A stretch of 64,000 nucleotides of DNA from a virus: the IMG/VR virus record IMGVR_UViG_3300045988_076196, positions 32,001-96,000 of that record. One strand, 5' to 3'. How positions within the stretch are numbered: the first letter of the stretch is position 1; the number at the start of each line of letters is the position of its first letter. The notes below the pieces were generated by a model that saw only the letters and a program-made list of their open reading frames with translations, ran no database searches and was not told where the DNA came from. Positions 1 through 64,000 of this stretch are shown one piece after another. The position numbers were made by a program, and so were the translations under genes.

Positions 1-80
1 TATCATACATTTATATAATTGTCAACATCAAATTTGAATTTTGGATAAGAATTTTTGAAATATATTTTAATTCTTAAAAA

Positions 81-540
81 ATGAGTTTTGATTTTTCAAA
101 TGATATTTACAATCTCACAAATCAATTTTCATTTTCCAACTCATGCATATATAGATATTTATATACATACACATATACAATAATAATAATCATTATCATT
201 TTCATATCCATTTGTACATACATATATCAGTCAATCAATGCATTAACACATCCATCTGCATATACATTTACATATTCATATGCAGATATATCTACATCAT
301 CATGCACATAAATGATGTAGATGCCAGTACACATGATATAGATAGATATATTTATAGATAATACGCGCCTTTATGTCTATAAATATAAACATTGCTTTCA
401 TGCACATATCACGATTTATATTAGCATCAAAGCCAACATCATTCACATTTTTCATATGAATATTCGCTCACATATCACATTTTTCGTGGGAGATTCGTGT
501 ACATTCACACATTTTTCCATCGTAAAATAATGTGTGATTG
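81..540. repeat. G-poor AT-rich low-complexity tract followed by two degenerate tandem units of about 62-66 nt
   Basis: Read directly. 81-320 has almost no G on the + strand. CACATATCAC occurs at 403-412 and 469-478, each followed about 35 nt later by ATTCACA(CA)TTTTT (441-452 and 503-516). Track ORF 81-311 is a low-complexity artefact. Confidence 0.5.
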
Positions 541-1005
541 TTAGTTGGCGGCTTGGCTATATGATATAAGGCGCGCAATCTGTGAGCGCAGATTTCACCA
601 TAGCCATATCACGCCACCTGTGCCGATTTGAGCCAAGTTTATATCCACCTTAAGCAAGATATGCCAACAGCCGATTCAAACCGCCACGAGCCAGCAAAGC
701 CGCCATATCCGTTTGTGCCGCGCGACCCTATTATATATATGCACATATTTGCCCGGGAAAATGATGATACTGTAATCCGCACACGCACACATGAGAAAAT
801 CAAGCTCGATTTTTTTCGCGCCAAGTCAGTATATGTACTGTATATTGCTGGGAAAAATATAAAAATTGTAAGGTGCGATTGTGCTTATGCCCGCTCGACA
901 CATCGATTTTTCACTTCATTTGAGCAAAGCATGGTGGGAAAATGTGGTAGTTAAAGCTGTCTAACCGTATCTGTAAAAAATGGAAATGGCCTGAAAAGTT
1001 AGAAT

Positions 1006-1022
1006 TTGTGCAGATTGCACAA
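1006..1022. promoter_or_regulatory. Palindrome TTGTGCA-GAT-TGCACAA, a possible protein-binding site
   Basis: Perfect 7-bp inverted arms with a 3-nt spacer in noncoding DNA, immediately after the shared 14-mer TGAAAAGTTAGAAT (992-1005). Confidence 0.3.
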
Positions 1023-1123
1023 TGTAAGCCCGTTTCGGTTGTGCATATTATATAATGTCAGTCTAGCAGCCCTGACGGCTTTATGCGGCGCAAACTATAC
1101 CGGGGATATAGGAACATAGGAAA

Positions 1124-1156
1124 GTAAAAAGCCCGTAGCGGTCAAACTACAGGCTT
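1124..1156 (-). terminator. Rho-independent terminator of the leftward operon
   Basis: On the minus strand, GCCUGUAG-loop-CUACGGGC is followed by UUUUUACUUU, directly downstream of the stop of CDS 1174-1485. Confidence 0.65.
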
Positions 1157-1173
1157 TAGGGTTGCTATTCGGT

Positions 1174-1485
1174 TCATGGCAGCAAATCATATCTATCATA
1201 TCGAGCCGACACAATCACATCATCATGCACGTCCTGAGTTCCCATATCGCAGAAAATACAAGTGATATCGTCCCCGGTCTCATAGTCTCCCGCGTCTGTA
1301 TCAAACGCATAGACCATACCACCCGAAGTCTGAATGGAAACGCGCTCCGTGTCTTGGTCTACTGTTTCAATCGCAATACAACGGCTTGCGTCTGCATAGA
1401 TTCCATATTTTAGGATATTAACATTCTTTTCTTTAGTGGAAAACAGTGCAGAAATTAACATTGCAATAGTGATAATGGCTTTCAT
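1174..1485 (-). CDS. Small secreted or membrane-anchored protein of unknown function
   Basis: ORF track. AAGGAG sits 9 nt upstream of the ATG. The N-terminus MKAIITIAMLISALFS is signal-peptide-like. Confidence 0.6.
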   Translation of the reverse strand: MKAIITIAMLISALFSTKEKNVNILKYGIYADASRCIAIETVDQDTERVSIQTSGGMVYAFDTDAGDYETGDDITCIFCDMGTQDVHDDVIVSARYDRYDLLP

Positions 1486-1592
1486 TTTATGTTACTCCTT
1501 CCATTTCTCAGCTGCTCAGCGCCTTTCTACGGGCTTTTCAGCGCGTCCGGCTATGTTTACTTGTCTTTTTTGTTTGCGGCGTGGCGGGCTTG

Positions 1593-1907
1593 CTATGCCG
1601 TCTCACCCGGCCAGAGTTCGCCTTTTACGTCATGCCATGAAATAAACACGTCGTTTATATCTTCCGTCCTAAAATAACGCGCGGGCGTTGTCTCCGTGCC
1701 GTCCGGCATGATAACAGATTTATTGCTATACTTCCCCCAGCTATCCGCCATTGCTTCGCGTTCCGTTTTATATACACGGTTCACAATAATAGATTTGTGA
1801 TATATATATGTCAAATTGTCCGACATCACGCGCGGCGTTCCGTGTTTTTCTTCGTCATATGCGCAAATATAGCGCCGCCCGTTCTCATACTTTCCATAAA
1901 ATAACAT
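1593..1907 (-). CDS. Hypothetical protein
   Basis: ORF track, with AAGGAGG upstream of the ATG, in a same-strand packed array. Confidence 0.55.
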   Translation of the reverse strand: MLFYGKYENGRRYICAYDEEKHGTPRVMSDNLTYIYHKSIIVNRVYKTEREAMADSWGKYSNKSVIMPDGTETTPARYFRTEDINDVFISWHDVKGELWPGETA

Positions 1908-1922
1908 TGTAAAATCCTCCTT

Positions 1923-2153
1923 TTATTTATAATTTTTTACAATAAAATCCATTGCTTCTTCTTCTTCTTCAGCGTCAAATGTCTTTACCTTATTTTTCCA
2001 GTTTTTACAAGTGTATGGATTTCCCGCCCATGCGACATAATAAGTTTGTTTAACACCTCTGCAATGCTTTTCCAAGATCCCGATATAACCGCCTTTTGCA
2101 TGAATATAATACGTATCAAAATAAGAGTTTCCTTGTCTATAAATCTTTTCCAT
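1923..2153 (-). CDS. Hypothetical protein
   Basis: ORF track, with AGGGAGG upstream of the ATG. The overlapping alternative-frame ORF 1985-2173 was rejected. Confidence 0.6.
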   Translation of the reverse strand: MEKIYRQGNSYFDTYYIHAKGGYIGILEKHCRGVKQTYYVAWAGNPYTCKNWKNKVKTFDAEEEEEAMDFIVKNYK

Positions 2154-2169
2154 GGTAAAATCCTCCCTT

Positions 2170-2379
2170 TCAAATTTTACAATTTTTAACAGATTGAACC
2201 CGGCTTGCCACCTTGTAAAAAAGTGGTAGAATCTCGACGGGTGCAGGCTTGTTTTTTGACGCTGGCAATAATTTACAAATTTTCAGATAGTCGCTATCAC
2301 TGTCAATATGGTAGTTTATGGAATCTGCCACTTTCTGAAGTTGGTAAAGTTTGGAATCCCAATATTTTACAGTGTGCAT
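2170..2379 (-). CDS. Hypothetical protein (start moved to an internal ATG)
   Basis: Track ORF 2170-2394 begins at a GTG. The ATG at 2379 has GGGAGGG 7 nt upstream. Confidence 0.5.
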   Translation of the reverse strand: MHTVKYWDSKLYQLQKVADSINYHIDSDSDYLKICKLLPASKNKPAPVEILPLFYKVASRVQSVKNCKI

Positions 2380-2409
2380 TCCATGCCCTCCCACGTCAAT
2401 TTACTATCA

Positions 2410-2601
2410 TTATTTTCCACCCATGCGAAAGCCACGGGGAGCGCTCCGTTTGTAAATTTCTGGAGCATGCCAGCCCTGCCAGTTGTCCCAATATTCCATA
2501 TTTTTCCGAGCAAGGCGTTTTGCTCCGGTCAGTGTCGGAGTAAATCCATAACAATATGACGCATACTGGCCGCCAATAATTGCAAAATTATTCTTTTTCA
2601 T
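2410..2601 (-). CDS. Hypothetical protein
   Basis: ORF track, with GGGAGG upstream of the ATG. Confidence 0.55.
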   Translation of the reverse strand: MKKNNFAIIGGQYASYCYGFTPTLTGAKRLARKNMEYWDNWQGWHAPEIYKRSAPRGFRMGGK

Positions 2602-2617
2602 AATTTTTACCTCCCAT

Positions 2618-2737
2618 TCAATTTACAATTTTTTCTATCAGATACGGAATCCAAAACAAGCTAGAAATTGCTACCAGACCGCCTAAAAACTGGAACGCCC
2701 AATATATAGGATTCAAACGGCGATTTTTCTTTTTCAT
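2618..2737 (-). CDS. 39-aa single-pass membrane peptide
   Basis: My own translation is MKKKNRRLNPIYWAFQFLGGLVAISSLFWIPYLIEKIVN. AAGGGG lies about 8 nt upstream. It is below the track's length cut-off. Confidence 0.4.
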   Translation of the reverse strand: MKKKNRRLNPIYWAFQFLGGLVAISSLFWIPYLIEKIVN

Positions 2738-2752
2738 AGTTTGCGCCCCTTT

Positions 2753-2932
2753 TCAATATGCAATTTCATTCGCTGAAATGATACGAACATACGCTTTTCC
2801 AGCGCTTGCATCTGCAAATATTTTAGCAAGTTGGCAGGCCGTTTCATAGTCGCAATCTAGCCACTGTTCGCCCATATCCCCGCGCCCCGTTTCTTTTTCG
2901 TTTACCCACGTCAACAAATAAGTAACTTTCAT
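2753..2932 (-). CDS. 59-aa hypothetical protein
   Basis: My own translation starts MKVTYLLTWVNEKETGRGDMGEQWLDCDYE. GAGG lies 9 nt upstream. It is below the track's cut-off. Confidence 0.45.
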   Translation of the reverse strand: MKVTYLLTWVNEKETGRGDMGEQWLDCDYETACQLAKIFADASAGKAYVRIISANEIAY

Positions 2933-3016
2933 AATTGTAAACCTCTTTTCATGTTTTTTTTGTTCATGGAATAGGGCTTTTTTAGCGGAAACCCTTTGGA
3001 AACCGCGCGGAAATGT

Positions 3017-3355
3017 TCAGCGTTCCATTTCCATATATTCTGCAATAATACTTTCAAGTTCGTCGCAGGCGTCCCAGTCAAGCGGATATTCTTCCCGGTC
3101 TCCGCCCCATGCGCAAACTACCGCGTGAAGTTCCGTATCAACATAGCAAGTCGGGCCGCCAAGCGTGACATATAGCCGAATGGCTTTAATCGTTTTTGTA
3201 CTGGTTAAAACAACCTCAAAATCAAGCGCGTCTGCTACATAGTCGTATAGACTCATTTTTTCTCTATCATCATTTTCTTCTTCCGTCGTGCCGTTGTAAA
3301 TGGCTTCAATCTCTTCTGCTACGCACTGCGCGTATTCTCTGCATTCTTTTTTCAT
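3017..3355 (-). CDS. Acidic hypothetical protein, first gene of the leftward operon
   Basis: ORF track, with AGGAGG upstream. The promoter at 3398-3426 is just upstream. Confidence 0.6.
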   Translation of the reverse strand: MKKECREYAQCVAEEIEAIYNGTTEEENDDREKMSLYDYVADALDFEVVLTSTKTIKAIRLYVTLGGPTCYVDTELHAVVCAWGGDREEYPLDWDACDELESIIAEYMEMER

Positions 3356-3397
3356 TTTTTATTCCTCCTAAAAAATGTTTTTTTTGTTTGTGTCTTA

Positions 3398-3426
3398 AGT
3401 ATAACCGATATTTTTTATAATGTCAA
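3398..3426 (-). promoter_or_regulatory. Sigma70-type promoter, TTGACA-N17-TATACT
   Basis: The minus strand reads TTGACA (3426-3421), a 17-nt spacer, then TATACT (3403-3398), about 35 nt upstream of the 3355 start. Confidence 0.5.
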
Positions 3427-3504
3427 TCGGCATATTACACAAATTTTAATTTGTTGTTTTGTTTATTTTTTTATAGCTCGGCGGGATTGCTCCCGCCTTG
3501 CTAG

Positions 3505-3645
3505 TTACTGTCTATCAATCCATTCTCTCGCGGCTTTCTCCGTTTCCGCCTTGATCACGATTTTGCCGCTTGCGTCCCGGATATAATAGACGTTTTCGGA
3601 TTCTTGGATCAAAAATCCTTTGTACTGTTCTTCCGTGGTGTTCAC
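3505..3645 (-). CDS. Possible 46-aa protein with an uncertain start codon
   Basis: The open frame encodes NTTEEQYKGFLIQESENVYYIRDASGKIVIKAETEKAAREWIDRQ. A near-full SD (AAGGGAGGTGA) overlaps the only candidate start, a GTG. A GC-rich GCAA-loop hairpin (3479-3496) lies downstream. Confidence 0.3.
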   Translation of the reverse strand: MNTTEEQYKGFLIQESENVYYIRDASGKIVIKAETEKAAREWIDRQ

Positions 3646-3699
3646 CTCCCTTGCATGGTTATATGATAACGCAGAGTCCCGGAAAAGTCAACCCGTCTA

Positions 3700-4900
3700 G
3701 TATAAAAATATTGCACAAATAAACGCGGCTGATTTTATACAAATTGACGAAACGGATATTATATATATTATAGTATATAATAGCTGGACAACGGCAAAAA
3801 GTCTATAATGCCACTGTGAGGCCGTACAAGCCATGTAGCGCCGTTTTTATGTCAAGACGTGCAATCATACGGCAAATAAAAGTATTCCGTTATACTCTTT
3901 TTATACAGTTTCAATATTCACTGTTTTAATAGTAAATAGCTATGATATACGCTTGAAAAGTTAGAATATACGATATTCTATTGATTATTGTATAGTTATT
4001 CTATGTATATACTGTATAAATATTCTTACTGTATATTGTTAGGAATGATTCCTATTATTATATGTTTTTATCGATAGATTGTATCGGTATAATTAGCTAT
4101 ATAGTGTACTGATTAGAATAGTTACAATATTATTATAAGTAGTTACATAGTAGTAACAGTATTTGAATATCGATAGAATTGTATTGAATGAGAGAATATG
4201 GAAGATTGTAAAGATATGGGAAATGGTAGTAAATGCGGTTTATTGGTATGGTAAATAGTGTTTACCAAAATGCGCATAATATGTAACGCGCGTTATATAA
4301 CAGTCGTTATATATCAATTGATTTTATCGTAGTAGTTACTTCGATTTTTTGAAGCATGGCCCGAAAACGGGCTATAAATGTTACAAAATTGTTACAAAAT
4401 TCAAATATCGGTGGAAAAGTGCTATTTTCAGGTGTTTTTGCTACTGACAGCATTTTCCATACCGGGGGCTAGGATATGGATGAAAATGGTAGAAATGGAA
4501 GAAACTGGCATTTAGCACAACAAATCACAGACCTTGTAATGCCTTATACATTTCAACAATATATACACCTCATAATATCTCACATATATAATTAGCAGCA
4601 AACCACATAATTATCAATCCATTTTAACTCAAAGCCAGTATATTAACTTTCTCAAAGTTAAATAACAAAATCAAAGTTATAATAATTTACAATTTGTTAA
4701 CAAATAGCAAATCAGAATGTAGTATAATTAGATAATGAGAATATGGCGATGTTGAAAATTGTCATATTTTATATAGGCAAAAGAGACTTGTACTTTCCGT
4801 GAATGTAATATAATACGTTAGTATTATCTAAGTGTCACGCAAAGTACAACTGAACGACCCTCAAAGTACAACTCTGTAACCATTTTGCAACTATTTAGAA
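3700..4900. repeat. About 1.2 kb of AT-rich, ORF-free, repeat-dense DNA; candidate origin or control region
   Basis: TATCGATAGA(A)TTGTAT occurs at about 4069 and about 4168. GTAGTTAC occurs twice. There is a tandem GTTACAAAATT x2 (4380-4401). AAATGGTAG occurs at 4221 and 4485. TGAAAAGTTAGAAT (3954-3967) is also found at 992-1005. Confidence 0.5.
4840..4873 (+). promoter_or_regulatory. Direct repeat CAAAGTACAACT x2, 22 nt apart, in the 5' leader of gene 4914
   Basis: Exact 12-mers at 4840-4851 and 4862-4873, downstream of a TATAAT at 4809-4814. Confidence 0.35.
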
Positions 4901-4913
4901 AAGGAGAAAAAAC

Positions 4914-5954
4914 ATGCCAAATAAACCAAAATATATGCCGTCCAATGAAGATGGCAAACTAATCAAAGCGCTGATTAGTATAGAAGGACGCGAATTGAAA
5001 TATCCAGAAATATGCAAAGCGCTCGATATCCCAACCAAAAGCGGCAACACCAAAATATCTCAGCTAGACAAAATTCGCAACTACTGTCAATTAGATACAG
5101 TAGATAATGTCTACCCAACTCGCTATATCGTTCAAGAGGTCTATCCTGAAGCAGACGCACTTATCAACGAGCTAGACAAAGATTCATATCAAGCCGCATT
5201 TGAGGCCGCCCTTTATCAAATATTCTTAAAGACAAATTGCGCCACCATATATGCGTCAACTAGCAACTTACTCAGAATGTTCCAAGAGGTCAATGATAAT
5301 TTCAGCTATACATATAGTCAAGCTGTAGAAAATTCAGAGCATTATGGATATATGAGCTTAGTCAACGGAATTGTATATAACATCCTAGCTCAATGGACAA
5401 GGCGCAAATTGCTTATCATGAAGAACCGCTACGTCATTGATCTAAATAGGGGTTATCGGCTCTATAAGCAACGGTTTAATCCAGAAGGAAAAGAAACATG
5501 GCTCGAAGCTTATGATGTGCCAGAAGATAGCGCAGATCATCAGACCTGCCTATCTATCTATTCTAAAGCCATCAACGAGATAATGCCGCCAAATTGGGGC
5601 AAGGTTATAGATAATAGAGTCTATAAGCCATATGTATCAACAGAGACATATAAAGCATTTGAAGCGCGACTTGCCCAATTAACCCAAGAGGCATTTGGCG
5701 GCGAATATGTTAAAGTCAAAGAGGTCTATATCATTAAGCCAGCCACAAAAGAATGGATTGCTAATCGGCTCTTAGATGTCTATGAGCATTATCCCAGCTT
5801 TGAGAAAATCAATAAAGAGGCTTGCACCAAGATTATTCAGACCAGCCAGCTTAGTTGTATTACAGGCAAACAGCGGCGCGAATTTGTTGACATCAATATG
5901 AGCAACAAGCAGAGCGACAGGCTCAAGGATTTGGTTACTAGTGAAAAGCAATAA
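4914..5954 (+). CDS. HTH-like DNA-binding protein; candidate initiator or regulator, function unproven
   Basis: ORF track, with AAGGAG upstream. The N-terminal segment LKYPEICKALDIPTKSGNTKISQLDKIRNY looks like a helix-turn-helix. It is the only rightward gene between two leftward blocks. Confidence 0.7.
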   Translation: MPNKPKYMPSNEDGKLIKALISIEGRELKYPEICKALDIPTKSGNTKISQLDKIRNYCQLDTVDNVYPTRYIVQEVYPEADALINELDKDSYQAAFEAALYQIFLKTNCATIYASTSNLLRMFQEVNDNFSYTYSQAVENSEHYGYMSLVNGIVYNILAQWTRRKLLIMKNRYVIDLNRGYRLYKQRFNPEGKETWLEAYDVPEDSADHQTCLSIYSKAINEIMPPNWGKVIDNRVYKPYVSTETYKAFEARLAQLTQEAFGGEYVKVKEVYIIKPATKEWIANRLLDVYEHYPSFEKINKEACTKIIQTSQLSCITGKQRREFVDINMSNKQSDRLKDLVTSEKQ

Positions 5955-5956
5955 AA

Positions 5957-6004
5957 AATCTGCCCCAATTTATTCCCTAAATATATAGGGTATTGGGGCA
6001 GATT
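5957..6004. terminator. Bidirectional terminator hairpin between convergent genes
   Basis: AATCTGCCCCAAT pairs with ATTGGGGCAGATT (13 bp), with a nested CCCTA/TAGGG stem. T-rich runs flank it on both strands. Confidence 0.7.
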
Positions 6005-6009
6005 TCTAT

Positions 6010-6330
6010 TTATTCTATTGCATTCCAAGTTGAATTTTCATTATTATAAATGGCTGGTGGGTCGCCTGTGGTCACATATGTTAATCCATCATACTCATAT
6101 TTTTGACCAGTACAAAATTCGGTGCTTCTCCAGTTTGTTGCATACTGCTTATATTTACAACTCATCTCAATATCTAAGTATTGAGTCCATGCGCCTTTAT
6201 AAAATTCTGCTAATTGTTTTTCTCTATCCTGCGCTTCTTCTTTGTATTTGCAGATATCACAATTCGAGCAACTATCACATACTGATACAACAACTTTATC
6301 ATTTAGTGACATATAATGTACCATCCTCAT
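6010..6330 (-). CDS. Cys-rich hypothetical protein (the start may be the internal ATG at 6312)
   Basis: ORF track. The protein contains CDSCSNCDIC. Confidence 0.55.
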   Translation of the reverse strand: MRMVHYMSLNDKVVVSVCDSCSNCDICKYKEEAQDREKQLAEFYKGAWTQYLDIEMSCKYKQYATNWRSTEFCTGQKYEYDGLTYVTTGDPPAIYNNENSTWNAIE

Positions 6331-6562
6331 TTAATCTTGGCGTGATAGCAGCGCCTCTAGGACGAGCATATGCTTCACCACCCACGACAATATAATTAAC
6401 ACCTGTTTCTTCATCTACTACTGTCAGCACATCATATAAGCCATTGGTGTTCTCAGCCCAAATCTTGACTGGACGATTCTGTTCTGCACCAACCATCGTA
6501 ATGCTGCAAGCACCAAGAACGATACATAAAACCATACAAGCGATAATTGCAATTCGTTTCAT
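6299..6562 (-). CDS. Putative lipoprotein
   Basis: AAAGGAG lies upstream. The signal sequence is MKRIAIIACMVLCIVLGAC, with a lipobox-like L-G-A-C. Confidence 0.6.
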   Translation of the reverse strand: MKRIAIIACMVLCIVLGACSITMVGAEQNRPVKIWAENTNGLYDVLTVVDEETGVNYIVVGGEAYARPRGAAITPRLNEDGTLYVTK

Positions 6563-6829
6563 CTATTCTTTCTCCTTTCGCTTCTCAATCACTTTCTTTA
6601 CTTTATCCTTACATTCATCAGGCACTCTATATTCATCTGCAAAGCCGCCCATTTCCATTAGATTATCTGGCTCGTCTCTGAACATCCTGAGAAAAGCCAT
6701 ATAATCCTTTCCGGTTGTTAGCTTATATGCTTTCATTTGTTGTTCACGACGCTCCAACCAATCCACTATATCACGCAACGCTTTACGATATGCTTTGATG
6801 TATTGCAGTGGGATTTCATCAGTATTCAT
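6563..6829 (-). CDS. Hypothetical protein
   Basis: ORF track, with overlapping start and stop with its neighbours. Confidence 0.55.
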   Translation of the reverse strand: MNTDEIPLQYIKAYRKALRDIVDWLERREQQMKAYKLTTGKDYMAFLRMFRDEPDNLMEMGGFADEYRVPDECKDKVKKVIEKRKEKE

Positions 6830-7170
6830 ACTGGTTTCATCAACATCAATGTTCCGCGCAAAATTCCATTATCCTCATATTCATATTTGATACAATTTCT
6901 ATCTTTGATACCTTCCATCAAGTCGTTGAAAATATGTGCTTTAGCCAGTTCTATGCTAACTTGTAGGTCGATATGCCCAATAGAATCAACACAATATTGT
7001 GATCTAATCATTTCAACAGGTCTTGTTATTTTAATAAGAGTTCGCTTATATTCATTACATTTGATACATGGCGCGACATAACCGCCCAGTTTTCTAATCA
7101 TCCAACGTTTGAATTTAGTCCACATTTTTCTATACTCTATAGTTACAAAATCCACTTGGTTTAGGGTCAT
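6826..7170 (-). CDS. Hypothetical protein
   Basis: ORF track, in a packed operon. Confidence 0.55.
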   Translation of the reverse strand: MTLNQVDFVTIEYRKMWTKFKRWMIRKLGGYVAPCIKCNEYKRTLIKITRPVEMIRSQYCVDSIGHIDLQVSIELAKAHIFNDLMEGIKDRNCIKYEYEDNGILRGTLMLMKPV

Positions 7171-7369
7171 CTAGTCCAAATCTATTAGAACAATACGGTA
7201 CGTTTTCATCGTTCATCCCAAAATATTCACAATCCTTACACCTAACAACTGGAACAGCGTCAACGGTCGAGCAATTTCACAGAAAGTTGAGGATGCTGTG
7301 TCGTTCTTTTGCATCAAGAATGTGTTCGGACACCCACTTGGCTTCTTCGTCAGCATCAATCAGCCGCAT
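7130..7369 (-). pseudogene. Small Cys-rich protein frame interrupted by one in-frame TGA (readthrough or pseudogene)
   Basis: My own translation is MRLIDADEEAKWVSEHILDAKERHSILNFL-TGA-NCSTVDAVPVVRCKDCEYFGMNDENVPYCSNRFGLDDPKPSGFCNYRV. The TGA is at 7279-7277, and there is no start codon for the conserved distal half. Confidence 0.4.
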
Positions 7370-7563
7370 TTATCAACTCCCCTATTCCATGCTTCGACCG
7401 CTTCAAGATATGCGTTCACGTTCCATGCCGTTTTCAGCGAAACGGATGTCCCGCATTTTCTACATTTTACTTTAAGTAGCATAATTTTCTTGCCGAAATT
7501 ACATGAACCTCCTATTTCGTCTACCTCCCCACCGCAAAACGGGCATGGTTTTAATTTAGCCAT
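7360..7563 (-). CDS. lar: Lar-like restriction alleviation protein
   Basis: 67 aa, with N-terminal KPCPFCGG, a second CxxC, and a C-terminal AWNR motif typical of the Lar family. Confidence 0.6.
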   Translation of the reverse strand: MAKLKPCPFCGGEVDEIGGSCNFGKKIMLLKVKCRKCGTSVSLKTAWNVNAYLEAVEAWNRGVDKCG

Positions 7564-7579
7564 TCGTCAATCAATCCTT

Positions 7580-8257
7580 TCAGCAATCAAACTCAAATAC
7601 GATGCGCACATCATCTTCTGTGCCGCCATCTGGAATAAGCTGTCTCAGCCCTTCCATCGTTTCATCATAGAACCAAGACGCGCATTCTCTATATGTAATT
7701 GGCGCAAAATAGCAAGCGGTATAATATTCCTTTGATTCGTCTCTTGGGTATTCACCATTGATTAAATCAACCATTTCTGGCTCGGTTAATTTGACAATGT
7801 TGCGTCCCCATATATCACCACTATAAGAATTTGGTTGCTTTCCTTTCATAATATAATCACGGTATGTGGCTTCGTCAACATAACCGTATTTTCTGTGCAA
7901 CTGCTCCCAATCATATTCGTGCAACTCTCTCAGTGTAAGCCAAGAGCCATAACCATATTCATCGCTAAACAACACGTCATTTTTAGACATATCATCAGGA
8001 TAACCCTTTAACTTCGAGATCGGCTTGAACCGTTCACCGGTTCTACATCCAGCAAATCCTTCTCCATTTCTAACTCCTGCCAAAATAGCAAACAAGTTAT
8101 AATTTCTACTATCATCAGGTTTACTCATATATTCTTCTGTTGCCCATTTCTTATCTGAAGCTGGGTTATAATATGGATTCTTAAAGACTTTGAAAGTTGA
8201 TAGCTCCCATGCACCATTACGCCGCACCTCGGCAATCATATTAATATCTGTTCCCAT
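7580..8257 (-). CDS. Hypothetical protein
   Basis: ORF track. It abuts the deaminase gene. I recognised no motif. Confidence 0.6.
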   Translation of the reverse strand: MGTDINMIAEVRRNGAWELSTFKVFKNPYYNPASDKKWATEEYMSKPDDSRNYNLFAILAGVRNGEGFAGCRTGERFKPISKLKGYPDDMSKNDVLFSDEYGYGSWLTLRELHEYDWEQLHRKYGYVDEATYRDYIMKGKQPNSYSGDIWGRNIVKLTEPEMVDLINGEYPRDESKEYYTACYFAPITYRECASWFYDETMEGLRQLIPDGGTEDDVRIVFEFDC

Positions 8258-8674
8258 TTAATCAATCCTTTCTTCAGCAATTCCATCAGCCGTACTATAA
8301 CAAATATGCTTAATTCCCAATTCTTTTATATATTTCATACAAGCAGGACATGGACGCGCCATTGCTTTATTACCATTTGCATATTCACGATATACATATA
8401 GCGTCGATTTGCTAAAATCAATATCCAGATATTTTACTTTGTTCAATGCCCTGATTTCAGCATGAAGCGAATTTACCACGCCACTTTGATTTGGATCAAA
8501 TTCACGCTCTGCATTAAGCCGCTTCTGCAACGGGCTTGTTTTGGTACTATTGCATCCAGTAGCAAGCAATATGCCCTTATAATACAGAGCTGCGCCAAGG
8601 TGGTATCTTGGAAATTCAGATTCTTTGCTTGCTCTACAAGCTGATTCAATGCCGCGCTTAGTTCTCTGGTTCAT
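8258..8674 (-). CDS. dCMP/cytidine deaminase family protein
   Basis: Zinc-binding motifs HAE (HAEIRAL) and PCxxC (PCPACMKYI) with the correct spacing. Confidence 0.8.
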   Translation of the reverse strand: MNQRTKRGIESACRASKESEFPRYHLGAALYYKGILLATGCNSTKTSPLQKRLNAEREFDPNQSGVVNSLHAEIRALNKVKYLDIDFSKSTLYVYREYANGNKAMARPCPACMKYIKELGIKHICYSTADGIAEERID

Positions 8675-9135
8675 TCCTTTTCTTCCAATTCTCTAATCAA
8701 TCTATCAATATACCATCTTGCCTTTTTTACATCTTCAATCCCATTCTTTTCTTCATAGCGCCAAAGATATTTAATGACATTGGCTGTGCATACTGCCTCA
8801 ATCCCCGTCTTACTTACGGTTGCGGCTTTGAGTGCGTCAATACATTCAATACCGCCCTGAGTGTAGTGAGACGGATGGTTGACCATATCAGCATTTAGCT
8901 CTTTGCCACAGTATTTAGCTTCAGCGTTTTCATAAGCTGTCAATTTAAGCTCTTTATACCAGTTATAGCATTTGTTAAGCATATTGTCGCTCATTTCATC
9001 AAAGACACAAGCATATGTATCTGTATATTCATCAGTTTCTTTATCGTATTTCTTTGACAATGGACACTCCGTGCAATTAAATGTTTTATCGTCGCAATAA
9101 TTGTAAAGAACAGTTTCTTTTTCTTTTCTTGTCAT
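8671..9135 (-). CDS. DUF3310-like phage protein
   Basis: The C-terminal segment NHPSHYTQGGIECIDALKAA...KYLWRY matches my memory of the DUF3310 signature. Confidence 0.55.
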   Translation of the reverse strand: MTRKEKETVLYNYCDDKTFNCTECPLSKKYDKETDEYTDTYACVFDEMSDNMLNKCYNWYKELKLTAYENAEAKYCGKELNADMVNHPSHYTQGGIECIDALKAATVSKTGIEAVCTANVIKYLWRYEEKNGIEDVKKARWYIDRLIRELEEKE

Positions 9136-9151
9136 ATTTATTTATCCTCCA

Positions 9152-9367
9152 TCAATCATTCAGCATTATATTTTCAATATTCTCATACATTGTCCAATCT
9201 TCATCAAGTTTGGCTTTAACTGGTTTGAATGGGCGATATTCAACGCCGTCTTTTTCTTCATACTGCCAGTCACAATTTAGACAAGCCCATACATCAATAG
9301 GTGGAAGTGTGCAAATACAAGTATGGTAAATATCGCCACCACATTTAGGACAAGTATAGATAATCAT
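9152..9367 (-). CDS. Zinc-ribbon protein
   Basis: Contains CPKCGG and CLNC pairs. Confidence 0.55.
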   Translation of the reverse strand: MIIYTCPKCGGDIYHTCICTLPPIDVWACLNCDWQYEEKDGVEYRPFKPVKAKLDEDWTMYENIENIMLND

Positions 9368-9369
9368 AT

Positions 9370-10551
9370 TTATTCATCCTCCTCATTTTCATCACAATCT
9401 GCATTTACGAAATGGACATCTACGTTAAAAATTTCTTTCAATACATCAATAGCCTCTTTTGGCTCGATGCGGAAAAATTCTCTATCGGGGTTGACCCGCT
9501 CTTTGTCAAAATATTTGTGGATATTATTTTCTAGCTCAAAGCAATCATCGCTAAATACGAAGCAATGAGCATGATATGGCTCTGGCAAGCTGCTAGAGCT
9601 GAGTTCGCGAACCCTCAATGCAGGATTCAATCTTCTGGTGCAACCTAGCTTTACCAATCCGGGCAAACTTGGTGATGTGATTACATATAGCCAACCAGCT
9701 TTACTATGTGACTCACGATAAGCAATAGAATCAAGTCGCTTATCAATACTAGCTAATTGAGATTTAATCCTATTACGCTCATCATCTGTTAGTGCTTTAT
9801 CAAAGGCAATATTCATTGCTTTCTTTTCTTCCAACAATTTCGCGCGTTCTCTAGCAATATCAGCAAGCAACTGCTCCTGTTCTCTTAATCTGCGCTTTTC
9901 TTCACGGATTCGCGTCTTTTCTTCTTTTTGCTTAACTTTAATAGCCAAGTTAATATCAAGCATATCAAGCCGCGCTTTTACATACTCAGCATTAAGCGCC
10001 AATCCGACTTTATTTGCTTTAGACTGATAAGAATTAAATTTATTCTTAATCAATTCTTTACTTTTAGCAATATTGCCTGTTGTTACAGATTTTTCTTTAC
10101 TGTCAATATATCCGGACATTGCGTAGCACAAGCCTCTACCGTACACGTCCTGCATTTCTTTGCCACGTCTATTTGAACCATTTAGAGTGTATCCTTGCTC
10201 TATACGATATAGTCCAGTACTTACGGCAGATTCGATTTTGTCTTGTAACTGATAACGCCGATGTTCGAGTTCATCCAATGAATCTTGGTAATATGGAATA
10301 TTATAATCCTGCATTTCTTCAATGGTATGAATTTTGCCATTTAGAGCATCAAGGACAGATTGAGCTGCTTTTGCAGATCGCATGGTGTTTTCATATTGAT
10401 ACGCCGCAATTTGCCGATGTTCGTCATAGTTATCAATCTCTGCTTGTATACTAGAAATATCTGCTTTAAGTTGAGCAATCTGTGCTTCAAGCTCTTTCTT
10501 TTTCTTGTTCATTTTGAAAATCTCGAACACGTCTAGCTGTCTCCTTGTCAA
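9370..10551 (-). CDS. DUF4041-like coiled-coil protein with a C-terminal T5orf172 (GIY-YIG-related) domain
   Basis: The C-terminal segment GWLYVITSPSLPGLVKLGCTRR...RVRELSS...FFRIEPKEAIDVL is T5orf172-like. The true start may be the GTG at 10530 (AAGGAGA 9 nt upstream). Confidence 0.65.
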   Translation of the reverse strand: MTRRQLDVFEIFKMNKKKKELEAQIAQLKADISSIQAEIDNYDEHRQIAAYQYENTMRSAKAAQSVLDALNGKIHTIEEMQDYNIPYYQDSLDELEHRRYQLQDKIESAVSTGLYRIEQGYTLNGSNRRGKEMQDVYGRGLCYAMSGYIDSKEKSVTTGNIAKSKELIKNKFNSYQSKANKVGLALNAEYVKARLDMLDINLAIKVKQKEEKTRIREEKRRLREQEQLLADIARERAKLLEEKKAMNIAFDKALTDDERNRIKSQLASIDKRLDSIAYRESHSKAGWLYVITSPSLPGLVKLGCTRRLNPALRVRELSSSSLPEPYHAHCFVFSDDCFELENNIHKYFDKERVNPDREFFRIEPKEAIDVLKEIFNVDVHFVNADCDENEEDE

Positions 10552-10717
10552 AAATCTTGTCTATATTCTTATCAAAATCTAATGGATTGCTGCTCTTTGC
10601 TAAAATCTGCTTGGTGCTGATATTATATAGCTCGAATTGCCCATTGCCGCAATCATTGATAATCCAGCCAGTATCGTCATATTGGACTACGGCGTTAATT
10701 TTCTTTGTTCTTGGCAT
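10487..10717 (-). CDS. Hypothetical protein, first gene of the leftward early operon
   Basis: ORF track, with AGGTGA upstream. The promoter at 10738-10766 is immediately upstream. Confidence 0.6.
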   Translation of the reverse strand: MPRTKKINAVVQYDDTGWIINDCGNGQFELYNISTKQILAKSSNPLDFDKNIDKIFDKETARRVRDFQNEQEKERA

Positions 10718-10737
10718 TTATTTCACCTCATGCTATG

Positions 10738-10766
10738 ATTATATCACATCAATTTGCACTTGTCAA
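10738..10766 (-). promoter_or_regulatory. Consensus sigma70 promoter with extended -10 (leftward, inner)
   Basis: The minus strand reads TTGACA-AGTGCAAATTGATGTGA-TATAAT, that is N17 with TGn before the -10. Confidence 0.7.
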
Positions 10767-10797
10767 GCATAATTTTTGAAAAATTGATTTTTCACAT

Positions 10798-10847
10798 CAA
10801 TTTAACTATTATCTACGAATGTATATGAGTAGATAATAGTTAAATTG
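10798..10847 (-). promoter_or_regulatory. 19-bp perfect hairpin between the two leftward promoters (terminator or operator)
   Basis: CAATTTAACTATTATCTAC, a 12-nt loop, then GTAGATAATAGTTAAATTG. On the minus strand it is followed by A/U-rich sequence containing UUUUU. Confidence 0.5.
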
Positions 10848-10869
10848 TAATTATATATTATATACTAGA

Positions 10870-10898
10870 TATTATATCATAGAAAGTATGTAATGTCA
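10870..10898 (-). promoter_or_regulatory. Consensus sigma70 promoter with extended -10 (leftward, outer)
   Basis: The minus strand reads TTGACA-TTACATACTTTCTATGA-TATAAT. Confidence 0.65.
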
Positions 10899-10923
10899 AT
10901 AGAAAAATTTTTTATTTTACCAC

Positions 10924-10952
10924 TTGACAAAGTGATGAATATATGGTATAAT
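10924..10952 (+). promoter_or_regulatory. Consensus sigma70 promoter with extended -10 (rightward, outer)
   Basis: TTGACA-AAGTGATGAATATATGG-TATAAT. Confidence 0.65.
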
Positions 10953-10962
10953 AATATAGTAA

Positions 10963-10990
10963 ATAAGTAAATACGTTAGTATTTACTTAT
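10963..10990 (+). promoter_or_regulatory. 12-bp hairpin a few nt after the predicted start of the outer rightward promoter, followed by a U-rich tract
   Basis: ATAAGTAAATAC-GTTA-GTATTTACTTAT, then ACATTGTTTCTTTCTTTTGCTTCTTTTCTTTCTT. Confidence 0.5.
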
Positions 10991-11049
10991 ACATTGTTTC
11001 TTTCTTTTGCTTCTTTTCTTTCTTAGAGAGTTATATATGAAAATAATAC

Positions 11050-11078
11050 TTGACATATCTATCATAATATGATATAAT
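11050..11078 (+). promoter_or_regulatory. Consensus sigma70 promoter with extended -10 (rightward, inner)
   Basis: TTGACA-TATCTATCATAATATGA-TATAAT, about 30 nt upstream of the SD of the first rightward gene. Confidence 0.7.
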
Positions 11079-11107
11079 AGCATTAAGCTCAAGGAGGTGG
11101 TAAGAAA

Positions 11108-11251
11108 TTGTGGAGCGAAATGAGCTATAACTGGTATGTATCGGAAGATACAGAACCAGAAGTATGGGATGATGAATATGAGCCAACTGAGCGCGATTGG
11201 TCGCTTTGGATATATGGTAGTTCAGAGAATGATTTAGAGGTGATTTTTTGA
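11108..11251 (+). CDS. 47-aa acidic protein translationally coupled to the polymerase gene
   Basis: AAGGAGGTGG lies 7 nt before the TTG. The translation is MWSEMSYNWYVSEDTEPEVWDDEYEPTERDWSLWIYGSSENDLEVIF. Its TGA overlaps the TTG start at 11248 (TTGA). Confidence 0.5.
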   Translation: MWSEMSYNWYVSEDTEPEVWDDEYEPTERDWSLWIYGSSENDLEVIF

Positions 11252-13131
11252 GCCTACAGACGCAAGTTTATTTGCATTCAGTAGATACGTCATGCTTTTA
11301 TGATGACAACGAAATGACGCTACATAGACGGCTTGTTCGGTTATATTCTTTGCGTAAGCGATGGAAGGATAGTGATAAACCAGATTGGCGTATCAAGTCT
11401 GTAAATCGTTTGCTTAAAAAAGAAAAGGTGCGACTATCTGAATTGCTCGATGATGCAGTGAGACGAAATGAAACTAGAAAATTGCGTCAAGATGCTGTGA
11501 CCGATAAAACGGTTGTTAATCTATTTGAATCTGACTTAACACGCAGCTTAGGACTTGACCCGTTCAAGTTGACAGATGAGCTGTTCATCATTAACGTATT
11601 TTTCTTTCAGGTATTTAATAATCTAGTTCATCAAGGATTTATTTACAATGGTGAAAAATATGTGTTCCTTACAGCATCAGCTGGACAGATAAGAACGAAA
11701 AGAGCCGTATTCGTTAAAGAATCGTCGTTTAAGCGCATTGAGCAAAAATTGATGTGCGGCTTGACCATAGACGAAATCAATGAGCGCGGAGGCATGAATC
11801 AGAATAAATTCCTTGCATATTTGGCGCTTATGAACTCTGCCACAGATGTTTGGGAAGATTTTGATATTGACAAATCAATCGTAGTAGATGATTGGGAAAC
11901 GGCTGTTCCGGGATTGGTTGATCATATTGATGGCGTATCGTATGAGATTCGGCGCGAAATGACAGAGACGATTATTCCTCATATGGACGGATGCGGTATT
12001 ATGCTCAATGAAACAACAAGAATGGTGCGTATGCCATGGGTAAAGGGATTACTTGTTACATTTCCGTTTGATAAGTTTATCAAAGAAAAATGCGGTGGCG
12101 AGGCAACAGTAACGGATATTTATGGCAATGAGCATAAAATTATAGAGGAAGATATACGGTATATATTCACAAAAAGCCAATTCAAGCTATGGAAATTTTA
12201 TGATTCGTGGAATTGTTATAAGGCGCGATTCAAAAATTTTGGATGCAATGCTTGTTATTGCAACATAGAAGAACCGTATATTCCAAAGAGCCGCATCAAT
12301 TATCAGATGCTTCAAACCTTGAGTGATATGACTGATAATGAGATTGATCGCATTATTTCTAAGACTGCGCAAGAGATTGACGATGTTGGTAAAGATTATC
12401 AAGTTACTATGCGGTTACTTGGCGCAACAGAGAACAATCGTTATAAATCAGCTATGCAAGAGGCGTTGCTGATTTATCCTGAATTATTCAAAGATTCATA
12501 TAATCGAGAAATTCTGAAGCAGACTAAAAAGAGCCTAGTTAAACAAGCCAAAGGTGGGCGGCTTAGAGTAAATGGGAAATATTTATTCTTAGCGCCTGAC
12601 TTGTATGCGTTTTGTGAATGGCTGTTCCTAGGTGAGCAGAATCCACAGGGACTGCTTGCAGATGGTGATGTATATACTAATCAATATCGTGATGGTGATG
12701 AATTAGCTTGTTTGCGTTCTCCGCATTTGTATAGGGAATGGGCAATTCGGACAAATAGGCGTAGCTTAGAGCTTGATTATTGGTTTGGTGGAACTAAGTG
12801 TATATATACTAGTTGTCATGATTTAATAACAAGGATAGTTATGGCGGACTGCGACGGTGATAAATTATTGGTTGTAAAAGACCGAACATTGACAAATTGT
12901 GCGAAAAGGAATATGTCTGATATTTGTACTTTGGCATATGATCTCAAAAAGGCGAAGGGAGGTTTGGTAAATTCAGATAGCTTATACGAAGGAATGATTA
13001 GAGCATATACCGGTGGCAACATTGGTATTTGGAGTAATCAAATAACTAAAATTTGGAATAGCGGGAATATTACTAAGGAAGAATTGGACGTTGTAAAATG
13101 GTTGTGTTTTGAGAATAATGCAGTAATTGAT
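11248..13131 (+). CDS. YonO/RdRP-like two-barrel RNA polymerase, exon 1
   Basis: Ordered motifs: YVFLTASAGQIR (aa 138-149), MDGCGIM, PWVKGLLV, LRSPHLYREW and ADCDGD (nt 12844-12861). The frame is cut by a TAA at 13132 directly after ...ENNAVID. Confidence 0.75.
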
Positions 13132-14162
13132 TAAATGATAGTCCACTCATGCGGCAACGCATGATGTGAATGATGGTGAACTCGTAAATGCGAGGTGTGC
13201 GGAGAAATCCGTGCTAACGGTAAAACCCTAAACGTATGAACGCATGGCAATACCGTGGCAAGATTGTGTGATAAATATTAAGATGAAAGGAGGGACAATA
13301 TGAGAAAGATTAGTTTGATTGGCAAGAAATTTGGGAGATTGACGGTTTTATCTGATGCTGGAACAAAAGGTGGTAGAACATATTCTAACTGTCTATGCGA
13401 TTGTGGTAAAATGGTGGTAGTTAGTAACAAACATCTAAAAAGTGGGCATACAAAATCTTGTGGATGTTATAAAAACGAAATTATTGGCGAAATTGGTAAA
13501 ATAACCGGCAAGACAAATATCAAGTATGCGCAAAAGCAAGCACATGAAAATAATAGAAAACATGATATGTCTGGAACAAGATTGTATAGAATTTGGTTAC
13601 AGATGAAACAGAGATGTCACAACGAGAAGAACGACAGGTATCAATATTATGGCGGTAAGGGCGTTTGCGTTTGTGATGAATGGAGAGAAGATTTTCAAGA
13701 ATTTGAACAATGGTCGAATAACAATGGATATAGAGATGACTTGACCATTGATAGAATAAATTCTAATAAAAATTATGAACCGTCTAATTGTCGTTGGATA
13801 TCTCAAAGTGAAAATAGCGCAAGAATACATCGTGATGTGAGATACTGGTGTATTGATGTACAAGGCGGAAGATATGCAGAATTTGACAATATTAGAGAAT
13901 TTTGCAGAAATAATCCTGAGATCGCAAATGAGAATCATGTGAGATACGCTGTTAGCGGAAAATGTGAAAATCAAGGCGATATTATATTTGGCAAGTTTTA
14001 ATATTTTATCACACAATAAGCTGTAACGACTAGCCCATTAGGGCGTAGCTTGTAGGTGAAATTCCTACTCGCAAAGTGCCATCCATCTCTATGAGATGAA
14101 GAGATAGTCTACTCCGACTGTTTGAGCAGTGTTAAAGTATCTCGAAAGAGACGGTATGAAGG
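13132..14162 (+). mobile_element. Group I-like intron carrying an endonuclease ORF
   Basis: The exon frames join exactly (...AVID|YAKTQW...). The 5' exon ends in U and the insert ends in G. There are hairpins with GNRA loops (CATGCG-GCAA-CGCATG; GCGGA-GAAA-TCCGT). CCCTAAA (13226-13232) is shared with the other two inserts. Confidence 0.7.
13300..14001 (+). CDS. Intron-encoded homing endonuclease-like protein (HNH/AP2-like LYRIW...DRI...NCRW family)
   Basis: AAAGGAGGG lies upstream. Motifs are FGRLTVL, a Cys cluster C-x-C-x-C-G...SCGC, LYRIW, YYGGKGV.VC.EW and LTIDRINSNKNYEPSNCRW. It is a paralogue of the gene at 63521. Confidence 0.7.
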   Translation: MRKISLIGKKFGRLTVLSDAGTKGGRTYSNCLCDCGKMVVVSNKHLKSGHTKSCGCYKNEIIGEIGKITGKTNIKYAQKQAHENNRKHDMSGTRLYRIWLQMKQRCHNEKNDRYQYYGGKGVCVCDEWREDFQEFEQWSNNNGYRDDLTIDRINSNKNYEPSNCRWISQSENSARIHRDVRYWCIDVQGGRYAEFDNIREFCRNNPEIANENHVRYAVSGKCENQGDIIFGKF

Positions 14163-14852
14163 TATGCTAAGACGCAATGGTTGCCAGAACGACCAAAACA
14201 AATCAATAATACAATTAAACAATATACAAAAGCCCGTGTTCCAAATTTCTTTCAATATGCAAAAGACAAAGACCCAGATACCCAAGTTGAGCCAGCCAAC
14301 AATTCAACCATGAATCGTATCTCAGCTAAAATCCCTACTTCCAGAATCCGCTATAACAATAAGATTGGGAAATTTGACTGGACTATGCTGATAAATAAAT
14401 CGGTCGATTATACTACTAGAGAAAATTCTTCAATCATTGAGCGGTATAATTGGTGGATATGGAATCAGCGCCGATTTGATTATGGCGATGACCCGCATAT
14501 CAATGAGGATGATTTATATAAATATCGCTGCATTGCACAAGATATAGTAGAATATAGCAACGAGCCACTAGATATTGTGGTGAATAGCCTAGTTGCTTAT
14601 CTATACACAGTTAAAAAATCAAGTAATAAGAAAATGCTATGGGCTTGTTTTGGTTGGACGATTGTAGAAAATTTGAGAATCAATACAGCGCAACTTAATC
14701 CAATCTGTTCCATTTGTGGCAAGCGGTTTAAGCCGAGAGATGTATGCCAGCATTATTGCTCAGAGGAATGTTACAAGAAAGCAGATAATCAGCGGCGCAT
14801 TGAGTCGCGTGAAGCCCCACCTGTCCGCACGGGGGACATGTTAAAACAATAG
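14163..14852 (+). CDS. YonO/RdRP-like RNA polymerase, exon 2
   Basis: The frame is open from 14160 with no SD or start. It continues exon 1 and has a C-terminal CxxC...C...C zinc-ribbon-like tail. It ends in TAG. Confidence 0.7.
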   Translation, partial: YAKTQWLPERPKQINNTIKQYTKARVPNFFQYAKDKDPDTQVEPANNSTMNRISAKIPTSRIRYNNKIGKFDWTMLINKSVDYTTRENSSIIERYNWWIWNQRRFDYGDDPHINEDDLYKYRCIAQDIVEYSNEPLDIVVNSLVAYLYTVKKSSNKKMLWACFGWTIVENLRINTAQLNPICSICGKRFKPRDVCQHYCSEECYKKADNQRRIESREAPPVRTGDMLKQ

Positions 14853-14877
14853 GAAATATATGGATAAAATGAACACA

Positions 14878-14893
14878 CCACAATATATTGTGG
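14878..14893. promoter_or_regulatory. Perfect 16-bp palindrome CCACAATATATTGTGG
   Basis: Read directly, in the 69-nt gap between the polymerase and HU-like genes. Confidence 0.3.
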
Positions 14894-14921
14894 TAGACTA
14901 ATAGGGAAAGGAAAGATATAA

Positions 14922-15341
14922 TTGCATAAAAATAAATATCCTCGGCTTGGTAAAGCTGACATGAGTAAAGAGTTGCGGCGGCGCACAGGTGTTGATTCTA
15001 AGATTATTGAGCTAGTGTTAAGAAACTATCATGACATTATTCGTGAGACACTACAACATGGCGTGGAATATTCTTTGCCCGATATTGGTGTTATTACATT
15101 TCGCGACCACCCACCAAAGCCAGCTGGCGAATATTGGAACGGATTCCAAAAGCGGCGTATGTACTATCCTGACAGAATGGGATATTATCGACTAGAGTTT
15201 AAGGCTGAGAAACATATGGCAAGTGCTGTTAAAGGTGGCACATTGTATGGGAAAGGCGCAACTAAAGAGGAATATGATGCTTGGGTATTGGAGAATTATC
15301 CTGATAATCCCAAGTTTATGAAGGAAGAAGAAGATGGCTGA
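14922..15341 (+). CDS. HU/IHF-like DNA-binding protein 1
   Basis: The pattern SKELRRRTGVDSKIIELVLRNYHDIIRETLQHGVEYSLPDIGVITFRD...YYRLEFKAEKHMASAV follows the HU fold: helix-helix, a G..v.l..iG.f arm, then .Fk....l. The start is a TTG with AAAGGA upstream. Confidence 0.6.
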   Translation: MHKNKYPRLGKADMSKELRRRTGVDSKIIELVLRNYHDIIRETLQHGVEYSLPDIGVITFRDHPPKPAGEYWNGFQKRRMYYPDRMGYYRLEFKAEKHMASAVKGGTLYGKGATKEEYDAWVLENYPDNPKFMKEEEDG

Positions 15342-15897
15342 ACATAATAAGCTGAATCAGGAATTTTATGTTTATGCTGGTGGATTGCTCAATGTATCGC
15401 CCCAGACCGCCAAGAAATACTGGATGGGGTTTGTTGATACTATTATTCATATTCTTCATTTTGATGGCAAGTGTCAAATGCCAAGCATAGGCACATTTAC
15501 GTTAGAAGAATTGCCTGAGCGCAGAGTGATGGCTAAGAATGAGCAGGGTGAACTTGTTGAGCAAATCAACCCTGCTTGGTTTAAGATATTATACAAATAC
15601 AATGAGGATTTTCTTAACAATGTCAATGGGCGTGGCGTTACAAAGAAATATCGTAGGCGCGTCCGTGAACGTAAATTAACACCAAACGATCTCAAGCTAA
15701 TTACTCAAGCAGAAGCAGAACGAACAGCAAAGCGCACGTTGAAACAGATGCAAGATGACCGCATTGAGCAAGCAAGGCAACAGAGCTATGATGATTTTAT
15801 CAATGTGATCAACAAGAAAAAAGAAGACTATGAACGGAAAAAGAAGGAAAAGGAACAGAAATTGAATGAATCTACAGAAGATACGACAAGCGACTGA
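15334..15897 (+). CDS. HU/IHF-like DNA-binding protein 2 with a basic/acidic tail
   Basis: The same fold pattern (SPQTAKKYWMGFVDTIIHILHFDGKCQMPSIGTFTLEE...FKILYKYNEDF). It overlaps the previous gene. Confidence 0.55.
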   Translation: MAEHNKLNQEFYVYAGGLLNVSPQTAKKYWMGFVDTIIHILHFDGKCQMPSIGTFTLEELPERRVMAKNEQGELVEQINPAWFKILYKYNEDFLNNVNGRGVTKKYRRRVRERKLTPNDLKLITQAEAERTAKRTLKQMQDDRIEQARQQSYDDFINVINKKKEDYERKKKEKEQKLNESTEDTTSD

Positions 15898-17065
15898 GCT
15901 GCTAGATAGCAAGTTGATTGACTTGCAAGAATGGACGGCTCGTTGTCTTGGTGAAGATTATAGGGGTGTCTGGTCAGAGGAATATTTACGTCGATGTGCT
16001 GTGTTTGTAAGAAATATGCTCAATAGTGCAGACGATTGTGAATCAGACGAAAAAGACACCAATATTCTATCACAACTCAGAGAGGCTAAGCAGGAACTAG
16101 AGAAATCACGTCTTAAACTGCGCACAGAAAATCTTGAATATGCGGCAAATATGCGCGAGGTGGCACGACATGATATGCTTAATGAAGAAATTGTCGCAGC
16201 TATCAATCGGCTTGAACCAATCAAGTTTAGTCGTAAATTCGAGCCAGACCCAATTAAAGAGCAAATTGGTGTGTTGTGTATTGGCGACGAACATTATGGC
16301 ACAATGATTGATATGGATTCATTATTTGGTGAAAAGGTTAATGTGTATAATCCTGACGTATTCAAGGCGCGAATGGAAAAGCTGATGAATAATATCGAGG
16401 ATGACGCATATTCCGTATCAGCATTCAGCCGTTTGGTTGTGTTTGATATGGGGGATTCCATTCAGGGCGCACTTAGATTATCAGACCTTATGAAGCTCAA
16501 AGCTGGTATTGTAGATAGTGCTATGCAGTATGCCGAATATATCAGTCAATGGCTAGTTGAATTGAGTGAACGTCTACAAGTGCCGATTGAATATATCGCA
16601 GTTGGTGGTAATCATAGCGAATTGAGACTACTCAATGGCAAGAAGGGCGATTTCCAAGAAGATAACATTGCTAAGATCATTACACAGATTGTGCAGTTGC
16701 GACTTAAGGACAATCCAAACATTGAGGTTGCACCATATGCTGAATGTGGGTTTAAGTCAATTCAAGGTGTGAATATCCTAGCATATCATGGTGACGATAC
16801 CAAAGATGTAACTAGAGAAATCGCGTTCTTTGAGGATTATCATCAGATTGATATTGACATTCTACTACTTGGACATTTCCATCATCTTGAGCAACAGTCA
16901 GTTGGTATTGGTTTGAATACTGAAAAAGAGGTCATTAAATGTCCGTCCATTGTTGGTATTGATGATTATAGCAAGAAATGCCGCAAGTTGTCAAGAGCTG
17001 GTGCATTGCTCATGCTGTTTGAAGATGGGCAAAAGACGTGGACTAAGAAATATATTTTGAATTGA
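15866..17065 (+). CDS. Calcineurin-like metallophosphoesterase with an N-terminal coiled coil
   Basis: Ordered motifs GDEH, GDS.QG, GGNH, H and GHFHH. Confidence 0.7.
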   Translation: MNLQKIRQATELLDSKLIDLQEWTARCLGEDYRGVWSEEYLRRCAVFVRNMLNSADDCESDEKDTNILSQLREAKQELEKSRLKLRTENLEYAANMREVARHDMLNEEIVAAINRLEPIKFSRKFEPDPIKEQIGVLCIGDEHYGTMIDMDSLFGEKVNVYNPDVFKARMEKLMNNIEDDAYSVSAFSRLVVFDMGDSIQGALRLSDLMKLKAGIVDSAMQYAEYISQWLVELSERLQVPIEYIAVGGNHSELRLLNGKKGDFQEDNIAKIITQIVQLRLKDNPNIEVAPYAECGFKSIQGVNILAYHGDDTKDVTREIAFFEDYHQIDIDILLLGHFHHLEQQSVGIGLNTEKEVIKCPSIVGIDDYSKKCRKLSRAGALLMLFEDGQKTWTKKYILN

Positions 17066-17562
17066 TTCATTCTCTGCTAGGTGATAGCTAGTTTAGCTGT
17101 GTTAATCATGCTTGTGGGGCGATTGACCTATCTAGTAGAGTTGAATATATCTCATGTACCATGCGTACAAGGAGTTTTCAGAGCCGTGTATGGCGGCCCT
17201 TGTAAGACAAAAAAACATAACAGAGGGTGGCGCTAGATGCCCGATGGCGCTTGATAAATGGGGTTTTAATAGTTGTATCTAGGTATATACTGTAACTGCC
17301 TGTCGCTATGCCCATTGGCGGCTATGAATATCCGAAAGGAGGTCACTATTCTCTTGAATTATCCACTGGTTTATCCGAAGCATAATTAAAGAAAGGATGG
17401 TGGTCAGAGCCAATCGGCTCATATCTACAATAAGCCCAACTCAATGGGAACTGTTGTTTAACTGAATATTGAACCTTGACAAATACGAAGCAGCTGAGAG
17501 CAATCTTGGCTGCTTTGTCATATTTATAGGAAAATAAACGGAAAGGAAGGAAGTAGCAAAAT

Positions 17563-18387
17563 ATGTTTTGCCCATATTGCGGCAAGGAAAAGCAAGATAG
17601 CCAATTCTATAAAAGCCCAATTAAAACGGGCGAATATATTAAACCATGCAAGTCATGTGTAACTGAGCTATACAAACAAGCACTTGAAGCCACTAAAGAC
17701 CAAGGCGCGGCATTATGGTCAACTTGTATGCAGACTGGTATTCCTATGCGACGGGCTGAATATACCGCTTGTCTTGATACACTAGAAAAGGCGGCTAAAG
17801 GCAAAAAGCCTAGTCTATTTATGTTGTATCATACATACTTATCAACATCACCGGATAAATTGACTGGTGTATGGGATAGCGATATGGAGCTGTCTAATTT
17901 CAAGGATTTGGGCGATGTGGCTAAGAGCGAAACGGATGAAGTTGCATTAAAGGCAAGATGGAATCGTCAGTGGGGCGTTGATTATGAAGAATGGGAATAT
18001 CAGTGGCTTGATGACATATTTGATAGATATACGGAAGAAATTCTTGATATGGACACAGCTAAAGAGATGACATATAGGAATCTGTGTCAAGCCAATCTGC
18101 GTAAATTCAAAGACCCAACAGATAAAGACGCTGGGGATGAAATTCTTAAATTGATGAAGGTACTAAAACTAGACCAGTTTAAGGAAAATAAGCAGAGCGA
18201 TACAGAAAAATTCATTGAGCGCATGGCTTGGAATATTGAAAATACAAAACCGTGTGAATGTGAGGATTTGAATAAATATAAGGATTTTAGTGGATTTGAG
18301 CTGACTTGGAATCATATTATGAGAAGTTTGAAAAATCTATGCGCCGGATCAAAAGACTATCCAGACATCCCTGTTGATGAGCGATGA
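17563..18387 (+). CDS. Zn-ribbon protein; candidate small terminase by position only
   Basis: GGAAGGAAG SD upstream. The N-terminus has CPYCG...CKSC. It lies immediately upstream of the large terminase. Confidence 0.35.
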   Translation: MFCPYCGKEKQDSQFYKSPIKTGEYIKPCKSCVTELYKQALEATKDQGAALWSTCMQTGIPMRRAEYTACLDTLEKAAKGKKPSLFMLYHTYLSTSPDKLTGVWDSDMELSNFKDLGDVAKSETDEVALKARWNRQWGVDYEEWEYQWLDDIFDRYTEEILDMDTAKEMTYRNLCQANLRKFKDPTDKDAGDEILKLMKVLKLDQFKENKQSDTEKFIERMAWNIENTKPCECEDLNKYKDFSGFELTWNHIMRSLKNLCAGSKDYPDIPVDER

Positions 18388-18403
18388 TTGGTGGTGATAT
18401 GAA

Positions 18404-20248
18404 ATGAAGAGTCAAATGGGAGGACTTCGTAGGAAGTTTATGTCCAACCACTTAATCACGACCGAGGCATGGTCTGGTAAAAGCAAATCGGAAGAGAAAG
18501 AGCAAAACGCAATAGAGTGGCTGACTCTTTTTTAGTTCCGTAGGAATTGGCACATATATGTAGATATGGTGCTTGGTATTAAGCTAAGGCCATTCCAGAT
18601 GGTTATGATATATTTAATGGGTATATCTCCATTCTTTTATGCAATCTGTTCTAGAGGTTTGTCAAAATCATTTATGGCTGGACTTGGAGCAATATGTAAG
18701 ATGAATCTATATCCGTATAGCGAGATTGTTATTACATCGTCTACTGTTCAACAGGCTAATAAATTAGCTGATAAAAAGATACGCGATGAAATAATTAAGA
18801 AGCTCTCAAGTTATTTGTTATACATGTACGAGCATGAGTATATAGTTATAACAAAGCCGGATGATGGTACAAAGATAGAAAATAAGTTAAATGGCTCAAC
18901 TATTGTTGTATTGCCGTGTACTGAGGCAAGCCGTGGTGAACGTGCAACACTGCTTATTTATGAAGAGGTGCGTTTGCTTAAAAAGACAATTCTTGATGCG
19001 GTCTTTGAAAAGATGCCACACCCAAGACAGGCCAAATATATGGATAATCCTGTTTATGGGAATAATAAACGATGGATTGAAGAATGCCAGCGTATCTACA
19101 TTACGTCCGCAAGATATAAATATGAATGGTTTTGGCGTTCTTTTAAGAATGTGTTCACTCAGCATTTTATAGACAAGCGCGTCAATCATAATGTTTTTGC
19201 TGGTGATATATTTATGGCAATAGATAATCGCTTAAAGACGTGGGCTGATTATCGCAAAGACAAGGCGGAGTCTGAGATGGATTGGAAAATGGAAGACCTC
19301 AACCAGATGATAGGCGAGGCTGAGGATGCGTTTTTCACATACGAGCAATTTAAGACAGCGCAAATTTTACAGCATTGTTTTAGACCTCTTACATACCTTG
19401 ATTTCTTCTCTGGTGAACAGGTTGATTTTCCAGAGAAAAAGGAAGATGAAGTGCGACTCGTTGTGGTTGACTACGCATTTTCCAACACTACTGGTTGTAC
19501 AAAGAACGACAATACCATTATTACGCTCATGTCGGCGCATTGGGATAAAAAGAAAAATCGGTTTGAACGTCATATTGATTATATAGAGGGACATGATGCT
19601 TCTGACACAATAGGCGCATCTGATAGAGCGAGATACTTATGGTGGGTATATGATGCGGATTATCTATGTCCCGATGGACGCTCTGGTGGTGAAGTTCTAT
19701 TCAATCATATGACAGAGCCATTGTCTTGGCCGGAATTAGGACTTAGGTGGAATAAGCACGGATTAGGTCTTGCAGATAAATACCAGATGGTTCCACAAGC
19801 AAAATTGGATGATTATAGAAGTCGTGTCGTTGACAAAGATGCAGTTCCAGCTATTATACCCGTGATAGGCACACCAGAGTTGAACTCTACTGGTTGGTTG
19901 TCACTGCGTAAACAGCTTGAAACTAACAATATGAAATTCCTTATTTCTATGCAAGATTATCAGAATGAGCTAACAGATAGTGGTGAATATTATAAATATA
20001 CTGCTGAAGAATTAGTTAATCAGCTTGAGCCATACGGACAGACAGATATGACAATCATAGAGGCAGTTAATCTAAAGACGGTTATTAAGCAAGATAAAAT
20101 CAAACTAGAAGAACCGCGCACAGGAACTAAGGATAGAATTGTAACCATTATGTATGGAAATTATATTATTGACTTGATTGAGAACGCATGGCAACAACAG
20201 TTACAAGAAGATGAGTTTGATGTTGATTCGATTCAATTAGTATATTAG
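18404..20248 (+). CDS. terL: Terminase large subunit with an in-frame TAG at 18533-18535
   Basis: Walker A-like CSRGLSKS, Walker B-like LLIYEEV and nuclease-like VVVDYAFS. GGTGGTGA SD precedes the ATG at 18404, but there is no SD before the track start at 18566. The frame is continuous through the TAG (...AIEWLTLF*RRNWHIYVDMVLGIKLRPFQ). Confidence 0.8.
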
Positions 20249-20398
20249 TATTTGCCTATGAAGCGGTAGCTATGTTGGTGTGTTGCCGTGGAGGCACTAT
20301 TAGGGTTGTGTGGAATCCAAGTTCCAACTGAGGCTTAATCAAAAAAAGTTGAAAATAAAAACACTCAAAAAATATAAAACAAGGAAAGGAGGTTGAAG

Positions 20399-21976
20399 AT
20401 GCCAAAAAATAATGAAGATGTGAAGCTGTCTAAAAATGACCTTCAGGATATTATTGATTTTAGTGCAGGTCTGATGGCGGTTGATAATTTTTACTCACCA
20501 TTTCTGAGCAACCAGCTATTGACCAATCTAAACAATAATCCTCGTCTACCTAATGCAGAGGCGGTAAAAAAGGCGCTCAATGATTATAAGAATAGCGGCG
20601 CCGATTTACAGGGTTTTGTAGAATTTGCATCAGCGTTTGATATGATTTTCAAGCGCACTTTATATTCTTATGCAAATGCGCTATCTTTCGACCTTCAGAT
20701 AACGTGCAAAAATGCATATACAAAGGGCGACTATGAATCAGAGGAATATAAGAAAGACCGGCAGACAGTAGATAATTTCTTGACCAATTTTGATTACAAG
20801 AAAGAATTTTATAATGTTCTGCTAAATGTCTTAAAGCGCGACTCATATTTTACTTGGTTTAGAAAGACTAAGAGCGGTAATCGCGGCAAGATGAAGTATG
20901 CTCTACAAATTATGCCACAAGATTATTGTATGCTTACGGGGTACTTTGAAAAAGGGTTGCTGTGGTCTTTTAATGTACTGTATTTTATGCAACCGGGCGT
21001 AGATATTGAGGGATTTGACCCAAGTCTCAAAAAGACATATCTTGATGCGATTGAAAATGCTGAGTTAAATTACAAGCCGTCTGCGCCACTCGATAAACGT
21101 AATGGTAGTTATGCTCTATGGGCAGATGTATCACCACTTAATGGTGCTTATGCTTGGAAATTTTCTACAGATAACTTTGCTAACAATCCATTCTTATCGC
21201 CATATGTAGCAAATGTTTTACGTAGTGATGAGGTTGGAGAATTACAGTATAACAAAGATCTTATCTCTGCGGCTGGTATTCTAGCTGGTGAGATTAGATT
21301 ATTTGATTCAGCCAAGTCAGGCACGAAGGCGAATCAGTTCGCCATTGATCCGAAAACGCTTGGTGCATTTATGCAAAAGGCGGCTAATGGACTAAAGAAT
21401 GCTGCCAAACTAGCAGCTATACCACTTGAGAATATTAAATATTTCCAATTTGAGGATAAGAACCCAAATAGCTATACAAATGAGCTAACTACAACAGCTG
21501 GTATTGGTACTGGCATTAGCCGTGTTATCTATTCATCCGATAAGATGAGTAATGCTGAACTAGAGGCGGCGCTTAATGAGGTCTATCAGACCATGAAGCC
21601 AATGTATGCTCAGTTCAATAATTTCCTTGATTTCTATGTGAATCAAATGACAAGCAAATATAAGTTTAAGTTTGAGTTTGTTGGTTCTAACTATCAATTT
21701 GAGCGCGATGCTAGATTTGATAAGATGATGAAAATGGCTGATAAGGGGCTTGTACTCAATTCATCTGCATGGGCTAGTGCTGTTGGTATGAACCCTGTCA
21801 CATTTGATAGGATGCTTGCTGAGAGTAAATATACTGGATGGATTGATAAGTATTCGACCATGATGCTTAACGCTAATACATCGTCTTACAAAGATAATAA
21901 GGGCGGGCGTGAACGCAAGAACGCTAGAGATTTGACCGATTCAGGCGAAGCAAGCCGAGAAACATTAGAGGAATGA
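20399..21976 (+). CDS. Portal protein (by size and position)
   Basis: About 525 aa, directly after terL. AAAGGAGG lies upstream. Confidence 0.6.
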   Translation: MPKNNEDVKLSKNDLQDIIDFSAGLMAVDNFYSPFLSNQLLTNLNNNPRLPNAEAVKKALNDYKNSGADLQGFVEFASAFDMIFKRTLYSYANALSFDLQITCKNAYTKGDYESEEYKKDRQTVDNFLTNFDYKKEFYNVLLNVLKRDSYFTWFRKTKSGNRGKMKYALQIMPQDYCMLTGYFEKGLLWSFNVLYFMQPGVDIEGFDPSLKKTYLDAIENAELNYKPSAPLDKRNGSYALWADVSPLNGAYAWKFSTDNFANNPFLSPYVANVLRSDEVGELQYNKDLISAAGILAGEIRLFDSAKSGTKANQFAIDPKTLGAFMQKAANGLKNAAKLAAIPLENIKYFQFEDKNPNSYTNELTTTAGIGTGISRVIYSSDKMSNAELEAALNEVYQTMKPMYAQFNNFLDFYVNQMTSKYKFKFEFVGSNYQFERDARFDKMMKMADKGLVLNSSAWASAVGMNPVTFDRMLAESKYTGWIDKYSTMMLNANTSSYKDNKGGRERKNARDLTDSGEASRETLEE

Positions 21977-21980
21977 TATT

Positions 21981-22493
21981 ATGATGTTATCAGAAAGAAC
22001 AAGTGAAGCCCTAGATATTCTAGTTGGGCAGTATTTCCAGTTGAATCGCACGTTTGATCGTTGCGTATCGTGGATGGAAGTAAAATTTGCTATGCCAAAT
22101 GCGGCAAATATTATCCATCACAAATTAGCGCATCTCTGGCCGCTTATGGCTGATACTGTAAGTGACTTTAAGCATCAGTGGAACATTACTACATACTATC
22201 CTGAGACGCGCGGCGATAAGCGTGAATATGACAATCTTGAGCAAATGATGGATACTATGCTTAGAGAAACGCTTGATCTATATCAAGTCATCAAGCAGAC
22301 GTATTATATTGCAAAAGAAGAAAAAGATTTTAACGCAAACGCTATGCTACAAGATTTGATGGAAGATATGAATAAAGTTGTAGCACAGATTATTCTATTG
22401 GATGATAAAGCCAAACAGATGCCAACAGCATATGATGAATATGATCGGCACATTAATAGTTGGGGCATTGTTGGCTTGGAGGATTATCAATGA
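21981..22493 (+). CDS. Hypothetical head-module protein, probably helical
   Basis: ORF track, packed after the portal gene. Confidence 0.55.
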   Translation: MMLSERTSEALDILVGQYFQLNRTFDRCVSWMEVKFAMPNAANIIHHKLAHLWPLMADTVSDFKHQWNITTYYPETRGDKREYDNLEQMMDTMLRETLDLYQVIKQTYYIAKEEKDFNANAMLQDLMEDMNKVVAQIILLDDKAKQMPTAYDEYDRHINSWGIVGLEDYQ

Positions 22494-22666
22494 TTATCCT
22501 TGGAATCCCCAAGAATCCAGAAGATTATTTTATTGCTGATGATGCGCTTGCTTGGGAATTAGATAAGGCTGGCTTTTCAGCTAAATACCTAGACGAGGAT
22601 GCGCATTATTATAAGCGCAACGCAAAATTACTAAGATGGCTTGATAAGAATGGAATAGAAGGATAA
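22490..22666 (+). CDS. 58-aa hypothetical protein
   Basis: ATGA overlap with the preceding stop. The track start at 22460 was rejected. Confidence 0.45.
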   Translation: MIILGIPKNPEDYFIADDALAWELDKAGFSAKYLDEDAHYYKRNAKLLRWLDKNGIEG

Positions 22667-22691
22667 TACGCTAGAAAGGAGGAATCTATGA

Positions 22692-23111
22692 TTGGAAACA
22701 GTCAAGAATATTGCCGCAATTTTAGGAGCAATCCTTTCTTTGTCAGCGGTTATTACCTTATGTTGCAAACCTATTAAACTATATATTGCAAATGCTCTAA
22801 AAAAATATCAGAGCGAACAAGATGATAAAGTAAAACAAAATACCCTTAAAGCGACGCTCAAGCGAATTGAGAGTAAGCTAGATGCAACTATAGCATATAC
22901 AACTGAGGCGTGTCGTGGTGAAATCAAAAATATGTTCTATAAATATATAGATAATAAGACATTGCCATATTATGAAAAGATGCACATGATACAGATTGAG
23001 GATATTTATGTAAATAAGTTGCAAAAGAATCATTATACTAAGGGGCTTATTGAAGAAATGAAAACGTGGTCTGTTGACTATAGTGGTGTTGATTCACAAA
23101 ATGTCAATTAA
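22692..23111 (+). CDS. Membrane-anchored hypothetical protein
   Basis: AAGGAGG lies 9 nt before the TTG. The N-terminal TM segment is IAAILGAILSLSAVITLCC. Confidence 0.5.
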   Translation: METVKNIAAILGAILSLSAVITLCCKPIKLYIANALKKYQSEQDDKVKQNTLKATLKRIESKLDATIAYTTEACRGEIKNMFYKYIDNKTLPYYEKMHMIQIEDIYVNKLQKNHYTKGLIEEMKTWSVDYSGVDSQNVN

Positions 23112-23202
23112 CCATAAATTGGCGGCTTGGGCATAGCGCTCTTTGGGTCACCGTAGACGGGATGAATATCTCGTTATATCCTTGCAGAAAGGAGGAAGAT
23201 AA

Positions 23203-24876
23203 TTGGAAAAAATTGTATCATTGGCTGTTGATGATGTCCAAAAAATTGACTTTGATAGCTATTCTGATGATGAATTTGCTATAGCCAAAATGGGCTTTCT
23301 ATCAACTAGACCGAACGCGCACAATTTAATCATTGATGAAGATGTCTTACGTGAATCTGCGTCATCTGCTTTGAATAAATGGGTCGTTGCAGATATGTTT
23401 ATGGGAGAACCCACCACTCATACAAAGAATGAGCATATAGTTGGTAGAATCCCAAGAAGCCAAAGCGTTGAATTTGTCTATGATGATGATGGATACCTTA
23501 GAGCATATGTAGATACTGTTATCTCTAAAATTTACGCCAAGGATTTTTGCAAGGCGTTTGAGCAAGACAAGAATCGCGCTGTTTCTGTAGAAATGAAAAT
23601 TTTTACAGATGGGGAAGATGATAATATTGTTCAACGTTTTAACATTATGGGCGTAACAGTTTTGGGTAAAAGCATAAAACCGAGTTGTCCCGAATCTGAT
23701 ATAGAATTTGTCAGATTTTCAGAGGAGGATGCAGATAAGTTCTTCGAGAAACAGTCTGACTCTTTATCACAACTCAAGAATTTTGTTGAGGAGCGTAAAC
23801 AATCAATGGCTGAAAAATATGTAAACCATCCTATCAATACATCTAAGGATGCTGTATATACAGGTGAATGGGATGGTGATGAAGCAAAGAAAAATTTAGT
23901 CAAAGAGAAAAACTATAAGACTCTAGCGCCCAAGGTATGCCTCAGACTTGAGGAAGGTTGGGAAGATAGAGAGGTAACCAAACTGGGCTACCCCGTCATG
24001 GGACTATATGACGGTGAATGGCGTTATTCAACTAAAGCTCTATCATCTGCACTAGCCTATGCAAAGCAGAATGATGAGACTGAGGTTGTAAATAAAATTG
24101 AGGCTATCTATAAAAAGTTAGACCTTGATGACGATTCTGAAAGAAAGGAGGACAAGAAAATGGCTGAAATTGAATTTAGCGCGGTTGATATTGGCGATAT
24201 GTGGGGTAGACTATATAGCGCCATGCGCGAAGCTCGTAATTGGGAATATGGTATTCAGGGTATTTATGAGGAGGACAATAAGAAGTTTGCAATCCTTATT
24301 GATGATGCTAAGAAGCTATATCGGCTCGATTTTAGTCTGACTGAGGACGGTCTTACTCTTGCAGATGAGGTTGTTGAGGTAAAGCAGGAATTTACTGAGA
24401 CAGACAACATGAAGAAATTTGCCGAACCAGAGAATGTTGCTGAATATCGTCTAGCTGAATGTGACCATGATGATGACGAAGAAGATCATGAGATGTCTGC
24501 TGACGAAATGAAAGCTAAGATGGCTGAACTCGAAAAGGATATTGAATCCCGTGATAATATCATCATGGAAAAAGATGCAGAACTAGAAGAACTGCGCAAA
24601 TTTAAGGCAGAAGTTGAGGAACAGCGCAAAGCTGCAACCGTTGAATCTATTATGGCTGAATGCAAGGAATATATGTCTGATGAGCAGTATAAGGAAATGC
24701 GTGAAGAAGGCATGGCTTGCAAGATGGCTGAGATTGATGGTTGGACAAATAAGGTCAAGGCTGTATCTTTCTCTGCTGTAAAGAAGAATGTAAAGAAAAA
24801 TAATGATGGGCTGTTCCGCTTTGCGGCTCCTATCGACAATAACAAGAAATCAAACTCTGTTTGGGATAGAATTTAA
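23203..24876 (+). CDS. Prohead protease (HK97/S78-like N-terminal domain) fused to a coiled-coil scaffold
   Basis: The N-terminal pattern is H-x-VGRI ... DGYLRAYV ... AVSVEM. The C-terminal part is acidic and coiled-coil (MKAKMAELEKDIESRDNIIMEKDAELEELRKFKAEVEEQRK). It lies between the portal and capsid genes. Confidence 0.55.
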   Translation: MEKIVSLAVDDVQKIDFDSYSDDEFAIAKMGFLSTRPNAHNLIIDEDVLRESASSALNKWVVADMFMGEPTTHTKNEHIVGRIPRSQSVEFVYDDDGYLRAYVDTVISKIYAKDFCKAFEQDKNRAVSVEMKIFTDGEDDNIVQRFNIMGVTVLGKSIKPSCPESDIEFVRFSEEDADKFFEKQSDSLSQLKNFVEERKQSMAEKYVNHPINTSKDAVYTGEWDGDEAKKNLVKEKNYKTLAPKVCLRLEEGWEDREVTKLGYPVMGLYDGEWRYSTKALSSALAYAKQNDETEVVNKIEAIYKKLDLDDDSERKEDKKMAEIEFSAVDIGDMWGRLYSAMREARNWEYGIQGIYEEDNKKFAILIDDAKKLYRLDFSLTEDGLTLADEVVEVKQEFTETDNMKKFAEPENVAEYRLAECDHDDDEEDHEMSADEMKAKMAELEKDIESRDNIIMEKDAELEELRKFKAEVEEQRKAATVESIMAECKEYMSDEQYKEMREEGMACKMAEIDGWTNKVKAVSFSAVKKNVKKNNDGLFRFAAPIDNNKKSNSVWDRI

Positions 24877-24883
24877 CTAAATT

Positions 24884-24916
24884 TATAATTAAAGGAGACT
24901 ATTTAATTATGGCAAA
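24884..24916 (+). promoter_or_regulatory. 33-nt translation-initiation cassette, copy 1
   Basis: TATAATTAAAGGAGACTATTTAATTATGGCAAA is identical to 25423-25455. Confidence 0.6.
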
Positions 24917-25394
24917 GAATCATGCTATTTTCAATGGCACACACTGCGCTTTCTGGGATGTGGATGCTTACAATCTAGTTGGTATCGCTGCTACTGATAT
25001 CGACAACGCTACTTTCCTAACCCTAGGCGATATTAAGCTCAAGACAGATGGCGGCTATGAGTTTGCTGTTACTGCTGATGCTACTGATGGCGAGTACATT
25101 GCTGGCACTCCTACAGTTGGTTATGGTGTCGAGGCTCAAATTTTTGAAGACCCTCGCTATTTTACTAATGAAGCTGGTAAACCTATCTCTGTAAAGCATC
25201 TAGTTAAGGGCGATTGCATTGAGGTTGATATTAAGGCGTTTAGTGCAGACCCCACCACTTCTACTTATGCCAAGGTTGCCGCTGGCAAGCTGACTGGCTC
25301 TACTACTGCTTCTGACCCATTCAAGATTCTTGGCACTCACACTATTGATATTGGTGGCGAACTCGTTAAGACTTGGATTCTCATGAAGCAGTAA
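24909..25394 (+). CDS. Putative head decoration protein
   Basis: 161 aa, between the scaffold and major capsid genes (a lambda-like D-E order). It has the same strong initiation cassette as the capsid gene. Confidence 0.45.
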   Translation: MAKNHAIFNGTHCAFWDVDAYNLVGIAATDIDNATFLTLGDIKLKTDGGYEFAVTADATDGEYIAGTPTVGYGVEAQIFEDPRYFTNEAGKPISVKHLVKGDCIEVDIKAFSADPTTSTYAKVAAGKLTGSTTASDPFKILGTHTIDIGGELVKTWILMKQ

Positions 25395-25422
25395 TATCCA
25401 AACAATTACTATATAAATAAAA

Positions 25423-25455
25423 TATAATTAAAGGAGACTATTTAATTATGGCAAA
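25423..25455 (+). promoter_or_regulatory. 33-nt translation-initiation cassette, copy 2
   Basis: Identical to 24884-24916. Confidence 0.6.
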
Positions 25456-26548
25456 TATTATCACCCCAGAACTAGTTCAGTTTGCCAAGGGCAATGCTGA
25501 TTTTTATACCGCTTTCGCTGATTATCACAACCATAAGGCCGCTACTGAGTGGGGCAAGTCTATGGGAGCATATGACCAGTCTGTTTCTCTAACTGAGAAG
25601 GCTGAAAAGGTTCGCAATGCCTACTTTGCAGAGATCGAAAAGGTTTCCAACTGTCCTCTAACTGCTGAGAATCGTGATGCTTGGATGGCTAATCCTGTTG
25701 TCCAGTGGGCTAATTTTGCTGTCATCAACGCGACTGTTAATGTCGTTCTACCCGGTTATGTTACTTCCACCTTTGCGCCTTTCGTTGATTTCCGCACTGT
25801 CGGCTATGCTGATATCGTTAATCTGGCTATTCCTCCCAAGACTCTATATACCGTGTCTAAGGGCGCTAAGGGTGAGCGTACCAGCTTCCGTCAGAAGAAG
25901 TATAGGGGCAATGTCATTCTAACCCCAATCGAGCACATCATCACCACCTACGTTGATATGGCTCGCGTATTTGCTGGTAAGGACGATCTAGCTGAGGCTG
26001 TTCGTGCTATCGTTGTTTCTATTGAGCTCGATATGAACAAGGAAATTGTCTCTGCTCTATCCACTGGTCTTGGCGATGTCAATTATCCCTCTCAGTTTGT
26101 TGAGAATGGTGCATTTGATGCCAAGAAGCTCGTTCAGCTTGCACAGCGCGTTCAGGCTTATAACCAGATGGCTAAGCCCATCATCCTTGGAACTGCAGCT
26201 GCTCTAATGAATGTTCTACCTGATAGCGCCCTTGGCTATCGTATGAACATTGATGGCAAGGAAGGTGTTGTCTCTTATGTCAAGAACTTCTACGGTTTTG
26301 ATCTGTATGAACTACCTCAAGCTCCTACTGGCGGCGCTGACTTTGGTATGGCTCTAAATGATAATGTTCTATATGTTATCAGCCCAGCAGTCAACAAGGC
26401 TATTGCTGGTGTTATGAGCACTTCTATGACCAACTCCAACCAGTTCTATGAGAATGCAGATATTAGCCAGAACTTCACGATGCGGAAAGCATACGACTTC
26501 CAGTTCATCACGGCAGCATACGCCGGTATGTACACCATCACTGACTAA
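25448..26548 (+). CDS. Major capsid protein (by position, size, and strong SD and terminator)
   Basis: 366 aa, after the scaffold and decoration genes, followed by a strong terminator and a triple stop (TAA TAG TAA). Confidence 0.6.
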   Translation: MANIITPELVQFAKGNADFYTAFADYHNHKAATEWGKSMGAYDQSVSLTEKAEKVRNAYFAEIEKVSNCPLTAENRDAWMANPVVQWANFAVINATVNVVLPGYVTSTFAPFVDFRTVGYADIVNLAIPPKTLYTVSKGAKGERTSFRQKKYRGNVILTPIEHIITTYVDMARVFAGKDDLAEAVRAIVVSIELDMNKEIVSALSTGLGDVNYPSQFVENGAFDAKKLVQLAQRVQAYNQMAKPIILGTAAALMNVLPDSALGYRMNIDGKEGVVSYVKNFYGFDLYELPQAPTGGADFGMALNDNVLYVISPAVNKAIAGVMSTSMTNSNQFYENADISQNFTMRKAYDFQFITAAYAGMYTITD

Positions 26549-26562
26549 TAGTAAATATCTAT

Positions 26563-26596
26563 GAGAGGGGTTAGAAATAACCCCTCTCTATTTATA
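26563..26596 (+). terminator. Intrinsic terminator after the capsid gene
   Basis: GAGAGGGGTTA-GAAA-TAACCCCTCTC, then TATTTATA. Confidence 0.7.
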
Positions 26597-26624
26597 ACGG
26601 AAACAAGAAAGGAAAATAAAAGGA

Positions 26625-27278
26625 ATGGCAAACACTACTAATAAATCTACTATGACTACATCCAAGACAACTACTAAGAAAGAAGCTGCGCCAACTACAC
26701 CAGTTGTAGATACAGAGAAGGAACAGCTAAAAGCACAACTTGCGGAACAGCAGAAGCGTATGGAAGAAATGATGGCGCAGATGCAAGTTCTTATGCAAGC
26801 ACAGAGCAATTCTACAACGTCAATCAAATCTGTTAATTCTAACAAACAGATTGTATTTATCAATATGACTTCTGGTGGCTTGAATCTCAAGGGGACTCGT
26901 ATGTATCACATTGACAATCAGTTTGGTACTAAGAGCGTACAGGAATCTGAGGCTCGTGTCATTGTGGCGAATATGCCCAACACTATTGCTGATGGATATG
27001 TATATATTCCAGATAATGAGTTCCTAGAATCTTGTAACATGGGCGGCGTATACGACGGTATGCTCAATGACGAGCAGATGAAAACGCTACTTAATCAGGA
27101 CGCGAATTATGTCTGTGATGTATTTGAAAATGCAACAGATTCTCAAAAGCGCATCATTATTGATATGGTGTCTGATAGACAACTTAATGGTAAGCCTGTT
27201 GATGCCAATATTCTAGTTCGTCTTGGCAAGCTGACAGGAGTAGATTTCTTAAATATTGAACCCCTCGAAGAGGAGTGA
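26625..27278 (+). CDS. Hypothetical structural-module protein with a Thr/Lys-rich N-terminus
   Basis: ORF track, with AAAGGAA upstream. Confidence 0.55.
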   Translation: MANTTNKSTMTTSKTTTKKEAAPTTPVVDTEKEQLKAQLAEQQKRMEEMMAQMQVLMQAQSNSTTSIKSVNSNKQIVFINMTSGGLNLKGTRMYHIDNQFGTKSVQESEARVIVANMPNTIADGYVYIPDNEFLESCNMGGVYDGMLNDEQMKTLLNQDANYVCDVFENATDSQKRIIIDMVSDRQLNGKPVDANILVRLGKLTGVDFLNIEPLEEE

Positions 27279-27284
27279 TAAATT

Positions 27285-27725
27285 ATGGCAACATCATTTG
27301 ATGTTATTGGACAAAGAGCATTAAACGTAATTGATGACTATAAACTGCGCAAACTATATGACGCAAACATTGAGCTGTTTCACGACAAGATTGATGGGTG
27401 GATTATTAGTTCAGCCGCAAAGTTTATAGAATGTGAACAACCTCTAACATATGATTCAGAGCTTAGACAATTTGACGCAGATTTAACAGATTTAGAGATT
27501 CAGATTCTTGCCGAATATTGGGTTATATACTGGTGGCGCGGCGAGACGGACGTAGCAACACAGATTGCACAAAAACTTAAAGTTCCATCCTCTTTTCAGA
27601 TGGATGGCGTATCCTCACAGAATTTCAAGGAAAAGCAGAACGTCATTGATAAGCTAGAAGAAGATGTAGATAGGCTCATCCACGACAAATACCAGCTCTT
27701 ATATCTATCCTCCTATAATTATTAA
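27285..27725 (+). CDS. Putative head-tail connector or adaptor
   Basis: Called on position and size only. Confidence 0.35.
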   Translation: MATSFDVIGQRALNVIDDYKLRKLYDANIELFHDKIDGWIISSAAKFIECEQPLTYDSELRQFDADLTDLEIQILAEYWVIYWWRGETDVATQIAQKLKVPSSFQMDGVSSQNFKEKQNVIDKLEEDVDRLIHDKYQLLYLSSYNY

Positions 27726-27739
27726 AGAGGGGTGGATAT

Positions 27740-28006
27740 ATGAGTAGAACAGATAAGCAAGATAAAATTCATGCTTTATATAAAGTCCTATTGCTGTTTG
27801 AAGATTTGACCAGTCTTGAGCCGACCATCGAAGAAGCCGACTATACAGCATATTGTGAGCGGCTATCTGTGCGATTTAGGGCGGTTGATGGTGAAATCGC
27901 TGATACATTGGCAGGATTAAGCAAAATGGGGCTTGAGCTTACTCATCCTATTATTCGTTCATGTGTATTGCGCATGACGAACAGAATTGAAAGGATGGGT
28001 GATTGA
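27740..28006 (+). CDS. Hypothetical head-tail joining protein
   Basis: ORF track, with GAGGGGTGG upstream. Confidence 0.5.
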   Translation: MSRTDKQDKIHALYKVLLLFEDLTSLEPTIEEADYTAYCERLSVRFRAVDGEIADTLAGLSKMGLELTHPIIRSCVLRMTNRIERMGD

Positions 28007-28007
28007 T

Positions 28008-28760
28008 ATGGCGTATGAAATGTTCCAATATCAACCAAGTCCCAATGATTATTACCGCGATTTGACGCAGGAATATATTTGTGCGCAATGGGATAACACG
28101 TCTGCTAAAACGCCGGAGAATGGCGGCGAATTGCTAGAACAAAATGGAATAGGGTCTAATGAATATAGTTGTGTTCAAGCGTGGGTTGCGCCTACTGTTG
28201 CAACCACATCGACTGGACAAAAGGATACTATAGATTTTCTACAGCTAATATTCAAGAATATTGACCATTTTGTTGTGCGCGGACTGTATTATAAATTTGA
28301 TAGCAATGTGTGGATTGTTCACGATTCGGGTAAATTTGATGGCTTGCCCCGTGCTGTTGGGGTGCGTCGTTGTAACAATGTTATGCGGATTAAAGATGAG
28401 ATCAATGACACAATCTTTAGCGCACCATGCGTTGTCGACTATGATATGCAATCACCATCAGCACAAGTCAGTACGCCTATTATTACGCCAAACAACCATG
28501 CTGTTGTTATGGTTCAGGGCAATGAGGACGTATATAGGCTATTCAAATATAACACACGTTATATGTTAGGCGGCAGACCATTTAAGCTGTTATCTTATCA
28601 GAATGCTATTAATGCTTATGGCATGAGTAAGCCAACATTGTTCACGCTTGAACTATATCTTGATGAGGCTCACGCTGGCGATGATATTGAGAATCAACTT
28701 GCGGATAATAGCTCCGTTGATTATCCAATGGACGAAAATGCGCCATTTCCAATGGGCTAA
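28008..28760 (+). CDS. Hypothetical structural protein
   Basis: The ATG is 1 nt after the preceding TGA. The track start at 27987 was rejected. Confidence 0.5.
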   Translation: MAYEMFQYQPSPNDYYRDLTQEYICAQWDNTSAKTPENGGELLEQNGIGSNEYSCVQAWVAPTVATTSTGQKDTIDFLQLIFKNIDHFVVRGLYYKFDSNVWIVHDSGKFDGLPRAVGVRRCNNVMRIKDEINDTIFSAPCVVDYDMQSPSAQVSTPIITPNNHAVVMVQGNEDVYRLFKYNTRYMLGGRPFKLLSYQNAINAYGMSKPTLFTLELYLDEAHAGDDIENQLADNSSVDYPMDENAPFPMG

Positions 28761-28777
28761 AGGAGGGCGGTTAGATT

Positions 28778-29356
28778 ATGTATAATTCTTTAAGTCGCTT
28801 GCCGACAATACCATACAATATTATGGTATATCTAGCAAAATCGACCGACCCTATTGCCGATGTCTTTTGGAAAATGTTGGCATATAAAGACTACAAGGCG
28901 TTGAGCCATGAACCACTTACATTTCAACAGAAAATGAAATTAGTGTGGTCATATGGCAAGCAGGATACATATAATGTATTTTTAACTAATCTGATTGAAG
29001 ATGTCATGGCTGAATCAAAGCAGATTATTAAGATATATCAATACTATATTCATGCTTCTGAGCTATATACTAGTACAGTAGTATATGCGTTTGATTGTCT
29101 ATATGGCGGTCAGATGAGCCTAGTTGAATATAACGGCATTCCTGTTAATCGCGGTGATTTATTCATTCATTGTATATTATATTTACTTAATGGTGCAGAA
29201 GTAGGCGGTGTTGGTAAACTCATGTTCTTAGATGATATGAGCCGATACAGCGCGGCACGTTCGACCATTGGCAATAATAAGACATTCACAGGTGTTCAGC
29301 TATATATGGCGGTCAACGTTGGAGATTCTGGCAAGGTGATTGATTGTGGCGATTGA
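28778..29356 (+). CDS. Hypothetical structural protein
   Basis: AAGGAGGG lies upstream. Confidence 0.55.
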   Translation: MYNSLSRLPTIPYNIMVYLAKSTDPIADVFWKMLAYKDYKALSHEPLTFQQKMKLVWSYGKQDTYNVFLTNLIEDVMAESKQIIKIYQYYIHASELYTSTVVYAFDCLYGGQMSLVEYNGIPVNRGDLFIHCILYLLNGAEVGGVGKLMFLDDMSRYSAARSTIGNNKTFTGVQLYMAVNVGDSGKVIDCGD

Positions 29357-30170
29357 TATTGAGGTCCTAGAAAAAGGATATTTTTATTTCGATAAGCCAG
29401 TTCCTTACAAATTGTCGGACACGACCCATGTTGATATAACGCCTATATCAGTATATGACAGTGAGGTCTTTTTGTCAAGTTGTGATATTCTCCAAATAGA
29501 TAAAAACGCGCTTAATTCTGTTGAGATAATTCAGATGAGTTATCTTGATTTTTTGCTGAAAGTCATGTTGCCTACAGATAAATCTGGTCTATTGCTAGAT
29601 AAACTGAGCAATATTTTTAGATTGTGTCTGGGTATGAAGACTTGGAAATTAAAAGTAAAAGAGAAACAGAAATTAAGTATAGTTGCCCCAGATGATTCTT
29701 TTGAAATCACAGGTAAGCAATTTGATGATATTAAGCGCATTATATTGTATCAGAATGTGCCGCATTACGATGATACATATATCGACCCAGATTTGAAAAA
29801 GATGATGGGCGAAGTGGATAGGCTTAAAAGTCAAGGTATTAGTACACCTAACCTAGAGCGACGCATGGCCATCATTACGGCTCATTGTGGCATTAATAAA
29901 CAAACATTGATGCAGTATACAATGCGGTCATTACAGTTGCTATTTGAAGAATGCGCAGGTGAGGTTGAGTTTACAACTTTGCGTCCTATTATGTTATATG
30001 CTGGAAAAGCTAAAGAGCTTGAGCATTGGATATACAAGAAAAAGAAAGATAGGCTTGATGGGTATGTTACATCTGTTGAGTCGTACAATAAATCTATGGG
30101 TGGAGATGGCGTAGTTAAACAAGCCAACTCCGATATGATAAAACAAATAAATAATATTGTAAATCAATAA
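29340..30170 (+). CDS. Hypothetical structural protein (the start may be the GTG at 29346)
   Basis: ORF track, overlapping the previous stop. Confidence 0.55.
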   Translation: MIVAIDIEVLEKGYFYFDKPVPYKLSDTTHVDITPISVYDSEVFLSSCDILQIDKNALNSVEIIQMSYLDFLLKVMLPTDKSGLLLDKLSNIFRLCLGMKTWKLKVKEKQKLSIVAPDDSFEITGKQFDDIKRIILYQNVPHYDDTYIDPDLKKMMGEVDRLKSQGISTPNLERRMAIITAHCGINKQTLMQYTMRSLQLLFEECAGEVEFTTLRPIMLYAGKAKELEHWIYKKKKDRLDGYVTSVESYNKSMGGDGVVKQANSDMIKQINNIVNQ

Positions 30171-30184
30171 GGAGGAAATCTTAT

Positions 30185-30319
30185 ATGAGAAAGTTCCTAG
30201 CTGGCGTTGGCGATGCTATTCTCCTTAAGGGTCAGACTATCATCGGCTTTGCCAAAACTCTAACAGAATCAACCTTTGGCTTTACTATTTCTAGTGAAGA
30301 AATCCGTGGCGGCAAGGGT
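30185..30319 (+). CDS. Major tail protein, exon 1 (45 codons)
   Basis: AAGGAGG lies 9 nt before the ATG. The translation is MRKFLAGVGDAILLKGQTIIGFAKTLTESTFGFTISSEEIRGGKG. The frame dies 6 codons later, inside the insert. Confidence 0.6.
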
Positions 30320-30526
30320 AAAAATTGCCCTCTGCGTTAAGTAATTAGCGTATGACTTCGGGTTAAATGCTTTGAATCCCTAAAGCCCACATACCTAAAC
30401 AGTAGTTGGAAACGACAAGCTGAATGGTTACGAAAGTAGAAAAAAGTTGTGGGATGGCTATACGGTTAAATCCTAAGTAGCTTATACCGATAAAATGGGT
30501 GTTTAGCAGAGAAGTCCCTAAATATA

Positions 30527-30555
30527 TTGACATATTTATAACAATGTGATATAAT
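30527..30555 (+). promoter_or_regulatory. Consensus promoter inside the intron
   Basis: TTGACA-TATTTATAACAATGTGA-TATAAT (N17, TGn extended -10). Confidence 0.6.
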
Positions 30556-30767
30556 ATACATGGGAAACTTTCAACGAATATCTCCTTGTGGGAGAAGTAG
30601 AACCTCAAGCATATGGAGGAAGAAAAATCCGACCCCTATAAAATAGGGTGAACATATATTCTACTCTCATGTGAAAGCATGAGCAGACTGCTAGTAATAG
30701 TAAGTCGATATTGGCGTTGCGAACCAATATGAATACAAAATATTTTATACTAAAAGGAATGTTATGT

Positions 30768-31841
30768 ATGTTGTTATCAAAAGTTGTTAAGTTGAAATGG
30801 AACACAAAGAATAGAAAACATTACGAAAGTATTGGATATATATTTACTAAATATGGTGATGAATTTGATGTAAAAGTCGAAGATTTGACACCTTCTAGTA
30901 AAGTTGTTGTTGAGGTTGAATGTGACTTTTGTCATAGCGTTGTTGTGAAAAAGAAATATCAAACATATAATATACAGCATCACGAAAAATATGGGGATTG
31001 TTGTGCATCATGCCAATCTAAAAAGAATAAGTTGATATGTATGGATAAATATGGCGTTGACAATGGTTCTAAGACAGAATATGCCATTGAAAAAATAAAA
31101 CAAGTTAGTATGGAGAGATATGGTGTAGATAACCCATCTAAGATAAGCGATGTAAGACGCAAGTTAAGCGAAATAGCTAAGGCTAATTCAGAAGATGTTA
31201 TCACTAAGAGAAATCAGACCATGCTAGAAAAATATGGCACGACATCACCAATGGACTTAGATATTGTCAAAGAGAAACAACGTGATACTCTATTGAAGAA
31301 TTATGGCGTTGAGCATCCAAAGCAAAGTGAAGAAATAAAAATGAGAGAACGTCAACGGAATATTGAGAAATATGGTGTTGATAATCCTATGAAACTTAAA
31401 TCCGTAAGAGATAAGATAAAGGCAACGTGTCTTGAAAAATATGGCGTTGAATGCTCATTAAGCTCACCAGATGTTAGAGCTAAAATTAACAAAACATTAC
31501 TTGAAAATGGTAATGTAAAAACATCTAAACAACAACTTCAACTACAACAACTATTAAAAGAAATATATGGAGATTGTGACTTAAACAAGCCGTGTGGTTC
31601 ATGCTTTCTTGATTGTGTAATTGAATATAATGGTGTCAATATAGATATTGAATATGATGGTGAATATTGGCATCAAGATACACAACAAGATAGGCGTAGA
31701 GACGAATTTGTCAAATCACAAGGATATAAAATTCTGCGCATTCGTGGAAGATATGACATTCCAAATAAAGAACAACTTGTGAAACATATTGAAGAATTGG
31801 TAAATTCACAACATACATTCGATATAATTAAAATGGTATAA
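30768..31841 (+). CDS. Intron-encoded endonuclease: six YGV(D/E)NP-type repeats plus a C-terminal Vsr/EDxHD-like nuclease domain
   Basis: Repeats of the form KYGVDNGSK, RYGVDNPSK, KYGTTSP, NYGVEHPKQ, KYGVDNPMK and KYGVECSL occur about every 27 aa. The C-terminal segment is NIDIEYDGEYWHQDTQQDRRRDEFVKSQGYKILRIRG. The track start at 30711 is probably too early (AAAGGAA precedes the ATG at 30768). Confidence 0.7.
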   Translation: MLLSKVVKLKWNTKNRKHYESIGYIFTKYGDEFDVKVEDLTPSSKVVVEVECDFCHSVVVKKKYQTYNIQHHEKYGDCCASCQSKKNKLICMDKYGVDNGSKTEYAIEKIKQVSMERYGVDNPSKISDVRRKLSEIAKANSEDVITKRNQTMLEKYGTTSPMDLDIVKEKQRDTLLKNYGVEHPKQSEEIKMRERQRNIEKYGVDNPMKLKSVRDKIKATCLEKYGVECSLSSPDVRAKINKTLLENGNVKTSKQQLQLQQLLKEIYGDCDLNKPCGSCFLDCVIEYNGVNIDIEYDGEYWHQDTQQDRRRDEFVKSQGYKILRIRGRYDIPNKEQLVKHIEELVNSQHTFDIIKMV

Positions 31842-31854
31842 AATATAATTAGGT

Positions 31855-32790
31855 AATGCACTAATCGGTAAATATTATCATGATTCTGGTCTAACTGTTC
31901 AGATTACTGACTCTTGCTTCAAGCTAGAGTATATTGCGGCCAATCTTGGTGTTGATCTACAGAAGGGCGGTCTTGGTGTTTATCAGGGCGAACTGGTTGT
32001 TCAGACTGCTGGTAAGGTCACTCTACCACAGGCTCCAACCGCCGTTGCTGGTTCACTAATTGGTTGGTATCGCACTCCTAGCGAGAAGGATTATACTGTT
32101 GGTACAATTACTGAGGCGTCCGGTGTATACACAATGGAAATTGCCAATGCTAAGGTTGGCGAGAAGTATTGTGTTATGTATTTCTATCAGAATGCTAATG
32201 CTGATAGCATTATCATTCCAGTTGACTATGTACCAGACGAGCTTCACGTCATTATTATCAATGACCTGTTCAATGCGGATATTTCCACTACGAACAATGC
32301 AACTAAGGTTGGCCGTCTAATTACTGATATTCCTAGACTACAGCTTGATGGCGCACAAGACCTTAATCTTACTGCAACTTCCGCAGCTACTGTTTCTCTG
32401 TCTGGCTCTGCTCTAGCAGTTGACTCCACTGACTCTTGCGAGAATGAGTCTTACTATGGTACTATGACCGAGGAAGTCTTTGGCGCAAAGTGGCAGAACG
32501 AAGTAAAGGCTATTGCATTTGAGGATGCTGATATTAGCCTAAAGGCAGCTGGTAGCCAGACTCTAGTTTGCTATGTTCTATTTGACGGCAACAAGGCTCC
32601 TAAAATTGTTGACAATGCCAATTTTACATTTGCTGTCGAGGACGGAACTGAGAATGTGTCTGTCAATGAAAGTGGCGTTGTGAATGCAATCAAGGCTGGT
32701 ACAGCACATATTTCCGCAACTCTAAAGGGTGCTGACCCAGAGGTCAACCCAAGTGTTGTTGGTTATGCTGAGGTCACTGTAACCGCTTAA
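31855..32790 (+). CDS. Major tail protein, exon 2, with a C-terminal Big_2-like Ig domain
   Basis: The continuous frame reads ...NALIGKYYHDSGLTVQITDSCFKLEYIAANLG.... The C-terminal segment VSVNESGVVNAIKAGTAHISATLKG...GYAEVTVTA is Big_2-like. The exact 5' end is uncertain within 31849-31870. Confidence 0.6.
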   Translation, partial: NALIGKYYHDSGLTVQITDSCFKLEYIAANLGVDLQKGGLGVYQGELVVQTAGKVTLPQAPTAVAGSLIGWYRTPSEKDYTVGTITEASGVYTMEIANAKVGEKYCVMYFYQNANADSIIIPVDYVPDELHVIIINDLFNADISTTNNATKVGRLITDIPRLQLDGAQDLNLTATSAATVSLSGSALAVDSTDSCENESYYGTMTEEVFGAKWQNEVKAIAFEDADISLKAAGSQTLVCYVLFDGNKAPKIVDNANFTFAVEDGTENVSVNESGVVNAIKAGTAHISATLKGADPEVNPSVVGYAEVTVTA

Positions 32791-32804
32791 TCTATTTAAT
32801 TTTA

Positions 32805-32840
32805 ATGGGGAGAGATATTCGTATCTTTCCCCATTTTATT
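32805..32840 (+). terminator. Intrinsic terminator after the major tail gene
   Basis: A 13-bp stem, ATGGGGAGAGATA-TTCG-TATCTTTCCCCAT, followed by TTTATT. Confidence 0.7.
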
Positions 32841-32866
32841 ACGTTCAAATAAAGTAGGTGAAAATA

Positions 32867-33187
32867 ATGGATTGTCCATATTGTAATGTAGTAAATTACG
32901 ACGAAATCCCAACTTGTAATAAGCAAGAGGAGCATCCCGTTTGCCCTCATGTTAGGCGGTGTATTGAGCATCATATGTGGAAACCACTAAATTTTATGGC
33001 TAGTTGCCCAATTAAATCTGCGCCAACTGGTAATGTGCAGTTTGAGCGGCATGGCTATTTGTACGTTAAAGTTGGTGAACAAATCATTAAGGTGGAAAAC
33101 CCATATGATTATATCCCAGACAATGTAGAATTAAGGAAATATAAAGGAAATTATAAGGTAATTAAAGAAAAGGAGAATAAGGAATAA
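32867..33187 (+). CDS. Cys-rich hypothetical protein
   Basis: AGGTGA lies 5 nt before the ATG. The protein has CPYC and several further Cys/His residues. Confidence 0.5.
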   Translation: MDCPYCNVVNYDEIPTCNKQEEHPVCPHVRRCIEHHMWKPLNFMASCPIKSAPTGNVQFERHGYLYVKVGEQIIKVENPYDYIPDNVELRKYKGNYKVIKEKENKE

Positions 33188-33588
33188 TGAAGGATTTTAA
33201 GGAAATGGAAAGTATTGAACTCAAGGATTTTGGCATTCGTGTCAACCCATATTTAACTTATGCACAAGTTCAGGCTATTGCCAATAGTGTTTACACCCTA
33301 AAGAGCTGGGCAGAGCGTGAACAGAACATTGATATGCTACTACTTATCTATGCAACTAACCTAACGGCTGAGGAAGTCAATAATTACAATCATGAACATT
33401 GGCTTAAGTCCGGCCTGATTGACTGTGTTAAGGCAAATGTACTAAATTTCTATGATATCGATAAGGCTATCAAATATGAGGAAAGTCCAATGCGCACTCT
33501 CATGAAGTTAGCTAATGAAATGCCGGAATTTAGCAAAAAGCTTAACGAATACTTAGAGGTGGCAAAGAATGCCAACAGCAAGAAGTGA
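33187..33588 (+). CDS. Possible tail assembly chaperone (by position only)
   Basis: 133 aa and acidic, between the tail tube and tape measure genes. It has a TAATGA overlap with the upstream gene. Confidence 0.35.
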   Translation: MKDFKEMESIELKDFGIRVNPYLTYAQVQAIANSVYTLKSWAEREQNIDMLLLIYATNLTAEEVNNYNHEHWLKSGLIDCVKANVLNFYDIDKAIKYEESPMRTLMKLANEMPEFSKKLNEYLEVAKNANSKK

Positions 33589-34120
33589 AGTTGAATTGCG
33601 TCGAATGCTGAAAGACCCCTTGCAAAAAGCTGTACAATATGTCGTTCAAAAGATATGGAATGAAAATCGCGAAGTAGTACGACTTGTTGTCTACGAGGTC
33701 TATCAGCCAACAGAATATGATAGAACTATGGGTTTTCTTAATGCGTGGGACTTTACAGGCGAATATTACAATCCACCAAGCATGAACTCTGTAGCACATG
33801 GTGAATTTTATTTCAAGCCCAGTGAAATGCCACTTGGCAGCACAGACCCAGAATCAGGAAATTATGCGCAACATATTGGTATTGCTGGAAGTTATAAGGG
33901 CGCAGATGCTCGTGAGTATCTGGCTGATATTATTTACGGTAATATAAAGTGGGGTTCTGGTTTTGGCATTGGAGATTGGCAAAGAAAGCGTGACGCATGG
34001 ACTGAGTTAAATAAGCGCATAGGCAGACGCAAGATGAAACAATGGATGAAAGAAGGCATGGAGGCGGCTGGGCTTACTGTACAGATGCACAATACGCCGC
34101 TTCATGTCGAGGAAAGTTAA
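33569..34120 (+). CDS. Hypothetical protein
   Basis: AGAGGTGG lies 6 nt before the ATG, giving an independent start rather than a frameshift product. Confidence 0.55.
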   Translation: MPTARSEVELRRMLKDPLQKAVQYVVQKIWNENREVVRLVVYEVYQPTEYDRTMGFLNAWDFTGEYYNPPSMNSVAHGEFYFKPSEMPLGSTDPESGNYAQHIGIAGSYKGADAREYLADIIYGNIKWGSGFGIGDWQRKRDAWTELNKRIGRRKMKQWMKEGMEAAGLTVQMHNTPLHVEES

Positions 34121-34121
34121 T

Positions 34122-34637
34122 ATGGTTATATGTGGACTTGATGCAAGCACCTCTTGCACTGGATGGTCTATATTTGATAATGGTGAACTCATTGCATATG
34201 GCGCAATCAAGCCCAAGGGTGATGATTGGCACGATAGGGTAATGGGGCTTACTATGGAATTATCAAAAATATTTAGACAGTATCAACCCACCATTATCTA
34301 TGCAGAGGAAGTGCCATTAAAAAAAGGCGCATCTACTATAGAAAAATTGGGCGCAGTGCAAGGCGTGATTTTAGCATTATGCGCTGGCTTCAAGATAAAG
34401 CCATGCTTCTTGATGCCAAGTAAATGGCGTGGCGACCTTAATCTCTTTGATGGCACAAGAGCCGGATTACAAAGAGATGTTCTGAAGAAAAAAGCCATAG
34501 AGATGGCGAATGAAGAATTTGGCCTCGAATTGGCATGGGTTGCCCCAAGTAGCAAAAAGAATGAGGATGATTGCGCGGAAGGAATCCTCATAGCCTACTC
34601 ACAAATTAAGAAAAAAGGGAGTGTGATGAATGGCTAA
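34122..34637 (+). CDS. ruvC: RuvC-like Holliday junction resolvase
   Basis: VICGLDASTSCTGWS (first catalytic Asp), IIYAEEV (Glu), and a RuvC-like length and hydrophobic pattern. Confidence 0.65.
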   Translation: MVICGLDASTSCTGWSIFDNGELIAYGAIKPKGDDWHDRVMGLTMELSKIFRQYQPTIIYAEEVPLKKGASTIEKLGAVQGVILALCAGFKIKPCFLMPSKWRGDLNLFDGTRAGLQRDVLKKKAIEMANEEFGLELAWVAPSSKKNEDDCAEGILIAYSQIKKKGSVMNG

Positions 34638-35007
34638 AAGTTCAAATTACTCGATACTCGTTGATGCTGAGTTAGACTTAAAACAAATCACACAAAAACT
34701 TAATTCACAGAAATATAAAATAGATGTAGAAGCTAATATGACTGGTGATGCGGCAGACAAACTAAGAAATACAAATTCTGCCACTCGGTCATTAGAGGAA
34801 TCTACAGTGGATCTTACTCTTACATATCAGCAATTTAGACAAGTACTTGATTCTGTTATTGATGTAACGAGTAAAATGTATGAGCAAGTCAAGGCGTTAG
34901 ACACAGCACAAACGGAGTTTAAGAAAGTCTCGGACTTGTCTGGTCAAGCACTTGATGATTATACAGATAAACTTGCTCAGATGGGCAAGACAGTTGGCCG
35001 CACCGGT
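34630..35007 (+). CDS. Tape measure protein, exon 1
   Basis: AGGGAG lies 8 nt before the ATG. The exon ends ...LAQMGKTVGRTG. The frame stops 16 codons into the insert. Confidence 0.75.
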
Positions 35008-35345
35008 AAACCAAATCGGTCTGAGCCGGTATGTACAAATGGTAAATGTGCATAGAGAACAGCCCCTAAACCCTTGAAAGCCTCAAGAGCCTTATCACTA
35101 CAACATGAGGATGAGATAAGCCTGAGTGTGATTATTAACAATGAATCAGCGCGAAAGCAGAAAGACGATAAGGATGATTCCATGGTTGAAAAACCTAAAG
35201 AATCTGTCTTAAATAATGTATGATATTTGAGACAAAAGGGCAGATTGGGCGCGAAGCCGTGATGAGCGGTGTGTCAATCGAATATACAGGGCGACCCTCC
35301 AATTATATAGGGTGAAGAAATATTCAGGAAGGGATTAAAAACCCC

Positions 35346-35374
35346 TTGACAAATTATCTAATATGTGCTATTGT
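35346..35374 (+). promoter_or_regulatory. Sigma70-type promoter inside the tape-measure intron
   Basis: TTGACA-AATTATCTAATATGTGC-TATTGT (N17, TGn). Confidence 0.55.
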
Positions 35375-35400
35375 ATAGATACTTAAAGGAGGTATCTATT

Positions 35401-35625
35401 ATGTTCTTATCTATCGTATTTGCAATTTTTGTTTGGCCTGCCATTGCCATTGCTGGGTTGATTGCATTAGGTAAAGAAATTGGGAGATTGTTTCATAACT
35501 CAAGCGATTCAACCAAGCCGACCACTATACAGTCACAACGTAATATTCATTATGAAACACCTAAAGAAGAAGAGCGACGTACTAATTATTGGGGCATGGA
35601 TGATGAAAGGTGGGGCAAATTGTAA
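35401..35625 (+). CDS. 74-aa membrane protein (intron cargo 1)
   Basis: AAGGAGGT lies 8 nt before the ATG. The TM segment is MFLSIVFAIFVWPAIAIAGLIALG, followed by a polar tail. Confidence 0.55.
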   Translation: MFLSIVFAIFVWPAIAIAGLIALGKEIGRLFHNSSDSTKPTTIQSQRNIHYETPKEEERRTNYWGMDDERWGKL

Positions 35626-35705
35626 TGAATAATCTAGCTACAGTGTTCATCATTGGATGGTTCGTTTACATCATCTTATTTACAATTAGTTGTGTGAGGA
35701 AGTAA
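35625..35705 (+). CDS. 26-aa membrane peptide (intron cargo 2)
   Basis: TAATG overlap with cargo 1. The translation is MNNLATVFIIGWFVYIILFTISCVRK. Confidence 0.4.
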   Translation: MNNLATVFIIGWFVYIILFTISCVRK

Positions 35706-35707
35706 TT

Positions 35708-35824
35708 ATGGAAGATGTATATATTGTAGCAATCATCGCAACGGTAATCGTATTTGCCATCCTTATTTATCTTTGTTCCATGAGTGGCTATACAACAAAG
35801 CGCAAAATCCAGATGATTATATAG
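35708..35824 (+). CDS. 38-aa membrane peptide (intron cargo 3)
   Basis: The ATG is 2 nt after the previous stop. The translation is MEDVYIVAIIATVIVFAILIYLCSMSGYTTKRKIQMII. Confidence 0.4.
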   Translation: MEDVYIVAIIATVIVFAILIYLCSMSGYTTKRKIQMII

Positions 35825-35920
35825 ATATTAATAGAAAGAAACGAGATAAGGATATAGCACAGGTCAAAGCCCAAGAAAAGTATGACAATGATTGGGGATA
35901 TATTAGATAATTTATAACCG

Positions 35921-38900
35921 TCAGAGATGGTTGAAGCCGCAACGGAATTTCGCAAGAATAGTTTTAATGATTCTGATTCGGCAACGCTAGCAAAAGTAGC
36001 GACAATGTTTACTAATGTAGCAGATGAATCTATGTCTGCTGCTGATAGCGCATCGTTTATTATAGCTCAGATGAAGGCATTCAATATAGAGGCTGATGAT
36101 GCTTATAGGATCATCGATTCTGTGAATGCTGTGTCAAATAATTATGCCGTTTCATCTGGGCAATTAGCACAAAATCTAGGTAATATGTCTGCTGCAATGG
36201 CAACAGGCAATAATACATTTGAACAGTCTCTTGGTATGCTCACGGCTATGACTGAAATCACGAGGAATGCACCCAAGGGTTCAAGAGCGCTTATTACTGT
36301 ACAGGGACGTCTGAATCAGGTTGTAGACGAATCCTCAGATACGGGTAAGGCGTTAACAGCATGGTATCAAGAACACGCCATCGCTATTAAAGATGATGAA
36401 GGTCAAGTTCGTAGTCTATATGAAGTATTGACTGATGTAGCAAAGATTTGGCCTAAATTAACCAAGAATGAGCAGATGTACTATCTGCAACAGCAAGCAG
36501 GAACCACACAAACACAGAATCTTGCTGCTCTTCTAAAAAATTATCAAACAGCTATTGATGCAACCAATACAGCGCTAGAATCCAATGGTTCTGCCATGAA
36601 AGAAAATGAAGCCTACATGGAATCAATTTCTGCGAAGGAACAGGCTCTTGCAGCTGAATTTGAGGATTTTGCAAATCGTGTTTTATCTAAAGAGTTGGTT
36701 GGTGGATTCTTGGATGCTGGTAAAGCTATGCTTGATTTTGCCAACAATGATGTTGGTGCGGCCATTACTAGGATCACTGGATTCTCTACTACTATTGCAA
36801 GCTTAGTTGGTATTGCAGGTACGGTTATTGGAAAACTAAGTGAGATGAGAACATTGTTCTCAGCGACAAATGCAGCTGGCGGATTAGCGTCTATTTTAAC
36901 CTCACCAAAGACATTACTTATTATTGCAGGAGTAGCAGCAGCTATTGCTGGAATAGTTGAAGTTGTACAAGCGTTAAATCAGGCAGCAGAAAATAGGAAA
37001 TTTGAAAATCTTGTAAAGAATTTTGAAGAACTTGATAAACAAGCCAAAGACGCTGCTGATAAGCTTGAAGACGTCAAAAAGCGACTTGATGAGTTAAATG
37101 ATACTCCTGCAAAAGATAGAGGTCAAGATTGGCAGAATGAAATAGACAAACTTGAGACATTAAAGCAATATTATGAATATATTGAACAAATGCTTCAAAA
37201 ACAAGCTGCCGCTGCTCAAGAAGCTGCTTATAACGCTCCTCGTACTGTTGGTGTATCTGTTGATAAGAAAGTTGTTGAAACAGACGAGTATAGTAATAAT
37301 TTTCAAACATATATAAAAGAAATCGGTCAATATAAGACTGAACAGGAAGCTGTATATGCTCTTGCTGCTCAAGAGAGTATATCTTTTACAAATGAGCAAA
37401 CAGAGGCGCTATCAAAGTTGTATGATGAGACAGAGATAGCCGCACAGGGTTATGCTTATTTGAAACAAAACCTAGAAGATATTGGCTATACGTTCTCCAA
37501 CAACATTCAGACTGCTTCTGAATATGCATTATCTCAAGGCTCTGCTATGAAGGGTTTGGCCGTACAGATTGAAGAAACTAAAAAATATAGCACAGAGCTT
37601 ACACAGGCACAACAAGAGCAATACGATGCTTACATAAAGAATAATCAAGGACAGTATGAGTATCTGTCAGGTCTTCATAATTTAACAACTGAGCAACAAG
37701 CGTTCGTTGATGGATATAAAGCCATGGTTGATGCCATGGGTGATTATTCAGTTAATGTCGAAAATGTAGCTAATGAAGTTGAAAATATATCTAATTCGTT
37801 TGCGTATTATAATGAAATTGTAACGAACTATCAGGATGCAATGAATGGTGTAACCGGAGCTTCTGAAGCATTCGTTCAATCTCTGTTTGACCAAAATGGA
37901 CAATTAACTACAACAGCTCAAACGGCGCTAACCACAGACAGTGCGATGGCGAGTTACGCTACTTCTATCATACAGGCGCAACAAGCACAGTCTCAGGCTA
38001 ACTTTAATAATCTTATTCAGCAGATTGCATCAGTTGGACAACAGGCCACAATAACTTCCGAACAAATTGCTAATATGATGGTGATGGCTGGTGTTCAAAT
38101 TGGTGCTGGTGGTAGCGCTGAGCTTTCTAGGAATCTACAACGTACATACGAAGCTAAAACTGGCAAGAAAGTATCGCAGGACAAAGCTGCGTACAAACAA
38201 TGGTTACAAGATACCGCCTACCAAATCGGTCAAAATCAATGGAAACGTCAGCAAGAGGAATATGCGAAACAGCTTGAAGCCATAAAAGATTATGTCCCAG
38301 CAGAAAAAGCCGCCGAAGAAGCAGAAAAGCAAGCTAAGAAAGCCCAAAAAGCGCAAGAAAAGGCGGCTAATGAATCTCAGTCGGCATATGAATCAGCCGC
38401 AAAATCAGCAGAGCAAGCCGCGCAAGAAGCAGCTCGTGCCGCTGAACAAGCCGCAAAATCAGCAGAGCAAGACGCGCAAGAAGCAGCTCGTGCCGCTGAA
38501 CAAGCCGCTGAGGAAGCCAAGCAGAAAATTCTTGATTCTATCCAAGAACTAAAAGACGCATCTGATGATTTCTGGGATAGCAAAACAGACGCTGTTGAAG
38601 AAACCAACAAAGAGCTAGACCGCCAAAAGCAACTTGAAGAAAAGCTCAAAGCGCTAGAAGAAGCCAAACAAAAGAAAATCCTACTCTATAAGAACGGCCA
38701 GTTCCAATATGACAAGGATTATGGGACGATTGCTAAAGCTCAAGCTGATTATGAAGAAACCCGCGACAAGATTCAGCGCGAACGTGAGCTAGAGCAGCTT
38801 CAAGAGATGAAGGATAACGCCACTAAGATATTCAATGAAATGAAGGATATTGTTCAGAATGGCGGCAATGTCACTCAAGAGATGATTAACAGTTGGCTTT

Positions 38901-40999
38901 CTCAGATGCAAGCCGATGGGGCTGATTATTATGATAGCAACAAGAAAATGCTTGGTGAATGGCTGGATTGGGCTAAGGGTGCTATCAATGAAATTAGCAA
39001 CCAAGTAGCATCTGCTACTGGAGGTAGCGGAGGCGCTAGTGGTGGTTATGGTTCCGGTAGTGGCAGTGTTTCTGGACAATGGAGTCATCAAGACGAAACA
39101 AATCCATATGTTGCTTTTGGACAAGATACAATCCAAGAGATGCTTGAATGGATAAAAAAGATAGATAAATATCAAGACGATGAAGAGTTTATGAATGAGA
39201 TAATACGAAGAGCTGCTAGTGCTGGATATATTATTCCATCTAATGCAGGACTTCGTGGCAATCTAAAAATGAATCTTCTTGAAGCTCTTCAAAAAATTCT
39301 AGCGCCATATCAAAATCTAATTGAAACTAACACATCCAGCCCGTATGTTTATGCATGGAAGGGTTTATTTAAGGGTGAACTTCAGAGAGGTACTGACCTA
39401 GGTAGCAACACTGTATTTGCAGGATATCAGAACAAACTTTTGTCTGGCGCTATCGATGACCCATATGAAGAGCAGGAATATTATCAACGCAATCAAGCCA
39501 TAAAAGCTCTATACAATGAATACAAGAAAATAACAGACCAGCTTGGCTATATTCCAGATTATCTGAAAGATTTTATGGATATGGGGTCACAAATGCTCAA
39601 CAATGTTGACCTTGTTGCTAGAAAAATGGCTGATAATTACGATAATTTGTCTGCTAGTGGTAAAAGCCTGTTGGATTCTCTCATATCTGGCGAAGAGGAC
39701 TATGAGGCGGCTAATAAGATGCGCATTGCATATCTAGCCGAGAATTATAGTCCAGAGCGTCTTAGATATATGAATCTAGTCCGGGTGGCTGGTTCTTCCA
39801 GAAATGCAATGCAGTTGATGAATCAACGCACAGAGGAAGATAAAGCCCGTGATGAGGCACTGTATGGCGATTGGCTAAATGAGCTACGAGATAAGATAGA
39901 CAAAGCTGGCGGTGTTGTAACAGATGAGATTTACAAGTGGTATCTAAAAACAGCTGGTGGAGCATTAGGTGCTTATGGAACTGGCGACGCTCAGCTATAT
40001 ACAGATGTGTTTGCTGGTGGCGGCAAATATTTATATCGTGATCAAGAAGAGCTAGAGAGGCTTGGTTATCATGGATTCTTAGGTAATTTTGGCAACATCA
40101 GCGAAGGCGGGTTGTCTGATGTAACTAAGAATCTTGTTAAGAGCAAAATCCTAACGTCTACCACAGAAACAAACATTGATAAGCAAAAAGAGCAGATAAC
40201 TCAGAATAATATCAAAGGCATTAAAGATACTCTTGAGAAATATCAAGAGGGATATGGCGCAACTCAACACTGGATTGATGATGCAACCAAATACATCACT
40301 GATACTCTGAATAAAAACAACGAGGCGTTGTTGACAGCTGATGCAGAAACAAGAAAATCTTTACTTGCTCAAAATGAAGAGCTTGTGGGTATTCGTGATT
40401 CTCTTAGTGGTGTTGAGGCTGATGAAGATATTAACAAATTACCCGGCTCAACAACTGCTTACAATGATTGGGAGTTCAAGATTGATAACCCAACAGATGA
40501 AGAACTTGCGGCAAAAGCAGAACAACGTGCGCAAAAGTTGGCAGAACAAATGGCGGCAAATTCAGAGGCATGGTGGAACGCTAGTTCTAAAGCAGAGCAA
40601 GACGCTTTACACAAAGCAAACGAGGAGCTTGCTAAGAAAATCAATGATTTGACTGGTAGTAATTTGACATATGAGGGGTCGACTGGCACATGGTCAAAGA
40701 ACGCCTCTGGTACTCATAATTTCCGTGGTGGTCTATCCTTAGTTGGTGAGCGTGGCCCAGAGCTTAGAGTTCTTGGGCAAGGTGATAGTATCATTCCAGC
40801 TTATCAAACGGCAAACCTATGGAAATGGAGCGGTACAACACCTGAGAGTATGCTCAAAACGCTTGAATTGAGAAAAGGCGATGGGCGAAATTCTTACGTA
40901 TTCAATGTGTCTAAGCTCGAATTACCAAATGTTAACAATGCAAAGGAATTTGTGGCTGGACTAAAGAATTATGCGCTACAGTATAGTTATAAACGTTAA
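35921..40999 (+). CDS. Tape measure protein, exon 2
   Basis: The frame is open from 35918 with no SD. SEMVEAATEFRKNSF...AQMKAFNI... is the typical tape-measure core. It has long coiled-coil regions, Gly-rich and TM-like segments, and about 1690 codons. Confidence 0.9.
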   Translation, partial: SEMVEAATEFRKNSFNDSDSATLAKVATMFTNVADESMSAADSASFIIAQMKAFNIEADDAYRIIDSVNAVSNNYAVSSGQLAQNLGNMSAAMATGNNTFEQSLGMLTAMTEITRNAPKGSRALITVQGRLNQVVDESSDTGKALTAWYQEHAIAIKDDEGQVRSLYEVLTDVAKIWPKLTKNEQMYYLQQQAGTTQTQNLAALLKNYQTAIDATNTALESNGSAMKENEAYMESISAKEQALAAEFEDFANRVLSKELVGGFLDAGKAMLDFANNDVGAAITRITGFSTTIASLVGIAGTVIGKLSEMRTLFSATNAAGGLASILTSPKTLLIIAGVAAAIAGIVEVVQALNQAAENRKFENLVKNFEELDKQAKDAADKLEDVKKRLDELNDTPAKDRGQDWQNEIDKLETLKQYYEYIEQMLQKQAAAAQEAAYNAPRTVGVSVDKKVVETDEYSNNFQTYIKEIGQYKTEQEAVYALAAQESISFTNEQTEALSKLYDETEIAAQGYAYLKQNLEDIGYTFSNNIQTASEYALSQGSAMKGLAVQIEETKKYSTELTQAQQEQYDAYIKNNQGQYEYLSGLHNLTTEQQAFVDGYKAMVDAMGDYSVNVENVANEVENISNSFAYYNEIVTNYQDAMNGVTGASEAFVQSLFDQNGQLTTTAQTALTTDSAMASYATSIIQAQQAQSQANFNNLIQQIASVGQQATITSEQIANMMVMAGVQIGAGGSAELSRNLQRTYEAKTGKKVSQDKAAYKQWLQDTAYQIGQNQWKRQQEEYAKQLEAIKDYVPAEKAAEEAEKQAKKAQKAQEKAANESQSAYESAAKSAEQAAQEAARAAEQAAKSAEQDAQEAARAAEQAAEEAKQKILDSIQELKDASDDFWDSKTDAVEETNKELDRQKQLEEKLKALEEAKQKKILLYKNGQFQYDKDYGTIAKAQADYEETRDKIQRERELEQLQEMKDNATKIFNEMKDIVQNGGNVTQEMINSWLSQMQADGADYYDSNKKMLGEWLDWAKGAINEISNQVASATGGSGGASGGYGSGSGSVSGQWSHQDETNPYVAFGQDTIQEMLEWIKKIDKYQDDEEFMNEIIRRAASAGYIIPSNAGLRGNLKMNLLEALQKILAPYQNLIETNTSSPYVYAWKGLFKGELQRGTDLGSNTVFAGYQNKLLSGAIDDPYEEQEYYQRNQAIKALYNEYKKITDQLGYIPDYLKDFMDMGSQMLNNVDLVARKMADNYDNLSASGKSLLDSLISGEEDYEAANKMRIAYLAENYSPERLRYMNLVRVAGSSRNAMQLMNQRTEEDKARDEALYGDWLNELRDKIDKAGGVVTDEIYKWYLKTAGGALGAYGTGDAQLYTDVFAGGGKYLYRDQEELERLGYHGFLGNFGNISEGGLSDVTKNLVKSKILTSTTETNIDKQKEQITQNNIKGIKDTLEKYQEGYGATQHWIDDATKYITDTLNKNNEALLTADAETRKSLLAQNEELVGIRDSLSGVEADEDINKLPGSTTAYNDWEFKIDNPTDEELAAKAEQRAQKLAEQMAANSEAWWNASSKAEQDALHKANEELAKKINDLTGSNLTYEGSTGTWSKNASGTHNFRGGLSLVGERGPELRVLGQGDSIIPAYQTANLWKWSGTTPESMLKTLELRKGDGRNSYVFNVSKLELPNVNNAKEFVAGLKNYALQYSYKR
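38396..38503 (+). repeat. Tandem 54-nt (18-aa) repeat x2 inside the tape measure gene
   Basis: 38396-38449 and 38450-38503 differ at 1 nt (AAKSAEQAAQEAARAAEQ versus AAKSAEQDAQEAARAAEQ). Confidence 0.85.
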
Positions 41000-41012
41000 A
41001 TTTTAATCAAAT

Positions 41013-41038
41013 TGGGAGGGTAGGTGACTGCCCTCCTA
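41013..41038 (+). terminator. Hairpin after the tape measure gene (weak U-tract)
   Basis: GGAGGGTA-GGTGAC-TGCCCTCC, then TATATATCTAT. Confidence 0.45.
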
Positions 41039-41064
41039 TATATCTATATGGAGGAAAATATAGA

Positions 41065-41646
41065 TTGGATAAGAAGGAAAAATCCCCAGAACAGGAGCTA
41101 GTGGAATCTATCGGCTTGATGGTTGATAATGGCATGTCTAGTTCTACTAAGATATATTCTGGGATTGTAAAAAATAGCGATGGTAAAACGGCGCAAGTTA
41201 CAATGAACGGGCAAGACCAAAATGTAGCTGTGTCTCCATCTGATTTAGGCATTGGCTCGATTGCGCGTGTGTTTGTACCGGGTGGCAATATGTCTAACGC
41301 ATTCATATTAGGCTCTGTATCTGGTGGTGGTGATACTCCAACACCAACTAAAAAGAATGATGGTGTTGCTGGGAGCTATCAAGGCAATGGGGAAACGTCA
41401 AAATCTTTAACGTTTGAATTTGAGCCTAGATTTTTGATTGTTATGGGCGTAGCTACAAGTGGTTCTTCTGCTACACTTGATGAAATTGGTTTTATGGTGA
41501 AAGATTGCCCGTTTGCATATATCGTTACATCATATTCAACCGATCGTTATACATCTGTTACATGGGGTTCAAATTCTGTCAGTTGGTTTAATAGTAGTAA
41601 ATTTCTAAATGGTAGTTATGCAAAATACTATTATTTTGCAATTTAA
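41065..41646 (+). CDS. Tail-tip or baseplate protein with an OB-fold spike-like N-terminus
   Basis: TTG start after GGAGGA. The segment GIVKNSDGKTAQVTMNGQDQNVAV...GSIARVFVPGGNMSNAFILG resembles gpV-type spike N-domains. Confidence 0.4.
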   Translation: MDKKEKSPEQELVESIGLMVDNGMSSSTKIYSGIVKNSDGKTAQVTMNGQDQNVAVSPSDLGIGSIARVFVPGGNMSNAFILGSVSGGGDTPTPTKKNDGVAGSYQGNGETSKSLTFEFEPRFLIVMGVATSGSSATLDEIGFMVKDCPFAYIVTSYSTDRYTSVTWGSNSVSWFNSSKFLNGSYAKYYYFAI

Positions 41647-41661
41647 TATAGAGGTGATATT

Positions 41662-42324
41662 ATGACAGCAAATCAATACAAATCAATGGCTGAACTACGT
41701 AGGGCTTTACAGTTATTTGCGGCGACATTATACGATAAAGAAGAGACAGCCGTTGAACTTGCCACCCTATATCCTGTATGGGCGGCAGATAAGCAATATA
41801 AGGCTAATGACATTATCTCATATGGAACAAATAGCGTAGGCGACCCACAGCTATATCTAGTGCTACAGGCGCACAAGTCACAATCCGATTGGCTACCTGA
41901 TGCAACTGCAAGCCTATATAAAAAGATGGGTATTAGTGAAAGCGGCTATCCCATTTGGACACAGCCCCTATGCGCTGTAGACGCTTATAATCTTGGTGAC
42001 ATTGTAAGCTATAATGGCAAGTTGTATAAATCCATTATCAATGCTAATGTATGGGCACCAGATGCATATCCTGCCGGATGGGAAGAATATACTGAATCAA
42101 CAAGCGGAGGCGATTCAGGAGAAACAGGTGGTAGTGGGACTACAGAACCAGAAACGCCCCCAACCGAAACAATCCCAGATTTTGTACAGCCAACCGGCGC
42201 ACATGACGCATATAAGAAGGGCGATAAAGTGAGATTCGAGGGAAAAATCTATGAGAGCCTAATTGATGCTAATACATATAGTCCATCTGCTTATCCTGAT
42301 GGTTGGAAGGAAATAACAAAATAA
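41662..42324 (+). CDS. Protein with three CBM5/12-like carbohydrate-binding repeats
   Basis: Repeats of the form Y..GD.V.Y.GK.Y..........P.AYP.GW.E. It is a paralogue of the gene at 55395. Confidence 0.5.
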   Translation: MTANQYKSMAELRRALQLFAATLYDKEETAVELATLYPVWAADKQYKANDIISYGTNSVGDPQLYLVLQAHKSQSDWLPDATASLYKKMGISESGYPIWTQPLCAVDAYNLGDIVSYNGKLYKSIINANVWAPDAYPAGWEEYTESTSGGDSGETGGSGTTEPETPPTETIPDFVQPTGAHDAYKKGDKVRFEGKIYESLIDANTYSPSAYPDGWKEITK

Positions 42325-42349
42325 AATTTAATAAATAAGAGGTGATATA

Positions 42350-43474
42350 ATGGCACTAACAACTCCTATTTTATATACTCAAGTGGCATTTGATGCCTCT
42401 AAAGATCAAACATTCAGATTTAATGTAATAGGTGGCGACCAAGTGACAGGGTCGACTATTGTCATTAAAGATAATGCGACTCTATCTCAGGTATATACGA
42501 CCACTGTAACAAGCTATGCTTATAGTATCACTGTGCCAGCTGGCTCATTGACAAATGGCAAGTATTATCAAGCATATGTCACAACACATAACGCGGCAGG
42601 CGAAACATCAGAGCCGTCTAATACCATTCAATTCTATTGTTATACAAGTCCATCATTTGAATTTAGCAATTTACCAAGTACACACATTCTAAATAATGCA
42701 TCTTATATATTTAGTGTTACATATAATCAAGAGCAGAAAGAGCCGTTGAACGCATATAAATTTGACCTATATGATAATACTGGCATTTTGCTGTCTACAT
42801 CCAGCACTAAATATACGAGTACAACATCTGTGCCAATTACGGTGTCTTGGGCATTTAGTGGATTTGAAGATAAGACGGTATACAAGATTCAATGCACAGG
42901 CACAACTTCAGAAGGTACGCTTGTTGACACTGGGTTAATTACTATTACAATTCAATATTCTGGTGTTCGTAACTATAGTAATTTATATCTTACAAACAAC
43001 TGTAACGATGGTAATATAACTATTGAATCTAATGTATTGGCGATTGACGGTGAAGCGAATCCGGCTAATCCAACATATATTGATAGTAAAGAAATTGACC
43101 TTAGAGCAAATGGCTCATATGTCAAATGGCAACAAGGATATCAATTACCAAACGATTATACAATGCGTATATGGGGACGCGCTTTTAACGCAAATACAGA
43201 GGTAAGTGGCGACCCAAATAATCTACTGGAACTAATGAATGCAAATGGCGATATTGTATATGTGTCATATTGGGAAGATACGACGAATGCATGGTATGAG
43301 ATGAAAGTAAAGGATGTTGGCTCAACATGGGCATATGTGATTAAATCTACAACAATTCCTAAAACAACAGATAACGACTATATATTCATGTGGCTGAGAT
43401 GTGATGGTGGACTGTATGATCTAAAAATTGAGAATCTTGGCGCAAATTGGAACGAGGAGGCGGCTGGCACATGA
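42350..43474 (+). CDS. Tail structural protein with Ig/FN3-like repeats
   Basis: ORF track, with GAGGTGA upstream. It shows beta-rich repeats of the form Y.F.V. Confidence 0.5.
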   Translation: MALTTPILYTQVAFDASKDQTFRFNVIGGDQVTGSTIVIKDNATLSQVYTTTVTSYAYSITVPAGSLTNGKYYQAYVTTHNAAGETSEPSNTIQFYCYTSPSFEFSNLPSTHILNNASYIFSVTYNQEQKEPLNAYKFDLYDNTGILLSTSSTKYTSTTSVPITVSWAFSGFEDKTVYKIQCTGTTSEGTLVDTGLITITIQYSGVRNYSNLYLTNNCNDGNITIESNVLAIDGEANPANPTYIDSKEIDLRANGSYVKWQQGYQLPNDYTMRIWGRAFNANTEVSGDPNNLLELMNANGDIVYVSYWEDTTNAWYEMKVKDVGSTWAYVIKSTTIPKTTDNDYIFMWLRCDGGLYDLKIENLGANWNEEAAGT

Positions 43475-44379
43475 TTGGATTACTAGGATATAATTTTTGT
43501 TTAGACGGTAATTGCGTTGACCCCATGCCGACTTCTGCAAATAAGATTACGTCAACCACATTAAAAAATGGCGTGTTTTCTCATATGAATGCAAGTTCAG
43601 ATGTGAGTGGAGAATATAACAATACAGTTCCAACGTCATGGGATTTCAATACTATCATGGATTGTAATTTCAATGAGAATGTCGGCGCTGGTAACTTAGG
43701 TGAAATTACTAAGAATATCACATCTGTGCGTATCAAGCGGCGAGAAAAAGGCACATTCGACTGGATTACTATAAAAGAAATTCAAATCAATACGATTGAA
43801 GATTTCTCATTTATTTTTACTGACAATATAGCCTCTAATTACACGCAATATGAATATGCATATGTGCCAGTTATTCAGCAAACAGAAGGTGCATATACAG
43901 TAGATGAAATTTACTCCAGATTTAACGGTGTCTTCTTATGCGATCTTGACACTATATATAAATTCTATGCGGACATTGAATATGGAGCAACGAATAGAGT
44001 ACAGAAAATCGGCACATATGAGCCGTTTGGTAGAAAGTATCCTGTCATGATAAGCAATGGATTGCTTGACTATGACCAAGGAACGGTGAGCGCCCTAATT
44101 ATTCCTAAGAATTTTACTGAGACAAATGTAATTGATAGACAGGCTGTTACAAAGGAACGCAATGCGTTGTTTAAGTGGCTGACTAATAAAAAGCCAAAAA
44201 TGTTGAAGGACTGGAATGGCGGAGAGTGGATTCTTTGTATCGTAGGTAATCCACAGACTGACTATGAAACCAATTATGGCATGGGTATTCAGCGCATGAC
44301 AGCAGACTGGACGCAAACAGGCGACCCTAAAGAAAAGGCTGACTTGTATGCAAATGGGCTAATCCCACGGGAGGATTAA
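43471..44379 (+). CDS. Putative distal tail protein
   Basis: ATGA overlap with GGAGGAGG upstream. Called on position after the tape measure module. Confidence 0.4.
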   Translation: MIGLLGYNFCLDGNCVDPMPTSANKITSTTLKNGVFSHMNASSDVSGEYNNTVPTSWDFNTIMDCNFNENVGAGNLGEITKNITSVRIKRREKGTFDWITIKEIQINTIEDFSFIFTDNIASNYTQYEYAYVPVIQQTEGAYTVDEIYSRFNGVFLCDLDTIYKFYADIEYGATNRVQKIGTYEPFGRKYPVMISNGLLDYDQGTVSALIIPKNFTETNVIDRQAVTKERNALFKWLTNKKPKMLKDWNGGEWILCIVGNPQTDYETNYGMGIQRMTADWTQTGDPKEKADLYANGLIPRED

Positions 44380-44382
44380 CAC

Positions 44383-45837
44383 ATGATTAACATAACTGCT
44401 GAAGATTATAACGTCTTAAAACAACAATATATAAAAAAATATATGAAGCTTGAGCTACTTGACTTTCAATATAATGTAGTAGATGAGCTAAGTGGCAATA
44501 TGATTAGTTGCAGTATCAATGTTGATTCAAATAGTGATTTGCGGCGTTCGTGTGATTTAACATTTGTTGTCACTACTAGTACATTTGATATTAAATCAGG
44601 GCAGAAATTATGGTTAGATAAATTTGTCCGTCCGTATGTTGGCTATGAAAATATGCGAACTGGAAAAATCCAGTGGTATAATCAAGGTATATACCTAGTT
44701 AATAATCCGCAATGGTCATATGATGCGGCAACAAATGAAATCTCTATGCAGGCTCTTGATTTAATGAGTAAGCTAACCGGTTTGCGCAATGGTAATCTTG
44801 AGGGAATACCTACTAAAATAGCTAAAGATGAGAATGTACGTGAGGCTATTATTAGAACGATTGAATTGGGCGGATTTACCAAGTACGTATGCGAAGAATG
44901 TAAAACAAATGACGGCACGATAACGCCTGTTCCATACGATATTGAAATTGATGTGGGTGGCACAATATATGACATTTTATCTCAGTTACGTGATATTATG
45001 CCCAATTATCAAATATATTTTGATGTAGATGGGGTGTTTCATTATGAGCCGATTCCGCTTGCTAAGGACGACCCTGTTGTAATAGACGATGATTTATGGC
45101 CTTATTTGCTTGTATCAGAGAATATTAACACAGATTTTGAGAGCGTCAAGAATTATGTGGAGGTATATGGCCATACTTGGGACGTTAGTTATTACAGCTC
45201 ATCTGAAGACACCACGGTTGAAGGAAGAACCATCACGCCGAAATTTGCAGATTTGAAGGAATTAGCAAATGATACTGCAATAGGCATTACGTTACCAACA
45301 GCAATATCAAGCACAGAGCCAGTGTTGATAAATTTCTTAGGTACATTCATGGTGTTAGATATTGACAATAAAAATGTTACTAATTTAGATGCTGACACAG
45401 AGTATATTTTTCAATATGTGATACCAAAAGATAGTAGCGGTAATTTTTGGCGTTTTATGGGGCATCAGCAAGCACAAGCTATATCATATGATAACAATCC
45501 CTCTAGCCCGTTTTATGTAGGCGACCCGATAGGCTCTAGTTCAATAGGCCGAATCCGTATAGTGCTATATGGTGGTGAATATGATAATATTTACTCAGAT
45601 AATTTGGCTAAGCAAAGAGCGGATTTTGAAATATATCAGCGGTCACGGCTTAATGATAGCATTTCAATTGAATCTGTCCCAATTCCGTGGATAGACGTAA
45701 ATATTGTTATATCACATAGATTTGGGCAAAAGATGGAGCAATCAAAATATATAATCAAATCGTTTAATATTGATTATTCAACAGGTGGTACTATGAGTAT
45801 TAACGCTATTACATGGTATCCATATTATCCAGATTAA
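44383..45837 (+). CDS. Putative tail-associated or baseplate hub protein
   Basis: 484 aa, following the Dit-like gene. Confidence 0.4.
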   Translation: MINITAEDYNVLKQQYIKKYMKLELLDFQYNVVDELSGNMISCSINVDSNSDLRRSCDLTFVVTTSTFDIKSGQKLWLDKFVRPYVGYENMRTGKIQWYNQGIYLVNNPQWSYDAATNEISMQALDLMSKLTGLRNGNLEGIPTKIAKDENVREAIIRTIELGGFTKYVCEECKTNDGTITPVPYDIEIDVGGTIYDILSQLRDIMPNYQIYFDVDGVFHYEPIPLAKDDPVVIDDDLWPYLLVSENINTDFESVKNYVEVYGHTWDVSYYSSSEDTTVEGRTITPKFADLKELANDTAIGITLPTAISSTEPVLINFLGTFMVLDIDNKNVTNLDADTEYIFQYVIPKDSSGNFWRFMGHQQAQAISYDNNPSSPFYVGDPIGSSSIGRIRIVLYGGEYDNIYSDNLAKQRADFEIYQRSRLNDSISIESVPIPWIDVNIVISHRFGQKMEQSKYIIKSFNIDYSTGGTMSINAITWYPYYPD

Positions 45838-45854
45838 AATAGGGAGGTGCTTTA

Positions 45855-46169
45855 ATGGCAACAAAATACCCTAACGAAATTCAGACATTCCCGACAATGC
45901 AGGATATTATAGCTGAAGATGCAGTAGCTGTCGTTGCATATCAGAAAGCAATGCAAGATGGTGATATCAACGCGGCGCAAGTTGCATTGTCTGGAATTTC
46001 TAATTATAACACAAAAATAATTACAGCAGACCTTATTAACACCATTCTTGATACATGCACAGAAGTGCAAAAATATTATACGGCTCGATATAGCCCCGCA
46101 TATATTGTATCCTCTACTCAGCCGATAACACAGCAACCTACAGATTTTTGGTTTGAGGTGACGGCATGA
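45855..46169 (+). CDS. Hypothetical tail-module protein
   Basis: GGGAGGTG lies upstream. The antisense ORF 45852-46247 was rejected. Confidence 0.55.
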   Translation: MATKYPNEIQTFPTMQDIIAEDAVAVVAYQKAMQDGDINAAQVALSGISNYNTKIITADLINTILDTCTEVQKYYTARYSPAYIVSSTQPITQQPTDFWFEVTA

Positions 46170-46657
46170 AATACCAAGATATTCATCTTGAAGATAAGGC
46201 GTTATGGACTCAATTTCAAACTGAATGGAATAACGGGAATTATGCAACGGCTATTGCACTATTAAAAAATGCGGCTTTAACCAATAAGCAACTAAATGCC
46301 GCAGTTATCAACGATATTACAACTGTAATTACCGCATTAGAAAATCAGAAAGATGATTCATTCAAGACCGATAAAATCAAGGTTGCAACAGAGCCACCAA
46401 GCGGTATGTCTATTGGAGAGATATATTTCAAGATGCTCAGTGCAATCAGCGATTACAATATGCCTGATTCATATTATATCGACCCAACGGAAAAGACGGC
46501 AACAGGATATGATTCAGTCAAATTAAAGGCATTAGCCGATAAAACATATCTTACTAATAATACAGCTCAATTATTTGGAGAAAGTTGGCCCAATCTAAAT
46601 GTAGATAAGGCACTATTTGATTTAGAGACAATGTTGCTAAATATAAAACAGGCTTGA
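46166..46657 (+). CDS. Hypothetical tail-module protein
   Basis: ATGA overlap with the previous gene. Confidence 0.55.
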   Translation: MKYQDIHLEDKALWTQFQTEWNNGNYATAIALLKNAALTNKQLNAAVINDITTVITALENQKDDSFKTDKIKVATEPPSGMSIGEIYFKMLSAISDYNMPDSYYIDPTEKTATGYDSVKLKALADKTYLTNNTAQLFGESWPNLNVDKALFDLETMLLNIKQA

Positions 46658-46673
46658 TAGGAGATGATAGAGA

Positions 46674-47810
46674 TTGGCAGATAAAAAGGAAACATTGCAT
46701 CAAAAAACAAGTAGCGGCGCATATGATACATTGTATGTAAATACGACCGCAACACGCACCTTTGTCAGCTCTAGCATTAACACTAAGCTAGGATTGACAA
46801 ATGGCAACATTGACCAAGCTATAGCACGAGTTGTAAGCGATTTGAAAAATACAGGTTTAATTCATATTCGTGTAACAGATAATAGCGGTATACCTATAGT
46901 AGGGGCTGTTATTACAGGATTAGAAAACACAGTTACAACTGGTGAAAACGGTGAGGTATTTGGGAAAATTGGCAATGCTACGTCTATGACCGTAACTCCG
47001 CCATATGCTGATTTTTTACCAAAAACAGTATCGCTTAGCACCTATGTGTCATCTTTTAGTATTTTTGTTGTGAGACTCGATAGGATTGCAGATAATACAA
47101 TAAATAGATATAGCAGCTCTACTACTCTAAGATTTTCAAATAATGTTGCATCGGTTGACGTTTGTTGCGTAGCAGGCGGCGGCGCTGGAGGCGGATATAC
47201 AGCATATAGCCAAAATGGTGGCGGTGGCGGTGGCGCTATTGTAAATTCTTATAATATTGCCGTCACTCCTGATACTGATTATCCGCTAATTGTTGGCTCT
47301 GGTGGCTTATATGAAAGAAGTGTAGGAACTGGTGGTGGCGGTTCAGCTTCTGCGGCAGATGGCGGTGAAACGTCATTTATGGGAGTAGTTGCGGCTGGTG
47401 GCAAAGGCGGTCAAGCTACTGCTGGCGGTGCGGCAGGTGCTGAAGGATGCGGCAATGGTGCTCATGCTGCGAATGGTGAAGCAAGCACTGTAGCAGAATT
47501 TGACGATACCAGTGCTGTACCACTACGATATTCAGGTGGAGGTGGCGGTGGATATTCAAGTAATGCCAACTTAAACCCACCACAAGAAATACCATACTAT
47601 GCTGGTGGCGAACCAAACGGCGCAGATGGCGCAGCTGTAAGATATATAATGGGTAGAGAAGAAACCAGAGTCGCTAGTGTAGCCAGTATTGGCGGTGGTG
47701 GAGGCGGCATGGCTGTTAGTCCAGCCAGTTCATCTACTAGTATTAGAACAATAATTGACGGCTCATCTGGTGGTAACGGTATAGTTGCAGTTCGCATTCA
47801 TTTTAAGTAA
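46674..47810 (+). CDS. Glycine-rich fibre or baseplate protein, paralogue A
   Basis: TTG start. It has a CarboxypepD_reg-like segment (IHIRVTDNSGIPIVGAVITG), several GGGGxG tracts, and a C-terminal GGNGIVAVRIHF. Confidence 0.55.
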   Translation: MADKKETLHQKTSSGAYDTLYVNTTATRTFVSSSINTKLGLTNGNIDQAIARVVSDLKNTGLIHIRVTDNSGIPIVGAVITGLENTVTTGENGEVFGKIGNATSMTVTPPYADFLPKTVSLSTYVSSFSIFVVRLDRIADNTINRYSSSTTLRFSNNVASVDVCCVAGGGAGGGYTAYSQNGGGGGGAIVNSYNIAVTPDTDYPLIVGSGGLYERSVGTGGGGSASAADGGETSFMGVVAAGGKGGQATAGGAAGAEGCGNGAHAANGEASTVAEFDDTSAVPLRYSGGGGGGYSSNANLNPPQEIPYYAGGEPNGADGAAVRYIMGREETRVASVASIGGGGGGMAVSPASSSTSIRTIIDGSSGGNGIVAVRIHFK

Positions 47811-47827
47811 AGGAGGGCTGATGAATA

Positions 47828-49006
47828 TTGGCAGATAAAAATATTACAATTCGACAATTGAATAATGATGAAAATTATGACAAATTATATCCTACGACTA
47901 TAGCTGAGCAGTTAAAACTCAGTGCTAATACATCAGCTCTATTTGGCACATCTGTTAAGGATGCCGATGCCGCAATGGGTGTAATATGCGACCAGCTTGC
48001 AGATTTGAAATTTGTAACGATTAAAGTTGTAGACCGCACAGGAAATGGGTTGGCGGGCGTTCCTATTCAGGGGCTTGCTGGCACACCCAAGACAGGTAAT
48101 GACGGTACGGTTCGAGGCGTATGGATTAGTGACCCTGTTACAGCTGTATCACCTTATGTTGATTTGGCTAGTATATCTGATAACGCAGAATCATATGCTG
48201 GCACATTTAATGTGTTAACGCTTACATTGCCTTCTCTTTCCAATAATACAACTATTGATTATAAATCATCTACTACAGTCAGATTCAGCCGTAATGTAAA
48301 GAACATAGATGTATGTTGTGTTGGCGGAGGCGGTGGCGGTGTTTTACCATCTGATTCTACAGGCTCTCTTGGCGGAGGTGCAGGTACTGGTGGTGGCGGT
48401 GCTGGCATCGTAAATGCTATCGGCTATTATCCTCCAATTAACACTGATATCTCAATTATAGTTGGCACTGGTGGAGCAGTGGAAACCGCTTGGTATTATC
48501 TTAAAAATAGCGGTGTTCGTGCTGGTAATTCAAGTTTTGGTGATATTGTCGCATATGGCGGCACTAGTGGCTATTATACAGAAGTTGGAACTGGTAGATT
48601 TATATACCATGGTGGTGTTGAGGGAAGTTCTGGGTCTGGCAATGGCGGCGGATTTAGTTCTACTGTTGTCACTGAAGAGGATGGTAACGGCAAGGCAAAC
48701 ACCACTCTTTCAAAATTTAATGAAGGCGTAACATTCTATTCTGGCGGTGGCGGTATAGGCTATTATAATCCTGTTCAAGATGCATATGGACAAGAATATT
48801 ATCAGAGTTTTTCAGGCGGAAAGCCGAATGGCGCAGATGGTGGCGAAGTTCGTAAAAGATCTGGTACAGGCTATGATGTAACTGATGCAACAAAAGCTGG
48901 TATCGGTGGCGGTGGTGGTGGAGGCTATTATCATACTTCCACAGATTATGCAAATGCATCTGCTGGTGGTCAAGGGCTAGTATCTATCCGCATTCACTTA
49001 TATTGA
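47828..49006 (+). CDS. Glycine-rich fibre or baseplate protein, paralogue B
   Basis: The same architecture (MADKN..., VTIKVVDRTGNGLAGVPIQG, GGGGGG tracts, GGQGLVSIRIHLY). Confidence 0.55.
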   Translation: MADKNITIRQLNNDENYDKLYPTTIAEQLKLSANTSALFGTSVKDADAAMGVICDQLADLKFVTIKVVDRTGNGLAGVPIQGLAGTPKTGNDGTVRGVWISDPVTAVSPYVDLASISDNAESYAGTFNVLTLTLPSLSNNTTIDYKSSTTVRFSRNVKNIDVCCVGGGGGGVLPSDSTGSLGGGAGTGGGGAGIVNAIGYYPPINTDISIIVGTGGAVETAWYYLKNSGVRAGNSSFGDIVAYGGTSGYYTEVGTGRFIYHGGVEGSSGSGNGGGFSSTVVTEEDGNGKANTTLSKFNEGVTFYSGGGGIGYYNPVQDAYGQEYYQSFSGGKPNGADGGEVRKRSGTGYDVTDATKAGIGGGGGGGYYHTSTDYANASAGGQGLVSIRIHLY

Positions 49007-49023
49007 TAATGAGGTAATATGAT

Positions 49024-49236
49024 ATGAAATATTGTATTGTAGAAAATGGTATTGTAACAAATATTATCCTATGTGATAATGAAGAATCAGCAAATAAATT
49101 AGGAGCGGTGGCATATTACGATGGGGCAAAAATCGGCTCAAAATATGACCCATATAATTATTATGCTCTACAGGAATTACGCCAAAAGGTAGCCGACCAA
49201 GAGGAATTGATTGGGCTACTAACTGGCACAGTATAA
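49024..49236 (+). CDS. Small fibre-associated protein
   Basis: The N-terminus MKYCIVENGIVTNIILCD is typical of small proteins found next to phage fibre genes. Confidence 0.45.
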   Translation: MKYCIVENGIVTNIILCDNEESANKLGAVAYYDGAKIGSKYDPYNYYALQELRQKVADQEELIGLLTGTV

Positions 49237-49259
49237 AAATGGATTAGGAGGAATAATAA

Positions 49260-49589
49260 ATGAGTGCAGAACAAATTGTTAATCTAATTGTAGCGGTATT
49301 GGCTGGTCTAGCTACGTGTATTCCACTTGCTATGAAGCTGATACAGTATGTCAAGAAGGCAACTCAAGAAAAGAATTGGGCTGGCTTGCTTGACCTAGTT
49401 ATGAAGCTAATGGAACAAGCTGAAAAGAAATTTGCTGATGGCGCGACCCGTAAAGAATGGGTCATGGCTATGGTTCAGACTAGCGCAGAATATGTACAGT
49501 ATCCAATGGACGTTCAGGCTCTTAGTGACATGATTGACCAGTTGACCAATTTGACTAAGAATGTCAACGTAAAGAAGGAGAGTAAGTAA
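49260..49589 (+). CDS. Holin (LL-H-like: one N-terminal TM and a long helical tail)
   Basis: TM segment IVNLIVAVLAGLATCIPLAMKLI. It lies directly upstream of the lysin. Confidence 0.55.
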   Translation: MSAEQIVNLIVAVLAGLATCIPLAMKLIQYVKKATQEKNWAGLLDLVMKLMEQAEKKFADGATRKEWVMAMVQTSAEYVQYPMDVQALSDMIDQLTNLTKNVNVKKESK

Positions 49590-50281
49590 TGGGCATTATG
49601 ACCAATCTTGAACTTGCAAAGAAGCATGAGGAAGTAGCTAAGAAATATAAGACGATTTATGCTTGGGGCTGTTTTGGTATGCCATGCACTCAGCAGATTC
49701 TAAATGAGAAGAAGGCGCAATATCCAGATTGGTACACTAGCCGTTGGAATATGTATCAGCAGAAAGTTGGTACAGGCACATTTCTGTTTGACTGCGTGAA
49801 TCTTACGAAGGGTATTTTGTGGGGCTGGAATGGTAATAAGAATGCTTATTATGGTGGAGCAAGATATGCCGCAAATGGTGTACCTGATGTAAGCGCAGAT
49901 GGTATGATTGCCAAATGCAAAAACGTGTCCAACACAAATTGGGATAAGATGGCTATTGGTGAAGGATTGTGGTTGCCGGGGCATTGGGGTCTATATATTG
50001 GCAATGGTCTAGCTGTGGAATGTACGCCAGCATGGAATAACTGTGTTCAAATTACGGCTGTTGGCAATATTGGCGCAAAGGCTGGTTATCCAACTAGAAA
50101 ATGGCAGAAGCATGGTAAGCTACCTTGGATTGATTATGTAGAATCCGAAGACGATAAGGAACATGCTGCAAATAAAGCCAAAGTAAAGAGCCGCTTTGGA
50201 TTTGACGATAAGACAATCGAGTTCCTAGATGGCTACAAATGGAATAAGGCGCTAATGGAAAAATTAGCGACCAAGCCATGA
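49589..50281 (+). CDS. Endolysin candidate (NlpC/P60-like Cys-His peptidase)
   Basis: FLFDCVNLTKGILWG (Cys) and PGHWGLYIGNGLAVECT (His). It has a TAATG overlap with the holin gene. Confidence 0.55.
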   Translation: MGIMTNLELAKKHEEVAKKYKTIYAWGCFGMPCTQQILNEKKAQYPDWYTSRWNMYQQKVGTGTFLFDCVNLTKGILWGWNGNKNAYYGGARYAANGVPDVSADGMIAKCKNVSNTNWDKMAIGEGLWLPGHWGLYIGNGLAVECTPAWNNCVQITAVGNIGAKAGYPTRKWQKHGKLPWIDYVESEDDKEHAANKAKVKSRFGFDDKTIEFLDGYKWNKALMEKLATKP

Positions 50282-50535
50282 TGAGGCTTAGTTATAAGCG
50301 AAGATGGAGTAAAGGGCAGATGAGCAAAACAATCGTTCTGTACTGCATTAGGGCAATTACCCTAATTGCAGTATGGGCGGTTGCCGTAAAGACATATGCT
50401 GTGTTCAAATGGGGTGCAACTGATATTAGTGATGTACTGATATTCTCTGCAACAGCATTTGGTGGTGAATTGCTCTTACTGGCCTTTAAGCGCGTCTTTG
50501 CTAAGAAGAATGAAAATCCAGATGATTACAATTAA
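50278..50535 (+). CDS. Two-TM membrane protein (second holin or antiholin candidate)
   Basis: ATGA overlap with the lysin gene. The TM segments are IVLYCIRAITLIAVWAVAV and VLIFSATAFGGELLLLAF. Confidence 0.5.
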   Translation: MMRLSYKRRWSKGQMSKTIVLYCIRAITLIAVWAVAVKTYAVFKWGATDISDVLIFSATAFGGELLLLAFKRVFAKKNENPDDYN

Positions 50536-50551
50536 ATAAATAAGAAAGGAG

Positions 50552-51262
50552 TTGGTAGAGGTGAATATAACATTAACTGGTACTAAAGTATCTCTTGATA
50601 CACATACTCTTGCGTTTGCAAAGAATAATCTTGTTAATGAAATTATATGCACTGTAGACACCGATGAGTCATGGACTTATAGAATTGATGTCCTATACTC
50701 ACAAACAGATTGCTCCGGAAATCCGTTGTATAATATTATCAATTTGAATAGAACGGGCAATGTATGCTCTGCACTACTCACAATTGCTATGTTGCCATTT
50801 AGCGGCAAATATACTATGCAGTTGCGTAGCATAAAAGACCAACAGATATATCATAGTGATATTTTTGAAGTGTGGGTTAAGTATAGTATTGACCCTAGTA
50901 ACGTATATGACCCAGTTCCTAGCGAATTTTATCAAATTGAAGATAATATTATTGAGATAAACAATCATCCTCCTTATCCTGATATTAGTGGATTCTGGAT
51001 GATATGGGATCCAACTACGCATCAATACGAGCTTAGTACAATTCCGGTTCCTACTGAAGCTGGTGGAGATAAGACATATATTCATAAGCAGGTCATTGCC
51101 TCTAACACATGGGAAATTACGCATAATTTATATAAATATCCATCTGTATCTGTTGTGGATACAGGTGGCAATGTTGTGATTGGTGATGTGGAATATACCA
51201 GCTTGAATACATTGGTAATAACATTTACAGCTCCATTCAGCGGAACGGCGTATCTTAATTGA
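50552..51262 (+). CDS. Tail fibre module protein
   Basis: GTG start after GGAGTTGG, in an ORF array of fibre genes. Confidence 0.5.
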   Translation: MVEVNITLTGTKVSLDTHTLAFAKNNLVNEIICTVDTDESWTYRIDVLYSQTDCSGNPLYNIINLNRTGNVCSALLTIAMLPFSGKYTMQLRSIKDQQIYHSDIFEVWVKYSIDPSNVYDPVPSEFYQIEDNIIEINNHPPYPDISGFWMIWDPTTHQYELSTIPVPTEAGGDKTYIHKQVIASNTWEITHNLYKYPSVSVVDTGGNVVIGDVEYTSLNTLVITFTAPFSGTAYLN

Positions 51263-51286
51263 TATAAATAAGGAGGACAATATTTT

Positions 51287-52981
51287 ATGCAATTTTTAAC
51301 TAATCTAAATCTTTTGTCCAATGAATTACAAAATGCAGTCATTCAGGTATTGGCTACAGACCCAACTAATAGCAAAATTGGACAAATTTATTATAACAGT
51401 GCAGATAAGGCACTAATGCAATATGATGGCACACAATGGAAAAAAGTAGGCGTTGTGTATCAGCAAGGCTCTACTACTGGTGCTGTCATTACTGGACTTG
51501 ATGATACTGGTAATGTAACCACCACAAACGTTGTAGGGCTTACCCTAAATGGGTATGAGCCTGTTGAAGGCGGCTATGTTTCTGATAAGATGGCGCTAGG
51601 CGCGGCAATCAAAGCCCTAGATACAGCTGTTCAAAATGCTGTAGCTGGTGGTGGTGAAGTTAACCAAAACGCATGGAGCAATATCAGCGTTAAGAAACAA
51701 AGCACGGCTACTACAGCTGTTACAGGGGCTACGGCTGATACTACGATTCAGGCTAGTACTAAGACTGATACATTTGCTGTTGCATCTGGTAACAAGTGGG
51801 TCGATATTGGCTCTGATGATAAGCAAATTAATATTGGGCATAGCTTGAGCGGCGTTACAGCTGGTACTACAGGTGCGGCCAATTCTGTCCCTGCTATTAC
51901 AGTGGATGCGGCTGGTCATATTACTAAGGTAGAGGCTAAGACAATTACCCCAGCAGCTATTGGTGCAGCTACCACAGCACAAGCAGAGGCGGCACAGAAT
52001 GCGGCTGAAGCGGCACAAGCTAGTGCTGATGCGAAGGTGGCATCTGTTGGTGCTGCTTCTAACGGTGGTATTGCTGTTGGTGGAACTGCTACTGCACCCA
52101 CTGTTGGCATCAAGCTAGATCCAGCAACAGGAAATGCAGCTACCCTAGGTGCAGCTGGCCTTATGGTTACTATCCCAGAAGTGAAAGTACCAGTATATGA
52201 TATTGTAAAAGATGCTGATAGCGGCGATTATGCGGCTATTTATCATCTGACAAAAGATGGCGTTAACACTGGCGCAGCAATCAATATCCCAAAAGACCTG
52301 TTTGTTAAATCAGGTGAAATTGTGGATAATCCTGCTGGTCAACCAGCGGGTAAATATATTGAGCTAACCCTACAAAATCAGACTGAGCCAATTTATATCA
52401 ACGTAGCTGACCTAGTTGATGCTTATACGGCTGGCAATGGTATTACTATCAGTGCGACCAATGAAGTATCCGCAAAGGTTGTTGCGGCTAATGGTCTATC
52501 TGTTGGTGCATCTGGTATTGCTATGGGGCTTGCATCTGCCGACGCAAACGGTGCAATGTCTAGTGACCAGTTTACTAAACTAGCAGGTATTGATGAAGGC
52601 GCAACAGCTGATACCATTACGCTCAATGGCACAGCAACTAAAACTCCTAGCTTCTATGCTCCAATTGCGGCTGGCACTAATGGGCAGCATCTAGTATCTA
52701 CTGGAACAGGTGCGCCTACTTGGCAGGATATGCCTACTATTCTTAAGAAATATACGGCTACTAATGGCGCTCTTACAGCAACTGGCGGCGCATTTACTTG
52801 GAATATTCCTGCGACAACTCATGGTGTCACAACCCCTGCTACTGTTCAGCTATTTGAGGTTGCCAGCAATGAACAAGTAATTGCTAATGTGGCGATTGCT
52901 GAGAATGGCAACGTGACAATTACAATTAACGGGAATGGCTCTCTTGCCGCTGATACATATAGAGCAGTAATTATTGGGTGA
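51287..52981 (+). CDS. Tail fibre protein
   Basis: 564 aa and rich in Ala, Thr and Gly, with fibre-like repeats. Confidence 0.55.
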   Translation: MQFLTNLNLLSNELQNAVIQVLATDPTNSKIGQIYYNSADKALMQYDGTQWKKVGVVYQQGSTTGAVITGLDDTGNVTTTNVVGLTLNGYEPVEGGYVSDKMALGAAIKALDTAVQNAVAGGGEVNQNAWSNISVKKQSTATTAVTGATADTTIQASTKTDTFAVASGNKWVDIGSDDKQINIGHSLSGVTAGTTGAANSVPAITVDAAGHITKVEAKTITPAAIGAATTAQAEAAQNAAEAAQASADAKVASVGAASNGGIAVGGTATAPTVGIKLDPATGNAATLGAAGLMVTIPEVKVPVYDIVKDADSGDYAAIYHLTKDGVNTGAAINIPKDLFVKSGEIVDNPAGQPAGKYIELTLQNQTEPIYINVADLVDAYTAGNGITISATNEVSAKVVAANGLSVGASGIAMGLASADANGAMSSDQFTKLAGIDEGATADTITLNGTATKTPSFYAPIAAGTNGQHLVSTGTGAPTWQDMPTILKKYTATNGALTATGGAFTWNIPATTHGVTTPATVQLFEVASNEQVIANVAIAENGNVTITINGNGSLAADTYRAVIIG

Positions 52982-52996
52982 TGGAGGTGCTAACCA

Positions 52997-54220
52997 ATGA
53001 AATATGTTGGCACCTATAGCGACCCTAAAGATATTGTTACTAAAGATAAGCTAGAAGCTGTAGCATCTAGGGTTTCAACCAATGAGGATAATATCGCTAT
53101 GGCTGAAAGTGATATAGAGGGGCTACAGACTAGTGTAGGCACATTACAGACAAATGTAGGAAATATCCAAACAGCTCTAACTAGCAAACAAGATACTGTA
53201 GTAGGTGCGGCTAGTACAATTACTGAGGATAATTTAACTGCAAGTCGCGTATTGGTATCTAATTCATCTGGTAAGGTAGCTGTATCTGATGTGACCTCAA
53301 CCGAGCTTGGCTATCTTGATGGCGTAACAAGTAATGTACAGACACAATTAAGTGGTAAACAACCAACTATATCCGTGTCCGGTATTCTTAAAGGGACAGG
53401 CAATGGAAATATAGAAGCGGCAGTGGCTGGCACAGATTATCTCGCCGAATCTGACCTGTACATCTGTACAGTTACTGCATCCGGCACGAGCTATACTGCT
53501 GATAAGACGCCGATAGAACTGCTGACAGCTTCGAGAGCTGGAAAACTCGTAGTAGCTAAGCTCAATGAAGCTGTATATTTTTTCGATGGCGGTAATTCTC
53601 AAATGGCGCTGTTTACGCGGGTACAAGATGCGAATGTTTATGGTCTGCGAGTTACAATTGGTGGAACGGTAATCTTAGCAACGACCAAATTGCAAGAAGC
53701 CGCACTTATCACCAACCTTGAAGCTAATAAGGATAATAACACATCTTATCCATCTGCAAAAGCTGTCTATGATGCAATTCCTCATCCTGATACTAAAACA
53801 GACGCTCAAACACAAGCAGTTGGTGTTGATACAGATGGTAAGTTGTGGACAAATGCCTCACCGGTTATAAGCGTTAATAGCAAAACAGGCGTAGTTCAGC
53901 TCAATGCTAGTGACGTTGGGGCGCTTTCTGATACTACTGTTGTCCCAAGTAAAACAAGTCAACTTGATAATGATAGTGGGTTTATTACATCTGCTCCTGT
54001 AACAAGTGTCAATGGGCAGACAGGCGCGGTTACACTTACAAAGAGCGATGTAGGACTGAGCAACGTCGATAACGTATCCGTAAACGCCCGCCTGAACCGT
54101 ACAACGAACGTCGCTACGGACGACGCGAATTATACAAACTACATGGCCCGTGGCGAGGCATTATTTTCTTATGAACATATTCCATCTGTTAATGGAACTA
54201 TTGCATGGCAATATGAGTGA
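52997..54220 (+). CDS. Tail fibre protein with GxTGxVxLxxxDVG repeats
   Basis: SVNSKTGVVQLNASDVGAL and SVNGQTGAVTLTKSDVGLSNVDN. Confidence 0.6.
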   Translation: MKYVGTYSDPKDIVTKDKLEAVASRVSTNEDNIAMAESDIEGLQTSVGTLQTNVGNIQTALTSKQDTVVGAASTITEDNLTASRVLVSNSSGKVAVSDVTSTELGYLDGVTSNVQTQLSGKQPTISVSGILKGTGNGNIEAAVAGTDYLAESDLYICTVTASGTSYTADKTPIELLTASRAGKLVVAKLNEAVYFFDGGNSQMALFTRVQDANVYGLRVTIGGTVILATTKLQEAALITNLEANKDNNTSYPSAKAVYDAIPHPDTKTDAQTQAVGVDTDGKLWTNASPVISVNSKTGVVQLNASDVGALSDTTVVPSKTSQLDNDSGFITSAPVTSVNGQTGAVTLTKSDVGLSNVDNVSVNARLNRTTNVATDDANYTNYMARGEALFSYEHIPSVNGTIAWQYE

Positions 54221-54229
54221 GGTGGCAAT

Positions 54230-54991
54230 ATGGCTGAAACATGGGTATTAAATACAAGTGTTACATTCTCGTCTTCTGTTGATACTGAAATAAACTTCAC
54301 ATCAAATGGGACTGCTTTTGTATACTTCAGGGTAGGCCTTCCAGAAGTATATTATTGCACTTCGACAAATCCGTTTTCTGGTTATGTAACTGTTTATAAT
54401 CGAAATAGTGGCTGGGTAAACGAGGCTTATCGCACTGTTGTATTTGATACTGCACCGACTGGCAATCTTCTGATATGGTTACAAGCCAATGGCACTAAGC
54501 AAGTCGACCCTGAACCAACGACACCTAAGCATGCTTGTTTAATAGATGGTACAGGATATTCTATTAAGCGGGGGAAGGTGTCAATTGGTGGTACTGGGTA
54601 CGATATCAAAAATGGAAAAGCATTGGTCGATGGCACAGCATACGATATCCCATTCACACCGAAATCATATGTTGTTACAGTAACATTAAGTAGCTATACT
54701 CACGTTATATATAATGACACACTCTATAGCTACGATACGGTTCTTTACGTCGCTCCGGGGGATTCGGTGCGATGTGTGGTTAGTGCTGCACTGCGATACG
54801 GTATGACTGACGTAGCCGTTAGAGTAAACGGAACTAAGGTTAAGACATCAAGTTTTGCGGGGCCTCCCCCACATAATCTGCCTCAATATAGTTATTACTA
54901 CGATTTTACGCCTGAATCTGATGCAACAATCACAGGAACGACAGTAGGGGGCGGTAACAGCAGTCACGGGGAAATTGATATTACAACGTAA
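54230..54991 (+). CDS. Fibre-associated protein with GTGY.IK.GK repeats
   Basis: DGTGYSIKRGKVSIGGTGYDIKNGKALVDGTAYDI. Confidence 0.5.
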   Translation: MAETWVLNTSVTFSSSVDTEINFTSNGTAFVYFRVGLPEVYYCTSTNPFSGYVTVYNRNSGWVNEAYRTVVFDTAPTGNLLIWLQANGTKQVDPEPTTPKHACLIDGTGYSIKRGKVSIGGTGYDIKNGKALVDGTAYDIPFTPKSYVVTVTLSSYTHVIYNDTLYSYDTVLYVAPGDSVRCVVSAALRYGMTDVAVRVNGTKVKTSSFAGPPPHNLPQYSYYYDFTPESDATITGTTVGGGNSSHGEIDITT

Positions 54992-55005
54992 AACAGGAGG
55001 CAAAA

Positions 55006-55398
55006 ATGACCTATTTCAAAGCAAACAATATAGAACATTTAGCTAATATAATTGGCAAAAGAGCAGATGGCGATTGGGACAACCGCGAATCCAAAGCGAT
55101 TACGCTTGAAATGACATATGCAGAGGCCGCACAGCTCTTTGTCGATGGCCTGAGCTGGTTTATTGTTCAGAGGGATACTGTGCCAGTTTATGACGAGAGC
55201 GGAAATCCAACCAGCGAAACGACTGAACAGGTGCAGGAATGGGACAATTCTGATTACAATGTAGCTGGCTCTATTACAGACAATAGAAATGGCACTTGTA
55301 CTTGTAAAATGGGTAAAAAGACTCGGCTTGAAACAGAGCAAGAATTGAGAAAAGATGCTGAAACAGCCGCCAAGATTCTATTAGGAGAAGAAGCATGA
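55006..55398 (+). CDS. Hypothetical protein
   Basis: AGGAGG lies upstream. Confidence 0.55.
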   Translation: MTYFKANNIEHLANIIGKRADGDWDNRESKAITLEMTYAEAAQLFVDGLSWFIVQRDTVPVYDESGNPTSETTEQVQEWDNSDYNVAGSITDNRNGTCTCKMGKKTRLETEQELRKDAETAAKILLGEEA

Positions 55399-55793
55399 CA
55401 TATACAGAAAGGGCTAGAGCATTACGCCCATACATTGAAAAAGCGGCCATCAGCCTAACTGATGAAGATGCACTACAGGCAGTAGAGCTATTTCCACAAT
55501 GGGTAGTTGGACACGCTTATGTGGTGGACGAACGGCTACAATATAAGAATGTGCTATATCGTGTGGTTCAAGCGCATACCTCACAGAGCGATTGGACACC
55601 TGATATTACACCAGCGATGTTTGTGGTCGTATCACTAGATGAATGGCCTGAATTTGTACAACCTACTGGCGCGCATGATGCGTATAAAAAGGGTGATAAG
55701 ATTACATTTGAGGGTAAGCATTATATTAGCTTAATCGACGGAAATGTATATTCTCCAACAGCATATCCGGCTGGTTGGCAAGAACAGGCGTAA
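55395..55793 (+). CDS. CBM5/12-like carbohydrate-binding protein, a paralogue of the gene at 41662
   Basis: It shares AHTSQSDWTPD and PEFVQPTGAHDAYKKGDKITFEGKHYISLIDGNVYSPTAYPAGW with the gene at 41662. Confidence 0.5.
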   Translation: MTYTERARALRPYIEKAAISLTDEDALQAVELFPQWVVGHAYVVDERLQYKNVLYRVVQAHTSQSDWTPDITPAMFVVVSLDEWPEFVQPTGAHDAYKKGDKITFEGKHYISLIDGNVYSPTAYPAGWQEQA

Positions 55794-55802
55794 ACGAAAT
55801 GA

Positions 55803-55843
55803 TATCCTCTATGGCTCGTATTGGGTTATAGAGGATAAATTTT
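55803..55843 (+). terminator. Intrinsic terminator-like hairpin
   Basis: TATCCTCTAT, a 15-nt loop, then ATAGAGGATA, followed by AATTTTAAT. Confidence 0.5.
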
Positions 55844-55867
55844 AATCTAATTAGGATGTGATAATAT

Positions 55868-56680
55868 ATGGCAACAATCAGAGCCGCAGATGGTGGCTAT
55901 CTATTAAATTCAGACCAATTTAATTATACCAAAGATGCGCAGGGTCGACCCGTGCTTAATGTGAAAGGCTTGACAGGTGTTGTTGGTGCGTCAGGCGATT
56001 TCAAGTCAGATGGCACAGTGCCAATGAGCGGCAACTTATATATGAATGGTAATAACATCATGGGTGTTAAATCCATTAGTAATACAGATAGCGGCATGGC
56101 TATTGAATCAGAGGTCAGCTTGAATAATCATAAAATCACTGACCTGCTTGACCCAACTGCTGACCAAGATGCGGCGACTAAGGCATATGTAGATGGACAT
56201 AGTCTACTTGGTGACGATGGCATGGTTGATAGCGACCTAAATATGAATGAGCATGGTATTGTCAATGCGCATAGAATCAGTACGGACGGTCCAGCTCCAT
56301 TATATATTGGCTCAACTATTGAGCCAACAGGCACAACTGCGCCTAGATTGACTGGCTCTAATGATGGTACAGCGGCATTCGTCAAGGCTGATACACAGGC
56401 TACTTATGTGCCTGTCAGTGTAGGTGCGCCAACATCAACAAATCATGCTACTACTAAAGAATATGTAGATGGCAAGACAGGTGCAATTCAAGCTAGTGCA
56501 ATCCTTAAATCAGGCGGCACTATGGTAGGCAAGCTCAAACTAACTGCTGAACCAACTGAGGACAATGATGCAGTTGATAAGGGGTATGTTGATGCTATTC
56601 TACCAGCATTTACGGCTGCTGATGATGGCAAGGTGCTAGGCATTGTAAACGGCGCATTAGCATGGGTTGCTAAAGCATAA
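55868..56680 (+). CDS. Tail fibre or receptor-binding protein with (D/N)xx(T/D)K.YVD repeats
   Basis: DQDAATKAYVDG, NHATTKEYVDG and DNDAVDKGYVDA. Confidence 0.55.
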   Translation: MATIRAADGGYLLNSDQFNYTKDAQGRPVLNVKGLTGVVGASGDFKSDGTVPMSGNLYMNGNNIMGVKSISNTDSGMAIESEVSLNNHKITDLLDPTADQDAATKAYVDGHSLLGDDGMVDSDLNMNEHGIVNAHRISTDGPAPLYIGSTIEPTGTTAPRLTGSNDGTAAFVKADTQATYVPVSVGAPTSTNHATTKEYVDGKTGAIQASAILKSGGTMVGKLKLTAEPTEDNDAVDKGYVDAILPAFTAADDGKVLGIVNGALAWVAKA

Positions 56681-56700
56681 TATAGAGAGGAGAATGAAAT

Positions 56701-57234
56701 ATGGCTAATTGGTGCGGAGGCATAAGACTAGATTCAACCACACTTAAACTCATTAACGGGGTGATTTGTGATGCAAATGCAGCAACTGTTGATAGAAGCA
56801 AAGCAGTATCTACTTGCGGTCAGCTCTGGGATGGTGCATTATTTACCGTTGCTAAAATTGGCGGCGCTGGTTATATCACTCTACATGGTTCGGAAGGCGA
56901 AGAAGTTGGTACGCCTATTATGGGTAGGGGCAATTGCGGTGTTGGTCTTGATGGACGCTTTTTCAAGATTGTAAAAGGCGCTGTTACACTACAGGATGGA
57001 TTCTTACTTACTGTTAATGCAACGCCTGATACTGCAAGCATTAAAGTAGTAGATGCTGATTCTGTTGAAGTTACACCTGTTGCTGGAAAAACCAATGTGT
57101 TCTTACTTAGTGATATTGGTGACAAATATGGTGTTAATGTTGAAAAGGAAGGCTATACCGGTAAGCACTTGACCATTACCAATGATAAAGACCAAACACT
57201 TGATATTCAGCTTGAGGAGACACCTCAGACGTAA
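56701..57234 (+). CDS. Hypothetical fibre-module protein, last rightward gene
   Basis: GAGAGGAG lies upstream and the gene is followed by a terminator. Confidence 0.55.
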   Translation: MANWCGGIRLDSTTLKLINGVICDANAATVDRSKAVSTCGQLWDGALFTVAKIGGAGYITLHGSEGEEVGTPIMGRGNCGVGLDGRFFKIVKGAVTLQDGFLLTVNATPDTASIKVVDADSVEVTPVAGKTNVFLLSDIGDKYGVNVEKEGYTGKHLTITNDKDQTLDIQLEETPQT

Positions 57235-57275
57235 AATTTTTATAAAAGGCATATTATAGAGACTAATATAAATTT

Positions 57276-57322
57276 ATGGGGAACATTGGATAGATTATTA
57301 CATCTACCATGTTCCCCATTTT
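57276..57322. terminator. Bidirectional terminator between convergent blocks
   Basis: ATGGGGAACAT pairs with ATGTTCCCCAT, followed by TTTTTTT on the + strand. Confidence 0.7.
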
Positions 57323-57323
57323 T

Positions 57324-57638
57324 TTACTTTATTTCGTCTTTGCCTAAAGCGTCTGCTAATCCTCGCTTGTATCCAGCGGCATATCCTTCATCATAACCTG
57401 CGTCATATCGTTCTTGAGAGGTTTCTTCCTTACCGTCTTCAAGACCGTTTAAGTACGCTTCGTCACAACTTACAATATTAACATCTAACTCATCATATTT
57501 AGCAATTTCGGCATTATGCCTATTGCATAAATCCTCTAATGTGGCGACCATAATAGAATCGAGTCGTTTACATAAATATAGTGTCTCTACTCCGTCTAGC
57601 AATTCATAATAATCACCAATGCGCCTAAATTCCCACAT
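57324..57638 (-). CDS. Hypothetical protein
   Basis: ORF track, in a packed operon. Confidence 0.55.
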   Translation of the reverse strand: MWEFRRIGDYYELLDGVETLYLCKRLDSIMVATLEDLCNRHNAEIAKYDELDVNIVSCDEAYLNGLEDGKEETSQERYDAGYDEGYAAGYKRGLADALGKDEIK

Positions 57639-57861
57639 CTAGTCCTCCTCCTTCCTCAAAATCTTGGATTGCATCATCATATCCCACACCATATCCATCG
57701 CCATACGCTTCTAACACTGTAGTCAATAGCTCAAAGAATACCTCTGCCGTATCATCATTTGTTTCCATTTGAAAAAGGGAATATGGCTCATGTGGATAAG
57801 CAGGGTCAACTAGGTGGATACAGGATTCGTCGCCGTCAATGTGTAGAGTAGGAATAATCAT
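57625..57861 (-). CDS. Acidic hypothetical protein
   Basis: ORF track. Confidence 0.5.
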   Translation of the reverse strand: MIIPTLHIDGDESCIHLVDPAYPHEPYSLFQMETNDDTAEVFFELLTTVLEAYGDGYGVGYDDAIQDFEEGGGLDVGI

Positions 57862-58355
57862 ACGCCTGTAGAGCCAAATCCTGCTAGACCGCGCTCTGTT
57901 TTATCTAGTTCATCAACTAGCTCAAATTCAGCTTGGTCATATTTGCGTAGTGCCATTTGAGCAATTCTATCACCATTGTTGATTTTGATACAATCATCGG
58001 TTGTATTGAGTAGGATAACAACAACCTCTCCAGTGTAGTCCTCATCTACAATACCACCAACACAGATTAAGCCTTTACTAGCCAGACCCGAACGCTGTAG
58101 CAACTGGAGCATATACCCCTGTTCTGGTTGGAATGCCCACCCCGTAGGGATTTTTACTGTTTCATGTGGGCTGACATACACCTGCTCAAAATGGTCTGTA
58201 TTGACTTCCATATGCTTAAAATCTGCATCTGGATTTAACTCAATACATTTATCTACACGCAAATCACAATAAATATCCGCACAAGCTGCTTTTTCACTAC
58301 CATAAGTAGGTAGCTTGGCGGTGTCTGATAATCGCTTTGCTTTAATCTTCAACAA
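57858..58355 (-). CDS. dut: dUTPase
   Basis: All five motifs are present: AACADIY, QRSGLA, GIVDEDYTGEV, GDRIAQM and RGLAGFGSTG. Confidence 0.85.
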   Translation of the reverse strand: MLKIKAKRLSDTAKLPTYGSEKAACADIYCDLRVDKCIELNPDADFKHMEVNTDHFEQVYVSPHETVKIPTGWAFQPEQGYMLQLLQRSGLASKGLICVGGIVDEDYTGEVVVILLNTTDDCIKINNGDRIAQMALRKYDQAEFELVDELDKTERGLAGFGSTGV

Positions 58356-58672
58356 CTCAAGTCCTCCTCATACATCGTATCAATGCCATATTCAAGAGCG
58401 CAATCATGCTCAATCTGACATCCTCTAGCTGTCTGCCAACCACCACAGAAGAATACAACATCAGCTTCGCTCATTAGTTTAATTGACTCACCTAGATACC
58501 ATAGGGGTTTAGCGTCATGCGGCGTGTTTCTAAAAAATGAATAAATAATGTCAATACACTCGTTTTCTCTGGCAAACTGTGTTGCTAGTTTATCAATGAT
58601 AGAATCGCGTTTATCCTCAATTTCTTCAGTTGTCTTTCCGTTCATCGGCTGAGAGATAAAAATTTTAGGCAT
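58349..58672 (-). CDS. DUF4406 / nucleoside 2-deoxyribosyltransferase-like protein
   Basis: IFISQPMNG...ADVVFFCGGWQTARGCQIEHDCALEYG matches the DUF4406 pattern. Confidence 0.55.
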   Translation of the reverse strand: MPKIFISQPMNGKTTEEIEDKRDSIIDKLATQFARENECIDIIYSFFRNTPHDAKPLWYLGESIKLMSEADVVFFCGGWQTARGCQIEHDCALEYGIDTMYEEDLSC

Positions 58673-59213
58673 TTGATTTCTCCTTGAATTTCTTATTATA
58701 ACCGCATGGGTGGAACTCGGTACATAATCCGCCTCTATATTCGCATAGTGGCACTAGATCATCCTTAAACTCAGGATTGGTTTTAATCACCTCATCGACA
58801 ATCTGTTGCATAACAGCTCTTGTCTCAGGTGAGGCTTGATTGCATAGGCGCTTATGAGCCATATACACAAGCTGCTGACCATTGATTGACATAACATGGC
58901 TTACTAGCTCATCTTGTGGTGCTTTGTTGCGGTCATACTTATTTTGTCTATCATTGCGCTGAGATTGGACATAATGATTGCATCCTACATGATGACGAAC
59001 AAAATGAACTGATACCCAATAGGGAATGACCATGTGAATGCCAAACCATAGCTCTCTAAGTGGACTATGCTCAGATGCAACTAGCTTGCGTTTCCATTCA
59101 TCAGAGGGAAGAGCTGTTACACTCTTCCCCACTGTGTTTAACGTACAATATCTACACCAAGCCCAGTCATCATCTGTCGGATGTTTGATTAGTTCAACAA
59201 GATAATTGGGCAA
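58665..59213 (-). CDS. ThyX-like (Thy1 family) protein with a variant signature
   Basis: VRHHVGCNHYVQSQRNDR resembles the ThyX motif RHRxxS(x)nSxR, but has H in place of the second R and C in place of the first S. At 182 aa it is short for ThyX. Confidence 0.45.
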   Translation of the reverse strand: MPNYLVELIKHPTDDDWAWCRYCTLNTVGKSVTALPSDEWKRKLVASEHSPLRELWFGIHMVIPYWVSVHFVRHHVGCNHYVQSQRNDRQNKYDRNKAPQDELVSHVMSINGQQLVYMAHKRLCNQASPETRAVMQQIVDEVIKTNPEFKDDLVPLCEYRGGLCTEFHPCGYNKKFKEKSNA

Positions 59214-59480
59214 TTAGTAGTCCTCCTCCTCATCATCAGCATATTGAGCTAGAACGTCCTCTGTAATATCGTGGCATTCAATATCTACTAGGTATAGTTT
59301 GTCACCATTATAGCAATCAGGGGAATATGTCACCATATCGACCTCTACACAGGTGTTATCATCGACCCATACACGCTCACCAATGCGAGGGATAATCATA
59401 CGTGCGGCATGGGTATATGACCATACACGCCCTTCACAGTCCTCATTGCCATCAATAAAATATCTTAGTAGAAATTCCAT
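59214..59480 (-). CDS. Hypothetical protein (start moved to the internal ATG)
   Basis: GGGAGG lies 8 nt before the ATG at 59480. The track start at 59540 overlaps the upstream gene. Confidence 0.5.
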   Translation of the reverse strand: MEFLLRYFIDGNEDCEGRVWSYTHAARMIIPRIGERVWVDDNTCVEVDMVTYSPDCYNGDKLYLVDIECHDITEDVLAQYADDEEEDY

Positions 59481-59484
59481 TCGT

Positions 59485-59709
59485 TCAATCCTCCCAATTA
59501 TATGGTTTGCAGAAATAGCTAATTTCATTTGGCGCAACATATTTCTGTAGAACTACATACATTTCCTGTTCATCTTCTTCAGCATTGATAGGTAGATATA
59601 CCAAATCGCCCTTATTTGGTTCGCCCATTAGGTCTAGTTCATCACATGAACAAATCCAGTCCTCATTGCCTAGTCTACCAAGATAAAAATTGATACGATT
59701 TTCTGTCAT
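59485..59709 (-). CDS. Hypothetical protein
   Basis: ORF track. Confidence 0.5.
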   Translation of the reverse strand: MTENRINFYLGRLGNEDWICSCDELDLMGEPNKGDLVYLPINAEEDEQEMYVVLQKYVAPNEISYFCKPYNWED

Positions 59710-59710
59710 T

Positions 59711-60136
59711 TTAGTTTACTCCTTCCATAGTTAGTTCTGCCTCATTCATTAACTGTTTAATCATATTATCGAGATCGGACTTGTTTGCACCTAGCTCAAG
59801 GGATAGCAAGATTTCATCTTTTTTCTGTTGTTTCAATTTATTTCTTTCTCGTATGTCTGCATCAGCTTTACGATACAACGCCGTATCGTAACTTGAAAAT
59901 TCTGCATGGTGAATACCGTGCTTTATATGAAAATTAAAATCATCTGGAATATTATACTTAGTTTTGATTTCTGGCAGAATAGAATCTGCATATTCCTCAA
60001 CCATCTTATTAAATTCTGCTAAGGCATTATTCGCTTTGTTACGTTGTTCGTTTAGTAATTTTTCGCTGTCTGGCTTAGGATAACAAGCGTTAACTGTTTG
60101 TTCTACATATTCACGAATTAACTTAGTTACTTTCAT
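59711..60136 (-). CDS. Hypothetical helical protein
   Basis: ORF track, with AGGAGG upstream. Confidence 0.55.
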   Translation of the reverse strand: MKVTKLIREYVEQTVNACYPKPDSEKLLNEQRNKANNALAEFNKMVEEYADSILPEIKTKYNIPDDFNFHIKHGIHHAEFSSYDTALYRKADADIRERNKLKQQKKDEILLSLELGANKSDLDNMIKQLMNEAELTMEGVN

Positions 60137-60146
60137 TTAGTCCTCC

Positions 60147-62447
60147 TTATTCACATTTTGTCCAGCCGCACGACTTACAAATTTTGCAACCGCCCTCAAA
60201 CATTACTGGTTCACCACATTCAGGGCACAGCTCTGCTGGAATTGCAGATAATGTTTCGCTTAGCTTCTCAATACTTGCAGTAGCTTTATTAAATGCATTG
60301 GATAAGCCCTTAAAGCTACTAACAGTATCATCTTCTTTATCATCTAGTTCACTCTGCATCTCATTATACATCTCTACTAGAGCATTGCCAATAGCCATAG
60401 GACAACAAGAGCCTTTGCTTGTATCATGGTGAGTTGCCTTTCTAGTAGCATAGGACGGGCATACACCAGTTGAATCAAGTTGGTCTTTGATGGTCATAAT
60501 ATCCACACCAGCACGACATAGTAGGCTGACCATGCGGCTTAGACCTGTCATGAAATTAGCGCATCCGCCTGTCGAGCCTTTATTGAAATATACTTCTTGT
60601 AGATTACCATCAATAGGGTCAAAGAATGCTAGAACATGAAGTGAGCCGCATCCTGTCTGAATTTTGCGCTTTTTGCCAATCAGGTCATTACTTGGTTCGA
60701 TGATTGAGCCGCGAGGTAGAGTAAGAGATGTGGGTTCAGGCTTTGATTCATTGTCTTTCTTTGGTTCAGCATTTAGAATACCAGCCCTCTTGCATCCGGC
60801 ACGATATACTGTAATACCCTTTAGATGCTTTTCCCAAGCGTACATATATAGGTCTTTTACATCATCTACTGTTGCTTCATTTGGTAGATTGACAGTTGAG
60901 CTAATACTTGCATCAATATGTTTCTGCCATACTGACTGCATATCAATACGCCGCTTGATAGGAATGGTAGCAGATGTGACGAAATAGGGAGGTAGCCCAA
61001 GTTCGTCTTTAATACCATGAGCATCCATATATTCCTTGACGATTGGTGTATATACCTTATATACCTCATCATGCCCATGCAAGGATTTTGTAGTGCGCTC
61101 ATAATAGTTAGCAAAGATTGGCTCAATGCCACCTGATACGCCAATCATTGTACTGATAGAACCAGTTGGAGCAATGGTTAATAGCTGGCTATTACGCATA
61201 CCGTTCATATCAATAGATAAATGAGCTTCAATATCGTCTTCTTTGATGTGCTCTGTAAAAAATGGAGATGCAGCCACCTTATATACATCCCACTTTTCGT
61301 AACATCCTTTGTCTCGTGCCACATCAGCACTAGCTACAATAGCATTACGAGCCATAGAATAGCCAATGGAATTGCATAGAACGATAGAATCAGGAGAGCC
61401 GTATTCAATACGTAGCTTGATTAGCATATCGGCTAGTCCCATGATGCCAAGCCCAATTTGCCGCCAATCCCTAACCGTCTTGCGCTGTTCAGCTAGTGGA
61501 TGCCGCTCAAGCCCCTCATCCAACACATCATTTAGTGCTTTAACTGCAATACTTACAGTTCTGTTAAAATCGTCCCAATCAAACTTACCATTACGGACAA
61601 ATTCAGCTAGGTTGATTGCGCCAAGTAGACACGAGCCTCCTGCTGGTAGTGGTTCTTCTGCACAGGGATTTACACCAGCATATTCAAAATCCTTATCATT
61701 GCTTACTAGGTTCCAGTTGGTAATTCTATCCCAATAGAGAATACCCGGTTCAGCATAGTCCCAATTATTACGGCATAACAGGTTAAAAATATCTCGCGCT
61801 TTTACTGTTTTCTTGATTTCTTCGCCTGTTTCATTGCGCTTATAGTATAGTTCCCAATCTTCATCATTTTTAACTGCTACCATAAAACGGTCTGTAACGC
61901 GAACTGAGATATTAGCAGATGTTACTTTGCCCAAGTCGGATTTGACCGCAATGAATTTTTCGAGGTCTGGATGGGTACAATCAATACTAATCATCAATGC
62001 ACCGCGTCTACCATTCTGACCAATCTGTTCTGTTACTTGACTGAATGTGTCCATAAAGCTGACTGCGCCAGATGTGGATTTGGCTTGATTATTGACCTTT
62101 GCGCCACATGGAGCAAGTTTACTGATGTCGATGCCGCAGCCTCCTCCATAACTATAAGTACGAGCCAGTTTTTTAGCAGTATCGTAAATTGACTCGATAT
62201 TATCTTCTGGTGGTGAAATAACATAACAGTTACTATATGTTACCTTTTCGTCATCAATGCCGCGATTGCTCAAGATGCGCCCACCAAATAAGAATTTCTT
62301 ATCAGCAATAAGCTCTGCTACATCTGCATCGCCACCACTTACACGATCAAGCCAATTTTCAAAAGATTCCCCATTACGTTGGTATTTCTTCTTCCAGATG
62401 TCAATACCAAGCTGATTTTCTTTACCTAGCCATTCTTCAACAAACAA
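60147..62447 (-). CDS. nrdJ: Class II (B12-dependent) ribonucleotide reductase
   Basis: FLFGGRILSNRG, SNCYV, YGGGCGIDIS and NPCAEEPL (active-site Cys-Glu), with a C-terminal CPECG...CKICKSCG zinc ribbon. The gene is uninterrupted. Confidence 0.85.
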   Translation of the reverse strand: MFVEEWLGKENQLGIDIWKKKYQRNGESFENWLDRVSGGDADVAELIADKKFLFGGRILSNRGIDDEKVTYSNCYVISPPEDNIESIYDTAKKLARTYSYGGGCGIDISKLAPCGAKVNNQAKSTSGAVSFMDTFSQVTEQIGQNGRRGALMISIDCTHPDLEKFIAVKSDLGKVTSANISVRVTDRFMVAVKNDEDWELYYKRNETGEEIKKTVKARDIFNLLCRNNWDYAEPGILYWDRITNWNLVSNDKDFEYAGVNPCAEEPLPAGGSCLLGAINLAEFVRNGKFDWDDFNRTVSIAVKALNDVLDEGLERHPLAEQRKTVRDWRQIGLGIMGLADMLIKLRIEYGSPDSIVLCNSIGYSMARNAIVASADVARDKGCYEKWDVYKVAASPFFTEHIKEDDIEAHLSIDMNGMRNSQLLTIAPTGSISTMIGVSGGIEPIFANYYERTTKSLHGHDEVYKVYTPIVKEYMDAHGIKDELGLPPYFVTSATIPIKRRIDMQSVWQKHIDASISSTVNLPNEATVDDVKDLYMYAWEKHLKGITVYRAGCKRAGILNAEPKKDNESKPEPTSLTLPRGSIIEPSNDLIGKKRKIQTGCGSLHVLAFFDPIDGNLQEVYFNKGSTGGCANFMTGLSRMVSLLCRAGVDIMTIKDQLDSTGVCPSYATRKATHHDTSKGSCCPMAIGNALVEMYNEMQSELDDKEDDTVSSFKGLSNAFNKATASIEKLSETLSAIPAELCPECGEPVMFEGGCKICKSCGWTKCE

Positions 62448-62462
62448 TAAATCGTCCTCCTT

Positions 62463-62633
62463 TTAATTTTCCTTAACGTAGATAACAATATTTAGCTCAT
62501 CATCTACATTGATTGTTGTGCCAATGTGGTTAATATCATAAAATAGATTTCCGACGACGACACGAACTTCTGACGTATCTTTTGCTATTGTTCTCATTTT
62601 TGACAAATAGTTAATCAGTTGCTGTTTTGTCAA
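62463..62633 (-). CDS. 56-aa hypothetical protein
   Basis: AAGGAGGT lies 7 nt before a TTG. My own translation starts MTKQQLINYLSKMRTIAKDTSEVRVVVGNLFYD. It is below the track's cut-off. Confidence 0.5.
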   Translation of the reverse strand: MTKQQLINYLSKMRTIAKDTSEVRVVVGNLFYDINHIGTTINVDDELNIVIYVKEN

Positions 62634-62661
62634 TTACATTACCTCCTTGTCATATATATTA

Positions 62662-62859
62662 TCACGATTCAGTTGATTTGTCAAGTGGCTTTTTTAAGCC
62701 TTCGATATAGTGATAAATAGAATTGGCACAATCTGAGCATACGTCCTCAACGACCTTAAAATATTCAGCTTTTACACAATCATTGTCAATGCTGACAGAA
62801 TATCTGTCTCTAATGCTTATAATCTCTTTGCCACAAATATCACATAGCCATTTAATCAT
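62662..62859 (-). CDS. Zinc-ribbon protein
   Basis: CDICGKE and CSDCAN pairs. Confidence 0.55.
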   Translation of the reverse strand: MIKWLCDICGKEIISIRDRYSVSIDNDCVKAEYFKVVEDVCSDCANSIYHYIEGLKKPLDKSTES

Positions 62860-63194
62860 TCCTCATCCTCCTTATCCATCAATTTATTAACAGCATCAAC
62901 AAGCTCATTGATTTTACTTCGTGCTTCAACGAGTTTATCAATAAGCCAACTATTAGAACCATAGTCAATAGTTGATGTGACACAAGGCAAATTCTCAATC
63001 TTCTTTTCTTTCTTAGTGAAACTATGTGTGCCAATACGGACAAAACATCTATCTTCCTGTGGCAAATAATAGCCACATCTATCATTGTCCTTGTCGACAA
63101 TTATGATATAATTATTATCTTTGATATCAGAAATCCAGCCAACAAAGCCGCCAATGGTTTCAACATAATCCCCTACATGAAATTCATAGTTCAT
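62856..63194 (-). CDS. Hypothetical protein
   Basis: ORF track, with overlapping stops and starts. Confidence 0.55.
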   Translation of the reverse strand: MNYEFHVGDYVETIGGFVGWISDIKDNNYIIIVDKDNDRCGYYLPQEDRCFVRIGTHSFTKKEKKIENLPCVTSTIDYGSNSWLIDKLVEARSKINELVDAVNKLMDKEDEE

Positions 63195-63520
63195 CTGCGA
63201 TGTCTCCTATTTCCAAATTTTTCATCAATCAAATCTTGTAGGTACATAGCTGCCTCATATTCATCAAACGTATGTGGAGTATAATCGGAGCTATAAGCCG
63301 TAAACCATCTTGGCGCACCTGTTGCCATTCTCTCAACGCAATCTCCGATACAATGTACTACAAAGACAGACAACCAATCTTTCACATCAATATTTTCTAT
63401 ATCCTCAAGTTCACCAATTTCTTTCTTTTCTTTTACTAAAGCGGCATATCGTTCTATCTCTTTATTGTATTCTGTGTCTAAGTCGCTGATGCCACATAAT
63501 TGCGGTGTTGGATAATTCAT
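63191..63520 (-). CDS. Hypothetical protein
   Basis: ORF track. Confidence 0.55.
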   Translation of the reverse strand: MNYPTPQLCGISDLDTEYNKEIERYAALVKEKKEIGELEDIENIDVKDWLSVFVVHCIGDCVERMATGAPRWFTAYSSDYTPHTFDEYEAAMYLQDLIDEKFGNRRHRR

Positions 63521-64000
63521 TTAATCAACATCTCCTTTAATTCTAGGACTTCTTTGTTCAACTGGTGTTGTTAGAGCTTTTTCCACATCCCATTTATAAG
63601 TATCGATTCTATTATATATAACTCCTCTTTTTATACCCACCTTTTCACTCCACTGAGCAACATTCATTGTTTCCCCAAACGCTGTTAACAATCTATTTCT
63701 AGTGGTATTGTTATTTTGAGTTTTTATATCAGCCCATCTACAATTTTCAGGGCAATAATTCCCATTGACGTCAATTCTATCTATAGTAAGATTGTCTGCA
63801 TAACCGTTGCTAATAGCCCATTCTCTAAATGGAATAAATTCTTCCCATTCTTGACAAATCGTAATACCTTTACCACCATAATGTTTATAGTTGCAAGTGT
63901 TTGGATTATTACATCTATTTTTCATACCATGCCAAATTCTATAAAGCCTCGAATTACAATCATTATGAATCGCCCGTTCTTTGTCTCTGTTCGTGATTAT
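63521..64000 (-). CDS. Free-standing homing endonuclease-like protein, a paralogue of the intron ORF at 13300; the 5' end lies beyond the window
   Basis: The frame stays open upstream of the track ATG (…SRLYRIWHGMKNRC). Motifs are YGGKGITICQEW and LTIDRIDVNGNYCPENCRW. Confidence 0.65.
   Translation of the reverse strand: MITNRDKERAIHNDCNSRLYRIWHGMKNRCNNPNTCNYKHYGGKGITICQEWEEFIPFREWAISNGYADNLTIDRIDVNGNYCPENCRWADIKTQNNNTTRNRLLTAFGETMNVAQWSEKVGIKRGVIYNRIDTYKWDVEKALTTPVEQRSPRIKGDVD

Follow-up and report, generated by a model that had tools for sequence, protein, structure and literature searches.

Three consecutive open reading frames (ORFs) on the + strand of a 64,000-nucleotide stretch of viral DNA (the window; positions 32,001 to 96,000 of IMG/VR record IMGVR_UViG_3300045988_076196) raise the question of whether they are separate genes or parts of one interrupted RNA polymerase gene, and of what that polymerase would do for the phage. 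The ORFs lie at 11248-13134 (628 aa), 13300-14001 (233 aa) and 14181-14852. Joining 11248-13131 to 14163-14852 gives 628 + 229 codons followed by a stop, and so a product of 857 aa uninterrupted by stops, as the initial annotation had proposed after removing an insert at 13132-14162. Three independent lines confirm these boundaries of the 1031-nt insert. The first ORF covers positions 2-644 and the third ORF positions 651-845 of the profile phrog_8308 (847 positions), the alignment with YonO of prophage SPbeta is unbroken across the exon junction, and two intron-less alleles (L004 and L005, 87% DNA identity) lack exactly 13132-14162. The reading that we favor, at a probability of about 0.88, is that the locus encodes a phage late-gene transcriptase, a YonO-type single-chain two-barrel DNA-dependent RNA polymerase of 857 aa, whose activity, template specificity and targets we infer.

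Exon 1 (11248-13131, codons 1-628) encodes both predicted beta-barrel regions and all five motifs of the family. These occur in the order and at exactly the positions first claimed for them in the spliced product: YVFLTASAGQIR at 138-149, MDGCGIM at 246-252, PWVKGLLV at 263-270, LRSPHLYREW at 489-498 and ADCDGD at 533-538 (nt 12844-12861). The catalytic DxDGD motif itself (D534, C535, D536, G537, D538) is encoded at 12847-12861. Exon 2 (14163-14852, codons 629-857 and the stop) encodes a C-terminal helical domain with a Cys4 cluster. In 50 homologues with 43-93% identity, D534, D536, G537 and D538 are invariant, as are C810, C813, C827 and C831 of the Cys4 cluster, and each of the five motifs holds invariant residues. 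The aspartate triad, on whose conservation the initial annotation had staked its polymerase reading, is kept throughout this set.

YonO had been named as a relative of the window protein, and the alignments place it closer than that. The first exon matches SPbeta YonO in tblastn with 46.8% identity (E 3e-172, residues 3-628), and the identity of the spliced protein to YonO is 46% over 815 aligned columns. The two are of the same length class (857 aa here, 839 aa in SPbeta) and have common motifs, including the catalytic D.DGD, as well as the C-terminal Cys cluster. The genes around them also correspond (yonP-yonO-yonN...yonJ), with a yonP-like ORF upstream and a yonN-like HU protein and a yonJ-like exonuclease downstream. 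By identity and synteny, the window polymerase is a full-length direct orthologue of SPbeta YonO. SPbeta YonO is a processive DNA-dependent RNA polymerase that transcribes late genes (Forrest et al. 2017, PMC5467207). Its catalytic triad is essential, the 3D>3N mutant being inactive, and it prefers DNA templates, RNA products and NTPs; with deletion of yonO, 37 late genes and plaque formation are lost (PMC5467207). In the window enzyme the D534/D536/D538 triad would bind the catalytic Mg2+.

The window polymerase is a further member of the YonO family, which has been characterized since 2017 and is very common, with over 4,000 homologues in public data. Those that span 100% of the spliced query without interruption include sequences at 93%, 87% and 82% identity. 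The closest relatives are gut-metagenome contigs whose bin taxonomy is inconsistent, and the window phage comes from uncultivated (probably gut) sources, unlike SPbeta, which is from Bacillus subtilis. No smaller relatives of the cellular multi-subunit RNA polymerases are known than the YonO-type enzymes, which bear on how transcription originated and are attractive as compact orthogonal polymerases. The window leaves the understanding of this family unchanged, and adds to it an orthologue that has diverged to 46% identity, comes from an uncultivated phage and has a confidently modeled structure.

That model (AlphaFold2, spliced product) has a pLDDT of 90.4 and a pTM of 0.86. The top 21 Foldseek matches in the PDB are all plant RDR2 or Neurospora QDE-1 (E 1e-18 to 1e-11, probability 1.00), followed by weak matches to beta-prime/Rpb1 chains. 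Beta-strand clusters occur around the motifs, at 210-271 and 439-564. The sole Pfam match of the polymerase is PF05183, the eukaryotic-type RNA-dependent RNA polymerase (RdRP) family, at residues 118-476 (32 bits against a gathering cut-off of 23.8, E 7.5e-8). Both the profile and the structure searches thus reach two-barrel polymerases, the relationship on which the initial annotation depended. HMMER found no match among PDB chains with either sequence or profile searches, which leaves the predicted fold and the Pfam model as the basis for connecting the protein to solved two-barrel enzymes; the PDB copy searched holds no solved structure of the YonO-type family. From the whole-model fold matches, the protein is predicted to be a single-chain enzyme of about 100 kDa with two double-psi beta-barrels.

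QDE-1 and RDR2 are the best structural matches (TM 0.41-0.54 over about 800-960 columns), share PF05183 and have their motif blocks in matching order, but their sequence identity to the window protein is only 10-13%. They are RNA-silencing enzymes of eukaryotes that act on RNA templates, whereas the YonO lineage is DNA-dependent. The fold matches, the Pfam family and the name "RNA dependent RNA polymerase" carried by several database homologues could also mean that the protein is a true RdRP that copies or amplifies RNA, such as phage or host transcripts. We consider this very improbable, since the database names come from the Pfam label and not from assays, and the window gene is 46% identical to YonO and has the same neighbors. 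YonO is strictly DNA-dependent and is needed in vivo for late transcription from a dsDNA genome (PMC5467207). RNA-templated synthesis is not expected of the window enzyme, because its orthologue strongly prefers DNA templates. Of the initial label, "YonO/RdRP-like", the YonO part stands and the RdRP part holds for fold and ancestry only, as the enzyme class is DNA-dependent, which is shown for YonO.

Phages encode other members of the two-barrel superfamily. The crAss-like virion RNA polymerase is another phage single-chain two-barrel enzyme. In a BFVD search with the model, phage proteins named "RdRP" rank first, and there is a weak match (E 9e-5) to a protein of phage cr118_1, whose record name suggests a crAss-like phage. 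The virion RNA polymerase of Thermus phage P23-45, fused to the tape measure, also belongs to the superfamily and is not T7-like (bioRxiv 10.1101/2022.12.01.518664). By description, the P23-45 and crAss-like enzymes are packaged in the virion for the transcription of early genes, and they either are far larger or have other domains fused to them. The window enzyme, in contrast, appears to be free-standing, middle-expressed and meant for late genes, like YonO.

SPbeta yonO is uninterrupted, whereas the window gene carries a 1031-nt insert (13132-14162) with the features of an IA-like group I intron with P7.1 and P7.2. In P1, GAT/TA (13129-13133, the slash marking the 5' splice site) pairs with TAGTC (13139-13143), which places a U.G pair (U13131 with G13141) at the splice site; in P7, GACTA (14028-14032) pairs with TAGTC (14105-14109). 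The terminal G is 14162, and in all five alleles (5/5) the insert is preceded by U and ends in G. The core, P1 to P9.1 with the P3/P7 pseudoknot, comprises 14 helices and 66 pairs. It is paired in 99.4% of cells, a percentage flattered by the derivation of the structure by hand from the same sequences, which does not flatter the compensatory counts. Compensatory changes on both sides occur at 29 of the 66 pairs, against 0-4 for slid controls, and none of 500 shuffles reached this number. All 66 scored pairs are standard in the window copy, which has two extra hairpins between the P3 5' strand and P4.

The Rfam group I model RF00028 scores 26.6 bits (E 8e-4) in the window, where the endonuclease ORF disrupts the model, and this is below its gathering score of 50. 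On the ORF-less allele of L006 the complete group I model is found at the exon boundary, again below 50 (34.2 bits, E 1.7e-5), and the split yonO of phage Goe11 has no match. The generic model misses this intron family at threshold, so the group I call rests on covariation and the splice-site features. On these grounds the insert is a genuine group I intron, probably self-splicing. It would excise itself using guanosine and join U13131 to U14163.

The intron lies between the codons for D628 and Y629, in the invariant stretch ENNxxID/xAKT, where in the protein a long helix that follows the catalytic barrel comes to its end. Parts of YonO-type proteins that are critical to function are marked both by the invariant residues and by the site of the intron. 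Over its 3'-terminal 60 nt (P7 3' strand, P9 and P9.1) the intron is 81-92% identical to elements of Firmicute phages located in or beside DNA polymerase, dnaE and terminase genes. Like the group I introns of those phages (SPbeta bnrdE/bnrdF, SPO1-like DNA polymerase, terminase), it has P7.1 and P7.2 hairpins and an endonuclease ORF in a peripheral loop. It differs from them in that its host gene is a phage RNA polymerase, and such a host is not mentioned in the papers searched.

The intron begins with an in-frame TAA (13132-13134), at which translation of an unspliced mRNA would end, and a spliced mRNA would yield the full polymerase. The alternative is that no splicing takes place, that the insert is an endonuclease cassette and that the polymerase assembles from two polypeptides of 628 aa and 223 aa, the second starting at TTG 14181. 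The Goe11 and Goe14 annotations do give separate CDSs, yonO_1 and yonO_2, gene callers report products of 628 aa and 625 aa from numerous contigs and Bacillus genomes, and both barrel regions and DxDGD are already within exon 1. However, the invariant or near-invariant A630, K631 and T632 are encoded between 14163 and TTG 14181 and would be lost, and this TTG has no preceding Shine-Dalgarno sequence. A cassette does not account for the ORF-less inserts of 291 and 410 nt at the same site, nor for the upkeep of the non-coding parts of the insert as a ribozyme, in which the 29 compensatory pairs include the long-range P3, P4, P6 and P7. Two separate polypeptides are therefore extremely unlikely, and a spliced, single-chain YonO-type product accounts for the locus better.

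The second ORF (13300-14001, + strand, 233 aa) is within the loop of a P6a extension (13263-14017), whose 13-bp stem is formed by ATTGTGTGATAAA (13263-13275) pairing with TTTATCACACAAT (14005-14017). A Shine-Dalgarno sequence of its own, AAAGGAGG, precedes the ATG by 6 nt. Its best profile match is phrog_374, "HNH endonuclease" (E 3e-64), along with four other HNH or restriction endonuclease PHROGs; against Pfam it matches no family at E up to 0.1. By profile match and peripheral-loop location, the ORF is an HNH homing endonuclease. In the L006 allele the whole 13263-14017 stretch is replaced by 13 nt, and in the L009 intron a homologous endonuclease ORF lies in the same P6a loop.

Homologous group I introns are also found at the same codon boundary (...ID/xAKT) in the Bacillus phages vB_BsuS-Goe11 and Goe14 and in B. 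velezensis prophages. They have the same P1 (GAT/TA with TAGTC) and terminal G, and their core helices are kept through compensatory changes. They differ in being 1290 nt long, with a 300-aa ORF that has a GIY-YIG-like motif and lies in another loop, upstream of the P5 and P4 3' strands, in place of the HNH ORF in P6a here. At a single codon, the alleles thus range from intron-less through a bare ribozyme to introns with an HNH or GIY-YIG-type endonuclease in different loops. This is evidence that a mobile group I intron recurrently occupies the polymerase gene. In the Goe11, Goe14 and B. velezensis records the parts of the gene appear as yonO_1 and yonO_2 or under the label of hypothetical proteins, with no intron annotation, and the accompanying paper does not mention an intron. 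The allelic series is a modest and apparently undescribed addition; it has practical weight, as public data now present split yonO genes as two genes or as hypothetical proteins.

The series suggests that the P6a-loop endonuclease renders the intron mobile, probably by cutting intron-less yonO in co-infecting relatives, into which the intron would then be copied. A speculation is that the intron, lying in the gene of what would be the sole late transcriptase of the phage, is more than a passenger and serves as a gate or timer of the early-to-late switch. Unspliced mRNA would then give a 628-aa two-barrel core without the C-terminal Cys4 domain, which may be an inactive competitor or an enzyme of altered specificity until splicing efficiency rises. 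Such a role is unlikely, and plain selfish mobility better fits a set of alleles of which some are intron-less, some ORF-less and three endonuclease-bearing.

The initial annotation had placed the gene directly behind two perfect host-type promoters and ahead of the structural genes, and both placements hold. Two sigma-A-type promoter-like sites precede it on the + strand, each scoring 12/12 with the TG: a distal sigma-A/sigma-70-type site (TTGACA-17-TGnTATAAT) at 10924-10952 and a second at 11050-11078, about 30 nt upstream of the yonP-like ORF. This 47-aa leader ORF (11108-11251, + strand) has no match in Pfam and lies between the promoters and the polymerase gene. Its stop overlaps the TTG start of the polymerase (TTGA), which suggests translational coupling. 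The same pair is present in L004, L005, L006 and L008, and corresponds to yonP-yonO of SPbeta. Host sigma-A RNA polymerase would start at 10924 and/or 11050 and transcribe the yonP-like ORF and yonO, and the primary transcript would carry the 1031-nt intron between the D628 and Y629 codons.

Downstream, on the same strand, the yonN-like gene (14922-15341) encodes an HU-family DNA-binding protein (Pfam Bac_DNA_binding, 25.3 bits against a cut-off of 22.4) and holds the position of yonN in SPbeta. The yonJ-like exonuclease gene (15866-17065; phrog_284 exonuclease, E 2e-45) is a further synteny marker, whose homologues in L005, L006 and L010 carry the Pfam domain YonJ_CC. Then follows a rightward block of about 40 kb (17563-57234, + strand, from the ORF map and PHROG matches) with structural genes, including portal (20393-21976), tape measure (35927-40999) and tail genes. 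As in SPbeta, the polymerase gene heads this block, and by orthology and synteny the polymerase probably transcribes it. The switch from host to phage RNA polymerase that had been suggested for the window is shown for SPbeta (PMC5467207), and the promoter placement here is consistent with it. The window orthologue shows that the SPbeta gene order, and with it the likely host-to-phage hand-over, reaches well beyond Bacillus.

Strong host-type promoters are scarce in the late block, which speaks for its transcription by the phage polymerase. A few promoter-like sites there score 11 or 12/12, and the single perfect sigma-A-type site on the + strand (30527-30555) precedes a homing-endonuclease ORF. 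No late promoter was identified in the window, and no counterpart could be detected there of the region on either side of the mapped SPbeta P_YonO start. This and the sub-threshold Rfam score could be taken to mean that the gene is a decaying pseudogene, with a splice-dead intron or an inactive allele, and that the host RNA polymerase transcribes the late genes, a view that the few promoter-like sites in the block would also favor. It is scarcely credible given the state of the locus: both exons are intact frames with every invariant family residue kept, the splice-site U and the terminal G are present along with the full set of standard ribozyme pairs, and the endonuclease ORF is unbroken and has a strong ribosome-binding site. 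The intron-containing arrangement also recurs in Goe11 and Goe14, which are viable, plaque-forming isolates, and yonO is essential in SPbeta. A functional YonO-type late transcriptase remains the better account.

The gene order departs from that of SPbeta after yonN. SPbeta has a 1.7-kb non-coding leader followed by yonK-yonJ, whereas in the window ORF187-yonJ come first and a 0.5-kb gap follows. Upstream, the intergenic region that holds the two rightward sites has two more perfect promoter-like sites facing the opposite way, at 10899-10871 and 10766-10738.

The polymerase gene of the window is split, with exon 1 at 11248-13131 and exon 2 at 14163-14852. The three ORFs described in the initial annotation are present at 11248-13134 (628 aa), 13300-14001 (233 aa) and 14181-14852, and joining the two exons gives the claimed spliced product, an 857-codon open frame without interruption, in which the five polymerase motifs lie at exactly the residues and nucleotides where they had been placed. 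Exon 1 matches PF05183, the Pfam eukaryotic-type RdRP family (32 bits, curated cut-off 23.8). Exon 1 also matches positions 2-644 of the 847 positions of phrog_8308, and exon 2 matches positions 651-845; since these are successive parts of one profile, the two ORFs are halves of one gene. A tblastn search of 50,697 phage records found yonO of the Bacillus prophage SPbeta (46.8% identity, E 3e-172, residues 3-628), along with Clostridium phage D-1873 (51.6%) and Psychrobacillus phage Perkons (45%). Against YonO itself (839 aa), the spliced product is 46% identical across 815 aligned columns, and the junction is undisturbed, with ...ENNAVID before and YAKTQWLPERP after it in the window, and ...ENNFTID and FAKTLFMPTRP in YonO. 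More than 4,000 homologues have E < 1e-5 in a large protein database, and uninterrupted ones at 93%, 87% and 82% identity span 100% of the spliced query. The neighbouring genes follow the SPbeta order too: yonO is preceded by a small yonP-like ORF that overlaps its start codon, and is followed by an HU-like yonN and then a yonJ-like exonuclease.

The initial annotation had staked its assignment on conservation of the DxDGD triad and on a profile or structural match to two-barrel polymerases, and both were found. D534, D536, G537 and D538 are invariant across 50 aligned homologues (43-93% identity), as are R490, P492 and H493; D247, G248 and G250; R261, P263, K266 and G267; A145, I148, R149 and K151; and a C-terminal Cys4 cluster (C810, C813, C827, C831). 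The match came from Pfam and from Foldseek with an AlphaFold2 model, which was built with the 50-homologue alignment and is confident (mean pLDDT 90.4, pTM 0.86). Foldseek against the PDB gave 21 matches (E 1e-18 to 1e-11, probability 1.00), all of them two-barrel RdRPs, namely maize and Arabidopsis RDR2 and Neurospora and Thielavia QDE-1; below these come weak matches to bacterial beta-prime and Pol II Rpb1 chains. Among predicted viral structures, the top matches are phage proteins that carry the name 'RNA dependent RNA polymerase'. HMMER searches of all PDB chain sequences, with the protein and with the 50-sequence profile, returned chance matches only, indicating that the PDB copy searched holds no deposited YonO-family structure; the kinship to QDE-1 and RDR2 is invisible at the sequence level in this search.

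These results place the gene in the characterised YonO family as a new member, with its function assigned by orthology, and support the interpretation given in the initial annotation. Since the family is already characterised, this core finding is not novel in kind. YonO is a processive, strictly DNA-dependent RNA polymerase with an essential aspartate triad, and is induced together with the prophage (Forrest et al. 2017, PMC5467207). The 'RdRP' label therefore denotes ancestry and fold, not template. When yonO is deleted, plaques no longer form and 37 late structural and lysis genes fall silent; the YonO-dependent late genes form one operon with a start site upstream of yonK (PMC5467207).

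The insert (13132-14162) separates D628 from residue 629, and a helix of 23 residues predicted at 610-632 has its C-terminal end here. Among the 50 homologues N624, I627, D628 and K631 are invariant around this site, and N623, A630 and T632 are near-invariant. The intron-less relatives L004 and L005 (87% DNA identity) align up to 13132 and again from 14166, and lack exactly a 1031-nt block; their junction reads ...ATAGAT followed by TGCGCT, and the junction sequence of L004/L005 is given as GCTGTTATAGATTGCGCTAAGACG. The predicted ligated exon junction in the window is ...GTAATTGAT joined to TATGCTAAG... The ORF-less alleles of L006 and L007 (291 nt) and L008 (410 nt) retain both non-coding flanks, and only 13263-14017 is missing. 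In all five alleles that use the same site, the insert is preceded by U and its last base is G.

The Rfam group I model is complete on L006 from the exon boundary (34.2 bits, E 1.7e-5) and scores 26.6 bits on the 3' half of the window insert. The gathering score of 50 was reached in no searched sequence, including these two, so Rfam alone would not call the intron; the structure was therefore drawn by hand and then tested by covariation. The hand-derived helices are P1, P2, a two-segment P3, two extra hairpins, P4, P6, P7, P7.1, P7.2, P8, P9 and P9.1. When five sequences were aligned without their ORF-bearing loops, 99.4% of 325 cells hold standard pairs, and 29 of 66 pairs have changes on both sides. 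Sliding the 3' partner by 1-3 columns left 0-4 double-changed pairs, and none of 500 shuffles reached the observed pairing values. The covarying long-range elements are P3, P4, P6 and the P7 pseudoknot; P3, for example, is GAUGG/CCAUC in the window and GUCAG/CUGAC in Bacillus phage Goe11. Elements similar to the 3' 60 nt occur inside or beside DNA polymerase, dnaE and terminase genes in phages of Bacillus, Staphylococcus, Enterococcus and Lactobacillus. Judged by its alleles, splice sites and comparative structure, the 1031-nt insert is a group I intron. The 233-aa ORF lies within the loop of a 13-bp P6a stem and is preceded by a strong ribosome-binding site. Its PHROG matches are to HNH endonucleases (E 3e-64), and the Pfam search found no family for it. 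An in-frame TAA opens the intron, so unspliced mRNA would give only the 628-aa exon-1 product.

Five kinds of allele occur at this codon. L004 and L005 have no intron, L006-L008 have a bare ribozyme, the window and L009 have the HNH version, and the published Bacillus phages Goe11 and Goe14 have a 1290-nt version with a 300-aa GIY-YIG-like ORF in a different loop. The fifth kind comprises ten further shortened 'hypothetical proteins' of 618-625 aa, encoded in genomes of Bacillus velezensis and other Bacillus; they look like the same split yonO form. The Goe11 and Goe14 records give yonO_1 and yonO_2 as separate CDS; the paper describing these phages does not mention an intron, the SPbeta review reports none in yonO, and full-text searches turned up no mention of one there. 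The yonO intron is thus in public data, yet apparently undescribed in the literature searched. The allelic series of group I introns in this phage polymerase gene adds a modest new point and usefully corrects existing annotation.

In Goe11 (L002, 2980-6777), yonO exon 1 is 99.8% identical to SPbeta, whereas identity falls to 87.8% over the first 470 nt of exon 2, which looks like a co-conversion tract left when the intron homed in from a diverged donor. A second arrangement is found in the close relatives L010 (1171-4330) and L011 (83-88% identical; one cluster has 3014 member sequences). Here the insert follows ...GCTGTGATT and so begins 3 nt further upstream; its P1 pairs GTGATT with GGTCAC, and it encodes a GIY-YIG ORF. 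Exon 2 apparently begins at GATTGTGCA, preceded by ...TATATATTAC, in which case the intron would end in a base other than G. Because this 3' splice site could not be fixed, both sequences were omitted from the covariation set. L010 has an additional NUMOD3 endonuclease-like ORF between its yonP-like ORF and yonO.

The intergenic region 10717-11108 is a divergent hub of four perfect (12/12) TG-extended -10 sigma-A-type sites. Those at 10924-10952 and 11050-11078 (+) face the polymerase gene and are the two perfect host-type promoters that the initial annotation had seen ahead of it; those at 10899-10871 and 10766-10738 (-) face leftward. The hub is homologous to the yonR-yonP intergenic region, which in SPbeta-like phages holds the genome opening point and the pac site (bioRxiv 10.1101/2021.11.22.469490). 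Over the roughly 46 kb rightward of the yonO start, a single further perfect + strand sigma-A-type site occurs (30527-30555), and it directly precedes a homing-endonuclease-like ORF, not a structural gene. This distribution is consistent with, though no proof of, a division in which the host polymerase transcribes yonO early and the phage enzyme transcribes the late genes. The free-standing 376-aa endonuclease-like ORF (phrog_12131, E 3e-38; 30527-31841, +, including the promoter-like site) lies within the structural block and may be another mobile cassette or mark another split gene.

Forrest et al. 2017 left the YonO promoter and any cofactors undetermined (PMC5467207). The SPbeta P_YonO primer pair maps to 9282-9524 of the SPbeta sequence L001 and brackets the mapped start site; a search across the window found no counterpart to this segment. 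Between yonO and the structural genes of the window, non-coding gaps of appreciable size occur only at 14853-14921 and 17066-17562. The sole non-coding sequence common to the window and SPbeta in the late-promoter comparison is a 26-nt element, TA.CTCATGTACCATG(N1-2)GTACAAGGAGTT, at 17151-17176 (+) in the gap after the yonJ-like gene. It also occurs in SPbeta (L001, 10264-10286), at loci L036-L092 and in L093 (7001-7022). The element is invariant, with 57 exact matches in viral contigs against ~0.05 expected, and its flanks belong to at least 8 unrelated families. A yonO-family gene precedes the element by 1.2-2.7 kb, on the same strand, at 23 loci; among loci with yonO in range this gene is never downstream of the element or opposite to it. 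Because of this invariance and its position downstream of yonO on the same strand, the element was considered as a YonO promoter. It was rejected as such, being ~0.8 kb downstream of the mapped SPbeta start site, absent from the closest relatives L004 and L005, and present in ~200-kb Rhizobium phages without a YonO homologue, where its copies adjoin tRNA genes and a TROVE (Ro60-like) gene. A role as pac site was also rejected, as the SPbeta pac lies between yonR and yonP. In L069 the element immediately follows a tRNA-like sequence. Rfam gives no match to it, and its folding energy is not unusual (z 0.10).

A drum RNA (RF02958; 49.7 bits, gathering score 43) lies at 20253-20369 (+), between a 560-aa ORF (18566-20248) and the portal gene (20393-21976). 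L006 has a drum RNA (41.9 bits) just past its yonJ-like gene, the slot held by the 26-nt element in the window. In SPbeta, a DUF3800-VIII RNA (RF03075, 47.5 bits) follows the local copy of the element by ~95 nt, and in Goe11 and Goe14 a skipping-rope RNA comes right after yonN.

No close record was found at the DNA level in the phage collection, where only the 60-nt intron 3' end matched other phages. The closest genomic relatives are short contigs (63-73% identity) binned into gut MAGs, and the proteins closest to the polymerase come from metagenome assemblies; the window therefore belongs to an uncultivated SPbeta-like phage. The MAG labels (Gastranaerophilales, Muribaculaceae, Rickettsiales, Bacilli, Clostridia and Tenericutes) are mutually inconsistent and were read as mis-binned phage DNA, so no host was called from them. 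The promoter type and the intron relatives make a Firmicute host plausible.

The yonO gene may not be the only interrupted gene in the window. A 182-aa ORF at 58665-59213 (-), with neighbouring ORFs up to 60136, matches ThyX (Pfam Thy1) only over positions 148-190 of the 191-position profile, which suggests that the thymidylate synthase gene may be interrupted or fragmentary too. It adjoins a dUTPase (57858-58355) and a class II-like ribonucleotide reductase (60147-62447). Among intron-less relatives the closest is L005, which has an inserted IS605/OrfB (TnpB, Cas12f-like) gene at 6259-7368, past the yonJ-like gene; the window lacks it at the corresponding position.

What the first reader, a model, noticed from the sequence alone, without database searches (positions are those of the whole stretch)
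35008..35920. Tape measure gene interrupted by a group I-like intron with textbook P1/P10 guide pairing
Exon 1 ends ...MGKTVGRTG and its frame stops 16 codons into the insert. The exon 2 frame opens at 35918 with no SD and reads SEMVEAATEFRKNSF..., the usual tape-measure core. A single contiguous guide, 5'-UCUGA|GCCGGU-3' (35020-35030), pairs with the first 5 nt of exon 2 (UCAGA, 35921-35925). It also pairs with the last 6 nt of exon 1 (ACCGGU, 35002-35007), placing G.U exactly at the 5' splice site. The insert ends in G. It shares CCCTAAA (35064-35070) with the other two inserts. It shares CGACCC..ATAGGGTGAA (35292-35324) with the tail-protein insert (30630-30655), so the two look related. 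I do not recall introns in tape measure genes being a commonly described situation.
Basis: partly seen in the sequence, partly recalled or inferred. Interest (0 to 1): 0.7.

Follow-up and report, generated by a model that had tools for sequence, protein, structure and literature searches.

The report
Group I intron in tape-measure gene
A gut phage's tail tape-measure gene is split by a 913-base self-splicing (group I) RNA intron, a known kind of element, which here carries small membrane-protein genes instead of the usual homing endonuclease.

Summary
Window 35008-35920 is a 913-nt group I intron. It splits a tape measure (TMP) gene into exon 1 (34630-35007) and exon 2 (35921-40999).

Evidence:
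- Joining the exons gives an 1818-aa ORF that aligns without a gap to uninterrupted TMPs (TVGRTG|SEMVEAATEF against TVARTADEMVEAATEF).
- The contiguous P10|P1 guide is real and was reached by only 5 of 200,000 shuffles.
- The same site is occupied in at least 25 viral contigs by introns of 601-1066 nt.
- Across these, P2, P3, P4, P5, P6, P7, P9 and a 14-bp long-range helix (here called P9.1) all show compensatory changes. In total 96% of cells pair, against at most 44% when the partners are slid.

Rfam does not detect the window copy. It weakly detects the divergent sister family at the same site (27.9 bits) and detects neighbouring TMP introns above threshold.

Group I introns in TMP genes were already described in Bacillus cereus prophages and phage JCL1032, so this is not new as a kind.

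The unusual part is the cargo. There is no homing endonuclease. Instead a promoter-like site precedes 1-3 tandem small transmembrane-protein genes under purifying selection (dN/dS 0.02-0.18). They sit in the 535-nt loop closed by P9.1.

The parts
34630..35007 (+). TMP exon 1 (126 codons, ends ...MGKTVGRTG). The last 6 nt, ACCGGU, form the 5' strand of P1.
   Evidence: The Pfam PhageMin_Tail match runs across the junction in the spliced protein.
35008..35920 (+). Group I intron, 913 nt, ending in omega-G at 35920.
35020..35030 (+). Internal guide sequence. UCUGA (35020-24) forms P10 with exon 2. GCCGGU (35025-30) forms P1 with exon 1, with G35025.U35007 at the splice site.
   Evidence: P1 is kept in all 14 aligned sequences with an invariant U.G.
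35031..35053 (+). P2 hairpin AUGUACA/UGUGCAU with a conserved loop (A/G)AUGGUAAA. The exon 1 frame stops here.
   Evidence: Four of 7 pairs show changes on both sides; 100% of cells pair.
35062..35065 (+). P3 5' strand GCCC, pairing with GGGC at 35289-35292.
   Evidence: GCUC/GAGC double change in L044.
35080..35086 (+). P4 5' strand GCCU(C)AA, pairing with UUGGGC at 35245-35250. C35084 is bulged.
   Evidence: Assigned by position relative to the Rfam Q element in sibling introns. Pairing is kept in both families.
35090..35234 (+). P5 extension with four parts: helix 35090-96/35167-73; GAAA hairpin 35150-59; helix 35176-80/35200-04 capped by GGUU-GAAA-AACC (35184-95); variable hairpin 35205-34.
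   Evidence: Compensatory changes. This region is homologous to the P5 insertion of the Rfam-detected intron in L005.
35245..35274 (+). P4 3' strand (35245-50) and P6 (35251-52/35273-74 plus 35256-59/35267-70).
   Evidence: P6 CCGU/GCGG switches to UCCU/GGGA in 5 sequences.
35280..35292 (+). P7 5' strand GAAUAU (35280-85; G35280-C35325 is the presumed guanosine-binding pair) and P3 3' strand (35289-92). This is the R-like element GUCAAUCGAAUAUACAGGG.
   Evidence: The sister family has GACU../..AGUC at the same place.
35294..35325 (+). P8 hairpin ACCCU/AGGGU (35294-98/35309-13), J8/7 GAAGAA, and P7 3' strand AUAUUC (35320-25). This is the S-like element.
35327..35347 (+). GG (35327-28), which forms P9.0 with CC at 35918-19, and the P9 hairpin AAGGG/CCCUU (35329-33/35343-47).
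   Evidence: AAGAG/CUCUU double change in L026.
35346..35374 (+). Promoter-like site TTGACA-17-TGcTATTGT inside the intron. It overlaps P9 and the 5' strand of P9.1.
   Evidence: 10 of 12 positions, with TG. It is conserved in all relatives. Activity was not tested.
35351..35364 (+). 5' strand of long-range helix P9.1 (AAAUUAUCUAAUAU). It pairs with 35900-35913.
   Evidence: At least three independent compensatory variants exist, and the sister family has an entirely different helix.
35401..35625 (+). Cargo gene A: 74 aa, one N-terminal transmembrane helix and an acidic tail ending WGKL. Preceded by Shine-Dalgarno AAAGGAGG.
   Evidence: Homologues have dN/dS 0.06-0.12. No family match.
35625..35705 (+). 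Cargo ORF B: 26 aa, one hydrophobic helix. Its start overlaps the stop of gene A (TAATG).
   Evidence: Seen only in the window lineage.
35708..35910 (+). Cargo gene C/D. In L016, L045, L010 and L015 this is an intact gene of 66-67 aa for a transmembrane protein. Here it is split by a 1-nt deletion in an A run (A4 at 35804-07 instead of A5) into a 38-aa ORF (35708-35824) plus an out-of-frame remainder ending at 35910.
   Evidence: The A4 allele is present in three independent assemblies.
35900..35920 (+). 3' strand of P9.1 (35900-13), then AUAA, CC (P9.0) and omega-G at 35920.
35921..40999 (+). TMP exon 2 (1692 codons plus stop). Its first 5 nt, UCAGA, form P10.

Best explanation
The 913-nt insert is a self-splicing group I intron in the phage's tape measure gene. 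The steps marked 'inferred' below follow the established group I mechanism and were not tested here.

On the late transcript, the first 340 nt fold into the ribozyme core (P1-P9). A 14-bp long-range helix (P9.1, 35351-64 with 35900-13) loops out 535 nt of cargo. This brings the last 7 nt, including the CC of P9.0 and omega-G 35920, next to the core.

Inferred: an external guanosine bound at P7 attacks after U35007, which is held in P1 by the G.U wobble. Inferred: omega-G then replaces it, P10 (35020-24 with 35921-25) aligns exon 2, and the exons are joined. The result is mRNA for one 1818-aa TMP reading ...TVGRTG-SEMVEAATEF...

The intron has no homing endonuclease gene. Its loop carries a promoter-like site, a Shine-Dalgarno sequence and tandem genes for small membrane proteins. 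These are conserved as proteins, and their function is unknown.
For: Host gene:
- The spliced protein gives one Pfam PhageMin_Tail match (residues 113-317) across junction 126|127, and one PHROG TMP match at residues 20-520.
- tblastn gives a single segment covering residues 4-405 against Enterocloster phage TMPs. The alignment at the junction has no gap.

Splice-site pairing:
- The P1/P10 guide was reached in 5 of 200,000 shuffles and is unique among nearby junctions.

Relatives:
- The same site holds introns of 601-1066 nt in two families across at least 25 IMG/VR contigs.
- All TMP relatives at 59% identity or more carry it.

Structure:
- For the named structure, 96.4% of cells pair, against at most 43.5% when slid. 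Fifteen pairs change on both sides, against at most 5 when slid. No shuffle of 500 reached the observed values.
- P9, P9.0 and P9.1 together: 87.6% of cells pair against at most 51%, and 9 pairs change on both sides.
- RNAalifold independently recovers P1, P2, P5, P6, P7, P8 and P9.

Rfam Intron_gpI:
- Sister intron at this site: 27.9 bits, E=4.5e-5.
- Sibling introns in the same TMP genes: 65 and 41 bits.

Cargo:
- dN/dS is 0.02-0.18.
Against: - Rfam finds nothing in the window copy even at E<=10.
- J3/4 is unusually long (14 nt).
- The P7.1/P7.2 helices typical of phage IA introns are absent.
- P3 in the sister family is only a weak 4-bp candidate.
- No RNA or protein data were available, so splicing itself, and whether it is autonomous or needs a protein, is inferred.
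Confidence: 0.92

Rival explanations
1. The TMP is truly split into two genes. A 141-aa protein ends in the insert, and a 1690-aa protein starts at ATG 35927. The insert would be an ordinary intergenic moron cassette.
For: Automatic gene calls on the source contig list 141-, 74- and 1690-aa products. An in-frame ATG sits 6 nt into exon 2. The insert has a promoter-like site and real small genes.
Against: The break falls inside the PhageMin_Tail domain, at its most conserved motif, and is gapless against uninterrupted homologues. The ATG is the conserved internal Met of (D/S)EMVEAATEF and has no Shine-Dalgarno. A moron would not need a covarying ribozyme core, a guide pairing both exon ends, or a helix tying its two ends together.
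Confidence: 0.04
2. It is a decayed group I intron that no longer self-splices. Either it needs a phage or host protein factor, or the gene is dead.
For: Rfam gives no hit. There is no endonuclease or maturase ORF. P7.1/P7.2 are absent. One cargo gene is frameshifted.
Against: Both exons stay open, 1818 codons in all. Core helices are kept by compensatory changes across two families whose exon 2 DNA is only 66-73% identical. That pattern means selection on the RNA fold. The TMP is essential for a tailed phage. Dependence on a protein cofactor cannot be excluded.
Confidence: 0.04

Closest known systems
Group I introns TMP-IVS1/2/3 in tape measure genes of Bacillus cereus-group prophages, and the TMP intron of Lactobacillus delbrueckii phage JCL1032 (Tourasse & Kolsto 2008, PMC2504315)
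   Same: Both are group I introns inserted in frame in a conserved part of a TMP gene. Several introns can occur per gene. A stop codon lies early in P1/P2. Several lack a complete homing endonuclease gene. An accompanying intron in the tail tube gene is also seen here.
   Different: No nucleotide similarity was found to any deposited phage: megablast gave no hit, and blastn gave one 47-nt match. Those introns are classed IA1/IA2. This one lacks P7.1/P7.2 and is invisible to Rfam. Small membrane-protein cargo is not reported for them in the parts of the paper I read.
T4 nrdD (sunY) intron (from my own knowledge; not checked here)
   Same: The catalytic core is compact at the 5' end. The ORF lies 3' of the core in a P9-region loop, so the 3' splice site is hundreds of nt from the core and is brought back by pairing.
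   Different: The sunY ORF is a homing endonuclease (I-TevII). Here the loop holds 1-3 small membrane-protein genes.
Rfam RF00028 Intron_gpI hits in sibling TMP introns (L005 5320-5634, L042 6639-6959)
   Same: They share a P5 extension sequence (CUACAACAU.AGGAUGA...CGAAAG.AGAAA...AUGGUU.AAA.CCUAAG), the Q-like element ..GCGAAGCC.. and an S-like J8/7.
   Different: Those have the canonical R and S elements (GACUA/UAGUC), a short J3/4 and P7.1/P7.2. The window intron has GAAUAU/AUAUUC in P7 and scores below reporting level.

Membership tests
Group I intron | P1 helix between the 5' exon end and an internal guide, with a U.G wobble at the 5' splice site | tested here: met
   ACCGGU/GCCGGU with U35007.G35025. 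The U.G is invariant in 14 of 14 relatives.
Group I intron | Terminal guanosine (omega-G), with P10 and/or P9.0 defining the 3' splice site | tested here: met
   G35920. P10 is 5 bp and contiguous with P1. P9.0 is GG/CC, with a GC, GU or AU pair at that position across relatives.
Group I intron | Conserved core: the P4-P6 and P3-P7-P8-P9 domains in canonical order, with the P3/P7 pseudoknot | tested here: met
   All helices are placed in canonical order. 96.4% of cells pair, and P2, P3, P4, P5, P6, P7 and P9 each contain pairs that change on both sides. RNAalifold agrees except for the pseudoknotted P3.
Group I intron | Guanosine-binding G-C pair in P7, flanked by R/S-type sequences | tested here: inconclusive
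   G35280-C35325 sits where the G of GACUA pairs with the C of UAGUC in canonical introns, and this G-C pair is invariant. The P7 sequence GAAUAU/AUAUUC departs from consensus, and binding cannot be tested here.
Group I intron | Rfam RF00028 score at or above the gathering threshold (50 bits) | tested here: not met
   No hit in the window at E<=10. The sister family at the same site scores 27.9 bits. This is a curated detection criterion rather than a biological definition.
Group I intron | Guanosine-dependent self-splicing | not testable with these tools
   Needs in vitro transcription with GTP and Mg2+, or RT-PCR.
Subgroup IA (typical phage introns) | P7.1/P7.2 helices between P7 and P3' | tested here: not met
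   Only 3 nt (35286-88) separate P7 from P3'. The tail-gene intron and the L005 upstream intron do have inserts there.
Mobile intron with a homing endonuclease | Intron ORF with a LAGLIDADG, GIY-YIG, HNH, His-Cys or PD-(D/E)xK domain | tested here: not met
   The cargo ORFs are 26-89 aa, hydrophobic, and have no Pfam, PHROG, NCBIfam or PADLOC match.

The most novel reading that the evidence does not exclude
In this phage clade the intron acts as a stable carrier for accessory genes. Because the intron removes itself from the mRNA, a promoter-driven operon of 1-3 small membrane proteins can sit inside an essential late gene without harming it. The benefit of these proteins would explain why an endonuclease-less intron stays fixed at one site across deeply diverged TMP alleles. 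One speculative example of such a benefit is exclusion of superinfecting phages at the membrane, where incoming TMPs act.
Probability: 0.25. Interest if true: 0.7.

Novelty: new variant of a known kind. Interest (0 to 1): 0.42.

Why it matters
There are three practical points and one conceptual point.

1. Gene callers split this TMP into 141-aa and 1690-aa fragments. Tail-length inference or TMP-based typing of such gut phages will therefore be wrong unless introns are modelled.
2. Rfam's single group I model misses this intron family entirely. Gut-phage intron counts based on it are therefore underestimates.
3. TMP genes in this clade carry up to three or four introns, which makes them a natural system for studying how introns pile up in one gene.

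Conceptually, the intron carries selected, non-endonuclease cargo: small membrane proteins with their own promoter-like site. This is uncommon for phage introns. If confirmed, it would show introns serving as safe insertion sites for accessory genes.

Tried and rejected
- **Rfam.** Gathering mode and E-value mode on the window and on 34800-36100 gave no group I hit.
- **Similarity to known phages.** Megablast gave none. blastn gave one 47-nt match in an unannotated faecal phage record.
- **Single-sequence MFE fold.** It did not look like a group I intron and preferred an alternative P1 hairpin without the U.G. I rejected that hairpin because the sister family has only the GCCGG guide.
- **My first P4 and P5 coordinates.** They were off by one and were corrected.
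- **CCCUU (35071-75) with AAGGG (35237-41) as P4.** It would cross the P4 assigned by homology, and the sister family gives only 4 of 5 pairs. It remains a possible tertiary contact.
- **CCCTAAA as a shared intron signature.** Rejected.
- **Other kinds of intervening sequence, judged from the sequence.**
  - Group II intron: no GUGYG start and no reverse transcriptase.
  - Intein: the frame contains stop codons.
  - Translational bypass: 913 nt is far too long.
- **Prophage copies.** A search of 185,579 species genomes found none for the window family. The sister family occurs in one gut MAG contig.
- **Cargo function.** No match in Pfam, PHROGs, NCBIfam or PADLOC.
- **Literature.** Searches for intron-borne morons and for Enterocloster phage introns found nothing relevant.

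Full report
**1. Observation**

- Exon 1 (ATG 34630) reads ...MGKTVGRTG and ends with ACCGGT at 35007. Its frame continues for 15 codons and stops at 35053-55.
- The exon 2 frame opens at 35918 and reads (P)SEMVEAATEFRKNSF. The first ATG (35927) has no Shine-Dalgarno.
- 35020-35030 is TCTGAGCCGGT. Its 3' half pairs with the last six exon 1 bases, with G.U at the splice site. Its 5' half pairs with the first five exon 2 bases. Base 35920 is G.
- A contiguous guide of this kind appeared in only 5 of 200,000 shuffles of the first 60 intron bases. Among 961 alternative junction pairs within 15 nt either way, only the proposed pair has one.

**2. The host gene is one gene**

- Joining 34630-35007 to 35921-40999 gives an open 1818-codon frame.
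- Pfam PhageMin_Tail matches residues 113-317 as a single stretch across the junction at 126|127. PHROG 4211 (tape measure) matches residues 20-520.
- tblastn against deposited phages gives single segments covering residues 4-405. The best matches are the roughly 100-kb Enterocloster bolteae phages at about 40% identity.
- The alignment is gapless at the junction: TVGRTG|SEMVEAATEF against TVARTADEMVEAATEF.
- The insert therefore sits inside the most conserved motif of the domain, and its removal at exactly these bases restores the protein.

**3. Relatives**

- A scan of IMG/VR for the shared CGACCC..ATAGGGTGAA element returned 44 loci. Of these, 16 hold the window's insert at 88-93% identity over the first 350 nt. 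Eight hold a second family (F2) that is alignable only in the 3' core. Four hold the tail-gene insert.
- In every case the insert is at the same TMP codon boundary (GRTG|SEM...). It begins AAACC.. or UAAUA.. after ACCGGU and ends ..AAC(C/U)G. Length is 601-1066 nt.
- All TMP relatives at 59% identity or more begin their match at residue 127, so they carry the insert. Contiguous, intron-less alleles appear only at 40-46% identity.
- The window itself corresponds to a 96,327-bp Caudoviricetes contig (ENA ERZ27270388). Its gene calls split the TMP into 141, 74 and 1690 aa.

**4. RNA structure**

I assigned helices by comparing the two families with each other and with sibling introns that Rfam does recognise. 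The model for the window is:

| Element | Coordinates |
|---|---|
| P1 | 35002-07 / 35025-30 |
| P2 | 35031-37 / 35047-53 |
| P3 | 35062-65 / 35289-92 |
| P4 | 35080-86 / 35245-50 |
| P5 extension | 35090-35234, three hairpins, two capped by GAAA |
| P6 | 35251-74 |
| P7 | 35280-85 / 35320-25 |
| P8 | 35294-98 / 35309-13 |
| P9 | 35329-33 / 35343-47 |
| P9.0 | GG 35327-28 / CC 35918-19 |
| P10 | 35020-24 / 35921-25 |

- On a 14-sequence alignment, 96.4% of cells form standard pairs, against 33-44% when the 3' partners are slid by 1-3 columns.
- Fifteen pairs change on both sides, against 2-5 when slid. No shuffle of 500 reached the observed values.
- Clear compensations:
  - P2: ACA/UGU to UGC/GCA.
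  - P3: GCCC/GGGC to GCUC/GAGC in L044.
  - P6: CCGU/GCGG to UCCU/GGGA.
  - Tetraloop hairpin: GGUU..AACC to GGUC..GACC and GGUA..UACC.
  - P7: GAAUAU/AUAUUC against GACU../..AGUC in F2.
  - P9: AAGGG/CCCUU to AAGAG/CUCUU.
- RNAalifold, run without my structure, recovers P1 (with the U.G), P2, P5, P6, P7, P8 and P9. It cannot represent the P3/P7 pseudoknot.

**5. How the distant 3' splice site is reached**

- The core ends at 35347, 573 nt before the 3' splice site.
- AAAUUAUCUAAUAU (35351-64) is the exact reverse complement of AUAUUAGAUAAUUU (35900-13). This 14-bp helix, which I call P9.1, closes a 535-nt loop. It leaves only AUAACCG between itself and the splice site.
- Relatives keep the helix through compensatory changes: UCUAAU/AUUAGA, UUCAAU/AUUGAA, UUUAAU/AUUAAA and UUUAAG/CUUAAA. 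F2 has a different 12-bp helix, AAUUGUCUAUUG/CAAUAGACAAUU, at the same place.
- This explains why both ends of the variable region are conserved while its interior is not.

**6. Rfam**

- The window copy gives no hit at any threshold tried.
- The F2 intron at the same site scores 27.9 bits for Intron_gpI. That is E=0.0017 in 26 kb and 4.5e-5 in 700 nt, with P8, J8/7, P7' and P9 recognised.
- Other introns in the same TMP genes of relatives score 65.4 and 40.6 bits.
- The window intron departs from the model in three ways: P7 sequence, a 14-nt J3/4, and the absence of P7.1/P7.2. I treat the negative as a limit of the model.

**7. Cargo**

- No variant carries an endonuclease-sized ORF.
- Directly after P9 every copy has a promoter-like site. 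In the window it is TTGACA-17-TGcTATTGT at 35346-74, matching 10 of 12 positions. A strong Shine-Dalgarno follows, then one to three tandem, overlapping small ORFs.
- Each ORF has one or two hydrophobic helices at the N-terminus and a charged tail ending in a W/Y-G motif.
- The window has three:
  - Gene A, 74 aa (35401-35625).
  - A 26-aa ORF B (35625-35705).
  - Gene C/D (35708-35910), intact at 66-67 aa in four relatives (L016, L045, L010, L015). Here a 1-nt deletion in an A run (35804-07) frameshifts it. The same allele occurs in three independent assemblies.
- Pairwise dN/dS between relatives is 0.02-0.18 for every cargo type compared, so these are real genes.
- None matches Pfam, PHROGs, NCBIfam or PADLOC. 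Database homologues are unnamed.
- The conserved C-terminal residues of the last gene are partly dictated by the 3' strand of P9.1, which they overlap.

**8. What is known**

- Group I introns in TMP genes are documented. Tourasse and Kolsto (2008, PMC2504315) describe TMP-IVS1, 2 and 3 in B. cereus-group prophages. These are IA1/IA2 introns, in frame, with early stop codons, and several lack a complete endonuclease gene. The same paper describes an intron in a tail tube gene and lists the TMP intron of phage JCL1032.
- The situation in this window (TMP intron, tail tube intron, and a third insert with an HNH gene) repeats that pattern in a gut phage lineage.
- What I did not find described is a phage group I intron whose conserved cargo is a set of small membrane-protein genes. 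My literature search was limited.

**9. Verdict**

- The finding is real and correctly interpreted.
- As a kind it is known. As a variant it has three notable properties: it is invisible to the standard model, it lacks P7.1/P7.2, and it carries selected non-endonuclease cargo in a loop closed by P9.1.
- Splicing itself remains inferred.

Noticed in passing
window 30319 to about 31850: Second intron, in the tail tube gene. Exon 1 is 30185-30318, and the exon 2 frame opens at 31849. It shares P8/J8-7 with the TMP intron and has inserts between P7 and P3' that look like P7.1/P7.2. It carries a 376-aa ORF (30711-31841) with DUF7487 plus DUF559/MTES_1575, which are endonuclease-like domains. I could not place its 3' splice site: no G precedes an in-frame codon boundary near 31849-31855.
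   Followed up: partly
window 13135 to about 14100: Probable third insert. ORF 11248-13134 matches phrog_8308 only to profile position 644 of 847. It is followed by about 165 nt of non-coding sequence and then an HNH endonuclease ORF (13300-14001). Intron type and boundaries were not determined.
   Followed up: partly
window 20253-20369: Rfam 'drum' RNA (RF02958, 49.7 bits against a gathering score of 43). It lies between a 560-aa ORF (18566-20248) and the portal gene (20393-21976).
   Followed up: no
L005 (minus strand) 5320-5634, 3528-3934, 4005-4346; L020 and L026 downstream of ..AYNEV; L072 downstream of ..HIIDAV: TMP genes of relatives hold further group I introns. One lies about 25 codons upstream of the site studied here, and one or two lie downstream. 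That makes up to three or four introns in one TMP gene. The window TMP has only the one.
   Followed up: partly
window 35804-35807: Cargo gene C/D is frameshifted by an A4 run where relatives have A5. The allele recurs in three independent assemblies. It could be a fixed pseudogene, or a slippery site that is read through.
   Followed up: partly
window 34104-34637: A RuvC-like Holliday junction resolvase gene lies immediately upstream of the TMP gene, inside the tail module. The Enterocloster phages have the same arrangement.
   Followed up: no
window 35071-35075 and 35237-35241: CCCUU in the long J3/4 is complementary to AAGGG just before the 3' strand of P4. Pairing would cross P4 and form a pseudoknot. 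The sister family keeps 4 of 5 pairs. It may be a tertiary contact.
   Followed up: partly

Follow-up and report, generated by a model that had tools for sequence, protein, structure and literature searches.

A group I intron in a gut-phage tape-measure gene appears to carry a promoter-driven cassette of small membrane proteins kept by selection

Phage group I introns are usually described as ribozymes with homing endonucleases, and an intron that holds small hydrophobic reading frames in place of a nuclease gene raises the question of what such cargo does and why it is kept. The locus considered here lies in a stretch of viral DNA of 64,000 nucleotides, referred to as the window (positions 32,001 to 96,000 of IMG/VR record IMGVR_UViG_3300045988_076196). 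The carrier, a gut siphovirus of roughly 96 kb, has as its nearest cultured relative the virulent Enterocloster phage PMBT24, to which it is only distantly related; the carrier itself is probably virulent. A preliminary description of the DNA proposed that the tape-measure gene is split by an intron, that the intron carries, in place of a homing endonuclease, a promoter-driven cassette of three tiny membrane proteins, and that the cassette could be expressed in a moron-like way. Our analysis indicates that the intron does appear to carry such a cassette, and that the cassette appears to be kept by selection.

The interruption of the tape-measure gene, in frame, by a divergent group I intron is supported by the following boundaries.

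35008..35920, + strand: group I intron of 913 nt, with the G at 35920 as its last base
34630..35007, + strand: tape-measure exon 1, 126 codons, C-terminal …GKTVGRTG; its final base is the U of the 5' splice-site U·G pair
35921..40999, + strand: tape-measure exon 2, which begins SEMVEAATEFRKNSFND…
35911..35920, + strand: 3' tail of the intron, terminal G included, with the conserved motif …ATTARATAATTTRTAACCG/TCAGAG (here and below a slash marks the exon or intron junction)

Left unspliced, the frame of exon 1 would run for 16 more codons into the intron and stop at 35055. In-frame joining of the exons yields …GRTG/SEMVEAATEF…, and intron-free relatives read …AKTG/TEMV.AAT.F at the junction. 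The spliced tape-measure protein aligns with the intron-free Enterocloster phage genes as a single tblastn piece covering amino acids 4-376, and its Pfam PhageMin_Tail domain, residues 113-317, spans the junction 126/127. That the joined exons regain the motif of the intron-free homologues counts against a reading without an intron, in which two separate polypeptides make up the tape-measure protein. The proposed tape-measure intron is borne out by this uninterrupted alignment together with P1, P10, the terminal G and a covarying core, which are described next. The consequence for annotation is that gene callers break the tape-measure gene into two genes and call the cargo hypothetical proteins.

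The whole ribozyme core falls within the first 340 nt of the intron; the helix labels are our assignments.

35008..35347, + strand: ribozyme core
35003-35007 (exon) with 35025-35029, + strand: P1, containing the splice-site U·G pair
35030-35054, + strand: P2
35062-35065 with 35289-35292, + strand: P3, which covaries (C-G to U-A in 6 sequences)
35071-35075 with 35236-35240, + strand: P4 candidate, invariant and so uninformative for covariation
35280-35284 with 35321-35325, + strand: P7, assigned by covariation and by analogy with R and S elements
35294-35313, + strand: P8
35329-35347, + strand: P9, the last core hairpin
35020-35024 (UCUGA) with 35921-35925 of exon 2 (UCAGA), + strand: P10, read off the sequence, directly 5' of the P1 guide

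The structure was derived from covariation because Rfam gave no usable match. The best match to RF00028 scored 12.1 bits (E = 1.2) against a gathering threshold of 50, and permissive Rfam searches were likewise without a usable group I match to this intron, whereas the same tool scored the neighbouring intron of a relative, L012, at 76.6 bits. In the proposed structure 99.4% of cells are paired and 26 of the 70 pairs show changes on both sides; slid controls gave 1-2 such pairs, and none of 500 shuffles reached 26. The U·G pair of P1 is present in 30/30 copies, and two P1 pairs have undergone compensatory change (C-G to G-C and C-G to U-A). In the assigned P7 one pair covaries (A-U becomes G-C or C-G in 6 sequences), and this helix crosses P3 to form a pseudoknot, which is a typical feature of group I introns. 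Two segments, GUGUCAAUCGAAUAUAC and GAAGAAAUAUUC, are similar to the classical R and S elements, and the terminal G is retained in every copy listed for the comparison of 3' splice sites. A pairing between the 3' tail and the P8 loop (35298-35309), which would close off the cargo, was checked by eye and dropped, as no consistent covariation was seen.

The first element of the cargo region is a near-consensus promoter with the layout TTGACA-N14-TGnTATTGT, situated 3' of the last core hairpin and overlapping the 3' strand of P9 with its first two bases.

35346..35374, + strand: promoter of the sigma-70/sigma-A type with an extended -10; TTGACA, 17-nt spacer, TGcTATTGT
35386-35393, + strand: ribosome-binding site AAGGAGGT, 7 nt 5' of the ORF1 ATG at 35401

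TTGACA occupies 35346-35351, TG 35366-35367 and TATTGT 35369-35374; the promoter is therefore the one named in the preliminary description, with TG counted inside the 17-nt spacer. Shuffled sequence would be expected to give 0.06 matches to the pattern TTGACA-N14-TGnTAnnnT, whereas the window has 7, so chance does not account for the promoter. Four of the 7 fall in the divergent early region 10738-11078, in agreement with the earlier claim that the cassette shares the architecture of the early promoters. A survey of 103 distinct copies of this intron recovered the -35/-10 pair in all 103 and the TG in 98. The -10 element reads TATTGT, TATGGT, TATAGT, TATGTT, TATTAT, TAGTAT or TATGAT, variation being found only at the less critical positions, and the distance between promoter and P9 differs in divergent copies. 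Relatives have equivalent ribosome-binding sites (aaggagg, aaaggag, gaggt) ahead of their first cargo ORF. No terminator-like site was found on the + strand between 35400 and 37358. The moron-like proposal is sustained in one part and fails in another: the cassette has its own promoter (103/103 copies, judged from sequence) and no terminator of its own, and the nearest cultured relative of its phage is virulent. Since no terminator follows it, the cassette would not be classed as a textbook or canonical moron, and with a probably virulent carrier the usual argument for prophage expression would not apply.

The promoter and ribosome-binding site are followed by the reading frames below.

35401..35625, + strand: ORF1, 74 aa; N-terminal membrane helix, variable linker and conserved acidic, aromatic-rich C-terminal tail …YETPKEEERRTNYWGMDDERWGKL
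35625..35705, + strand: ORF2, 26 aa; little besides a membrane helix; TAATG overlap with the ORF1 stop
35696-35702, + strand: ribosome-binding-site-like GAGGAAG upstream of ORF3
35708..35910, + strand: ORF3 gene (family B), 67 aa in relatives; here 38 aa (35708-35824), with the stop at 35822-35824
35698 to 35910, + strand: fourth frame, open and without ATG; TTG at 35725 and 35773

The three ORFs were recovered as first described, with 74, 26 and 38 aa, the TAATG overlap between the first two, a gap of 2 nt between ORF2 and the start of ORF3, and one hydrophobic segment each; the strongest hydrophobic 19-mers have mean Kyte-Doolittle values of 2.64 (ORF1), 2.37 (ORF2) and 2.96 (ORF3). Homologues of ORF1 form fifteen protein clusters, the distant ones 56-57% identical, and all five clusters that were looked up (P0001, P0007, P0008, P0013 and P0014) lie between tape-measure exons 1 and 2. 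The dN/dS of ORF1 is 0.11-0.24; its invariant residues include W12, P13 and G19, and its tail is conserved. The structure model of ORF1, of low overall confidence (pLDDT 66), consists of a helix at residues 2-31, a non-helical linker (residues 36-42 with pLDDT <50) and a helix at residues 54-64. A profile search with the ORF1 family returned only 8 clusters at 50% identity, of uniform size and with no functional lead. ORF2 is predicted from sequence to be translationally coupled to ORF1; four relatives (L004, L008, L012 and L014) conserve it, with a length of 25-28 aa and the TAATG overlap intact. Between the window and L012, ORF2 differs at 13.0 of 15.5 synonymous sites (0.84) and at 5.0 of 62.5 non-synonymous sites (0.08). 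It is confined to one sub-lineage and is missing where the first cargo protein is of a different subtype. The ORFs are thus conserved in related introns to different extents: only ORF1-type proteins are near-universal cargo, and purifying selection acts on both ORF1 and ORF2.

ORF3 is a paralogue among the cargo proteins, with the tail …KYDNDWGYIR in its intact form. A profile built from family B and related cargo proteins matched 1,228 protein clusters. The length is exactly 67 aa in 119 of the 120 best matches listed, and 9 C-terminal residues of the tail KYDNDWGYIR are invariant in 119 sequences among the matches listed. The window carries a 1-nt deletion, the A-run at 35804-35807 being A4 here and A5 in intact relatives; the alignment reads GCGC-AAAATCC in the window and L002, and GCGCAAAAATCC in L012 and L024. 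The frameshifted allele is also present in the independent assemblies L001-L003. The preliminary description had noted a fourth frame open to 35910 with no ATG and a TTG at 35773, which is accurate, a second TTG being located at 35725, and had offered either an unrecognised fourth product or a frameshifted tail of ORF3 as its explanation. The latter stands and the former is set aside, as the A4/A5 difference identifies the frame as the displaced C-terminal tail of ORF3, …NPDDYIDINRKKRDKDIAQVKAQEKYDNDWGYIR. Programmed -1 frameshifting between ORF3 and the fourth frame was also rejected: the sequence lacks a slippery site of the form X XXY YYZ, and in intact relatives the A-run is just one base longer. 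The broken ORF3 of the window implies that not every cargo gene is needed.

The composition of the cargo varies across the 103 copies. At least one clearly hydrophobic small protein is encoded in 96 of them, and the remaining 7 encode a weakly hydrophobic protein of 58-61 aa, the hydrophobic segment of which falls under our cut-off. A copy encodes one to four small proteins of 26-148 aa, each with 1-4 hydrophobic segments. In divergent cargo the number of membrane helices varies and the acidic tail is kept, ending aromatic-Gly-x-(I/D)-(D/E)-aromatic. A nuclease-sized ORF is found in 0/103 copies, the longest ORF (148 aa) being that of a multi-pass membrane protein, and neither strand of the window's intron contains an ORF >86 aa or one that matches a nuclease family. 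With the promoter in every copy, a membrane-protein cassette without an endonuclease, as first proposed for the window, is thus seen in nearly all of the copies surveyed. Comparison of the cargo with Pfam, PHROGs, PADLOC and NCBIfam gave no significant match, only hydrophobic-segment noise; matches to PHROGs nucleases and helicases were at chance level (E 0.02-0.15), and no homology to a characterised exclusion protein was detected in these four collections. A nucleotide search of the phage collection returned only a 47-nt match, and a protein search with ORF1 returned nothing. The comparison of intron-plus with intron-minus relatives showed that the intron-free homologues, including PMBT24, are without a detectable equivalent gene at this place.

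Over the intron core, identity to the window is 92-95% for most of the compared copies and 75-80% for three, whereas the flanking exons are 49-62% identical between the compared phages, the two closest relatives excepted. A core that is far more alike than the exons suggests that the intron has spread horizontally. Some relatives have a second intron 24 nt further downstream, with a homing endonuclease gene in four of them (L012, L013, L014 and L039) and no ORF in L043; the window has no adjacent second intron. The endonuclease of a neighbouring intron could mobilise both introns. When 185,579 bacterial and archaeal genomes, one per species, were searched with the exact 19-base core pattern, no genuine copy of the intron, and with it no host or prophage, emerged: all 35 matches were due to chance, and 34 came from genomes with 58-73% G+C. 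We also note that another intron had been suggested at ~30.3-31.9 kb of the window. The tail-tube gene starts at ~31897 and is unsplit, Rfam gave no match in that interval, and the endonuclease ORF found there may belong to an intron of the upstream gene or be free-standing.

As to what the cassette does, we consider it somewhat probable that it supplies early membrane proteins, driven by the host polymerase, for competition between phages, for example by blocking DNA entry. Host RNA polymerase would transcribe the cassette early in infection and independently of the late transcription of the tape-measure gene, the latter being possibly the task of a YonO-like polymerase; a polymerase gene resembling SPβ YonO is located at 11248-13134 (Pfam PF05183, E = 7.5e-8). 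The cassette proteins would then insert into the host membrane, and their tails probably face the cytoplasm, since positive charges follow each helix. Their likeliest role would be in inter-phage competition, in which the entry of a second phage's DNA is blocked. The model for such a role is gp15 of HK97, a small inner-membrane protein encoded by a gene that adjoins the tape-measure gene, which blocks genome injection in a manner dependent on the tail of the incoming phage (PMC3594210). A competitive benefit of this kind would explain the persistence and spread of a nuclease-less intron.

Lysis timing had been raised as another role, and a cassette of holins or antiholins, made late from unspliced pre-mRNA or from the excised intron in addition to transcripts from its own promoter, is in our judgement unlikely. 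Cargo of 26-148 aa, in which 1-4 hydrophobic segments are combined with a highly charged C-terminus, fits the generic picture of a holin as a small protein that has membrane helices and ends in a charged tail. The variation in helix number around a tail common to the cargo also fits, and no lysis cassette or endolysin was found among the 10 ORFs scanned in the window. The cargo, however, matches no holin family in Pfam, PHROGs or NCBIfam; its neighbours are the two tape-measure exons, with no endolysin gene nearby; a strong early-type promoter would be an odd driver for a lethal holin; and the holin of PMBT24 is annotated separately and is unrelated to the cargo.

A function in the phage's own infection cycle, either an early change to the host membrane or a transporter or an interaction with the tape-measure protein or the DNA-entry machinery, is no more probable than a holin. 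The early type of the promoter is consistent with it, and the strong conservation of the tails (the family B C-terminus) and of the ORF1 membrane helix points to a specific conserved binding partner. Against it, the intron-free tape-measure homologues, PMBT24 among them, have no equivalent gene, which makes the function dispensable for this phage type, and the inactivated ORF3 shared by the window and L001-L003 has been recovered in several independent assemblies.

It is quite improbable that the cargo is purely selfish, as a toxin or addiction module, or that translation of the ORFs regulates the folding or splicing of the intron while the proteins have no role. The last cargo stop codon is ~7-24 nt from the 3' splice site in the copies inspected, a position at which a terminating ribosome could occlude P10 and the splice site, and horizontal spread without a nuclease of its own would suit selfish cargo. 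The purifying selection on the amino acids and the retention of tail motifs even in ORF1, distant from the splice site, nevertheless argue for a function at the protein level, and no antitoxin-like partner for an addiction module is apparent. That the locus is non-functional, with decayed or chance ORFs and a promoter-like sequence kept only for its part in the RNA structure, or that there is no intron and two tape-measure polypeptides are made, is very improbable: the sub-threshold Rfam score, the two-base overlap of the -35 with P9 and the frameshift in ORF3 can be cited in its favour, but dN/dS is well <1, the promoter is kept in 103/103 copies while its position shifts relative to P9, P1 and P3 covary, the assigned P7 crosses P3 and contains one pair that covaries, P10 and the terminal G are in place, and the exon junction exactly regains the motif of the intron-free homologues.

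The favoured reading, early proteins for inter-phage competition, leads to a broader and more tentative proposal, which at present we regard as possible rather than probable: a widespread lineage of group I introns in human-gut phages, in which the endonuclease has been replaced by a promoter-driven, diversifying family of small membrane proteins that benefit the carrier, for example by exclusion of, or interference with, rival phages early in infection. The benefit of the cargo would account for the maintenance and spread of the intron, which would be mobilised in trans by the nucleases of neighbouring introns. If this is true, self-splicing introns would serve as vehicles for accessory fitness genes within essential coding sequences. 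If the cassette is beneficial, moron-type accessory genes would be able to enter essential genes by way of introns without disrupting them, a nuclease-less intron would have a route to persistence, and an unannotated family of gut-phage membrane proteins, with >1,000 clusters and a sharply conserved tail, would be open to experiment. No published precedent for such an intron cassette was found, and the known systems each resemble it in part.

Among phage group I introns, those of T4 td (I-TevI), T4 nrdD (sunY; I-TevII) and SPO1 DNA polymerase (I-HmuI) contain an ORF for an intron-mobilising homing endonuclease, and in the T4 sunY intron the core is 5' of the ORF. Like these, the present intron resides in a phage protein gene and places a peripheral ORF, with its own expression signals, outside the catalytic core. 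It differs from them in its cargo of one to four small membrane proteins, which are without a nuclease domain, and in its core, which is too divergent for Rfam. In the “collaborative homing” of T-even phages, a nuclease-less intron is mobilised by a neighbouring endonuclease. The present intron is similarly nuclease-less, its core is far better conserved than the exons, and an endonuclease intron is located downstream in some relatives; mobilisation in trans, however, is here a possibility suggested by sequence, and the window has no second intron.

A group I intron of the fungal mitochondrial large-rRNA gene carries rps3, which is not an endonuclease gene. Both introns therefore keep a gene other than that of a homing endonuclease. 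Nevertheless, rps3 is an organellar housekeeping gene without its own promoter, whereas the present cargo is an accessory, diversifying family behind an internal bacterial promoter. A review (PMC3073962) covers the proposal that “baggage” genes invade introns, and its reference list cites work on rps3. As with gene 15 of HK97, which encodes a YebO-related superinfection-exclusion protein, the cassette is an extra, promoted gene set for small membrane proteins in the tail operon, at the tape-measure gene. Its phage lineage, by contrast, appears virulent, so that expression from a prophage would be unlikely. It also differs from gene 15, to which it has no sequence similarity, in being without a terminator and in lying inside an intron within the tape-measure coding sequence itself.

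Comparison of related copies shows that the intron in the tape-measure gene (35008-35920, plus strand) carries a conserved internal promoter and small predicted membrane proteins that are under purifying selection, and no nuclease. The features discussed here are as follows.

Features of the tape-measure intron and its flanking exons (window coordinates)
34630-35007: exon 1 of the tape-measure gene, ends …GKTVGRTG
35346-35351, 35366-35367 and 35369-35374 (plus strand): intron promoter, TTGACA, TG (within the 17-nt spacer) and TATTGT
35386-35393: AAGGAGGT, 7 nt 5' of the ORF1 ATG (35401)
35401-35625: ORF1, 74 aa
35625-35705: ORF2, 26 aa, TAATG overlap with the ORF1 stop
35708-35824: ORF3, 38 aa, starts 2 nt after ORF2
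35698-35910: fourth frame, open, no ATG
35921 onward: exon 2 of the tape-measure gene, begins SEMVEAATEF

The protein encoded by the joined exons gives one continuous tblastn alignment (aa 4-376, 41% identity) with the uninterrupted tape-measure genes of the Enterocloster phages CB473P3 and PMBT24. The Pfam PhageMin_Tail domain spans residues 113-317 and crosses the junction between residues 126 and 127, where intron-free homologues in IMG/VR, a public viral contig collection, read …AKTG/TEMV.AAT.F. The exon sequence CCGGU (35003-35007) pairs with GCCGG (35025-35029), with a U·G pair falling on the splice site; UCUGA (35020-35024), directly 5' of this guide, is complementary to the UCAGA at the start of exon 2. 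The last intron base is G.

The core was aligned over the first 340 nt of 30 distinct copies, and a structure of 15 helices was scored. In this structure 99.4% of cells pair and both sides have changed in 26 of the 70 pairs, versus 1-2 when the structure is shifted by 1-3 columns; 500 shuffles all stayed below 26. P3 (35062-35065 with 35289-35292) and P7 (35280-35284 with 35321-35325) both covary, and the two helices cross each other, the predicted pseudoknot being that expected for the core of group I introns. Stretches similar to the classical R and S elements are also found. The Rfam model scores only 12.1 bits (E = 1.2) on this covarying core, compared with 76.6 bits on a neighbouring intron of relatives (4522-5640 of the relative locus L012); on these grounds the insertion is a divergent group I intron. 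The entire core sits 5' of the cargo, which occupies nearly all the space from P9, the last core hairpin, to the 3' splice site.

IMG/VR and metagenome contigs were scanned with conserved core patterns and, together with other loci, provided 103 distinct complete cargo regions. All 103 contain a -35/-10 promoter, with the extended TG in 98. In the 64-kb window, the pattern TTGACA-N14-TGnTAnnnT has 7 matches versus 0.06 expected, so the intron promoter is no chance match. Four of the seven lie in the divergent early region 10738-11078, in agreement with the likeness to early promoters proposed in the preliminary description; the others are the intron itself, 62656, and 30527, which is 5' of a 376-aa endonuclease ORF. 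The -35 element begins within P9 (35329-35347), with which it shares two bases. Variation of the -10 hexamer across intron copies is confined to tolerated positions, and in divergent copies both the promoter sequence and its distance to P9 differ, which argues that it is the promoter, not an RNA structure, that is constrained.

The three ORFs have the sizes, TAATG overlap, 2-nt gap and single hydrophobic segment that had been described for them; each segment is a strongly hydrophobic 19-residue stretch (mean Kyte-Doolittle 2.4-3.0). Lys/Arg residues come after the helix, and under the positive-inside rule this suggests cytoplasmic C-termini. Fifteen protein clusters are homologous to ORF1, with identity down to 56-57% in the distant ones; the five whose loci were looked up are all flanked by tape-measure exons 1 and 2. 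The dN/dS of ORF1 is 0.11-0.24 for the pairs permitting an estimate. The membrane helix FVWPAIAIAG and the tail YETPKEEERR.NYWG.DD..WGKL are kept while the linker varies; the structure model is of low confidence. ORF2 is found only alongside the window-type ORF1 subtype. Between the window and L012 it differs at 13.0 of 15.5 synonymous versus 5.0 of 62.5 non-synonymous sites, and an ORF2 of 25-28 aa with the TAATG overlap is retained where ORF1 is only 57% identical. Judged by this substitution pattern and by its retention in diverged lineages, ORF2 is a real micro-protein gene. In the same comparison (35401-35705), the differing synonymous proportion is 0.21 in ORF1 and 0.84 in the adjoining ORF2, and promoter and leader are 100% identical, which implies a mosaic cassette with recombination within the cargo.

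The A-run at 35804-35807 is part of GCGCAAAATCC in the window, against GCGCAAAAATCC in relatives. Adding the missing A fuses ORF3 with the fourth frame into a 67-aa protein, which is intact in six relatives (L012, L024, L036, L049, L085 and L087); by this comparison, ORF3 of the window is a broken gene. Assemblies of other samples carry the identical deletion (L003, and L002, which is 99.7% identical), which marks it as a real allele; since the displaced tail is still intact, the deletion is probably recent. Of the two origins offered earlier for the fourth frame, the frameshifted tail of ORF3 is retained and the separate fourth product is dropped. Programmed frameshifting joining the two was rejected, as no slippery site was found. 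A profile of the intact 67-aa family and related cargo proteins gives 1,228 protein clusters; among the 120 best listed, 119 are exactly 67 aa, and in those 119 the tail …KYDNDWGYIR is invariant and the membrane helix varies.

In 96 of the 103 cargo regions, one or more small ORFs have a clearly hydrophobic segment; the other seven form one subtype with a 58-61 aa protein and a weaker hydrophobic stretch. In more divergent copies, the cargo proteins contain between one and four hydrophobic segments and keep an acidic tail with the end motif aromatic-Gly-x-(I/D)-(D/E)-aromatic (tail examples: EYGIIDFF, NFGTIDYW, YDDWGFIE and EWGLDDDW). None of the 103 copies lacks cargo or has a nuclease-sized ORF, the longest being 148 aa, and the cargo proteins have no family match in Pfam, PHROGs, PADLOC or NCBIfam. 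The cassette is thus conserved in related introns, and the earlier view that its cargo is not a homing endonuclease is borne out.

The intron core is 92-95% identical to that of the window in most compared copies and 75-80% in three, whereas the adjoining 240 nt of exon 1 are 49-62% identical, the two closest relatives excepted. The far greater likeness of the core points to horizontal movement between diverged tape-measure genes, though without a nuclease. Five relatives (L012, L013, L014, L039 and L043) have a further group I intron 24 nt 3' of this one, with the 8-codon micro-exon SEMVEAAT between the two. In four of these loci the second intron codes for a homing endonuclease of 268 or 269 aa (hits to PHROGs phrog_559 and phrog_9084); in L043 it has no ORF. 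This endonuclease could carry the cassette intron along by co-conversion. Tape-measure genes of this phage group often have additional introns, which encode nucleases of the GIY-YIG or other types. No genuine intron copy was found in species-representative bacterial and archaeal genomes with an exact 19-base core pattern.

Candidate nuclease genes occur elsewhere in the window. The 376-aa ORF (30711-31841, plus strand) follows a perfect TTGACA-N17-TATAAT with TG at 30527-30555 and is probably a homing endonuclease, given its DUF7487 and DUF559/REase domains. The tail-tube gene starts unsplit at ~31897 and an Rfam search of 30340-31900 found no intron; the ORF may be free-standing or lie inside an intron of the upstream gene. 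A 393-aa ORF (9370-10551, minus strand) with a T5orf172/MUG113 domain, which we take to be related to GIY-YIG nucleases, adjoins the divergent early promoters. A RuvC-like endonuclease gene (34104-34637, plus strand; Pfam RuvC, E = 4.6e-6) overlaps the tape-measure gene start by 8 nt, and PMBT24 has the same order of genes. Elsewhere, the Rfam 'drum' RNA RF02958 (20253-20369, plus strand; 49.7 bits versus a gathering score of 43) lies between the ORFs 18566-20248 and 20393-21976, and the ORFs 46674-47810 and 47828-49006 (plus strand) are adjacent paralogues, each with a Gly_rich_2 domain. A 177-aa ORF (56701-57234, plus strand) has a weak, below-threshold match to a class II bacteriocin family (E = 2e-4), and 60147-62447 (minus strand) encodes a ribonucleotide reductase large subunit with a C-terminal TSCPD domain.

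The source is a ~96-kb metagenomic phage contig whose tail genes match the SPβ-type families YomU and YomN; among cultured phages, its closest relatives are virulent siphoviruses of Enterocloster, ~100 kb in size. Directly 3' of the early promoter cluster, a 628-aa ORF (11248-13134, plus strand) matches the Pfam RdRP family PF05183 (E = 7.5e-8), which we take to include the SPβ YonO DNA-dependent RNA polymerase. This match suggests, by analogy, that late transcription is carried out by a polymerase of the phage itself. The tape-measure gene and other late genes would then be read by the phage enzyme, and the host-type intron promoter would allow separate, early expression by host polymerase. 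The cargo proteins may insert into the membrane with their tails in the cytoplasm and act in competition between phages.

In structure, the nearest relatives of the cassette intron are phage group I introns that express an endonuclease gene from within (review PMC3073962); no report of such an intron with membrane-protein cargo was found in open-access papers and preprints. The proposed moron-like character holds for the promoter of its own in every copy, but the cassette departs from a canonical moron: no terminator was found after it, and its phage is unlikely to be temperate. In both respects, and in having no homology to it, the cassette differs from the HK97 gene 15 moron, which by analogy would nevertheless be its closest functional counterpart. 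That gene adjoins the tape-measure gene, and its product is a small inner-membrane protein that blocks genome injection in dependence on the tail of the incoming phage (PMC3594210).
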